This document shows, piece after piece, positions 1-24,000 of a DNA stretch of 24,000 nucleotides. The notes below the pieces were generated by a model. It was given only the letters and a program-made list of their open reading frames with translations. It did no database searches and was not told the origin of the DNA. Source of the stretch: Candidatus Paracaedibacteraceae bacterium (GTDB taxonomy: Bacteria > Pseudomonadota > Alphaproteobacteria > Paracaedibacterales > Paracaedibacteraceae). How positions within the stretch are numbered: position 1 is the first letter of the stretch; each line of letters starts with the position of its first letter. Where the stretch lies: contig JAIBEV010000132.1 in assembly GCA_019459505.1 (NCBI GenBank), positions 263,559 through 287,558 on the forward strand, written 5' to 3'. A program made the translations under genes and the position numbers.

Positions 1-2
1 AA

Positions 3-119
3 GGTTTATCCGTTATGCGGACCTTACTCACGGGTCAAAAGATGACTCGCGAAGAGTCAGGGATGAGTCTGAGAGAATGGCGTGAATTAGAAAGTGTTTT
101 GCAGATAAAACTTCCATAA
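3..119 (+). CDS. 3' end of an upstream gene truncated by the window edge (product unknown)
   Basis: Frame 3 is open from the window start to TAA at 117-119, which overlaps the next gene's ATG (TAATG). The tail reads ...GQKMTREESGMSLREWRELESVLQIKLP*. No family recognised. Confidence 0.35.
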   Translation, partial: GLSVMRTLLTGQKMTREESGMSLREWRELESVLQIKLP

Positions 120-1366
120 TGTTACGGCTTTATCATTTTTTAGCTCAATTTCTGACACCCTTGCTAAAGGTTCATTTAAAACGTCGCCTCAAGCAAGGCA
201 AGGAAGAGCCTACTCGGTTATATGAACGCTTTGGGGGGGCTTCCTTGCCACGACCAAAAGGAAAATTGATTTGGATTCATGCCGCAAGCGTGGGAGAATC
301 TGTCTCAGTTTTGCAGCTAATTACAGATCTACGGGCCAAGCATCCTGAAGTTTCCATTCTTTTAACCACAGGCACAGTTACCTCGGCGCGATTGATGACG
401 CAGCGATTACCGCGTGAGGTACTTCATCAATACATCCCCTTGGATGTCCCACAGTGGGTGACACGATTTCTAGACCATTGGCAACCTAATGAAGCTATTT
501 TTTTAGAATCGGAGTTGTGGCCTAATATCCTGCAAGCAGCAAAAAAAAGATCTATTCCCTTGCTGCTCGTGAATGCAAGTTTGTCAGAAAAAAGTTATAA
601 ACGTTGGCGTTTGGCAAAATCTGTTGCCGCAAAGATTTTTTCTTATTTTGATCGGATCCTCACGCCCAGCCTTGAGACAGCTATGCGCTTAAAGAGTTTG
701 AGTGTTAGAACAGTTGACCTGACAACGAATCTCAAGTTTACGACAACTTCCTTGCCGGTTAACCAAGAAGAGTTATCTCATTTAAAGGATCATATAAAAC
801 GCCCTCTTTTTACAGCGGCCAGTACGCATCCCGGGGAAGAAGAAAAAATGATCAAGGCTTATTTGTCTCTTAAGCAAAGGTATCCTGATCTGTTGTTTAT
901 TCTGGCTCCCCGTCATCCTCACCGTGCCGAAGAAATTGTTAAAATGTTAACGGAGGAAGGTTTTACAATTGCTAGACGCAGTTTAGGAGAGATTCCGACT
1001 TCAAATCATCAAATATGGCTTATTGATACAATTGGGGATCTGGGATTAATTTACTCTCTGGCCCCTTTTTGTTTTCTCGGCGGGTCGTTGGTTTCGATTG
1101 GGGGCCATAATGCAATTGAACCGTTTGCTCTCAATTGCTTGGTGATTCAAGGTGATCAGACTTTTAAATCTAACCATATTAATCTACTTCTGGCTTCTGT
1201 TGTGGTGACAGTAAAGAATCCAGAGGATCTTATCGTTGCAGCAGAGGCTTATCTACAATACCCGGAAAAACTTCTTCCTCTCCAACAACAAGCTCAAGCT
1301 ATTTTAGCAGAACAACGGCAAGGCCTTCAGGAGATTATCGATAAAATTATGGAATCGATGCGATGA
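119..1366 (+). CDS. waaA: 3-deoxy-D-manno-octulosonic acid (Kdo) transferase
   Basis: 415-aa ORF. The N-terminal motif LIWIHAASVGES matches the conserved WaaA/KdtA HxxSVGE motif. The length is typical, and its stop overlaps the lpxK start by 4 nt (ATGA), the classical waaA-lpxK pairing. Confidence 0.9.
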   Translation: MLRLYHFLAQFLTPLLKVHLKRRLKQGKEEPTRLYERFGGASLPRPKGKLIWIHAASVGESVSVLQLITDLRAKHPEVSILLTTGTVTSARLMTQRLPREVLHQYIPLDVPQWVTRFLDHWQPNEAIFLESELWPNILQAAKKRSIPLLLVNASLSEKSYKRWRLAKSVAAKIFSYFDRILTPSLETAMRLKSLSVRTVDLTTNLKFTTTSLPVNQEELSHLKDHIKRPLFTAASTHPGEEEKMIKAYLSLKQRYPDLLFILAPRHPHRAEEIVKMLTEEGFTIARRSLGEIPTSNHQIWLIDTIGDLGLIYSLAPFCFLGGSLVSIGGHNAIEPFALNCLVIQGDQTFKSNHINLLLASVVVTVKNPEDLIVAAEAYLQYPEKLLPLQQQAQAILAEQRQGLQEIIDKIMESMR

Positions 1367-2310
1367 CCTTAAAGGCTCCTAAATTCTGGCAAAAAAAAGG
1401 CTTGTTGAGCCTTATTTTATCGCCGCTCGGTTGGCTTTATGGGCAGATTGTGGCATGGCGTTTAAGAAGTCATAAGAATAAGGTGAGTGTGCCGGTTATC
1501 TGTGTGGGCAATCTAACGCTGGGTGGGGCGGGTAAAACTCCCGTGGTCATTGCTTTGGCGCAAGAGTTTCAGCGGTTAGGGCATACACCTCATATTTTAA
1601 GTCGAGGGTATGGCGGCAAAGGTTATCAAGTTTTAAGGGTTGAGACGACACAACAGACGGCAGCTGAGGTAGGTGACGAGGCTTTGCTTTTAGCGGAGAT
1701 TGCTCCGACATGGGTGGGCGCGGATCGATATCAATCGGCTCAGGCGGCGGTAGCAGCGGGTGCAACCCTGCTCATTATGGATGATGGACTCCAAAGCCCA
1801 ACTTTATATCAAGACTTTAAAATAGCAGTTTTTGATGGGCAAATCCCGTTCTTCAATAAAAGGATTTTTCCGGCTGGTCCCTTACGCGAAGATTTTTCGA
1901 AAGGGCTGCAGCGTATTGACTATTTGGTTTTAAATAATTTTAAAGATATTCCAAGCTGGGCTGTTAAATTACCCTGTACGCTAGCAACCACCCTTTCCGA
2001 TCAAATACCCACGAAAGAACGATATTTAGCTTTTGCCGGAATCGGATATCCTGAAAAGTTTTATTGGCTGCTTGCAAAGAAGGGGTTCAATATTATTGAA
2101 ACGCACTCATTTGCTGATCATCATTTTTATTCTAATCAAGAGATAAATGAGTTAATTCAAAAAGCGAAAAAGATCAAAGCCCATCTTATCACAACAGAAA
2201 AAGACTTGGTAAAAATCCCAAAAGATGCTAAAAAAAATATTCAGTCTTTAAAAATCCGCTTAGAGGCTGATCTTACTGAAATAGTTAATAAAGTGTTAAA
2301 ATTTTTTTAA
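1363..2310 (+). CDS. lpxK: tetraacyldisaccharide 4'-kinase
   Basis: 315-aa ORF. The P-loop VGNLTLGGAGKTP matches the LpxK signature (VGNLTVGGxGKTP). It is translationally coupled to waaA. Confidence 0.9.
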   Translation: MTLKAPKFWQKKGLLSLILSPLGWLYGQIVAWRLRSHKNKVSVPVICVGNLTLGGAGKTPVVIALAQEFQRLGHTPHILSRGYGGKGYQVLRVETTQQTAAEVGDEALLLAEIAPTWVGADRYQSAQAAVAAGATLLIMDDGLQSPTLYQDFKIAVFDGQIPFFNKRIFPAGPLREDFSKGLQRIDYLVLNNFKDIPSWAVKLPCTLATTLSDQIPTKERYLAFAGIGYPEKFYWLLAKKGFNIIETHSFADHHFYSNQEINELIQKAKKIKAHLITTEKDLVKIPKDAKKNIQSLKIRLEADLTEIVNKVLKFF

Positions 2311-2373
2311 CTATTTGTTAACCAAAATTAAAGAATAATTAATTATAACCATCAAAACTGTTTTGGTCAGACT

Positions 2374-3168
2374 ATGAATATCCTCGAAAAAGAAATGTTA
2401 TCGCTGTTAAAAAATGGTAAGAATACATTTGGATTCACCCATGTTCGTGCTGAATTTGAATCTGAAGGAATTCGCGATGATGAACTTTTCCGATTGGTTG
2501 AATTAGCATTTCGTGCCGATTTAAATTTGATTATTAAAATCGGAGGATGTGAAGCCATGACGGATCTCCTCAAAGCAAAGCAATTGGGAGCCGCCACGAT
2601 TATTGCCCCGATGATTGAATCATCCTATGCTGTTTGTAAATTTATTCAATCGGCAGAGCGGGTTTATTCCGAACAAGAACGCTCGGATGTGGAATTATTT
2701 ATCAATATTGAAACGATTCAAGGGTATGAGCAACGCGAAGCAATCACCGAAAAAATTGTTAAGCATAATTTAAAAGGGATTGTTTTTGGCCGTATTGATT
2801 TTTGTGGCTCTTTAGGAATAAGTCGTCGTGAGGTTAATAAGCCAGAAATCACGCGCCGAATCAAAGATGTAGCTAGCCTTTGCCAAACTAAAAACTTGCA
2901 ATTTACGGTGGGGGGCGGCATCGATGCTGAAAGCGTTTCAACTCTTCGGGACATTGCAGCCTCTTATTTGACACGCTATGAAACCCGCAAAGTTGGGTTC
3001 GATCTTTCCACCTTGTCCCATACCTTAGCTCAACAGGGCTTGATCGAAGCCTCTCGTTTCGAATTGCTGTGGCTGAGAAACAAATGTAACTACTATAAAA
3101 TCATTAGTACAGAGGATCAAAATCGTCTAAAAATGCTAGAAAGACGGATTATTTCCTTAGCCGCGTAA
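2374..3168 (+). CDS. HpcH/HpaI-like aldolase, PEP/pyruvate-binding TIM-barrel superfamily (tentative)
   Basis: 264-aa ORF with no competing frame. The APMIESSYA segment resembles the PMVE(S/T) motif of HpcH/HpaI/citrate-lyase-beta enzymes. The family assignment is by eye only. Confidence 0.45.
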   Translation: MNILEKEMLSLLKNGKNTFGFTHVRAEFESEGIRDDELFRLVELAFRADLNLIIKIGGCEAMTDLLKAKQLGAATIIAPMIESSYAVCKFIQSAERVYSEQERSDVELFINIETIQGYEQREAITEKIVKHNLKGIVFGRIDFCGSLGISRREVNKPEITRRIKDVASLCQTKNLQFTVGGGIDAESVSTLRDIAASYLTRYETRKVGFDLSTLSHTLAQQGLIEASRFELLWLRNKCNYYKIISTEDQNRLKMLERRIISLAA

Positions 3169-3199
3169 GAAATCTCTTGAGAGAAAGACGGCAACTCTT

Positions 3200-3697
3200 C
3201 TAAAGGGCTTTATTGTTTTTAACCCGCACATAATAAGCACCCTGTCCCCCATGCTGATCCTTTGCCGTGCTATAACCCGTGGCTAAAGGCATTTCTTCAA
3301 GCCATTGAGGGACAAGCTTTCTCAAGGTGTTTGGATTATCAGGATGCCCTTTACCCGTAATCACTAGAACCCACGTAAGATGATCATGATGCGCCATGGC
3401 GATAAATTTTTGCAGACGTTGTTGAGCCTGTTCGCGGGTCTGACCATGTAAGTCAAGACGTGCCTCCACCATAACCTTGCCGACCTTATGAATTTTCTTT
3501 ATTTCTTTATGCCAGTGTGTTTCGGCAAGGAGAGGTTGACTATGGAGATCAAAATATTCTCGCATCCGCCGCTGGTTGATTTTTACAGCGTCGACAGAGG
3601 ATAAGGGCTTTTCAAGATGAGGTGGGCGATGTTTAAGGGGTTTTATCCCCTTAATCAGTTCTTTCCATAAATGGCTATCTTTAGGGGGGTTTTTCAT
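3200..3697 (-). CDS. Smr/MutS2-C domain protein
   Basis: 165-aa ORF. The C-terminal LDLHGQTREQA...VLVITGKG is the Smr domain signature. It starts 5 nt downstream of the mltA stop on the same strand. Confidence 0.85.
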   Translation of the reverse strand: MKNPPKDSHLWKELIKGIKPLKHRPPHLEKPLSSVDAVKINQRRMREYFDLHSQPLLAETHWHKEIKKIHKVGKVMVEARLDLHGQTREQAQQRLQKFIAMAHHDHLTWVLVITGKGHPDNPNTLRKLVPQWLEEMPLATGYSTAKDQHGGQGAYYVRVKNNKAL

Positions 3698-3702
3698 GCT
3701 AT

Positions 3703-4929
3703 CTATCGCGGAAGAAAAACGTATAAATAACCTTTGGCATTCATGGCGCCTGCATAAGTAGCGGCTATGCTGCCGCTCCCCCAGAAATAATCCCCGCGAA
3801 CCGCCCCTTTAATTGCGCCGCCGGTATCTTGAGCCACCATCAATTTTTTGAGGTGGGGTTTATGATGATCAGGGTGAGTTGCATCGAGCCACACGGGCGT
3901 CCCTAAACTAATAAAAGACCGATCAATGGCCATGCTCCGATGCGGTGTTAAGGGAACACCATGGCTGCCGATAGGGCCACCTGGTTTATTGTTGACCTTA
4001 AAAAAGACATAGGATTGATTTTGCGACATGATTGATTCAGCTTGACGTGGATGAGCATGAAGCCATTTCTTAATGTTTTGCATGGTGATATGTCCATGCT
4101 GCAATACCCCTTTATCTAATAAAGCCTTTCCAATGGGGAAATACGGATAGCCATTTTGACCGGCATAACCTAATCTTATCTCACGGCCGTTATCTAATCG
4201 AACCCGACCTGATCCTTGGATTTGAATGAAAAAAGCTTCGACGGGATCATCGACCCAGACTAGTTCTAGCCCTTTTCCTTTTAAGGCACCCTTGATAATT
4301 CTGGAGCGTGGAATTTTATAATTTATCCCTCTGCCCGGCAATTTATATAAAGGGGTTTGATATTTACCATGCCGTCTTAAAGACCCATTTAAAATTGGTT
4401 CATAATAGCCTGTAAACACACCCTCAGCATTGCCGGAGGCGGCAATTTGATAAGGAGAAACGGTTGCTTCGAGAAAATCACGGAATTGTTGGTGAGATTT
4501 AAAGTTATTGGAGTGCAGCTTTTTACAAAATCTAAACCAGTCCTCGGCCCGTCCGCTACCATCTGCCCGCGTTACCATCGGTGTACCCGCAGATTTTTTT
4601 AGAATGACGTGACAGGATTGCTGGAGAGCTGGTAGGGCTAACAATTGCTTATCTTCCTTCCAGCCTGGTAAGGAGGAAAAGGATACAGGTGTGAGTTCAC
4701 GCTCGATTTGAGGGGCACATCCAGCAAATAGTAATAGGATTCCATACCCTAACAAATTAAGAAGGGAAATGGGTGACCTTTCCCAGGGAATCATCTTTTT
4801 CCCTGAGGTTTCTTTTCGGTCTAAGAGCGTTAGAAAGGGTGGAATACTCTTAATAGCCTGAAAAAATTTGTAAAGCAAAATTCTAGTCTCTTTAGAGAGT
4901 CGGGCGATAAGAAAGATATTTTTATTCAT
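3703..4929 (-). CDS. mltA: membrane-bound lytic murein transglycosylase A
   Basis: 408-aa ORF. The C-terminal 3D-domain motif VAQDTGGAIKGAVRGDYFWGSG is present. A lipoprotein-like signal (LLLFAGC) begins at Met46, so the true start may be the ATG at 4794. Confidence 0.85.
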   Translation of the reverse strand: MNKNIFLIARLSKETRILLYKFFQAIKSIPPFLTLLDRKETSGKKMIPWERSPISLLNLLGYGILLLFAGCAPQIERELTPVSFSSLPGWKEDKQLLALPALQQSCHVILKKSAGTPMVTRADGSGRAEDWFRFCKKLHSNNFKSHQQFRDFLEATVSPYQIAASGNAEGVFTGYYEPILNGSLRRHGKYQTPLYKLPGRGINYKIPRSRIIKGALKGKGLELVWVDDPVEAFFIQIQGSGRVRLDNGREIRLGYAGQNGYPYFPIGKALLDKGVLQHGHITMQNIKKWLHAHPRQAESIMSQNQSYVFFKVNNKPGGPIGSHGVPLTPHRSMAIDRSFISLGTPVWLDATHPDHHKPHLKKLMVAQDTGGAIKGAVRGDYFWGSGSIAATYAGAMNAKGYLYVFLPR

Positions 4930-4956
4930 AAGGATCCTTGATCTCTACGATGGTCC

Positions 4957-5640
4957 TTAAGCGTTTTGTGTGCGACTTAAATACCAGTTTGGTTCAGTAG
5001 ATCCAATCATCCGTGTAAATGTCCAAATTTCGGTGACTGGAATACTTATTTGTGCCTGATTTTCAATAATCTCACCAGCAGAATTTTTTGTCACCATCAC
5101 CTGACGGCTTCGGAATCGAACTGTTATAATGGCATCTTCACCATGGATTTCGATCGCATCCACATCGACGCGATCAAATTGCTCTATCGTGACTTCATAC
5201 GATTCTCCGCGACGCTGACGCTCAGCAACTTCGTGGGCGAACGCCTCATAAACTTTTGGCAATAAAAGTAATTTAAGAGTCTCTAGTTCTCCCTTTGCAA
5301 AAGCTTCAGAAACCATTTCATAGGCCCCTTTGGCTCCCTTAAGAAAATGAGAAAAATTAAAGCTTGGATCACTTTCTCTCAAAATTCTTAGACCTTCACG
5401 CACACCGGGTTTTAAATCTTCTTCTTCAATCTCCATGGATCGTTCTTTACTGCGACGGGTCTGCAAGGGAACAACATTATCGTCAATCATAGCTTCAAAT
5501 TGACGTTTTTTTTGTTCTCGTCGTTCTTTGTCTGCGTCAGTTTCTTGGCCTAGAACGGACCACAATCGATAAAAGATATAAGCGGACAATAGTGCAAAAA
5601 ATATTAATTCCAATAGGGGACCCACTTCTTTATGCCTCAA
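4957..5640 (-). CDS. Tim44-like domain protein
   Basis: 227-aa ORF with one N-terminal TM helix, a charged linker and a C-terminal domain typical of alphaproteobacterial Tim44-like proteins. It lies divergent from secB and upstream of mltA, a common alphaproteobacterial layout. Confidence 0.8.
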   Translation of the reverse strand: MRHKEVGPLLELIFFALLSAYIFYRLWSVLGQETDADKERREQKKRQFEAMIDDNVVPLQTRRSKERSMEIEEEDLKPGVREGLRILRESDPSFNFSHFLKGAKGAYEMVSEAFAKGELETLKLLLLPKVYEAFAHEVAERQRRGESYEVTIEQFDRVDVDAIEIHGEDAIITVRFRSRQVMVTKNSAGEIIENQAQISIPVTEIWTFTRMIGSTEPNWYLSRTQNA

Positions 5641-5672
5641 AATACTAAATCTAAGTATATATTATAGTAGAC

Positions 5673-5704
5673 GACCTAGAGTTGCAATTGGTAGACTCTA
5701 GATC
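5673..5704. promoter_or_regulatory. imperfect inverted repeat in the divergent Tim44-like/secB intergenic region (possible operator)
   Basis: gacctagagt (5673-5682) and actctagatc (5695-5704) are reverse complements at 9 of 10 positions, separated by 12 nt. Confidence 0.2.
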
Positions 5705-5736
5705 AGAAACTTAATAATTATTAGGAGACCTCTGTT

Positions 5737-6201
5737 ATGGCTCAACTAAATTCTGCAGCTCCCACTGCAACAACAACGGTTCGTGCTCAATATATTCGAG
5801 ATTTATCGTTTGAAAATCCAAACCCTTTGGCAATTTTTACCAGTGAAACTCAAGATCAACCAGAAATCTCAGTTGGTATCCAAGCCAAAGCCCAAAACTT
5901 AGGTGAGAGAAATTTTGAACTTATTATCGACTTTAATGTAGACGCAAAACGCGGCAAGGACACAATGTTTATTGTTGAATTGAGCTATGGCGCCGTTGTA
6001 AGTGTTGAGGAGTCTGTTGCGGAAGACCTGGTGCAGCATGCTGTTATGGTTGATGCCGCGCACTTATTATTTCCATTTGCTCGTAATATCATTGCAGATA
6101 TGACACGGGATGGGGGATACCCACCATTGATGTTAGCCCCAATTGATTTTAATAGCTTATATCAGCAACAAGCCGAACAAGCTCCTATAGCAGTTAATTA
6201 A
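5737..6201 (+). CDS. secB: protein-export chaperone SecB
   Basis: 154-aa ORF. QYIRDLSFENPN matches the SecB N-terminal motif (IYxKDxSFExPN). The acidic C-terminal tail and a GGAG ribosome-binding site 8 nt upstream support the call. Confidence 0.9.
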   Translation: MAQLNSAAPTATTTVRAQYIRDLSFENPNPLAIFTSETQDQPEISVGIQAKAQNLGERNFELIIDFNVDAKRGKDTMFIVELSYGAVVSVEESVAEDLVQHAVMVDAAHLLFPFARNIIADMTRDGGYPPLMLAPIDFNSLYQQQAEQAPIAVN

Positions 6202-6209
6202 TAAATTAA

Positions 6210-6237
6210 AGGGGCAGAATTTCTGCCTCTTTTTTTT
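6210..6237 (+). terminator. Rho-independent terminator after secB
   Basis: The stem aggggcag/ctgcctct (8 bp including one G-U pair) has a 5-nt loop and is followed by a T run of seven or more, 9 nt after the secB stop. Confidence 0.75.
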
Positions 6238-6298
6238 AGCTATACCCTCTTTGCTATTGTTTTTCTAAACTAAATATGGCGACTACCATTTTCAAAAA

Positions 6299-7516
6299 AT
6301 GACGACATTATCTAATAAAAATATTTATAGCCTGCCGATTATTCTTGTGTTGGCGACAATAGTTTTTGAAATGTCATCCGACCTTTATTTACCGAGTCTC
6401 CCTGAAATGGCGATTTTTTATGGTGTTCCCCATCATACAATTGTCATGACAATTAGTACGTATATGATTGGTTTTTCTTTGATGGGATTGGTGGGAGGCG
6501 CCTTATCAGACAGTTTAGGGCGAAAACCTGTCTTTATGCTGGGAATGGGAATCTTTGTTATCGGTAGTATTGGTTGTTATTTTGCTTTTGATATTTATTT
6601 TCTCACCCTTTCACGATTAGTCCAAGGCATGGGCGCCGGAATCAGTTATGTGATTTCAACCGCAATGATTAAGGATAGGTTTTCCGATCATTTGTGCTCG
6701 CGTCTTTTTTCATTAATGGGAACAGCCATTGCTTTATCTCCTACGGTCGCTCCTATTATTGGCAGTAAAATCAGTGCCTGGTGGGGGTGGAGTTTTAATT
6801 TTACAGTTATCCTGGTGGCTGCTGTTCTCACCTATATTATCTGCCGTATTGGATTAATTGAAACTCTTGAGGTATCAAAAAGGCAGGCCCTCAATTTTAA
6901 AACAACATTGAAATCTTATGGTCATCTCTTTTTGAGCCGTAAAACATGCGGATATGCCTTTATTTCTGGCCTGACTTATGGATCGCTGTGGGCCTGGATT
7001 GCTGTCGCTCCTTTTTTCTTTATTGAAAGGATTGGAATTTCTGCAGCAGACTATGCCTATTATGCCACGATTGGTCCTCTTTCTTATATGACTGGCGCTT
7101 TTTTAAACCAATTTCTTGTCATGCGCTTAGGGGTAGATCAACTCTTGAAGATAGGCCTGACGATTATTACAGTCGGTAGTTTTTACTTAAACTTTATTAG
7201 CTTTAGCCATGGTTTAAATAAAGAGGGTTTGATCATTGGACTCATTTTGTTCTGTGTGGGTCTTGCGCCTGTGTTTTCTAATGCGGCCACCAGAAGTTTG
7301 GATGTGCCCCCTCATCAACGGGGGGCGGCTTCTGCTGTTTTAGGATTGGTTGAAATGATTTTAGCTGCTGTTTATGCTTATGGGGCGAGTTTGTTTAATG
7401 ATGGCAGCATGCGATCGGCGACAGTCATGATGGGTGGAAGTGCCTTTTTATGCATTCTGCTATACATTTGGATCCAACAAAGTATAAAATACTTACATAA
7501 AACATCTGCAAGGTAA
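6299..7516 (+). CDS. MFS transporter, Bcr/CflA-type drug efflux family
   Basis: 405-aa ORF with about 12 hydrophobic segments. The MFS loop motif GGALSDSLGRKPV lies between TM2 and TM3, and LPSLPEMA is the Bcr-like N-terminus. Confidence 0.8.
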   Translation: MTTLSNKNIYSLPIILVLATIVFEMSSDLYLPSLPEMAIFYGVPHHTIVMTISTYMIGFSLMGLVGGALSDSLGRKPVFMLGMGIFVIGSIGCYFAFDIYFLTLSRLVQGMGAGISYVISTAMIKDRFSDHLCSRLFSLMGTAIALSPTVAPIIGSKISAWWGWSFNFTVILVAAVLTYIICRIGLIETLEVSKRQALNFKTTLKSYGHLFLSRKTCGYAFISGLTYGSLWAWIAVAPFFFIERIGISAADYAYYATIGPLSYMTGAFLNQFLVMRLGVDQLLKIGLTIITVGSFYLNFISFSHGLNKEGLIIGLILFCVGLAPVFSNAATRSLDVPPHQRGAASAVLGLVEMILAAVYAYGASLFNDGSMRSATVMMGGSAFLCILLYIWIQQSIKYLHKTSAR

Positions 7517-7527
7517 TTCATTTATTC

Positions 7528-8868
7528 ATGACCGCCCCATCTCCGACTCGAGTGTTTGGTTTTTGGACCGCAACTTCATTAGTCCTTGGCAATATGATTG
7601 GTTCAGGTATTTTTTACTTGCCCGCATCCTTAGCGCATGTTGGACCCATTAGTATTCTTGGTTGGGTCATAACGGCTGTGGGAGCTATCAGCTTAGCCTA
7701 TGTTTTCTCTAACCTATCGCGTCACAATCCTCAAGCGGGGGGGCCCTTTAGCCATACCCGCCAAGCCTTTGGCGATCAAATGGGATTTTTTATGGCCTGG
7801 GGCTATTGGATCATGACGTGGTCAAGTAATGCTGCCGTTTCCCTTGCCTTTGTTAGTTATTTATCTCACTTTGTGCCCCTTTTAGCTGAATCTAAACTCG
7901 CCAGTTTTAGCATGGCAACCTGTTTAATTTGGTTTACCACCTTCTTAAATTGCCGCAATTTAAAATACGGTGGGTTTGTCCAAGTTTTAACAGTTATTAT
8001 TAAAATCTTACCGCTAATCGTGGTTGCTCTGGTTGGGTGGTATTTTGTCGAACCGCAAAATTATGTTCCTTTTAATCCTAATTTTGAAAGCCCGTTCAGT
8101 GCTATTAATGCAGCCGCTGCCATTACGATGTGGGCTTTTATCGGGCTGGAATCGGCAACCGTACCCGCTGAAAATGTAGAAAATCCTGGCAAGACTATTT
8201 CCAGAGCAACATTATTTGGCACCTTGTTAGGGGCTTTAATTTATATTATAATTACAGCGGTTGTTTTTGGACTTATCCCGGCCGACGAATTGGCTCATTC
8301 CCCTGCCCCTTTTGTTGATGCAGCCTCCAAAATTTTTGGTAGTTGGGTCGGCCCTATTATTGGCTTTTGTGTATTGATCTCTATCTTTGGCGGCTTAAAT
8401 GGTTGGGTTCTTTTACAAGGACAAATTCCCTATACGTTGTCTAAAGAAGGATTATTTCCCAAAGTTTTTAGTAAATTATCGGCCAATGGCACCCCAGTTT
8501 TTGGTCTTGTTTTTACGAGTGTTCTGATGACGGTGTTGATGTCTATGAATTATAGTAAATCGTTAGTTTCCCAGTTCAATAATATGATTCTTATTGGAAC
8601 AATTATGACCTTGGGAACCTATTTGTCGTCCACCCTAGCTTCCCTCAAACTGCTCAAACACTCCTATATTGTAAAATTAAAACCTGCAATCCTTATAGCC
8701 ATTTTCTTAGGGGCTGCTTATTGTGTATGGGCGATTTTGGGGGCAAGTCTTGACGATTTGGCGATTTGCTTTATTGCTTATGTTTGCGGTATTCCAGTCT
8801 ATATTTATAGCCGGTGGGAACACCGCAGAATAAGTCGACGAGGCTATACTGTTACATCTGCCCGCTGA
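7528..8868 (+). CDS. APC-superfamily amino acid permease, basic amino acid/polyamine antiporter-like
   Basis: 446-aa polytopic ORF. The N-terminus LVLGNMIGSGIFYLPASLA...AGGPFSHTRQAFG resembles AdiC/PotE/ArcD-type antiporters. Confidence 0.85.
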   Translation: MTAPSPTRVFGFWTATSLVLGNMIGSGIFYLPASLAHVGPISILGWVITAVGAISLAYVFSNLSRHNPQAGGPFSHTRQAFGDQMGFFMAWGYWIMTWSSNAAVSLAFVSYLSHFVPLLAESKLASFSMATCLIWFTTFLNCRNLKYGGFVQVLTVIIKILPLIVVALVGWYFVEPQNYVPFNPNFESPFSAINAAAAITMWAFIGLESATVPAENVENPGKTISRATLFGTLLGALIYIIITAVVFGLIPADELAHSPAPFVDAASKIFGSWVGPIIGFCVLISIFGGLNGWVLLQGQIPYTLSKEGLFPKVFSKLSANGTPVFGLVFTSVLMTVLMSMNYSKSLVSQFNNMILIGTIMTLGTYLSSTLASLKLLKHSYIVKLKPAILIAIFLGAAYCVWAILGASLDDLAICFIAYVCGIPVYIYSRWEHRRISRRGYTVTSAR

Positions 8869-8869
8869 C
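8771..8869. repeat. left copy of a ~100-bp imperfect direct repeat (the functional 3' end of the permease gene)
   Basis: It aligns with 11620-11722. Identical blocks are tgcggtattccagtctatatttata, gccggtgggaacaccgcaga, aggctatactgttacat and cccgctgac. Differences are a 3-nt indel, a 1-nt indel and a handful of substitutions. Confidence 0.85.
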
Positions 8870-9315
8870 TGCATAAGATTAAGTTATCTCCCATAATTCA
8901 TAAGGCAGAAAAGATTTCCCATAAAGAGGATTCTCTTAATTTTGTCCTATCAACAGTCATCGCTATTAAAGTAAGAGTTCCCCTGTACAGAGAGAGGTTT
9001 AATATTGGGATAAAAGAGTTAAAAATCCTGTTGTCTTTCCACAATATAATGATATTTCTCGGTTATGAGAAGAAGAGGGGTGGCTAACTCATGCTTATTA
9101 TCATGGGGTTATCCAGGCGGGAATAAAGATGGTTATGGATTAAAGCTACTCCTCTGTGGACCTTTAAATAGGAGTAAATTTAAAAATTGACTCTATTATT
9201 TCAGGCAAAGTTCTCATTTTCAAAATATTTTTTATGTTCCTTGTAAAGATAACAAACTATTCCCACCTTGTGCTTATAAGCCATCTTTTTTACTTAAGAT
9301 TCCAAGAGGAAAGCT

Positions 9316-11496
9316 ATGACAATACTAAGAGCAAAATTTATCTCTTCATTATCCTTTTTAATTTTAGGAGGAGCTCCTTCTCTTTGTTTAGGAATGGATG
9401 CACCTCATTTAGATAATATGAAGCCAGACTTACAAGTTGCTGTTAATCCGGAAAAAGATCGATTGACAAAGCAATTCCTAATTTTAGCATTATCTGTGCC
9501 ACCGACTGAGGAAGCGAGTGTTTTAGGGAATTTAGAGATACAGGCTTATCCAGAGATAGACAACAAGTATTTAAATTATTTTGACCAAGACTTAATGCGT
9601 ATCGATGAGTTTAAACAGTATTGTATAGAACCTTTAAAACTTATAATAAATTCTCCTGACTTAATAAATAAAATTAGTCCAGAATTATTAGGTAGCTATG
9701 CGGATCTCATTGATCAAAAATTTACTAAACATTTTATTTATTTAATTAATCTTGTAGAGGATAATCCCAAAAAATCACATTTATCAATTGCTTTCTCAAA
9801 ACTTTTTTTTGTTAGCCTTGTAAATTTTTGCCGTAAAGATGTATGCGATTTTAAGAAAATAACATATTTTCCGAGTAAAATATTTTTTCCTATGATAAAT
9901 AACAGTGTATCATTTGTACAATTTCTTTTGGTACGAAATCATATAAATAAACTCTATAATTATATTTACACGAGGGGGGTAACAAGAAAATCCTTAAACG
10001 CAAAAGACTATTATGATTATTTAGATGAGATTCAAAAAGATTTTAATCATACATTTAATTTTACGGAAGATTTCGGGCGTAGTTACAAAAAGAAACGTCC
10101 AAAGCCTGAGCATCCACAAAAGCACTATGTTGAAAATAAAAGACCAAGAGTTGACGATGCTCGGCCTGTTCCACAAGTACAAGATATTCAAGCAGTGCCG
10201 CCAGCACCAGACAAACCTAGGAAGAAGCGTTTTATGGATGAGATAAGGGAAATGGTTGGTCAAATATTAAAGAGTCATTATGAAGTGCCTGCTCCGGCTA
10301 CTCCTCCAGCACCAGCTGAAGCGGTGCTTCAAGAGATTCCCAATCCTCAAGTTCCTCAAGCAGGTGCGTTTCAATATGGGCCGAAGCCACCAGCACCTCA
10401 GCCAGTTGTCCCTCCGCAAGGTAACATTAATCCAGTAATACACCATCCTTTTGGCTTCCCACAGGTTATGAATCCACAAGCTCCTCAACCAGGTGCGTTG
10501 CAACATGTACTGAAGCCGCCAGTGCTCCCACACCTCGCCTTTCAAAGAGGCCAAGCTCCTTTAGCTCCACAAGGAGTAGTCATCCAAGGTGATCCAAAGC
10601 CCTCTGAACCCGCAAGACAAATTGCAGTCGTGAAAAGATTACGAACCCGCGAAGGATATACATATTTTAAAAATAATACCGGTGCTATTTTTTATGGGGA
10701 TCTAACACAAGCTAGAAGTGCAACTCATGAGCAACGCCAAAAATTAACTGAAATTTTTAACCAACTTATCGAGTTACGTTTTAATAAACAAATTAATGAA
10801 GAAAATTACAAAATTGCTTATGGTGTTCTAGAAGTTATTGGGACTGCCATAAAAGAAAACCGACAAATTTGTAAGGAGCTTTTCAAGAAATTTTCAGAAA
10901 ATCATCAAAATTATATACAGTATAGCCTAGAGCCTCGGGTTGTTATTCATTGTGAACAAAGGGATATGCCCGCCCAAGATAGAACATTTGCTGTTTATAA
11001 TACTTTGGCTTTAGCCTATGGATTTGCGGTGGAAAGTAATATTGTACAAGACTTTTTTACTCATGCATTTTTGGACGATTTATCGGGTTTTGGCTGTCTT
11101 GACGGTGCTCAGAAAATTTTATTAAATTGGCTTGAAGCAAATATGGAAAAAATTGAAAGAGTGAAAAATAAGGAAATTAAAGAAACAGTTATAACAGATA
11201 GTTCAATTTTTCAAACATTCGCAGAAGTTATCAATGAATCAAAAAATAAGACCATAATTAATGGTTTGGATCACTTAACTTATAACCAATATATGGAAAA
11301 ATTGAAAGCAGAGCAGAGTTTCCAACAGCTAGAAAAAGAGAAACAGAATATACAAATCATGAGGGCTGAAGAGATATTCTACGGTGAATTAGAAGAGAAT
11401 ATTAGAGTTAACGTTCTGGAAAAACTGCTCAATTTGAAATATGAGGTTGACATTGAAGCTATAGAAAGATGTTGGACTATTTTAAGAGGAGAATAA
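9316..11496 (+). CDS. orphan secreted proline-rich protein (candidate host-targeted effector)
   Basis: 726-aa ORF with the ribosome-binding site AGAGGA 5-6 nt upstream. The N-terminus MTILRAKFISSLSFLILGGAPSLCLG looks like a Sec signal peptide. Flanking domains are AT-rich and the core is P/Q-rich. No family recognised. Confidence 0.8.
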   Translation: MTILRAKFISSLSFLILGGAPSLCLGMDAPHLDNMKPDLQVAVNPEKDRLTKQFLILALSVPPTEEASVLGNLEIQAYPEIDNKYLNYFDQDLMRIDEFKQYCIEPLKLIINSPDLINKISPELLGSYADLIDQKFTKHFIYLINLVEDNPKKSHLSIAFSKLFFVSLVNFCRKDVCDFKKITYFPSKIFFPMINNSVSFVQFLLVRNHINKLYNYIYTRGVTRKSLNAKDYYDYLDEIQKDFNHTFNFTEDFGRSYKKKRPKPEHPQKHYVENKRPRVDDARPVPQVQDIQAVPPAPDKPRKKRFMDEIREMVGQILKSHYEVPAPATPPAPAEAVLQEIPNPQVPQAGAFQYGPKPPAPQPVVPPQGNINPVIHHPFGFPQVMNPQAPQPGALQHVLKPPVLPHLAFQRGQAPLAPQGVVIQGDPKPSEPARQIAVVKRLRTREGYTYFKNNTGAIFYGDLTQARSATHEQRQKLTEIFNQLIELRFNKQINEENYKIAYGVLEVIGTAIKENRQICKELFKKFSENHQNYIQYSLEPRVVIHCEQRDMPAQDRTFAVYNTLALAYGFAVESNIVQDFFTHAFLDDLSGFGCLDGAQKILLNWLEANMEKIERVKNKEIKETVITDSSIFQTFAEVINESKNKTIINGLDHLTYNQYMEKLKAEQSFQQLEKEKQNIQIMRAEEIFYGELEENIRVNVLEKLLNLKYEVDIEAIERCWTILRGE
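10342..10527 (+). repeat. intragenic duplication, period about 129 bp (43 aa), in the Pro-rich core
   Basis: aatcctcaagttcctcaagcaggtgcgtttcaatatgggccgaagccacc (from 10342) matches aatccacaagctcctcaaccaggtgcgttgcaacatgtactgaagccgcc (from 10471). At protein level NPQVPQAGAFQYGPKPP matches NPQAPQPGALQHVLKPP. Confidence 0.7.
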
Positions 11497-11619
11497 GGTT
11501 ACTTCTTTAACTTTTAAGTTTAAAAGCATGTTGACCTGGTTATCCGGAGGGCCTCCTTACCCCTCCTAAATTAAGATTGGTTAATCTTGTGGGGTAAAGA
11601 GATCGAAAGTTTTCAAGCT

Positions 11620-11722
11620 TTATCGCTTATGACTGCGGTATTCCAGTCTATATTTATAATAGCCGGTGGGAACACCGCAGAGTAAGGTCGAAGAGGCTAT
11701 ACTGTTACATGCGCCCGCTGAC
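11620..11722. repeat. right copy of the direct repeat (decayed, displaced duplicate of the permease 3' end)
   Basis: It would encode CGIPVYIYNSRWEHRRV..., compared with CGIPVYIYSRWEHRRI... in the intact gene, before a 1-nt indel breaks the frame. It also supplies the last codons and stop of the convergent MFS gene. Confidence 0.85.
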
Positions 11723-12892
11723 GGATCAGCGTAAAGTACACCCCACTCATCGTTACGGCTACGGCTAAAAAGAACAGCGGCATTGGCAGTAATGTGTCAT
11801 TATGCAAGAGTCCCATTAAAAATGTGGTTCCTGAAATGATGACATAGTACATGAATCCAAATAAAGCCGAAGCAGTCCCTACGACGGCTTGATAATTCCC
11901 TAAAGCCATACTAAGGCTGCTGAGAATAGTCAAGTTAATGCCCATTATCACAATCAGCATGGCGCCTAACGTTGTGAAAAGAATTAGTCCTTTAGCCTTA
12001 CCTAAGGTTAAGATGGCGCCTCCGAAAATCAAGGTTCCTAGCAAAATTAGGGTTAAGCCTCTTTTTATAATCTCCTCACCCGAGAAAGTTTTAAACATAT
12101 GACGCCCTATTAATCCCGCAACTGCAGCTGCCAGCGCTATTAATATAAAAGTTAATCCATACTGAGAAGGAGTTAACCCTAACATCTTAATCATGTAAAA
12201 GGGGGCTTCAGCATAATAACTAAAAATAATTCCATTTCCTAAGCCAATGAGACCGCAGAAACCCATCACATGCTTGTCCTTTATCAAGGTTTTCCAGACT
12301 ATAAAAATTGAAAGTTCCTTTTCCCCTTATTGACGTTGGTCTCGGGTAAATTTGTTCTGCATAGGCTTAAAATTAGGAAGCCAGCCCCTAAAAGAAACAA
12401 GAAAATAGAAGACCAGTCAAAGGTCTGAGTAATAAGTCCGCCAATAATAGGGCCAATAGCGGGTGCCAACGGTAAAGCGCTTCCAATTGTGGAAAAAACA
12501 CGTCCTCGATCATGTGCTGAGAAGGCCTCACGACAGATCGCCTGTACTAATACACTGCCTGCACTTCCACCTAATGCTTGGATAAAGCGGGCAAGCATCA
12601 AGGTTTCAATAGAGGTTGATAGATAGCATCCTAAGCAGCTGATACAATAGATTAATAGGCCACTTAAGAGACACGGTTTGCGACCGAATCGATCGGAGCT
12701 ATAGCCCCAAAAAATAGTCCCGATAGCAAATCCAAGGAGGTAAATTGTTAGAGTAAATTCTACCCAATGCTCTTCTACGCTCAGTGCATGAGCAATCTGA
12801 GGCAGCGAGGGAGTATAAACGGTTTCTGAAAGTTGGGGTAAGCCAATGATACATATCAGCAACCACAAGGCTGGTGCTTTTAAATTCAACAT
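11697..12892 (-). pseudogene. frameshifted Bcr/CflA-type MFS transporter (paralog of 6299-7516)
   Basis: Two adjacent same-strand ORFs of 197 and 196 aa sit in different frames, and each equals one six-helix MFS half. The N-half carries SSDRFGRKP. The downstream frame stays open upstream of its nominal TTG start (..SIFIVWKTLIKDKHVMG). The frame switch falls at an A5/T5 run at 12302-12306. Confidence 0.6.
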
Positions 12893-13299
12893 GATAAAAA
12901 TCCTATTTGTTCAATACGATACAGCATCTGCTTTATTCTAAGGACAAAGCAGGGTTTGACTTCTCAAGAGAAGAAAAACTGGGTATCTATCGGACGGCTA
13001 GAATAATTTTCAGGGAACTACTTTCTTTTTAAATGTCTTCTTAAAAATAGTGAGCTTATTACAGAATATCAATATATTTTCGCGAAAATTTAAACTTATA
13101 TAAAAAATCCCGTCTCAAAGCTTATTAAATAATTATTTAAGGCTATTATTTTGATAGACCGTGGGGACGCTCAATCATTCCTAGAATCTTATTCTTACAG
13201 TGGGAAATTACTATCTTGAAATAAGACTTTGAAAATTTATTAATTAACAGATTAAACTATAAAAAAGTGTTGAAACTTTTATGGTGACAACATAAATAT

Positions 13300-14229
13300 T
13301 TGATATATCAGCTAAGAATATTTTCAGAAGTGGGCATTGAAATCGTGGACGTGGGGCGACTTTTATTACTGTTAGACCAATTAAGGTTGCCCATTCTTGT
13401 TGCGCTTGGCATTCTCTTCTTTCTCTTATTAATTGTCCAAGCTCGCCGGCGTTATTGGGTTCTTTTATTGGTCTTTTCGGCAGTTATTGTTAGTCCCCTC
13501 CTGTCGCATTGGCAGCTGCATTATGATGAATTTCAACCGGTTACATTACCGCTGCGGCTAATGCATCAAAATTGCTGGGGGGATAATCCCGATACGGATG
13601 CTATTTTTAAGCAGATTTGCCTTGAAAATCCAGATGTAGTTATGCTGCAAGAATGTACTCCTGCTCTCTATTGGCGCATCAGAAAGGAATTAGGATCCTT
13701 AGGCTATGCTGTATCTTCGGATTTTGAGAATTATGATCCCACACATCATCATCGTTATAATCGATTGGTCATTTTGACAAAGGGATTTAAAGTTTTGAAA
13801 CGCTATAAGCTTAAGAATTATCCTGTTTTTGTGATCCATGCTCGTTCTTTTAAGACGGGCGAGCTTTATCGTTTTGTTAGCGTTCATTTGGAGAGATGCT
13901 ATAATATTGAAGAAAACTATTATCAAAATATTGCAGATCAATTAGGAGAGTTTAAAGGGAAAACGATCCTGTCTGGCGATTTTAATCTCGTTCCCTGGTC
14001 AAGATACTATATCAGTTTTTGTCAGATGTTAGGATTAAAGGATGGCTTAAAAGGACAAGGACTTATTGCCAGTTTTCCAGCTCCTCAAAACAAAAAAGCA
14101 GCTTATAAAGCGCCTGCTTTCTTGCCAATTGATCGTCTATTGGTTTCTCCAACGATTCGCACCAAGCGAGTGGATCGACTTCCCTCTTTGGGATCCGATC
14201 ATTATGGTTTTATTGCCCATATCTCTTAA
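13300..14229 (+). CDS. membrane-anchored endonuclease/exonuclease/phosphatase (EEP) family protein
   Basis: 309-aa ORF with two N-terminal hydrophobic helices. MLQECTP, the motif GDFNLVPWS and the C-terminal GSDHYGF are typical EEP catalytic motifs. The start is uncertain because the nominal start is TTG and in-frame GTG codons follow. Confidence 0.7.
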   Translation: MIYQLRIFSEVGIEIVDVGRLLLLLDQLRLPILVALGILFFLLLIVQARRRYWVLLLVFSAVIVSPLLSHWQLHYDEFQPVTLPLRLMHQNCWGDNPDTDAIFKQICLENPDVVMLQECTPALYWRIRKELGSLGYAVSSDFENYDPTHHHRYNRLVILTKGFKVLKRYKLKNYPVFVIHARSFKTGELYRFVSVHLERCYNIEENYYQNIADQLGEFKGKTILSGDFNLVPWSRYYISFCQMLGLKDGLKGQGLIASFPAPQNKKAAYKAPAFLPIDRLLVSPTIRTKRVDRLPSLGSDHYGFIAHIS

Positions 14230-14273
14230 GTTAAAGATATCCCCTTACATCCGTAAATTTTATAAAAAGGGCG

Positions 14274-15557
14274 TTAGAGGCGAATAATGCGATACCCAAT
14301 AGCGTCCATTTCTTTTCTGTCAAGGCAGCTTTTCACATCAATAACAACAGACTGAGGGGCTAATAACTTAGCGGGCTCTCTGGTGAGGTGTTCCATCAGT
14401 GAGGTGTGCGCGACAGCTAAAATTGTTAAATCCGCCGGTTTTATAGCTTCAAGGCCCATTAACTGAATATCATATTCGTGCTTAGCTTCTGCTGCATCAG
14501 CTTCTGGGTCACAAATCTGATAAGAAACCCCATAGCTATCTAATTCAGCTAAGATATCCACAACCTTTGTATTGCGAATATCAGGGCAGTTTTCTTTGAA
14601 GGTAAGACCTAAAATGGAAATTACAGAATCCTTAGGGTTTTTACCGGTTTGAATTAAGGCTTTGATTGCTTCCCGGGCCACATGTTGACCCATGCCATTA
14701 TTGAGGTGACGTCCTGCTAAGATCATTTGGGGATTATAGCCTACCTCTTGAGCCTTATGGGCCAGATAATAAGGATCCACACCAATGCAATGCCCCCCAA
14801 CCAAACCTGGGCGGAAGGGCAAGAAATTCCATTTAGTACCGGCGGCCTCTAAGACATCTACCGTATCAATATCAAGGCGATTAAAAATTAAAGCCAATTC
14901 ATTCATCAAAGCAATATTAATATCGCGTTGGGTATTTTCAATAACTTTAGCTGCCTCTGCTACTTTGATGGTTGCTGCTTTGAAGATACCAGCCGTTACC
15001 ACAGAGCCATAAACATCCGCAATAATGTCTAAGGTGGCTTGATCGGAGCCTGAGACAACCTTCGTAATTTTAGTGAAAGTTTTTTCCTTATCCCCCGGAT
15101 TAATCCGCTCCGGGCTATAACCAGCAGTAAAATCTACGCCATACGTTAGACCAGAAACTTTTTCAAGAATGGGAATACAAATTTCCTCGGTAGCCCCAGG
15201 ATAAACGGTGGATTCATAGACAACAATATCACCTTTTTTTAAGGCTGACCCCACAGTTTGGGATGCCTTTTCAAGAGGGGTAAAATCAGGTTGATTAACA
15301 TGGTTAACAGGGGTGGGGACGGTCACAATGTGAAAATCAGCCTGAGCTAAATCTTTCACATCACTTGTAAAAATAATATCGCTTGCTTGAAGATCTTCAG
15401 GCTCGACCTCGCGGGTCCGATCATGTCCTTGACGCAATTCATCAAGACGGGTTTGATTAATATCAAAACCAATGGTGGTATGCTTTTTACCAAAAGCCAC
15501 AGCAACCGGCAATCCTACATAACCTAATCCGATAACAGAAATTCGACGCAGCGTCAT
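14274..15557 (-). CDS. nucleotide-sugar dehydrogenase, TviB/WbpO-like (UDP-N-acetylhexosamine 6-dehydrogenase type)
   Basis: 427-aa ORF. The Rossmann motif VIGLGYVGLP is present. VYESTVYPG, AKVIENTQRDINIALMNEL and the catalytic GGHCIGVDPYYL closely follow my recollection of TviB/WbpO. Confidence 0.85.
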   Translation of the reverse strand: MTLRRISVIGLGYVGLPVAVAFGKKHTTIGFDINQTRLDELRQGHDRTREVEPEDLQASDIIFTSDVKDLAQADFHIVTVPTPVNHVNQPDFTPLEKASQTVGSALKKGDIVVYESTVYPGATEEICIPILEKVSGLTYGVDFTAGYSPERINPGDKEKTFTKITKVVSGSDQATLDIIADVYGSVVTAGIFKAATIKVAEAAKVIENTQRDINIALMNELALIFNRLDIDTVDVLEAAGTKWNFLPFRPGLVGGHCIGVDPYYLAHKAQEVGYNPQMILAGRHLNNGMGQHVAREAIKALIQTGKNPKDSVISILGLTFKENCPDIRNTKVVDILAELDSYGVSYQICDPEADAAEAKHEYDIQLMGLEAIKPADLTILAVAHTSLMEHLTREPAKLLAPQSVVIDVKSCLDRKEMDAIGYRIIRL

Positions 15558-16132
15558 CTTAAGTCCTTATTGAGTATAAATATCTTTTCTGGGGTTACAA
15601 TATAATCCATTGGGTAATCCTTATCACAAACAGGAATATTGTCAAGTTGTTGACAGTCATAACCGACCCCAATGGCTATAATATTCTTACTCAGGCTTCT
15701 ATCATAATATCCTTTACCTTGTCCTAAACGATTTCCCCTGGCATCAAAACCAAGCAAGGGAACTAACGCAATGTGCGGCGTTAAAGGAACCTCGTGGGAA
15801 GGTGCAGAGAACAATTGGCTGTTTGTGGAAGTGGTGGAAATCGGTGACCAAGCAATAAAATCAAGTTGACATGTTGGGGTTAATTGGGGGACGCAAACCA
15901 CATGGCCTTGGTTATACAAATAGGCCATCAGTGCGAGGATATTAAGTTCAGATCCCCTGGGCACATAGCCAGCAATAATTTGAGAGGATTTTAGCGGTAT
16001 AACTCTCCTTAGCTCTTGCCACTGCTTAAGCAATTTCTGATCGATATCAGTCTGGACAATCAGGGCATGATAGTTCTGTCGACGCTGGCGTAACAAAGGA
16101 CGTAAAGCTTGTTTTGCGATTTCTACTCCCAT
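15554..16132 (-). CDS. 5-formyltetrahydrofolate cyclo-ligase
   Basis: 192-aa ORF. GFDARGNRLGQGKGYYDRSL is the MTHFS signature. Its stop overlaps the dehydrogenase start by 4 nt (ATGA). Confidence 0.85.
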   Translation of the reverse strand: MGVEIAKQALRPLLRQRRQNYHALIVQTDIDQKLLKQWQELRRVIPLKSSQIIAGYVPRGSELNILALMAYLYNQGHVVCVPQLTPTCQLDFIAWSPISTTSTNSQLFSAPSHEVPLTPHIALVPLLGFDARGNRLGQGKGYYDRSLSKNIIAIGVGYDCQQLDNIPVCDKDYPMDYIVTPEKIFILNKDLR

Positions 16133-16995
16133 GTTATGGTCCCCCCCAGTTCCGAGTGAGAGGGAAAAGTGGATGAGGTGGGGGGCGAAGGTTGAGGCGA
16201 TGGGGGAGAAACTGTAGAAGTTTGCGGTAGAGCCTGTCGCTGAGGCCTTACGGCATGAGGCGGCGTTGGAGAAACAGCGGGGGTTGTACGCTGCGGTGGC
16301 TGACGAGACTCTTCAGTACAGGGATTCTTAGCATGCAAGGCCATGAAATTGTCACGGGTTATCCAGTAAATTTGATGGTCAAAGTCAGGAGCTTGGCCTT
16401 CGACAAAAGTTAACCTGCCTTGACTATTTTTAGTCTCTGCTCCCTGAGCAGGGAGGCGACTACCAGTGTCTGTTAAAGCTCCCCCCCCTTTTTTACCATG
16501 GCTAATTAAAATGAAAGCTAAAGGATCTTCTTTCTCTTCCACAATATTTTGATTGGTAAAAAGATTTTGAAGTTTGATAATGTGCGCCGAAATCTTGCAG
16601 AAGTATTCACTACTGCCATCATTTGTTCTCGCTTGAGTCTTTGTCAAAGTTGGATGGACGGCAAAGGTAAACCAATTTCCATAGCCATCTTTGGCAGTTT
16701 TTTCTGGAAGCCCCAGCGTTGTAAAAGGGACAAACCCCACACAGTGAGTATGGTTTTCACAGTTCTTATTAGCTTTACCATTGGACGACGGGGCGGGGGC
16801 AGGGAGGCGATGGTATTGTAACACATATGCTGCTAAAGCAGCCACAATTTGTTCCTCGTGGTTGTGTGTCGTTTTTTGTTGATTAAGGCGATGCTGTACC
16901 GTGAGGAGGGGGATGGTCATGCTTGCAACGATACCCATAATGATCAAAGCAATTGAAATTTCAATTAAACTGAAAGCAGATAAACGGCGTGTCAT
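16123..16995 (-). CDS. prepilin-type N-terminal cleavage/methylation domain protein (pseudopilin-like) with a Pro-rich C-terminal tail
   Basis: 290-aa ORF. The N-terminus RRLSA|FSLIEISIALIIMGIVA fits the class III signal, with Phe at +1, Glu at +5 and a hydrophobic helix. DGYGNWFTF loosely recalls the GspG DPWGNPY motif. The tail is SPTPPHAVRPQRQALPQTSTVSPPSPQPSPPTSS. Confidence 0.7.
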   Translation of the reverse strand: MTRRLSAFSLIEISIALIIMGIVASMTIPLLTVQHRLNQQKTTHNHEEQIVAALAAYVLQYHRLPAPAPSSNGKANKNCENHTHCVGFVPFTTLGLPEKTAKDGYGNWFTFAVHPTLTKTQARTNDGSSEYFCKISAHIIKLQNLFTNQNIVEEKEDPLAFILISHGKKGGGALTDTGSRLPAQGAETKNSQGRLTFVEGQAPDFDHQIYWITRDNFMALHAKNPCTEESRQPPQRTTPAVSPTPPHAVRPQRQALPQTSTVSPPSPQPSPPTSSTFPSHSELGGTITWE

Positions 16996-17609
16996 CGGGG
17001 TCCAAATAAAGCAGTACCAAGTCTGATTCTAGTGCTACCACATTTAATGGCGGTCTCATAGTCTTGAGACATACCCATACTCAAGATTTTTAAATGATGC
17101 TCTTGTGCTATATTTTTCAGTTTTCCAAAGTAGGGGCGTGGATCTTGGCCCGCCGGTGGAATGCCCATAAGGCCGTGGATAGGCAAGTTTTTATTTTTAC
17201 AGTATTGATAAAGATCAGAAAAATCGCTTGGAAGAACACCCGTTTTTTGAGGCTCCTCCCCAATATTGATTTGAATGAGAAATTCTTGGGTTCTGACAGT
17301 CGGTAAGGATAAATTTTTTATCAAAGCATCCACTAATGTTAGACGATCAATCACTTCGATGCTATGAAATAATTCGACTGCTTGTTTTACTTTATTGCTT
17401 TGCAGATGGCCAATAAGATGAAGCTGACACGTGGGAAATTCGGCCAATAAAGTCGGCCATTTTTCTTGCGCTTCTTGGACTCGATTTTCGCCAAATAGAC
17501 GATATCCCTGCTCGATAAGAGGGCGGATTTTTTCAATCCTTTGGGCTTTGCTAACAGCCATAATCTCTATAGGTAAAGATGTTAACAAGCCGGCAGCATT
17601 AAGTTGCAT
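16992..17609 (-). CDS. yggS: YggS-family pyridoxal-phosphate homeostasis protein
   Basis: 205-aa ORF. AVSKAQ (the PLP lysine) and FGENRVQEA are YggS signatures. Confidence 0.9.
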   Translation of the reverse strand: MQLNAAGLLTSLPIEIMAVSKAQRIEKIRPLIEQGYRLFGENRVQEAQEKWPTLLAEFPTCQLHLIGHLQSNKVKQAVELFHSIEVIDRLTLVDALIKNLSLPTVRTQEFLIQINIGEEPQKTGVLPSDFSDLYQYCKNKNLPIHGLMGIPPAGQDPRPYFGKLKNIAQEHHLKILSMGMSQDYETAIKCGSTRIRLGTALFGPR

Positions 17610-18106
17610 TATTTACGGCGGAACGCATCAAGCGTAATAATATTATTCGTTCCGTCCCCTGTATTGGCCTGCCCTTCACTGTCAAGGGGTGGTTTACGGG
17701 TTTTCTTTTGGTTGTCCAATTGAACCAATTCAGCATCCGCATCTACTTCAGCAGGGGTGAACTGTAAGCCAAATTTGACTGATGGGTCAACAAAGCTTAC
17801 AACAGCGCCAAATGGAATTGTCAAGCGTTCATGGACATCATTAAAGCATAAGGTGACGTTAAAGGCTTGTTCACCCACTTCAAGATCCCAAAATTCATAT
17901 TGCAACACAATCGTGATATCATCCGGATATTCTTCGCGCAGATAGTCTGGCAAATCCACGCCGGGATAATCCGTCTTAAAGGAGATGTAAAAATGATGCT
18001 TGCCTGGCAGGCCATCTTTAACAACGGTGGCCAATGTTCCTTTGATCACATTCCGTAAGGATTCTTGAACCAAATTTTCATAATCAAATGTGGATGCCTT
18101 GGTCAC
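17609..18106 (-). CDS. sspB: ClpXP adaptor SspB (alphaproteobacterial type)
   Basis: 165-aa ORF with a GTG start preceded by AAAGGTGA. LPGKHHFYISFKTDYPGVDLPDYLREEYPDDITIVLQYEFWDLEV matches the SspB-alpha core. The tail is disordered and ends in a short hydrophobic/basic ClpX-binding-like peptide (ITLDAFRRK). Confidence 0.8.
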   Translation of the reverse strand: MTKASTFDYENLVQESLRNVIKGTLATVVKDGLPGKHHFYISFKTDYPGVDLPDYLREEYPDDITIVLQYEFWDLEVGEQAFNVTLCFNDVHERLTIPFGAVVSFVDPSVKFGLQFTPAEVDADAELVQLDNQKKTRKPPLDSEGQANTGDGTNNIITLDAFRRK

Positions 18107-18140
18107 GGTCTCATCACCTTTCTGTCAAAAAATTTCAAGT

Positions 18141-18420
18141 GGGGGCTTCTGTTGCCCGGTGCCCCCGAACCGCGACTAACTTTAGTGCTTAATATCCGCA
18201 ATAGCTAAGATATTAGGCAGCCGCAGAAGCTACTGCTCCAAAACGGTTGTTATTAGCCGATGCAAATTTATTACTGTTTGCATTTATTAAATTTGCCCGA
18301 TAACGGCGGTGCTCACCGGACGAAAAATTTACCTTTACTACGCGCGTCGATCCTATTTCGTCCCCATAAATGGTGGAGACGCCGGGTACCGCCCCCGGGT
18401 CCGCAACGCTTATTCCATAA
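18141..18420 (-). ncRNA. ssrA: two-piece, circularly permuted tmRNA gene (acceptor piece, then 5-nt spacer, then coding piece)
   Basis: Read on the minus strand, the acceptor piece ends ...ggac ccggg ggcggta cccgg cgtctcc ACCA, with its 3' end at 18371. After the spacer tttat, the coding piece starts at 18365 with ggggacg aaata ggatcgac, close to E. coli GGGGCUG AUUCU GGAUUCGAC. The acceptor stem ggggacg/cgtctcc has G3:U70. The tag ORF and a stop-codon helix (taatatc/gatatta) are present. The 3' hairpin gggggc...gccccc (18141-18166) is followed by a T run. The 5' boundary is approximate. Confidence 0.85.
18213..18257 (-). other. tmRNA tag reading frame encoding ANNNRFGAVASAAA*
   Basis: gct aat aac aac cgt ttt gga gca gta gct tct gcg gct gcc taa. 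This fits the alphaproteobacterial AN(D/N)N...AA tag pattern. Confidence 0.8.
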
Positions 18421-18633
18421 ATTGTTTATCGTCATAGTCAGTTACCTGACACCTATAAAATAGGCCTTTTTTCTAAAAAATAAAAGGGGAAAGACTAAAA
18501 ATATTATTGGTCCTTTAAAATTCTTTTGATGTTTATTTGTCACAGGTTTTAAGAATTTGTTAAGCATTAACCATTTATTAACTTTTATAACCATAGAGTT
18601 AAGATAAGTCAGTGTTTTTCAGGGGAGAGGTTA

Positions 18634-19578
18634 ATGTTGCATCATATAGAATCAAGCCGAGCTTATTTAAGAGATCTATTTTCGTCACGGACAATACATA
18701 TTTTTATTGCAGTTTTGTTGGCCATTAGTGCGATGACTATCAGTTGGGAAATTACGATTCGTTACCATGAAACCCCTGAGGCTCAAAGTCTTGTTGGCTA
18801 TTTAGGCACCCTAAACACTATAATTTTATGTCTGTTTGCTCTTGAAATAGCCCTGAGGATTTTTGCCTTCGGGTGTAACTATTTTAAGTCAGCTTGGAAC
18901 GTCTTTGATTTTGTGGTGGTAGGACTGTCGCTTTTAACAGTTGGTTCTTTTTTCCAGATTATTCGGACCTTTAGGCTGTTTTTATTCTTAAGGACGATTT
19001 CAGTTTTTCCCAATTTTCAACATTTGATTACCTCATTGGGCCACGCCATTCCAAGAATTTTTTCTACTCTAATGTTGTTGATGTTTGCTATTTATATTTT
19101 CGCTATATGGGGGGTAATTGAGTATTCCATTACGTTTCCTGAATTGTTTGGGGGGCTCCCCATCGCATTTTCAACCATTTTCCATTCAGTGCTTTTGGGA
19201 CATACTTGGTCTGAAATTTATGATGTAATGGTTAAAGTTGACCCCGATGCCGGCTTCTTTATTTATCCGATGGTTGTGGTTCTTAATTTCTTGCTCTTGC
19301 AAATGGTTTTAGGAGTAATTATTAGCGCACTGCATTTCCAAAATGTGGCTGAACAAGAGCATAAGAAACATTCTTTCATTTTAGGATGGTTAACAGGTAA
19401 GCATAAGAATCACCATGATTCGCCTCTTTCCGCTGATACCAAGATTATCCTGCATGAAATCCATAAATTGAAGGCAGAATTAGGAGCTCTGGAGGCACAA
19501 CTGACCACCATGCCAAAAACGGTCTCATCTGTGGAAAAAAAAGATTCGCCAACACGGGGCCGCTCTAAAAAATCTTAG
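18634..19578 (+). CDS. 6-TM voltage-gated-type ion channel (Ion_trans family, BacNav-like) with a C-terminal coiled coil
   Basis: 314-aa ORF with the ribosome-binding site GGAGAGG. It has six hydrophobic segments, an S4 with Arg at every third residue (IIRTFRLFLFLRTISVFP), the pore segment FSTIFHSVLLGHTWSEIYDVM, and a heptad-like tail HEIHKLKAELGALEAQL. Confidence 0.8.
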   Translation: MLHHIESSRAYLRDLFSSRTIHIFIAVLLAISAMTISWEITIRYHETPEAQSLVGYLGTLNTIILCLFALEIALRIFAFGCNYFKSAWNVFDFVVVGLSLLTVGSFFQIIRTFRLFLFLRTISVFPNFQHLITSLGHAIPRIFSTLMLLMFAIYIFAIWGVIEYSITFPELFGGLPIAFSTIFHSVLLGHTWSEIYDVMVKVDPDAGFFIYPMVVVLNFLLLQMVLGVIISALHFQNVAEQEHKKHSFILGWLTGKHKNHHDSPLSADTKIILHEIHKLKAELGALEAQLTTMPKTVSSVEKKDSPTRGRSKKS

Positions 19579-19613
19579 GACAAGAGATAGGAGAGGTGAA
19601 GCGTGACCTTTAC

Positions 19614-19657
19614 CCCATGAAAAATCGAAGTTAAACTTGGAAATTTCATGGGATTTT
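19614..19657 (+). terminator. candidate terminator after the channel gene
   Basis: A 9-bp stem cccatgaaa (19614-19622) pairs with tttcatggg (19644-19652) and is followed by attttcc and T-rich sequence. The 21-nt loop weakens the call. Confidence 0.4.
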
Positions 19658-19752
19658 CCTTATTTACTTTTCTTTTCTAAGGATCTTCTTAAAATAAAAA
19701 CTCTTGCATTTCAGGGGGAATCTGGATAATGATGACACTGTAATCTTTTTGT

Positions 19753-19828
<76 letters not shown>

Positions 19829-19850
19829 CTTCAAAATAAGTTCACCCACC

Positions 19851-20171
19851 ATGACAAATATTCGCGCTCTTGCCCGCCAAACCTTAAGTCTTATTGCTAT
19901 CTTTATCGAAGAAAATGTGCCCGAAGTTGAGGTGGAACCGGGTGAAGAAGATGTGCTTATTATTGATTCCCAGGATCAAAATTATCTTTTAAATTATCAC
20001 GGTGTTACCCAGCAAATTTGGTATTCATCCGCTATGAGTGGGGCCCACCATTTTGCCCTGACTGAGAGTGGGGTGTGGCATTGTACCCGTAGCAAAAATA
20101 CGCTATATGAAGTACTGTCAAGCGAGTTAAGTCAACTTTGTCGGCGGGATGTAATAATACCGAATGCGTGA
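19851..20171 (+). CDS. cyaY: frataxin-like iron donor CyaY
   Basis: 106 aa from the ATG at 19851. The track ORF 19704-20171 runs through the tRNA, so its N-terminus is spurious. QQIWYSSAMSGAHHFAL...GVWHCTRS parallels E. coli CyaY (HQVWLATKQGGYHFDL...EWICDRS). Confidence 0.8.
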   Translation: MTNIRALARQTLSLIAIFIEENVPEVEVEPGEEDVLIIDSQDQNYLLNYHGVTQQIWYSSAMSGAHHFALTESGVWHCTRSKNTLYEVLSSELSQLCRRDVIIPNA

Positions 20172-22002
20172 AAAAAGTTCAGTTGAAATAAACCAACTCC
20201 CAGATCGGCAAATGAGTCAAAACTTATCGATCTTAAAAAAATTCTTGCCTTATCTTTTCCCTTATAAAAGCCAAATTTTGCTGGGAGTGGTGTCCTTGCT
20301 CTCAGCCACTCTTTCCGTTTTATGTATTGGCTTAGGCGTGCGCTCTCTTATCGATCAGGCTTTTACAGCAGAAAATCCTTTTGCCTTTAATGAAGCCATT
20401 TTATTTATGGTCGTCAGTGTTATTATCATGGCGGGGGCTAGTTTTGGCCGGACTTACTTTGTCTCCTGGATGGGCGAACGAGTAATGACTGACGTGCGCC
20501 AAAAAGTATTTAGTCATCTTTTAAAGCTGGAAGTTGGCTTTTTTGAGATGATTCGACCGGGCGAAATAATGTCCCGCCTTACAACCGATACAACGTTGAT
20601 TCAAATTGTCATTGGCAATTCAGCCGCTTTGGCTTTACGTAATTTGCTATTATTTATCGGTAGTGGGGCCATGATGTTGGTCATGTCCATTAAGTTGACC
20701 CTTCTATCGACGCTGATTGTTCCCTTAGTGTTAATTCCTCTCTTAATTTTTGGTAAAAGGGTGAAGCGTGACGCCCGTCAAACCCAGGACTCTATCGCCC
20801 ATTTATCCGGATTTTTAGAGGAATCGTTGGGGAGTATTCGATCTTGTTACGCCTTTGGGCGTGAAGCAGCAGAGCAAGCCTCCTTTAAATTCTTAGGAGA
20901 GACGACCTTTACCCAATCGGCCCATTATTTGTTGATGCGTTCTTGGTTGACTTTTTTTGTCATGGTTCTTGTCTTTTTAGGCGTTAGCGGCTTGTTATGG
21001 ATAGGGGGACGCGATGTCCTCACGGGCAATTTAAGTGCAGGACAATTAGCCTCTTTCTTATTCTATGCCTTAACAGCAGCAGGCTCTACAGCTTCTTTTA
21101 GTGAAATTTATGCGGATCTTCAGCGGGCTGCCGGGGCATCGGAGCGGATTTTTGAAATTTTAGCCACCGAGCCAAAAATTCAACAAAGTTCAAAATTACG
21201 CCCTTTACCGAAAGAGGCACGAGGGACAATCGCTTTGCATAATGTGCGTTTTGCCTATCCTAGTAATCCTAAACAAGAAATTTTGGATAATGTGACTTTA
21301 TCCTTAGCACCAGGCGAAAAGGTTGCGATTGTCGGTCCTTCGGGCTCTGGTAAAAGCACCATTTTATCCTTACTGCTAAGATTTTTTGACCCTCAATCTG
21401 GATCGATATACCTGGATGGGATCGATTTAAAGGATGCACCTCTTGACCAAGTTCGCAGCCGTTTCGGCATGGTCCCTCAGGATCCGATGATTTTTTCGGG
21501 CAGCCTTTATGACAATATTATTTATGGGCGTCCCCAGGCGACTGAGAGCGATATTTGGAATGCCTTAGAAGCAGCTCACCTAGGGGAATTAGTTAACCTT
21601 TTGCCCGATGGTATTCATACCCAAATAGGAACGCGCGGTGTCCGCTTATCCGGAGGACAAAAACAACGGGTAGCCATTGCACGCGTCATCTTGCGCAATG
21701 CCCCCATTTTGCTCTTGGATGAGGCGACCAGTGCTCTAGATGCCGAAAGCGAAGCGGCGGTGCAAAATAGTTTAAAACGATTGATGGCAACCAAAACCAC
21801 CTTGGTGGTAGCCCATCGATTAGCCACAGTTCTTACTTCTGACAGAATTGTGGTGCTGAATAAGGGCCGCATTGAGGCTACGGGAACCCATGCAGAATTG
21901 ATCGCTGAGGATGGATTGTATCGACGCTTAGCCACCCTACAATTTACCGATTCGTTGGCTGTAACCGGTCGACACAAGGAGCATCAAACCTTATGGGCCT
22001 AG
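20164..22002 (+). CDS. ABC exporter, fused permease/ATPase half-transporter (ABCB/MdlB-type)
   Basis: 612-aa ORF with six N-terminal TM helices. Walker A is GPSGSGKST, the signature is LSGGQKQR and Walker B is ILLLDEATSALD. It overlaps cyaY by 8 nt. An alternative start at Met17 is possible. Confidence 0.9.
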   Translation: MREKSSVEINQLPDRQMSQNLSILKKFLPYLFPYKSQILLGVVSLLSATLSVLCIGLGVRSLIDQAFTAENPFAFNEAILFMVVSVIIMAGASFGRTYFVSWMGERVMTDVRQKVFSHLLKLEVGFFEMIRPGEIMSRLTTDTTLIQIVIGNSAALALRNLLLFIGSGAMMLVMSIKLTLLSTLIVPLVLIPLLIFGKRVKRDARQTQDSIAHLSGFLEESLGSIRSCYAFGREAAEQASFKFLGETTFTQSAHYLLMRSWLTFFVMVLVFLGVSGLLWIGGRDVLTGNLSAGQLASFLFYALTAAGSTASFSEIYADLQRAAGASERIFEILATEPKIQQSSKLRPLPKEARGTIALHNVRFAYPSNPKQEILDNVTLSLAPGEKVAIVGPSGSGKSTILSLLLRFFDPQSGSIYLDGIDLKDAPLDQVRSRFGMVPQDPMIFSGSLYDNIIYGRPQATESDIWNALEAAHLGELVNLLPDGIHTQIGTRGVRLSGGQKQRVAIARVILRNAPILLLDEATSALDAESEAAVQNSLKRLMATKTTLVVAHRLATVLTSDRIVVLNKGRIEATGTHAELIAEDGLYRRLATLQFTDSLAVTGRHKEHQTLWA

Positions 22003-22733
22003 CACACCAAAAAATTTTATGGAGTCCCGAAGAACAATTAATTCGTGAAGAGTTAGCTGATTGTTATCACTTAGCTGTTAAGCTTGGGTGGACAGATTCC
22101 ATCTTTACTCATTTTACGGTGCGGGTTCCTGGCGAAGAAGCCTTTTTAATTAATGCTTTTGGTTTAAATTTTGAAGAAATTACGCCAGAAAACTTGGTTA
22201 AAGTGACCCTAGAGGGAGAGGTTTTATATCCTCAGGATGGTCTCATTAACAAGGCCGGCTATACGCTGCACAGTGCAATCCATGAGACCCGCCCTGAAAT
22301 TATGTGTGTGCTCCATACGCATACGCCCTACGGTATGGCTGTTTCCATGCTGGAAGGAGGGCTACAGCCCTTCTCTCAACATTCCTGCCGTTATCATAAT
22401 CGGGTAGGCTACCATACCTATGGCGGTGTATTGTTCGATCATGAGGAAAAAGCTAATCTCGTGGCCTCCATGGGTGACCATAAAACGCTAATCCTCCGCA
22501 ATCATGGACTGGTGACCATGGGAACATCAATTGGGGAAGCCTTCTTCTTAATGTATAATTTGGAAATTTCAGCTAAGACACAAGTGCTCGCTTTATCGAC
22601 GGGGCAAAGGCTGGTCCAACCACCTGAGGACGTCGTGCAATTTACGGCTAACCAAATGAATAACCCCAATCATCATTTTATCGATAATCTGGCGTGGCAG
22701 GCGTTTCGGCGCTGGGTACGGTTGGATATATAG
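21993..22733 (+). CDS. class II aldolase/adducin-domain protein
   Basis: 246-aa ORF. The HTHTPYG metal-binding motif and RNHGLVTMG are typical of the class II aldolase/adducin N-terminal family. It overlaps the ABC gene by 10 nt. Confidence 0.85.
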   Translation: MGLAHQKILWSPEEQLIREELADCYHLAVKLGWTDSIFTHFTVRVPGEEAFLINAFGLNFEEITPENLVKVTLEGEVLYPQDGLINKAGYTLHSAIHETRPEIMCVLHTHTPYGMAVSMLEGGLQPFSQHSCRYHNRVGYHTYGGVLFDHEEKANLVASMGDHKTLILRNHGLVTMGTSIGEAFFLMYNLEISAKTQVLALSTGQRLVQPPEDVVQFTANQMNNPNHHFIDNLAWQAFRRWVRLDI

Positions 22734-22739
22734 GCCTTC

Positions 22740-23708
22740 TTAGGAATTTTTTCTCTCTTCTCTTGTGTTGAGGAAGCTGCCTAAATAATCCACACTCTTG
22801 CTATAGGCGATATAATAACGCTGTTGACCGTCTAAAATCTGCACTGGCTCAATGTAGGGGTCAAAGTGAACCACTTCTTGCGGATAAATAAAAGGAAAGC
22901 AGATGGTTTGACATCGGTTTTTGAGATCCTCGACAATTCTTGCAGAAAGGCTGTGATTAGATTGAAGGAAACGATCCACGGCTTGTCCCTGCTCGGCAAA
23001 GCTTTGCTCATTAAACACAAACAATGCGCTGGTTTGCCCTTGGTGATCTAGCAACAGGAAACTGCCGGTGATATCTAAGAGATAGTGCTCTATAATCCGG
23101 TGGCGCTTCATGAAGTTTTGTAAGAACTCCATAAAGACAGGGTCACTTAAGGTCGGTAAGGTATTATTCTCTCTCTGCCACTTTTCTAAAAGCGGATCCA
23201 CCAGGGCATTCACGCCGTCACGAAAATAATGAGCCTGACTCTGTTGGATAAACTCTTCTAAAAGAGATGCTGCATCAGGATTTTGCGTGCAGACATAAAA
23301 ATTGATGAGCCCTTCATTAAAGGCGCTTACAACTGTTTTTTCATCCCTGGCTTGTGTCACTAAAATCTTTTTAGCAGGCAACTGGTCAAGCTTTTGCAGA
23401 AAAGATAGGCTCTCCTGAGTTAGGGTTGTTTCCTGATAAACTACACAAGAAACCGTTTCATCGCGACAAGGATTATAAATCTCTTCATAAAGATAATTGA
23501 TGCTGCTGAGGTCAAACACATCATGCGCTTGGGCTGTTAAGCGATCAAAGAGAAGGGGGACTGTTTGTGTCTTGATTAACATATCCAGAGCTTTAGGAGG
23601 CGATATCCATTGTTGGGAGTCCTGATATATATTTTTGATATAGGTATTATCAGTATTTCCTATAGATATAACTGTTGTCGGAAAGAAGCAATAGGGCAAC
23701 GTATTCAT
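22740..23708 (-). CDS. hypothetical protein (no family recognised)
   Basis: 322-aa ORF. A strong ribosome-binding site AAGAGGTGA lies 7 nt upstream and overlaps the stop of the upstream XRE gene. Internal antisense ORFs are short. The segment KKILVTQARDEKTVVSAFNEGLINFYV faintly recalls a receiver-domain beta4-alpha4-beta5 region, but no canonical acidic pocket is evident. Confidence 0.7.
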   Translation of the reverse strand: MNTLPYCFFPTTVISIGNTDNTYIKNIYQDSQQWISPPKALDMLIKTQTVPLLFDRLTAQAHDVFDLSSINYLYEEIYNPCRDETVSCVVYQETTLTQESLSFLQKLDQLPAKKILVTQARDEKTVVSAFNEGLINFYVCTQNPDAASLLEEFIQQSQAHYFRDGVNALVDPLLEKWQRENNTLPTLSDPVFMEFLQNFMKRHRIIEHYLLDITGSFLLLDHQGQTSALFVFNEQSFAEQGQAVDRFLQSNHSLSARIVEDLKNRCQTICFPFIYPQEVVHFDPYIEPVQILDGQQRYYIAYSKSVDYLGSFLNTREERKNS

Positions 23709-23721
23709 AATGGATCACCTC

Positions 23722-24000
23722 TTATTTTTCTATAACCTTAACTTCTGAAACAGTTCCATACAGCGCACACAGCTCGATCCGGACCTTTTGACCTTTTAAG
23801 TTTTCATAAACCAGCCAATTCCCGTGCTCAGTCAAACAGATTGAAATACCATCCAGGCCATCAAAAAAGAAGTTAGGGGTAACCGAGAGCACCTTACATA
23901 ATTGATAAAGGCGATAAGGCGGCAACTTATCGGTCCCGCGTTCATACTTAGAAAGCTGTTGGGGCGTTAGGTGCAGTAATCTGGCTAAATCATGCTGTTT
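23722..24000 (-). CDS. XRE/Cro-C1-type helix-turn-helix transcriptional regulator, 5' end outside the window
   Basis: The frame is open to the window edge. It reads KQHDLARLLHLTPQQLSKYERGTDKLPPYRLYQLCKVLSVTPNFFFDG, the HTH_3 pattern (QQxSKYExG...L..L...L.V...FF). The track's Met at 23925 is an internal TTG (Leu). Confidence 0.8.
   Translation of the reverse strand, partial: KQHDLARLLHLTPQQLSKYERGTDKLPPYRLYQLCKVLSVTPNFFFDGLDGISICLTEHGNWLVYENLKGQKVRIELCALYGTVSEVKVIEK

Follow-up and report, generated by a model that had tools for sequence, protein, structure and literature searches.

A direct repeat of a permease 3′ end as the probable scar of a duplication and loss that swapped two neighbouring genes in a Paracaedibacteraceae symbiont

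The direct repeat that surrounds a gene of no known family beside an APC permease in a Paracaedibacteraceae genome is very probably a scar left at the boundary of a segmental duplication that, with subsequent loss, swapped two neighbouring genes. The window analyzed is a 24-kb stretch of DNA from a MAG of this amoeba symbiont. Within it, we refer to the permease as P, an MFS gene as M, a 726-aa “orphan” as O, and the right repeat copy as p′. The window was compared with an ENA contig from an independent assembly (L001), whose lineage is approximately 85% identical to the window, and with the closest sister clade of these two, i.e., Ca. Odyssella acanthamoebae (L087) and a JGI contig. The features of the locus are as follows:

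7528–8868, + strand: P, intact APC-family permease of 446 aa, basic amino acid/polyamine antiporter-like (ORF, Pfam/NCBIfam)
8768–8869, + strand: left repeat, comprising the last 33 codons and stop codon of P plus 1 nt and functioning as the 3′ end of this gene (repeat alignment)
8877–8997, − strand: relic of the original M copy, decayed and corresponding by homology to M codons ~261–301 (local alignment)
8998–9315, no strand: DNA upstream of O, the right portion of the intergenic region between ancestral M and O (match to L087 8764–9089 by blastn and alignment)
9316–11496, + strand: O, 726-aa protein (ORF)
11497–11616, no strand: downstream region of O, ending at the probable duplication junction J2 between 11616 and 11617 (weak alignment)
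11617–11722, + strand: right repeat (p′), duplicating the 3′ end of P without its function and forming the left end of the probable relocated block (repeat alignment)
11697–12892, − strand: M, Bcr/CflA-type MFS transporter, probably the surviving, relocated copy (two ORFs, tblastn)
12893–13078, no strand: upstream region of M, representing the left portion of the intergenic DNA between ancestral M and O, probably moved with M (blastn to L087 up to 8706)
13079–13233, no strand: filler at junction J3, where the relocated block gives way to DNA upstream of EEP (counterpart in the L001 lineage, 66% identity)
13234–14229, + strand: upstream region and EEP-family gene (gene 13300–14229), the right syntenic anchor (Pfam Exo_endo_phos)

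Alignment confirmed that the permease 3′ end is repeated, as claimed by an earlier sequence-only reading of the window: positions 8768–8869 recur in direct orientation at 11617–11722, with 95 of 102 positions identical. The copies have identical blocks of 25, 23, and 18 nt in common and differ by seven substitutions, as well as by an extra 3 nt (ATA) and an extra 1 nt (G) in the right copy; identity ends 1 nt past the permease stop codon (TGAC). The 23-nt core of the repeat occurs twice in the window compared to zero times expected (100 shuffles). In public collections it was found nowhere beyond one related contig (L001), and hence it is not a dispersed repeat, the outcome that the reading had named as a possible refutation. 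Based on its ORF and Pfam/NCBIfam matches, the 446-aa permease truly ends in the left copy, which shows only three differences between the window and L001, all synonymous; orthologues of P in relatives have 84–92% amino acid identity and the same SecB-MFS-P context. The right copy has lost the permease frame yet, as the reading also noticed, supplies the last eight codons and stop codon of the convergent M gene (stop at 11697–11699). In L001, p′ reaches approximately 157 nt before the P stop codon, with internal deletions. It is a partial copy of the type left when a duplication boundary cuts a gene. Given that the independent L001 contig spans P, O, the repeat, and M, this arrangement is not an assembly artefact; a Logan contig (L002) additionally covers P and the start of O.

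Gene order in relatives indicates that the arrangement in the window is derived. In six related lineages (L003, L089/L090, L091, L092, L087, and L088), P and M are convergent, overlap by 4–25 nt, and have no O between them; the ancestral layout proposed from the window sequence is thus seen directly, and the vacant P/M junctions show that the arrangement with O is not shared by all relatives. In L087, the order is P-M-O-EEP-UDPGDH, with O being a resident neighbour across M from P, and L088 shares this order, except that a deletion extends from the 5′ half of M to O residue 655. Both the window and L001 have the order P-O-p′M-EEP. Contig L094, which extends the L001 lineage through a 248-nt overlap at 100% identity, shows that this lineage has all three junctions as in the window and no second O before EEP. 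Synonymous divergence in the flanks gives the topology ((window, L001), (L087, L088)) and therefore places the window/L001 order as the derived one: two adjacent genes have been swapped with their orientations kept, from P-M-O-EEP to P-O-M-EEP.

The breakpoints of this swap were resolved by blastn against L087. Positions 1546–8869 of the window match L087 8–7345, positions 8999–11498 match 8764–11153 (O), positions 11617–13078 match 7244–8706 (p′, M, and the M upstream region as one contiguous unit), and positions from 13234 onward match from 11402 onward; the EEP anchor is likewise collinear with L088 from 8500. A 120-nt stretch upstream of O (9006–9125) is missing from L001 but is ancestral, since it is present in L087, and the downstream region of O shows weak similarity, as far as J2, to the DNA between O and EEP in L087/L088. 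The breakpoints of the two blocks in the M-O intergenic region nearly abut (L087 ~8706 and ~8764). One cut would explain this near-abutment better than a pair of independent deletions would, and to that extent the breakpoints count against duplication and loss.

A short fragment between P and O carries much of the argument. Positions 8877–8997 align to M of Ca. O. acanthamoebae (L087 7674–7793) with 81 of 114 positions identical (71%), with z-scores of 9.6 against mononucleotide shuffles and 9.1 against dinucleotide shuffles; none of 300–500 shuffles reached this score. The L001 copy of the fragment matches the same site of M (z = 9.5), as well as the window's own M (z = 7.3). The fragment is collinear with ancestral M and has the same orientation. 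Judging from these alignments, it is a relic of the deleted original M at its ancestral position and orientation. In contrast to this remnant of a lost copy at its predicted position (z ~9), positions 13079–13233, where remnants of a second O were predicted, matched neither the O block nor L087 intergenic DNA significantly (z 0–2.7).

We propose that the ancestral locus comprised convergent P and M, with tails overlapping by 25 nt, followed by O and EEP in the orientation of P. In the common ancestor of the window and L001, a block that ran from p′ (the final ~160 nt of P) through all of M and into ~190 nt of its upstream DNA would have been copied to ~120 nt downstream of O. The copy could have arisen via tandem duplication of p′-M-O and subsequent deletion of the second O, or via direct copy-insertion; as there is no convincing relic of a second O at J3, one-step copy-insertion of p′ and M is equally possible. 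At least two deletions, of which the first began right after the P stop codon, would then have destroyed the original M beside P, leaving the 120-nt relic at 8877–8997 and the present order of P, relic, O, p′, M, and EEP. The p′ copy would persist because it carries the last codons and stop of M. None of the nine related loci retrieved, a sparse sample, contained an intermediate with both copies, i.e., two intact M genes.

The sequence-only reading had instead interpreted the repeats as attL/attR of a 2.75-kb integrative element that entered the permease 3′ end and brought a replacement end. Under this model, integration would have been site-specific, and the element would now be a cargo-only remnant or a cis-mobilizable one that lacks its integrase. 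In E. coli, the insertions of e14 and phage 21 at icd are a classic example of integration at a gene 3′ end. The locus resembles such elements in its imperfect direct repeats of a gene 3′ end, its intact target gene, and the displaced copy downstream, and integrase-less derivatives that keep attL/attR and lack integration genes (CIMEs) are a known category (PMC5704250). Several observations fit this interpretation: direct repeats flank the segment and end exactly at the stop codon, the left copy reconstitutes the permease, and the P/M junction is empty in relatives. The segment is also as described, being AT-rich (~35% GC vs ~42% in the flanks), without an integrase, and with some 570 bp of non-coding DNA (446 and 120 nt). 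Furthermore, divergence between the window and L001 is lower in the left copy and in O than in the flanks, with a change point at the left repeat edge, and the right copy of L001 resembles a displaced native coding end. However, O and its upstream region are collinear resident DNA next door in the sister clade and the M relic lies directly after P; the stretch from P through the relic to O is therefore collinear with the ancestral locus and nothing has been inserted there, which contradicts the reading of 8870–11616 as an integrative element or decayed island. No integrase, transposase, remnants of these, tRNA target, terminal inverted repeats (including at 8870/11616), or phage/plasmid similarity was found in the 24-kb window, and neither its ORFs nor the 446-nt and 120-nt spacers matched recombination or transfer genes in Pfam, NCBIfam, or PHROG. 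Nor did we find phage or plasmid homologues of O, flanking repeats at other O-family loci, or the repeat at any other site, as expected of att architecture. An integrative element is accordingly very improbable. What stands of this claim is that the repeat marks a rearrangement junction; the piece that moved, comprising the right repeat, M, and the M upstream region, lies outside the supposed element.

A rearrangement that instead carried the O block from the right-hand side of M into the P/M junction, by cut-and-paste or a circular intermediate and with duplication of ~100–160 nt of target, would account for the position of O on opposite sides of M in the sister clades, the nearly abutting breakpoints, and the absence of O between M and EEP in the window and the L001 lineage. 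Such a move predicts clean P/O and O/p′M junctions and a single intact history of M, predictions that are contradicted by the M relic; its ancestral place and orientation refute the move as stated. To our knowledge, target duplications of 100–160 nt are not a product of transposition, and neither a transposase nor inverted repeats were found. We consider this alternative highly unlikely.

Duplication and loss must also accommodate how the repeat copies and O have diverged. The repeat copies were 93% and 91% identical, compared to 71% for the relic/M pair that arose in the same event (Fisher p = 4e-5 and 5e-4). Their similarity exceeds what their age would predict, which points to gene conversion or constraint and suggests concerted evolution; p′ has probably been held close to the functional end of P by gene conversion. 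The two L001 copies are separated by eight synonymous changes and one non-synonymous change, a pattern unexpected under simple neutral decay (p ~0.004–0.02), and the last 87 nt of the right copy are coding-like with a pS of ~0.36 that matches the host level. Since neutral decay does not predict this pattern, an extra assumption is needed, namely conversion from the native left copy before exchange between the lineages. Mismatch density between the window and L001 falls sharply at ~8760–8790, and the tract of low divergence starts within ~15 nt of the left repeat edge. Identity is 0.85 at O third positions and 0.84 in non-coding DNA of the O block, compared to 0.66–0.735 in neutral flanks. For O, dS is 0.21 between the window and L001 vs 0.63–0.64 to the outgroup; for the flanks, these values are ~0.6 vs 0.9–1.1. 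Such divergence points to a later exchange of a ~2.8-kb stretch (~8768–11535) between the two lineages by homologous recombination.

It is conceivable, as an addition compatible with duplication and loss, that the repeats make p′, the relic, and O a loop-out cassette, with the circle re-integrating into a different lineage by Campbell-type homologous crossover at its permease end, which would explain why this block in particular diverges so little between the window and L001. The onset of low divergence beside the left repeat, the higher identity and lower dS of O relative to the flanks, and the coding-like end of the L001 right copy all favour this addition. However, the L001 lineage has J3 and lacks a second O, and hence both lineages already had the derived order, for which replacement of a tract by an ordinary double crossover is explanation enough. 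The ~80 nt downstream of O beside the right repeat are highly diverged, meaning that the tract stops short of this repeat, unlike in the circle model, and mosaic divergence is also seen elsewhere (e.g., permease 8383–8607 and Tim44). We therefore regard the addition as doubtful. It is similarly unlikely that the duplication accidentally made an integrase-free, recombination-competent cassette, with ~100–160-nt repeats kept by conversion, through which intact O spread between lineages; if true, the cassette would spread intact copies of O, a rapidly evolving symbiont protein that is probably secreted, while its orthologues decay elsewhere.

The favoured history, duplication and loss, resembles tandem duplication-random loss (TDRL), a gene-order model established for animal mitochondrial genomes (PMC5122201, PMC5745709). 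In common with this model, adjacent genes swap order with orientations kept, outgroups preserve the ancestral order, a partial gene copy (p′) lies at the duplication boundary, and a remnant of the lost copy (the M relic) lies at the predicted position. Unlike the mitochondrial cases, the swap is on a bacterial chromosome, none of the nine related loci has both copies, there is no clear relic of a second O, and the duplicated gene end, instead of undergoing plain decay, seems to have retained its likeness to the source sequence through conversion or constraint. There are also parallels with Rhs/CDI/T6SS effector loci, where homology-facilitated illegitimate recombination displaces C-termini (PMC5361080): the old 3′ end is left as a downstream “orphan” fragment, with homology allowing later recombination. 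In contrast to those loci, neither a different 3′ end nor toxin/immunity cargo has come in from outside, the C-terminus encoded by the two copies is the same, and the origin is intragenomic.

The relocated M gene is itself decaying, as previously claimed. In the window, M is split into two frames, with tblastn against an intact orthologue placing the frameshift near 12310–12320; the shift sits in a GGGGAAAAGG run and hence might be a MAG consensus error. In the L001 lineage, a TGG codon has become TGA in three assemblies, and M in L088 is truncated. M has thus been broken independently in the window (frameshift) and the L001 lineage (TGG to TGA) and is evidently dispensable. Overall, M has been inactivated at least four times in this amoeba endosymbiont lineage with local gene decay.

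The protein O begins with a hydrophobic N-terminus, followed by a proline-rich middle whose coding sequence contains a 129-nt internal repeat. Its C-terminal domain (residues ~445–720) is helical, conserved, and common to 30 cluster representatives. It had no match in Pfam, NCBIfam, PHROG, PADLOC, or PDB. An AF2 model has a pLDDT of 92.9 with no Foldseek match in PDB, and dN/dS relative to L001 is ~0.4. O defines an uncharacterised family whose helical domain is confidently predicted and has no PDB fold match. In the sister clade O has been lost, being frameshifted in L087 and reduced to its last 72 residues in L088.

These findings serve as a caution for island-hunting: an attL/attR-like repeat of a gene end around an AT-rich orphan came from intragenomic duplication and loss, and only the synteny of close relatives and a 120-nt gene relic expose this origin. 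The locus provides a cleanly resolved bacterial example of a duplication-loss swap in gene order, a process mostly documented in mitochondria, and reflects ordinary reductive genome dynamics that are unusually well resolved.

The sequence-only reading had reported that the 3' end of a permease gene recurs downstream, and this direct repeat was confirmed. The features concerned are as follows.

7528-8868: P, an APC-family permease of 446 aa
8768-8869: left repeat, consisting of the last 33 codons, TGA stop and one further base of P
9316-11496: O, an ORF of 726 aa without a family match
11617-11722: right repeat (p'), a displaced copy of the P 3' end, out of frame for P
11617-13078: relocated block, comprising p', M (the MFS gene convergent to P) and ~190 nt of M upstream DNA

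The two copies have exact blocks of 25, 23 and 18 nt in common; relative to the left copy, the right one has 7 substitutions and two insertions, of 3 nt and 1 nt, and the likeness stops 1 nt past the P stop codon. The stop (11697-11699) and last 8 codons of M, a Bcr/CflA-type gene, sit inside the right copy. A dispersed repeat was ruled out by pattern scans: the 23-nt core occurs twice in the window (0 expected), and its sole match in metagenome and viral collections was L001, a contig of the lineage sister to that of the window. This independent ENA contig is ~85% identical at the DNA level and has the same layout and repeat. Since a Logan contig (L002) also matches the window over P and the start of O, the arrangement is not an assembly artefact. 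The L001 repeat is 96 nt long with no indels; its p' carries three small deletions and reaches back to a point ~157 nt ahead of the P stop, which places the original duplication boundary ~160 nt inside P.

The DNA between the repeats consists of O and two non-coding stretches, of 446 nt to its left and 120 nt to its right; its GC content is ~35% compared to ~42% in the flanks. No integrase or transposase was detected by searching Pfam, NCBIfam and PHROGs with all window ORFs and small spacer ORFs, and terminal inverted repeats were absent from the ends of the supposed insert. Within 8500-12000, there was no Rfam family or tRNA and no enrichment of promoters or terminators. Two small length differences were observed in the non-coding DNA: 48 nt with the palindrome GGAGGGCCTCC (~11533-11580) are found in the window only, and L001 lacks a 120-nt stretch upstream of O (window 9006-9125; L001 ~4316) that is present in L087 (Ca. 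Odyssella acanthamoebae), which makes its absence a deletion in L001.

O is identical to a protein annotated as hypothetical in a Candidatus Paracaedibacteraceae bacterium MAG; the Paracaedibacteraceae are relatives of amoeba endosymbionts. In six other lineages (L003, i.e., Ca. Odyssella thessalonicensis; L089/L090; L091; L092; L087; and the JGI contig L088), Tim44-SecB-MFS-P is immediately followed by a convergent M, with P and M overlapping by 4-25 nt; M is intact in five of them and lacks its 5' half in L088. The ancestral layout proposed from sequence alone, with P and M convergent and overlapping, was therefore correct. In L087, the order continues from P and M to ORFs of 170 and 484 aa, a gene of the Exo_endo_phos family (EEP) and UDP-glucose dehydrogenase, the last two matching the genes right of M in the window. 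The ORFs of 170 and 484 aa constitute a frameshifted orthologue of O (54-55% identity over the full length); in the database record they are annotated as two hypothetical genes (9090-11151 of CP008941.1). O is a resident neighbour in L087, not a foreign insert. L088 has the same gene order, with a deletion from the 5' half of M to O residue 655.

Alignment by blastn matched window 1546-8869 to L087 8-7345, 8999-11498 (O and its upstream region) to 8764-11153, 11617-13078 (P end, M and M upstream region) to 7244-8706, and 13234 onward to 11402 onward. For four flanking genes, dS was ~0.55-0.67 between the window lineage and L001, ~0.4-0.5 between L087 and L088, and ~0.6-1.6 (typically ~1) between these pairs, with other lineages saturated. 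This grouping indicates that P-M-O-EEP is ancestral and P-O-p'M-EEP derived in the clade of the window lineage and L001.

A remnant of the original M was found to the left of O. Of the 129 nt separating the P stop from the start of O-upstream homology, window 8877-8997 aligns in the same orientation to part of the interior of M (codons ~261-301; L087 7674-7793), with 81/114 identical positions (z = 9.6 and 9.1 against mononucleotide and dinucleotide shuffles; score reached by 0 of 300-500 shuffles). The relic was missed with stricter scoring against the window's own M (z 1.5) and found with softer scoring against the intact L087 M. The L001 copy aligns to the same L087 coordinates (z = 9.5) and to the homologous place in the window's own M (z = 7.3). 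P, relic, O upstream region, O and O downstream region hence represent the ancestral locus from which at least two deletions (L087 7346-7673 and 7794-8763) took out M. No insertion took place between the repeats; the segment that moved is the right-hand block, 11617-13078. The proposal that 8870-11619 is an integrative element bracketed by attL and attR is rejected, as O is resident in L087 and a relic of M lies between P and O, favouring an intragenomic swap by duplication and loss.

These comparisons show that p', M and its upstream DNA were duplicated to a site downstream of O, after which the source M was lost. On its left, the relocated block meets the O downstream region at 11616|11617; on its right, a 155-nt filler (13079-13233) separates it from the EEP upstream region. 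Two routes could lead to this structure. In one, p'-M-O would have been duplicated in tandem and the first M and second O then deleted, as in the tandem duplication-random loss (TDRL) scheme described for mitochondria (PMC5122201; PMC5745709). In the other, copy-insertion in a single step would have preceded the deletion of the first M. Within 13079-13233, a search for remains of a second O gave nothing significant. The two breakpoints used between M and O nearly abut; in L087, this intergenic region contains a perfect 20-nt tandem duplication (8747-8786) near the breakpoint used in the window lineage. Selection explains why the left edge of the first deletion is so exact, P being unable to do without its stop, and why p' was kept, the 25-nt overlap being required for the end of M.

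Two other readings, separate integration events in each lineage and integration of a circle into an L001 genome of ancestral order, would fit the synonymous-only differences seen in the right copy of L001 and the lower dS of O. Both were rejected as the main story on the evidence of L094, one of three contigs (L093-L095) reached through the EEP protein cluster. Its sequence matches the end of L001 over a 248-nt overlap (100% identity) and runs on across M, EEP and UDP-glucose dehydrogenase. It is collinear with window 11842-17513, including the 155-nt filler, and has no second O. Both lineages consequently carry all three junctions and the event predates their split. The swap by duplication and loss is a known kind of process, and this locus is a well-resolved bacterial instance of it.

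M has been inactivated independently in three lineages. In the window it is split into two frames relative to intact orthologues (12892-12299 and 12287-11697), in line with the frameshift noted earlier; the apparent shift falls in a GGGGAAAAGG run at 12310-12320. In the L001 lineage, a TGG to TGA nonsense change is present in three assemblies (L093, L094 and L095; ~nt 830-860 in L094), and in L088 the gene (7293-7883) is truncated at the 5' end. The reduction of the original M copy to a relic comes in addition to these. O is frameshifted in L087, nearly gone in L088, and intact in the window and L001 (dN/dS ~0.4).

O is not a true orphan, as a full HMMER scan found its C-terminal domain (aa ~445-720; nt 10633-11493) in 30 cluster representatives, among them a 944-aa protein at an unrelated locus of Ca. 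O. thessalonicensis; a few also share the N-terminal part. Flanking repeats were absent from all three other loci examined. The domain was modelled with confidence (pLDDT 92.9) as a helical bundle preceded by three short strands, and it has an N-x3-C motif whose Asn and Cys (N515, C519) are almost invariant. It had no Foldseek match in the PDB, and O had no profile match and no phage or plasmid homologue. Within the Pro-rich middle of O there is a 129-nt internal repeat, now diverged (10342-10393 and 10471-10522, 83%). Judging by composition, namely a hydrophobic N-terminus and Pro-rich linker, we would guess that O is a secreted, host-facing protein.

The EEP protein (13300-14229, +), of the endonuclease/exonuclease/phosphatase superfamily, has a long hydrophobic N-terminal region and may be a host-directed enzyme. 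It is conserved beside UDP-glucose dehydrogenase in the clade of the window, L001, L087 and L088, and the locus lacks it in more distant relatives; in L092, an EEP gene is on the opposite side of Tim44. Further right, a tmRNA gene, of the permuted two-piece type according to ARAGORN (18122-18465, -; tag ANSNKFASANNNRFGAVASAAA), and tRNA-Ala(GGC) (19753-19828, +) lie on either side of a gene for a voltage-gated-type ion channel (Ion_trans, 18634-19578). Genes for tmRNA and tRNAs are classic island integration sites; the SspB-channel order also occurs in L093, so this segment is probably resident. Two ORFs lack a family assignment: one of 290 aa (16123-16995, -) with a weak N-terminal prepilin-type methylation motif (E = 8e-4, below the Pfam cut-off), and one of 322 aa (22740-23708, -) with no match at all.

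The repeat copies are 93% identical in the window and 91% in L001, compared to 71% for the relic and M, a pair from the same event (Fisher p = 4e-5 and 5e-4). Such likeness calls for constraint or for gene conversion in which the functional P end served as donor. Divergence between the window and L001 is also uneven. Across ~8768-11535, identity is 0.85 at third positions of O and 0.84 at non-coding positions, and the left repeats differ by 3 synonymous changes; the corresponding identities are 0.70-0.735 for flank third positions and 0.66 for the 155-nt filler. Likewise, dS for O is 0.21 between the two and 0.63-0.64 to L087, compared to flank values of ~0.6 and 0.6-1.3 (typically ~1), and mismatch density falls from 28 per 150 nt to 3 per 110 nt at ~8760-8790. 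We infer from this uneven divergence that the block was probably exchanged later between the two lineages by homologous recombination. Loop-out and Campbell integration of a cassette would also concern this block, and we consider it improbable and rank it below homologous exchange, given that the downstream end of O is diverged and the filler common to both lineages.

Homologous exchange between the lineages would also be the simplest account of the L001 repeat, in which the right copy differs from the left by 8 synonymous changes and 1 non-synonymous change, a pattern poorly compatible with conversion followed by neutral decay (p ~0.004). The right copy would first have been converted by the native L001 left copy, which was later replaced by a tract like that of the window. 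Elsewhere, the Tim44-like gene (4957-5640) of the window is closer to L087 (dS 0.58) than to L001 (0.66), the other genes group the window with L001, and a 225-nt tract inside P (8383-8607) has unusually few differences between these two. Such mosaic divergence suggests that homologous exchange is frequent among these symbiont lineages.

Follow-up and report, generated by a model that had tools for sequence, protein, structure and literature searches.

What does a 726-aa protein do whose gene lies alone between two transporter genes of a Candidatus Paracaedibacteraceae bacterium, and is it directed to the bacterial envelope or to the host cell? Characterised Paracaedibacteraceae are cytoplasmic symbionts of Acanthamoeba, and the Holosporales are an ancient, wholly host-associated group in which no effector has been characterised experimentally and the type VI secretion system is the guessed delivery route (PMC11909080). 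The export routes known in a relative are Sec and the type VI system (PMC11909080, PMC8163844). A sequence-only reading of the stretch of 24,000 nucleotides analysed here, hereafter the window, had described the protein as an orphan, secreted and modular product resembling the effectors of intracellular alphaproteobacteria. The insertion, the gene, the architecture of its product and its relatives were analysed with regard to this description.

The insertion site

The insert covers bases 8870–11616 (2.75 kb) between two convergent transporter genes, an amino-acid permease gene (7528–8868) and a gene of the major facilitator type (MFS) with its stop codon at 11697–11699 on the minus strand. It consists of an upstream non-coding part (8870–9315, plus strand), the gene itself and a downstream non-coding part (11497–11616, plus strand), and is flanked by direct repeats of 102 and 106 nt at 8768–8869 and 11617–11722, which are 89.6% identical over 106 aligned positions including gaps and 92–96% identical in ungapped blocks. 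Read on the plus strand, the left repeat contains the working 3′ end of the permease gene and, in addition, the last 26 nt of the MFS gene as a copy without function; in the right repeat the roles are exchanged, the 3′ end of MFS being functional and that of the permease a non-functional copy. The same pair of repeats is present on contig L001, which carries an ortholog of 81% identity in the same synteny and from which bases 9004–9128 are missing. The insertion is real, and a relative has the site unoccupied: at the syntenic position of Candidatus Odyssella thessalonicensis the permease and MFS genes abut, the flanking synteny is conserved, and the empty site aligns to the left repeat copy up to CTGAC.

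The gene is compositionally atypical, as had been noted from the sequence, with a GC content of 35% and a GC3 of 25% compared to 40–47% and 30–45% in the other 21 ORFs of the window. The insert thereby shows features of an integrative genomic island, namely direct repeats at its borders, an unoccupied counterpart in a relative and a deviating composition. The insert carries a single ORF of at least 80 aa on its coding strand and no integrase, recombinase or mobility gene, and its gene found no match in plasmid and phage collections (tblastn). Paralog loci have no flanking direct repeats; in general, therefore, the family cannot be recognised as a mobile cassette. The composition of the paralogs in Odyssella-like genomes matches that of their own genomes. 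The neighbouring genes of the window serve envelope and transport functions (MltA, SecB, KdtA, LpxK), and secretion-system genes are absent from the 24 kb. The window also carries a permuted alphaproteobacterial tmRNA, and a frameshift splits the MFS gene adjoining the insert. Together with its empty site, the clean insertion of a single gene is useful for studying how symbionts acquire genes for host interaction.

The gene and its predicted signal peptide

The 726-aa protein is encoded by an ORF at 9316–11496 on the plus strand with an ATG start and the Shine-Dalgarno motif GAGG 6 nt upstream of it. It is catalogued as hypothetical in a metagenome-assembled genome of Candidatus Paracaedibacteraceae. 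The ribosome-binding site AAGAGGAAA at 9304–9312 is conserved. Judged by the 81% ortholog in the same place and the dN/dS values of the domains, the ORF is a real gene. In the upstream non-coding part of the insert no sigma-70 promoter was found above the shuffled background, and in the downstream part no canonical terminator; the predicted fold of 11497–11616 is not more stable than that of shuffled sequence (z = −0.74).

The N-terminus, MTILRAKFISSLSFLILGGAPSLCLG, has the layout of a Sec-type signal peptide cleaved by signal peptidase I (residues 1–26, 9316–9393, plus strand). The assignment is heuristic and refers to the arrangement of n-, h- and c-regions: the n-region is basic (R5, K7), no other 19 consecutive residues of the protein are as hydrophobic as residues 8–26 (Kyte-Doolittle mean 1.68), and the −3 and −1 positions of the predicted cleavage site LCLG|MDAP are small (C-L-G|M). 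A lipobox of the form [LVI][ASTVI][GAS]C is absent, C24 being preceded by P-S-L, and the homologs likewise lack one. Met27 was considered as an alternative start giving a signal-less isoform, and was rejected as the usual case since in six loci a Shine-Dalgarno motif is lacking in front of it.

Modular architecture

Downstream of the signal peptide the N module (residues 27–255; 9394–10080, plus strand) was delimited by a local jackhmmer search and alignment. It is helical and rich in Asn, Lys, Ile and Phe, and its coding region is AT-rich (GC 29%, GC3 23%), with 16 G+C in the 60 bases 9661–9720. It is followed by a basic cluster, SYKKKRPKPEHPQKHYVENKRPRV (residues 256–279; 10081–10152, plus strand), and by a disordered Pro/Gln/Ala-rich linker (residues 280–432; 10153–10611, plus strand). 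Basic motifs are located at residues 258–263 (KKKRPK), 275–278 (KRPR), 301–305 (PRKKR, bases 10216–10230 of the linker) and 440–443 (KRLR). The first two are spaced by 11 residues, or by 13 if the spacer is counted from the KR pair. The cluster 256–279 resembles a bipartite classical nuclear localisation signal; at the pattern level, the protein has candidate signals of the classical mono-/bipartite type. The pattern K[KR]x[KR] occurs four times in the linker, where 0.24 matches are expected, and not once in the other 515 residues. Residues 255–279 are identical in the 81% ortholog at all 25 positions, the adjacent residues 280–329 at 26 of 50.

The linker as a whole is 69–70% identical to its counterpart in the ortholog. 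Residues 321–432 comprise 29 Pro and 14 Gln, and an internal repeat of 43 residues is encoded by two 52-nt copies (10342–10393 and 10471–10522) lying 129 nt apart with 83% identity; this two-copy 129-nt repeat was missed by Tandem Repeats Finder and became visible in a direct repeat search. The paralog P0003, WP_029448271 of Candidatus Odyssella thessalonicensis, has a linker in the corresponding place with different tandem repeats, 42 nt in length.

The C-domain of ca. 294 aa is composed of two modules. C1 (residues 433–625; 10612–11190, plus strand) starts with three short strands followed by six helices, and C2 (residues 626–726; 11191–11496 including the stop codon, plus strand) is helical. 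An AlphaFold model of the C-domain built on a 23-sequence alignment has a pLDDT of 91.8; a full-length model built on two sequences (pLDDT 30) was unusable. The helices predicted at C-domain residues 196–293 correspond to C2, and the C-terminal tail is modelled as confident helices (pLDDT mostly 86–97) belonging to the C-domain. Most of the architecture deduced in the sequence-only reading stands, i.e. the signal peptide layout, the AT-rich N-domain, the basic clusters, the repetitive P/Q-rich linker and a C-domain of about 300 aa, which ends in long helices. The supposed coiled-coil-like tail finds no support in the model.

The C-domain adopts a confidently predicted fold for which Foldseek found no match in the PDB or BFVD, and none to hydrolase, transferase or toxin folds. 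The full protein matched nothing in Pfam, NCBIfam or the PDB sequences, in agreement with the earlier impression that no known family is recognisable; the N module has no Pfam or PDB match, Pfam scans of all members of the N and C alignments revealed no recurrent family, and PHROGs and PADLOC gave no match. Profiles of the N and C alignments retrieved only chance-level matches among the PDB sequences, namely the BRDT bromodomain (E = 0.05), Lassa L protein, designed helical repeats and RalF (E = 0.26). A bromodomain identity was rejected because Foldseek shows no such match for the confident model. Neither eukaryote-like domains (ankyrin, F-box, SET etc.) were detected nor, in Pfam, NCBIfam and the PDB sequences, chromatin- or DNA-directed ones (SET, ankyrin, TAL repeats, D5_N etc.).

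Several polar residues of C1 are conserved (N515, C519, H545, D550, R556, C594, D/E596 and W605), among them N515 in 22, C519 in 21, H545 in 18, D550 in 16 and C594 in 19 of 23 sequences. C1 may be catalytic or metal-binding via N515, C519, H545, D550 and C594. One subfamily (P0015, P0019 and a 522-aa protein) no longer has these Cys and His residues, which makes catalysis uncertain.

Family members and distribution

The protein is not the orphan it had been taken for. Besides the syntenic 81% ortholog, an exhaustive HMMER scan of 1.84 billion representatives revealed 27 cluster representatives sharing its modules. The word-indexed protein search had retrieved only the protein itself and one ortholog, a C-domain profile only P0032 and P0023, and a metagenome scan only the L001 contig again. 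The family is built from the three modules N, C1 and C2 in shuffled combinations. C1 is present in 22 of the 27 representatives and also occurs alone in small signal-peptide proteins of 170–330 aa; in short members, basic patches directly precede it. The N module is also found in P0003, P0005, P0030 and the 522-aa gene of contig L082, and twice each in P0018 and P0025. These two proteins also contain two copies each of C2, which in P0016 and P0030 occurs without C1. In P0020 and P0031, C1 is fused to an OTU-like region with visible NDGNCGF and HYD motifs, the Pfam OTU match being weak (E = 0.059, 14.3 bits compared to a cut-off of 23.3).

A Sec-type signal-peptide layout is seen in about 20 homologs and in most full-length members, and in most members the signal peptide ends with a small-x-small site followed by M[DENQ]. 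P0032, the Candidatus Odyssella acanthamoebae homolog, is annotated as a C-domain alone without signal peptide. Across the family K[KR]x[KR], clustered in most members within a disordered and otherwise rapidly evolving linker, was observed 26 times compared to 5.3 expected and at least once in 16 of 20 members; it is missing from P0013, P0018, P0026 and P0028. Odyssella genomes carry several family copies, and a 12-kb stretch of one Odyssella-like contig encodes four members. Odyssella thessalonicensis, which possesses paralogs, was isolated from and grows in Acanthamoeba. The host of P0020 does not belong to the Holosporales, its Obg being at most 71% identical to those of metagenome-assembled genomes labelled bacterium, Myxococcota or Deltaproteobacteria. 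The family is small and previously undescribed, and its proteins combine signal peptides with shuffled domains and with basic motifs reminiscent of nuclear import.

Selection

The dN/dS values of the domains amount to 0.34–0.41 and are 4–6 times higher than those of the neighbouring genes (0.06–0.11). They are 0.36 for N, 0.34 for C1 and 0.40 for C2, and rise to 0.94 in the basic/linker segment of residues 256–320. The ratios indicate that the ORF is under purifying but relaxed selection.

Proposed function and alternative explanations

On balance we slightly favour the view that the 726-aa protein is a host-directed secreted protein. That it is a secreted, modular, host-directed candidate effector acquired as a 2.75-kb single-gene cassette between the convergent transporter genes appears plausible, although we give this fuller version somewhat less than an even chance, and we assign a specifically nuclear location in the host only tentatively. 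The effector-like character proposed previously has gained in strength by the family, the insertion, the recurring signal peptides and the motifs resembling nuclear localisation signals; secretion, host delivery and a host target are still inferred. As a first scenario, the precursor would be exported by SecYEG and cut by signal peptidase I after LCLG, leaving a mature N-terminus that begins with Met-Asp. A Sec signal peptide alone brings a protein only to the periplasm. The mature protein would then have to cross the outer membrane, for which a type II-like system, vesicles or lysis are candidate routes, and arrive in the amoeba cytoplasm. There, host importin-α might read the KKKRPK...KRPR cluster as a classical nuclear localisation signal, and the helical N and C1/C2 modules might bind or modify a host target. 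The gene family provides concrete, testable effector candidates for the Holosporales, which have none characterised.

The most serious competitor, which we nevertheless regard as doubtful, is a periplasmic or surface envelope protein that acts on the bacterium's own surface and does not enter the host cell. It might serve as an adhesin, an invasion factor or a spacer, with the Pro-rich linker spanning the periplasm and the basic cluster binding peptidoglycan, LPS or the membrane. K/R clusters can indeed bind nucleic acids, membranes or cell-envelope polymers as well, and Pro-rich spacers are typical of the periplasm-spanning TonB and TolA. Furthermore, among targeting signals only the Sec-type signal peptide has actual support, the analysis revealed no secretion route across the outer membrane, and MltA, SecB, KdtA and LpxK are encoded nearby. 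However, TonB_C, TolA, OmpA, LysM, SPOR or other domains of Pfam and NCBIfam are not detectable, and a β-barrel or autotransporter domain is lacking in the model and the secondary structure, which are almost entirely helical. Searches of Pfam, NCBIfam and the PDB sequences and the profiles likewise found no homology to a widespread housekeeping envelope family; homology of this kind would have contradicted the effector-like reading. An envelope role also fits poorly with a gene that arrived by insertion and is missing at the syntenic site of a close relative, and with a rare family (27 clusters in 1.84 billion representatives) that is multi-copy and domain-shuffled and has a dN/dS 4–6 times that of the neighbouring genes.

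In an unlikely alternative, the protein would be secreted as an enzyme or toxin against co-resident microbes or against targets in the cytoplasm or vacuole of the host, with C1 as a Cys-His-Asp or metal-dependent catalytic domain and the basic clusters contacting the substrate or the membrane rather than mediating nuclear import. The conserved N515, C519, H545, D550 and C594, the occurrence of C1 alone in signal-peptide proteins of 170–330 aa, its fusion to the OTU-like region and the basic patches right in front of it in short members are all in line with this idea. Yet the Cys and His are not invariant, Foldseek finds no hydrolase, transferase or toxin fold, the OTU match stays under the Pfam cut-off, and the single-gene insert lacks an adjacent immunity-like gene.

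Delivery by a type VI (or type IV) secretion system, the hydrophobic N-terminus not being a cleaved Sec signal, is very improbable. Apart from Holospora, a type VI system is a conserved feature of nearly every sequenced Holosporales genome, and the literature favours it as the delivery route (PMC11909080, PMC8163844). But the n/h/c layout with its small-x-small site is conserved across divergent members, PAAR, VgrG, Rhs, MIX and LXG trafficking domains are absent according to Pfam, the 24-kb window contains no secretion-system genes, and no Shine-Dalgarno motif precedes the internal Met that a signal-less isoform would start from. Finally, a decaying mobile-element remnant without current function, for which the loss of any integrase, the elevated dN/dS (0.41, and 0.94 in part of the linker), the frameshift in the adjacent MFS gene and the seemingly truncated Candidatus Odyssella acanthamoebae homolog could be quoted, can hardly be reconciled with a 726-codon frame open in both lineages at 81% identity, dN/dS values of 0.34–0.40 in all three folded modules, a perfectly conserved basic cluster (25/25), a conserved ribosome-binding site and a confident fold prediction.

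Returning to the host-directed protein, we add a speculation to which we attach a low probability. The proteins might represent a structurally new, Sec-dependent and nucleus-directed effector family exchanged among unrelated protist-associated bacteria (the Holosporales and at least one non-alphaproteobacterial lineage), in which cleavage creates a host-directed signal in the form of the nearly invariant mature N-terminus, Met-Asp/Glu/Asn/Gln. These four N-termini are the exact substrate set of the eukaryotic NatB. If the speculation holds, the mature N-terminus might undergo N-terminal acetylation by the host or escape N-degron surveillance, and the nucleus-directed Sec family would be the first effector family for the Holosporales.

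Comparison with known systems

In TonB and TolA, too, a hydrophobic segment at the N-terminus is combined with a Pro-rich spacer and a folded domain at the C-terminus. In contrast, the 726-aa protein has no TonB_C or TolA domain, its N-terminus looks cleavable and not like an anchor, and its gene is an insert which is not conserved in relatives.

The effectors that ‘Candidatus Liberibacter asiaticus’ exports by the Sec pathway are for the most part small and consist of one domain. The 726-aa protein differs from them by its three modules, and no homology was detected in any search. Sec signal-peptide proteins serve there as host-directed effectors, in connection with which nuclear localisation signals are mentioned (PMC10405523), and to this extent both systems share Sec signal-peptide proteins of intracellular alphaproteobacteria. 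Similarly, the nucleomodulins BspJ of Brucella, LntA of Listeria and the mycobacterial MgdE and MmpE are reported to be secreted and to use K/R-rich localisation signals for entry into the host nucleus, to which the conserved, bipartite-like K/R cluster in the disordered linker may be likened. The protein is not homologous to them and has no known nuclear-activity domain; nuclear localisation is a candidate reading.

The repertoires of Legionella, Amoebophilus and Rickettsiales likewise display domain shuffling, tandem paralogs, repeat-prone low-complexity linkers and a patchy distribution across unrelated host-associated bacteria, and the possible deubiquitinase-like fusion in P0020 and P0031 (weak OTU match, E = 0.059) has its counterpart among amoeba-associated effectors. 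There, the proteins usually lack Sec signals and are delivered by type IV systems, and many of them carry recognisable eukaryote-like domains, whereas the present family is composed of new modules and bears Sec signals in most full-length members. The amoeba has been viewed as a ‘melting pot’ in this context (PMC5751055).

A precedent is PRP1 of Holospora obtusa, a 63-kDa protein with a putative signal peptide. The bacterium keeps it in the periplasm and releases it to the outside, into the host nucleus, and it binds host DNA (PMC9866348). It comes from the same bacterial order and shares the signal peptide, putative in PRP1 and predicted here, but it carries the Pfam domain D5_N, whereas the 726-aa protein has no Pfam match, and the two sequences were not found to be related. 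Holospora is an intranuclear bacterium, whereas the Paracaedibacteraceae characterised so far reside in the cytoplasm; therefore, the 726-aa protein would additionally need nuclear import. PRP1 shows that a Sec-first route to the host nucleus exists in the Holosporales, and if such a delivery holds for the 726-aa protein, this precedent would be extended to cytoplasmic symbionts.

Architecture of the protein and its insertion site

The longest ORF of the window, 9316..11496 (+), encodes a product of 726 residues; a Candidatus Paracaedibacteraceae MAG contains an identical hypothetical protein. The ATG is preceded at a distance of 6 nt by a GAGG ribosome-binding site, which is kept in the ortholog on L001, an ENA metagenome contig that carries a matching insert, matching repeats and a protein 81% identical to the query. 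ORF and translation agree with the first description from sequence alone, and all peptide strings quoted there are found in the translation. The polypeptide consists of a signal peptide (residues 1–26, GC 31%), an N-domain (27–255, GC 29%, GC3 23%) with L, K, D, F, I and N as the commonest residues, a basic segment (256–320, 17 K+R per 65 residues), a P/Q linker (321–432, GC 53%, 29 P and 14 Q) and a C-domain (433–726, GC 32%). An earlier hand count of 16 G+C in 9661–9720 proved exact, and the internal repeat described for the P/Q linker is real, consisting of two 52-nt copies of 83% identity at a spacing of 129 nt. Repeat-prone linkers also occur in paralogs, as in the Odyssella protein P0003 (WP_029448271) with its 42-nt tandem repeats. 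By rule, the N-terminus conforms to a Sec/SPase I signal, as originally proposed: R5 and K7 are basic, residues 8–26 form the hydrophobic maximum of the whole protein, and C-L-G precedes the cleavage site predicted by a rule-based reading; a lipobox sought at the N-terminus is absent.

The genes around the query are ordinary ones, in the order kdtA, lpxK, smr, mltA, Tim44-like, secB, MFS transporter, amino-acid permease, query gene, second MFS, EEP-family protein and UDP-glucose dehydrogenase. Two direct repeats flank the query gene, the left one (8768–8869) being the genuine 3' end of the permease gene and the right one (11617–11722) harbouring that of the convergent MFS gene; their identity is 89.6% in a gapped alignment and 92–96% in ungapped blocks. 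Candidatus Odyssella thessalonicensis shares the Tim44-SecB-MFS-permease run and has an empty insertion site, as its permease (10001..11320) and MFS gene (11317..12555) directly overlap. The repeats and the empty site together define a 2.75-kb insert, 8870–11616, which carries one gene, as the sequence-only reading had stated, and no recombinase gene. The suspected atypical composition also holds, the GC3 of the query (0.25) being far below that of all other window ORFs (0.30–0.45). The composition of the paralogs matches their own genomes whereas that of the window copy does not, which fits a recent arrival of the latter.

Several further features of the region were recorded. A segment of 125 nt located 5' of the query gene (9004–9128) is missing from the otherwise collinear L001 region and has no further copy in the window or the fetched loci. 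The MFS gene downstream of the insert (11697–12892, −) is split between two frames, as ORFs 12299..12892 and 11697..12287, which match residues 15–207 and 217–410 of the intact 412-aa Odyssella ortholog; it is either a frameshift pseudogene beside the insertion or an assembly error. The EEP (endonuclease/exonuclease/phosphatase) family protein (13300–14229) has a TTG start and a hydrophobic, membrane-anchor-like N-terminus, and the 5' end of its gene lies within a stretch of 32% GC. A 290-aa ORF (16123–16995, −) contains a weak N-terminal methylation (pilin/pseudopilin) motif (Pfam N_methyl, E = 8e-4, under the cut-off) and could be related to a type II or type IV pilus-like export apparatus. 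At 18122–18489 (−) lies a permuted, two-piece alphaproteobacterial tmRNA (ARAGORN; Rfam RF01849, 256 bits) with an unusually long tag, ANSNKFASANNNRFGAVASAAA.

Compared with the L001 ortholog, dN/dS is 0.36, 0.34 and 0.40 for the modules N, C1 and C2, 0.94 for residues 256–320 and 0.41 for the P/Q linker (321–432), against 0.06–0.11 for secB, the upstream MFS and the permease; the folded parts are thus under purifying yet relaxed selection. Synonymous divergence from L001 is 0.24 for the inserted gene (9316–11496) and 0.54–0.67 for the flanking housekeeping genes (5737–8868), and the non-coding DNA of the insert is about 81–88% identical. An exchange of the insert between the two lineages, later than their split, may account for this; alternatively, AT-biased third positions of the inserted gene may depress the estimate.

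A modular family

The protein had been taken for an orphan, and a word-indexed protein search indeed returned only the query and its L001 ortholog. A HMMER scan run exhaustively over 1.84 billion representatives overturned this view by detecting 27 clusters, of which 16 reach E ≤ 1e-10. Local iterative profile searches resolved three modules: N (residues 27–262), C1 (about 442–622) and C2 (about 632–723). All three are combined in the query, P0003 and P0005, C1+C2 follow different N-terminal regions in P0006, P0007, P0009 and P0011–13, and C1 stands alone in proteins of 170–330 aa (P0010, P0014, P0015, P0017, P0019, P0022–24, P0027, P0028). N+C2 is found in P0016/P0030, duplicated N plus duplicated C2 in P0018 and P0025, and C1 with a different C-terminal region in P0020/P0031 and P0026. 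In the pair P0020 (L084:682-2205) and P0031 (L083:1775-3391) this region carries OTU-like Cys/His motifs (NDGNCGF ... HYD); the C-terminal part of P0020 scores under the Pfam threshold for OTU. Since Obg of the P0020 host MAG is nearest to MAGs labelled bacterium, Myxococcota or Deltaproteobacteria (≤71% identity), C1 is also present outside Holosporales.

Odyssella thessalonicensis is the source of P0003 and P0030. The 101-kb contig L082 is Odyssella-like (Hfq identical, BioA at least 90% identical to those of Odyssella) and holds four members inside 12 kb (10001–16628 and 21559–22221), two of them large proteins with N and C2 each internally duplicated, which indicates local expansion by tandem duplication. 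Beyond the two orthologs the nearest homologs appear only in pieces: P0032 of Ca. Odyssella acanthamoebae, a 291-aa protein without signal peptide and 69% identical to the C-domain alone, and P0004 and P0021, fragments of 170 N-terminal and 45 C-terminal residues. The gene may be broken in this lineage, or the contigs truncated.

The sequence-only reading had recognised no known family in the protein, and Pfam, NCBIfam, PHROGs, PADLOC and PDB sequence profiles contain no credible match for N, C1 or C2. Whereas a full-length AlphaFold model from two sequences reached a pLDDT of 30, the C-domain modelled on its own alignment (A5, 23 sequences) gave a mean pLDDT of 91.8 (pTM 0.64), with three short strands and then ten helices. 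Foldseek found no match for this model in the PDB (best E = 0.9, TM < 0.25) or BFVD (best E = 0.04, TM 0.15). The conserved polar positions of C1 (N515, C519, H545, D550, R556, C594, D/E596 and W605), which are lost in one subfamily, could make up a catalytic site or a metal site.

Predicted signal-peptide junction and basic linkers

Most full-length members have a signal-peptide-like start. The position directly after the predicted cut is almost always Met with D, E, N or Q next to it (15 sequences), often as MEAP or MDAP; examples are LCLG|MDAP, SSTA|MEAP, CSQA|MEAP, PCMA|MEEP, PIFG|MELE, SFA|MEAP, QSLA|MNDL and PSAA|MQIS. The junction occurs in the query (window 9394–9399), P0003, P0004, P0005, P0006, P0007, P0009 and P0011, and in the further homologs P0013, P0022, P0023, P0025, P0027, P0028, P0030 and L082:12602-14170. 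Met-Asp, Met-Glu, Met-Asn and Met-Gln are exactly the substrates of eukaryotic NatB. Two gene calls started at the junction Met, and longer versions recover the signal peptide (P0016 versus P0030). An alternative start there is disfavoured as a simple explanation because none of the six loci checked has a Shine-Dalgarno motif ahead of the internal Met.

The linkers of 20 members contain 26 K[KR]x[KR] matches where 5.3 are expected from the same linkers shuffled, and 16 of the 20 have at least one. All four matches of the query lie inside its linker; the remaining 515 residues are free of them. Several clusters, namely NKRPRVDD, LKKPRLD, LKKRKLD and PKKRRIHED, resemble NLSs of the c-Myc type. 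Residues 255–279 of the query (RSYKKKRPKPEHPQKHYVENKRPRV) are identical to the L001 ortholog at 25/25 positions versus 26/50 over the following 50 residues, a pattern that marks a constrained short linear motif.

Proposed functional assignment and comparison with known systems

Signal peptides, shuffled modules, tandem paralogs, relaxed selection, rarity, occurrence only in uncultured or host-associated genomes, arrival by insertion in the genome of a symbiont and, within a disordered linker, an NLS-like motif under constraint make the family look like host-directed effector repertoires and unlike housekeeping envelope proteins. The main rival, a periplasmic or surface protein, draws on the fact that the sole supported targeting signal leads only to the periplasm; it is a less probable but serious alternative. 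On balance, we therefore read the query as a Sec-exported, host-directed secreted protein and candidate effector, by a modest preference. In the corresponding scenario, Sec export would come first, the protein would then cross the outer membrane, the basic cluster would bring it into the amoeba nucleus, and it would exert a biochemical activity in the host. The nuclear import step, deduced from the basic cluster, is proposed with less confidence than export towards the host.

The literature searched reports no experimentally characterised effector for Holosporales and does not mention the family accessions, and Pfam has no model for the family. The family thus appears to be undescribed, as do its three modules and the structure predicted for the C-domain; effectors or nucleomodulins secreted by intracellular bacteria are, as a kind, already known. 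The family offers a tangible and testable way into how Holosporales manipulate their hosts, although everything past its anatomy is inferred. A type VI system is favoured as their delivery route (PMC11909080), and a Paracaedibacter-like genome encodes the Sec pathway together with a type VI system (PMC8163844). Our reading as a Sec-exported effector leans, besides the feature set, on two known cases in which Sec export is the first step towards the host: PRP1 of Holospora, which has a putative signal peptide, is periplasmic, is then secreted into the host macronucleus and binds DNA (PMC9866348), and the Sec-dependent effectors of Liberibacter (PMC10405523).

Follow-up and report, generated by a model that had tools for sequence, protein, structure and literature searches.

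Little is understood so far of how members of the suborder Holosporineae manipulate their protist hosts (review PMC11909080). Among the described systems closest to the protein analyzed here is PRP1 of Holospora obtusa, a 63-kDa periplasmic protein that bears a putative signal peptide and, once the bacterium has released it, is found in the host nucleus; it binds DNA weakly and is reported to contain a D5_N-like DNA-binding region (PMC9866348). The described members of the Paracaedibacter/Odyssella group are residents of the amoeba cytoplasm, and no effector of these symbionts is known. For nucleomodulins in general, K-K/R-X-K/R is cited as the consensus of the nuclear localization signal (NLS) (PMC7819608). 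Validated NLS cores include that of the engineered oNLS PPPKRPRLD, which is KRPRLD according to the citation of Inoue et al. 2016 in PMC9068219, and that of yeast Pif1, KKRKLD, which scores 8 in cNLS Mapper and whose loss-of-function deletion is rescued by the SV40 NLS (PMC10399864).

The window analyzed here, i.e., the whole stretch of 24,000 nucleotides, is part of a bioreactor metagenome assembly of the Paracaedibacter/Odyssella group. The genomes G002 and G003 of the same genus are consistent with two symbionts from the cytoplasm of Acanthamoeba, "Ca. P. acanthamoebae" and O. thessalonicensis. A permuted tmRNA is present in the genome.

Leader, domains, and family of P0001

The open reading frame (ORF) of interest, P0001, covers positions 9316 to 11496 of the forward strand and codes for an orphan modular protein of 726 amino acids (translation of 9316-11493). 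Direct reading of the sequence revealed a Shine-Dalgarno-like GAGGA on the same strand (9306-9310), 5 nt upstream of the ATG at 9316, and we therefore favored Met1 over Met26 as the start. Met26 was considered as the true start and ruled out, since this site precedes Met1 and the leader is conserved at the protein level in paralogues that are richer in GC. With approximately 31% G+C, the gene is AT-rich in its N-terminal half.

Rule-based inspection identified a Sec-type leader at residues 1 to 25 (9316-9390, forward strand), which is composed of an n-region with R5 and K7, a hydrophobic core, and C-L-G ahead of Met26, and for which the structural model contains a helix at residues 2 to 19. 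These features correspond to a Sec signal peptide for signal peptidase I, as defined by (i) a basic n-region, (ii) an h-region of 10 to 15 hydrophobic residues, and (iii) small residues at positions -3 and -1. P0001 is thus predicted to be a Sec-exported protein, the leader proving periplasmic export at most. A leader followed by Met-Asp/Glu is also found in the paralogues and distant homologues of P0001. In the genome as a whole, about 50 proteins have a leader that ends with a small residue followed by Met-Asp/Glu.

According to the AlphaFold2 (AF2) models, P0001 contains a helical N-domain (residues 45 to 247; 9448-10056, forward strand; pLDDT, ~80 to 90) and a C-domain (residues 437 to 726; 10624-11493, forward strand; pLDDT, 92.4; pTM, 0.80). 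The linker that precedes the C-domain (residues 279 to 436; 10150-10623, forward strand) is predicted to be disordered, with a pLDDT of ~30; it is rich in Pro (21%) and Gln (11%) and contains PxxPxK motifs. A profile of the N-domain (residues 84 to 247) matched members of the same genus only, the C-domain had 41 representatives among 1.84 billion proteins, and a search of 5.8 billion clusters with the whole protein yielded a single close relative. Sequence searches of Pfam, NCBIfam, and the PDB with the whole protein and with a 31-member C-domain profile returned no match. Neither domain model had a fold match in Foldseek searches against the PDB, in the wide VIA-align searches, or in the ESM Atlas by shape or features. 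The scores for the C-domain were Foldseek E values of at least 1, VIA Z scores of at most 6.5, and Atlas TM scores of at most 0.27; the best fold result, with a Z score of 6.5, comprised designed helical repeats and the CAMP factor, and the Atlas feature scores were below 0.6. The P0001 family is small and patchy, and both of its domains are without a known Pfam family or fold.

Basic clusters in the linker region and their conservation

The preliminary description of this DNA had proposed that the secreted protein carries basic clusters resembling eukaryotic NLSs. The translation places KKKR at 10087-10098 (residues 258 to 261), KRPR at 10138-10149 (residues 275 to 278), and PRKKR at 10216-10230 (residues 301 to 305), all on the forward strand, and R261 and K275 have exactly 13 residues between them, in agreement with that account. 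Based on motif rules, disorder, and conservation, we delimited a candidate NLS that consists of KKKR, the 13-residue spacer, and KRPRVDD (residues 258 to 281; 10087-10158, forward strand). PRKKR is located at the N-terminal end of a predicted helix (residues 303 to 322; 10222-10281). The core K-K/R-X-K/R is present in P0001 as KKKR (258), KRPK (260), and KRPR (275); PRKKR, which had been likened to an SV40-type core, fits the looser four-basic and P-plus-basic rules but not the strict one. The 10-residue-spacer bipartite rule and the Kosugi class patterns were checked as simple patterns. The proposed bipartite architecture was recovered with spacers of 12 to 14 residues, but there was no match at the classical spacer of 10 residues. 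The P0001 spacer has 12 residues under the 3-of-5 rule and 13 when read as KR-X13-KRPR, and spacers of 13 to 25 residues are found in the paralogues. Classical bipartite NLSs have spacers of 10 to 12 residues, and the 13 residues of P0001 fall outside this range; longer bipartite linkers were reportedly found to be functional by Kosugi et al. in 2009.

Single basic clusters are weak evidence, because approximately one-quarter of the ORFs in the genome contain at least one copy of K[KR]x[KR]. When clusters were defined as K[KR]x[KR] or [KR]4, at least three of them within 50 residues occurred at a frequency of 0.0008 in 20000 shuffles of P0001, and a cluster density like that of P0001 was reached by 5 of the 1807 genome ORFs with at least 150 amino acids. 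The first two clusters closely follow the helical N-domain. Their setting is predicted to be disordered, since residues 250 to 300 have pLDDT values of ~28 to 34 and are flanked by domains at 80 to 92.

The linker is the fastest-evolving part of P0001, with an amino acid identity of 0.65 and a dN/dS ratio of 0.54 relative to P0002, its syntenic orthologue with 81% identity. Residues 258 to 278 are identical in these two proteins, whereas the remaining linker is 65% identical, and the longest identical DNA run of the two genes, of 94 nt, is at 10061-10154. An internal promoter or terminator under this run was considered and ruled out, as shuffled sequences yielded the corresponding matches at least as often. 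Clusters 1 and 2 are retained in a broken copy from a sister species, and the basic residues retained in the G002 copy and among the paralogues are encoded by different DNA. A second, independent pair with an overall identity of 90%, P0004 and a G003 paralogue, has retained its two KRKR clusters, while the 20 spacer residues in between differ at 5 positions. One or more strict clusters are found in the linkers of eight of the nine same-genus members, and in six of these the clustering exceeds that of shuffles at a P value of <0.01. Most orthologues and paralogues carry basic clusters at the equivalent linker position, though their linkers cannot be aligned, and distant homologues with different N-terminal regions have KKPRLD, KKRKLD, KKRRIHED, and RKRKAPE ahead of the C-domain. 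A strict cluster is absent in the family members L011:12505-14310, P0023, and P0040. The pattern [KQ][KR]x[KR][LVI][DE], which was set after the data had been seen, occurs 6 times in 5398 inter-domain residues, compared to 0.25 occurrences expected from the proteome. P0001 and P0002 also share a conserved spacer, which G002 retains in part (EH..K.HVEN); this amounts to more constraint than an NLS needs. Public reads contained near-identical strains only and no further orthologues.

Conservation of the basic residues, whose absence was to count against the initial proposal, thus holds for clusters 1 and 2 but not for PRKKR, nor does it hold for the SH3-like motif. PRKKR is replaced by QPKRR in P0002 and by SGKNN in the G002 copy, in a segment with a local amino acid identity of 0.53. 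The segment PPAPDK does fit the SH3-ligand pattern PxxPx[KR], as had been noted, but it is not conserved, its flanking sequence differs in P0002, and such matches are close to the chance expectation for a linker with this Pro content (5 versus 1.9 expected; P = 0.04). Both PRKKR and the SH3-like PxxPxK motif are probably incidental.

Candidate nuclear import and alternative readings

Our main reading, to which we assign a tentative probability of roughly 0.45, is that P0001 is Sec-exported and host-directed and that KKKR-X13-KRPRVDD is an importin-alpha-type NLS that takes the protein into the host nucleus. Following Sec export, a protein consisting of two folded domains and a long disordered Pro/Gln-rich linker would be directed to the host, where KRPRVD would bind to the major site of importin-alpha and KKKR to its minor site in a long-linker bipartite mode. 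The signal would then carry mature P0001, which at ~80 kDa is too large for passive entry, into the nucleus. The basis in hand is the presence of the motif in a predicted disordered stretch, together with its conservation and its close match to NLS cores that have been validated. We infer that the leader is cleaved and that the protein leaves the bacterium, binds to importin, and accumulates in the nucleus. Since the disordered linker has a conserved cluster pair that is almost identical to proven NLSs, P0001 is a credible candidate for a nucleus-targeted protein and, as judged from its sequence, a plausible candidate nucleomodulin. As for the secretion route, neither VirB4 nor GspL was found in the genome, and TraD/VirD4-like proteins were represented by weak matches only. 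A type VI system (TssC) and two secretins are present; the secretins may belong to pili, and type VI systems are not expected to accept Sec substrates.

The basic segment may alternatively be a functional linear motif that does not mediate nuclear import, such as a polyanion-binding patch (for DNA/RNA, phosphoinositides, lipopolysaccharide, or peptidoglycan) or a site at which a specific partner from the host or the bacterium docks; P0001 would then act in the host cytoplasm or the bacterial envelope. Envelope-spanning proteins such as TonB are also known to have, behind a leader, two domains that are joined by a Pro-rich spacer. The identity of the P0001 and P0002 spacers, partly shared by G002, the limit of what the leader proves, the fact that no outer-membrane route was identified in the genome, and the weak DNA binding of PRP1 (PMC9866348) are consistent with this alternative. 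We nevertheless consider it doubtful, because the spacer varies in sequence and length (13 to 25 residues) in the second orthologue pair and the paralogues while the clusters persist, because the recurrent tail [KR]x[KR][LV][DE] has a specific resemblance to NLSs, and because paralogue expansion, fast evolution, and pseudogenization typify genes for host interaction and not for envelope housekeeping. The clusters could also be dibasic or furin/kexin-type processing sites (R-X-K/R-R, KR) that separate the N-domain from the C-domain: RKKR (residues 302 to 305) fits R-X-K/R-R, the paralogues have KRKR and KRKRR, and the linker between the two domains is predicted to be exposed. This appears very unlikely, given that RKKR becomes PKRR in P0002 and GKNN in G002, so that the furin/kexin motif is not conserved, that Pro follows KKKR and occupies P2 in KRPR, and that the conserved tail [LV][DE] after the clusters is no part of convertase recognition. 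Furthermore, kexin/furin enzymes act in the secretory pathway, whereas the described relatives are free in the host cytoplasm.

Two further alternatives attribute no role to the protein motif. The clusters might be functionless and have arisen because the gene is rich in A and Lys and the linker is of low complexity, in line with the base composition of the N-terminal half and the abundance of K[KR]x[KR] in the genome; moreover, the proteins with a leader followed by Met-Asp/Glu are not clearly enriched in basic clusters (1.20 versus 1.04 to 1.08 per 1000 amino acids). Composition-preserving shuffles reject chance, however, the segment is the best-conserved part of a fast-evolving linker, and the motif recurs in the unalignable linkers of paralogues and distant homologues, which makes this explanation quite unlikely. 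Conservation of 10061-10154 could in turn reflect a constraint at the nucleotide level (RNA structure or an internal signal) or recent gene conversion, as there are no synonymous changes in 31 codons, compared to a gene-wide dS of 0.24. We regard this as highly improbable, since a near-identical strain from a soil metagenome has a synonymous change in the spacer (10122 G>A; Lys AAG to AAA) and the G002 copy and the paralogues encode the basic residues by different DNA.

A wider reading would be that the ~50 proteins with a leader followed by Met-Asp/Glu form an unrecognized Holosporineae class in which the leader always leaves a Met-Asp/Glu mature N terminus, and that the two-domain P0001 family represents the first nucleus-targeted effectors of the group, in which two new folds are combined with a conserved signal that resembles the oNLS. 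We consider this unlikely; within it, the Met-Asp/Glu N terminus could be a lineage-specific tag for host targeting or export or a mimic of the eukaryotic NatB type. Irrespective of this wider class, nuclear import of P0001, if the signal works, would mean that the classical import pathway of the host is open to Sec-exported P0001 from a cytoplasmic symbiont, and it would point to a nuclear target process to look for. The P0001 family combines a short conserved signal with two well-modeled domains of unknown fold and is a concrete candidate for an effector of Paracaedibacter/Odyssella symbionts.

Comparison with known nuclear-targeted proteins

As far as the cited core sequence of the oNLS goes, KRPRVD of P0001 differs from KRPRLD by one conservative change, and the relatives of P0001 share cores similar to those of the oNLS and Pif1 (QRPRLD, KKPRLD, and KKRKLD). 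The resemblance to NLSs of the SV40/c-Myc type consists of the core K-K/R-X-K/R with first an aliphatic and next an acidic residue behind it, in a disordered region. Unlike classical NLSs, the P0001 motif is part of a bacterial protein with a Sec leader, its upstream cluster is 13 residues away, and import is predicted from sequence. The C-terminal bipartite signal of VirD2 begins with KRPR. VirD2 of Agrobacterium, which is alphaproteobacterial like P0001 and has two NLSs, the TAL effectors of Xanthomonas, and CaeA of Coxiella are nucleomodulins with basic signals of the eukaryotic type (PMC7819608), as is proposed for P0001. These nucleomodulins reach the host by type III or IV injection, and their activities in the nucleus are known, whereas P0001 has a Sec leader, in a genome in which no VirB4 was found, and domains that are unlike known proteins or folds. 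PRP1 of Holospora resembles P0001, by description, in that both are lineage-specific, leader-bearing proteins of the suborder Holosporineae. A difference lies in the location of the bacterium: Holospora inhabits the macronucleus, so that PRP1 needs no NLS, whereas P0001 would be carried into the nucleus by its candidate signal.

Architecture of P0001 and its basic clusters

The basic clusters lie in P0001, a protein of 726 amino acids (aa) encoded by one long ORF in the window (9316 to 11496, forward strand), with GAGGA 5 nt upstream of its ATG. The AlphaFold model comprises a leader helix (aa 2 to 19), a helical N-domain (aa 45 to 246; pLDDT of about 80 to 90), a disordered stretch (aa 250 to 436; pLDDT of about 30) with one short helix (aa 303 to 322), and a C-domain (aa 437 to 726; 10624 to 11493). 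When the C-domain was modelled separately with 31 homologues, its pLDDT was 92.4 and its pTM 0.80. P0001 had no match in Pfam, NCBIfam, or the PDB sequences. No meaningful neighbour was found for either model with Foldseek against the PDB (E values of at least 1) or with VIA-align against 48161 chains (Z of 6.5 or less; designed helical bundles, CAMP factor), nor in the ESM Atlas (TM of 0.27 or less). Going by the models, the C-domain may represent a new fold.

By rule, the N-terminus is Sec-leader-like, with R5 and K7, a hydrophobic core, and C-L-G preceding Met26, which argues for periplasmic export. In the family of P0001, the leader closes with a small residue and then Met-Asp/Glu. A crude scan of the source genome (G000) returned about 50 ORFs, many of them large and paralogous, in which a signal-peptide-like leader terminates in [AGSC]-Met-[Asp/Glu]; examples are C112:9216-14006, C132:5801-12310, C8:60246-61418, and, in the window, 9316 to 9396. 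Methionine is the commonest x in [AGSC]x[DE] after the hydrophobic core (14%, versus 4% in other N-termini), and distant homologues from other metagenomes have the same leader followed by Met-Asp/Glu. This layout may tag proteins for export or host targeting, or mark a class of such proteins, or may mimic NatB-type N-termini.

The coordinates in the preliminary description agree exactly with the translation: KKKR (cluster 1; aa 258 to 261, 10087 to 10098), KRPR (cluster 2; aa 275 to 278, 10138 to 10149), and PRKKR (cluster 3; aa 301 to 305, 10216 to 10230), all on the forward strand, with the claimed 13 residues between clusters 1 and 2. The two clusters resemble a bipartite signal only with a spacer of 12 to 14 residues, depending on the rule, and do not fit the classical rule of a 10-residue spacer. 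Cluster 3, likened to the SV40-type core, is basic, but RKKR is not a strict fit to K-K/R-X-K/R. PPAPDK does conform to the SH3-ligand pattern PxxPx[KR], but in a linker that is 21% proline such matches come close to chance expectation (5 versus 1.9 expected; P = 0.04). Cluster 3 and the SH3-like motif are probably incidental.

PSORT-type simple rules gave seven four-residue matches and two matches of proline plus basic residues. P0001 is not unusually basic overall (K+R, 12%); nevertheless, its basic residues are clustered. Three K[KR]x[KR]/[KR]4 clusters within 50 aa occurred at a frequency of 0.0008 in 20000 shuffles of P0001, and 5 of 1807 genome ORFs of at least 150 aa reached this density. 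One of these five (C49:7868-9511, forward strand) combines a leader resembling a signal peptide with three basic clusters in about 25 residues (aa 379 to 400).

Distribution of the family and conservation of the clusters

Among 5.8 billion protein clusters, the sole close relative of P0001 was P0002, a metagenomic protein with 81% identity. Synteny between its contig and the window (Tim44, SecB, MFS, and amino-acid permease, then the P0002 gene) identifies P0002 as an orthologue. In 41 genomes of the order, relatives were confined to the genus of G000, save for a borderline match in G039 (E value of 0.009). The same-genus genome G002, from a sister species, has a single copy of the orthologue (L012:2410-4468, reverse strand), whose N-domain is interrupted by a frameshift and in-frame stops and which is located on the opposite side of the MFS gene with respect to the window gene. 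The MFS transporter beside the P0001 gene (11697 to 12892, reverse strand) is divided between two ORFs of the window; it appears intact in G002 (L012:5042-6001), since both halves share one frame. The second same-genus genome, G003, gave 13 matches, which represent seven or more family ORFs, mostly located in two arrays: L009 (C20:215500-226500), with two paralogues, and L011 (C17:120500-135500), with at least four. In some members of these arrays the domains have been shuffled, giving duplication of the N-domain or of a C-terminal module, as well as copies consisting of the C-domain only. Matches to an N-domain profile were limited to same-genus members. With a C-domain profile, 1.84 billion proteins yielded no more than 41 representatives, almost all of them on single metagenome contigs, and full-length C-domains were confined to this genus across 62 genomes of the order. 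The family is small, patchy, and fast evolving, with paralogue expansion and decay, which is the usual pattern for host-interaction genes.

Non-conservation of the basic residues had been named as an argument against a nuclear signal. Clusters 1 and 2 proved to be conserved, whereas PRKKR is replaced by PKRR in P0002. Residues 258 to 278 are identical in P0001 and P0002, while the remaining linker is 65% identical (dN/dS of 0.54). The broken G002 copy retains KRKR, a 13-aa spacer, and KRPRVEI and lacks the third cluster. The G003 paralogues are 25 to 38% identical, with unalignable linkers; their clusters (KRQR..KKLKV, KRKRG..KRKRR, KRKRG..QRPRLD, KRR..KRLRL, KRKRA, and KRRSP..QRPRLD) are in the linker C-terminal to the N-domain, directly adjoining it in most cases. 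Eight of nine same-genus members have a strict linker cluster, and clustering exceeded that of shuffles in six (P < 0.01). P0004, a further family member, forms a second orthologue pair with a G003 paralogue (overall identity, 90%), in which both KRKR clusters persist and 5 of the 20 intervening spacer residues are changed; such fixed clusters around a variable spacer are what a bipartite signal would be expected to show. In distant homologues whose N-terminal regions differ, KKPRLD, KKRKLD, KKRRIHED, or RKRKAPE precedes the C-domain, and three other homologues have no strict cluster. The pattern [KQ][KR]x[KR][LVI][DE], set after the data had been seen and counted over non-independent paralogues, yields 6 matches across 5398 inter-domain residues, versus 0.25 expected for this proteome.

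Alternative readings of the conserved segment

Pure chance is rejected as the origin of the clusters, being contradicted by both the shuffles and the conservation. A dibasic processing site is unlikely, given the lack of RKKR conservation and the unfavourable positions of proline. Another rival is constraint at the nucleotide level: the window and the P0002 locus (L016) share their longest stretch of identical DNA at 10061 to 10154 (94 nt), which spans the bipartite segment and has no synonymous change in 31 codons, versus a gene-wide dS of 0.24. However, a soil-metagenome strain has a synonymous change within it (10122 G>A), and the residues are kept in paralogues with different DNA. Finally, a polyanion, or a partner more specific than importin, may be what the segment binds; the spacer, likewise conserved in the closest orthologues, is consistent with such a role.

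Host, delivery, and comparison with known nuclear import signals

G000 (2.64 Mb; 172 contigs; permuted tmRNA) is placed in the same genus as G002 and G003, which probably correspond to Ca. Paracaedibacter (Odyssella) acanthamoebae and Odyssella thessalonicensis, both cytoplasmic symbionts of Acanthamoeba. By analogy with these relatives, the organism is probably a protist endosymbiont. The window was best covered by a bioreactor metagenome, indicating that G000 is a metagenome-assembled genome. Near-identical copies of the gene (at least 99%) on contigs from bioreactor, coral-reef, and soil metagenomes indicate an organism that is widespread or travels with a common protist.

As to delivery, VirB4 and GspL were not found in the genome, which contains weak TraD/VirD4-like matches, two secretins (one adjoining Tad-like T2SSF genes), and a type VI sheath gene. 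Uptake of a Sec substrate by a type VI system is not expected. A review of the group considers the type VI system the main delivery candidate, stresses the absence of experimental data on functioning and secreted molecules, and places described relatives in the host cytoplasm. P0001 released from a cytoplasmic symbiont would presumably encounter importins directly. The same suborder offers a precedent: PRP1 of Holospora, which resides in the periplasm and has a putative signal peptide, is released into the macronucleus of the host (PMC9866348).

Conserved and NLS competent in appearance, clusters 1 and 2 make up one element of an orphan protein that is predicted to be exported and whose source is probably a symbiont of protists; nuclear targeting of P0001 is plausible, with a probability that we put at roughly 0.45. 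SV40 (KKRKVED) and c-Myc (KRVKLD) share a basic-aliphatic-acidic layout. A full-text search for hexamers gave two relevant matches to known signals. KRPRVD of P0001 differs solely by Leu to Val from KRPRLD, the core of the engineered oNLS PPPKRPRLD, which drives Cas9 into nuclei (PMC9068219). The NLS of yeast Pif1 is KKRKLD, a sequence also present in a distant homologue; cNLS Mapper scores this NLS at 8, and the SV40 NLS rescues the defect of the KKRK deletion (PMC10399864). Because of this match to known cores, the segment of clusters 1 and 2 is very likely import competent, should it enter the cytosol of a eukaryotic cell. For the NLSs of nucleomodulins, K-K/R-X-K/R has been given as the consensus (PMC7819608); since NLS-bearing bacterial effectors are already a known kind, P0001 would be a new member of that kind, from a new protein family.
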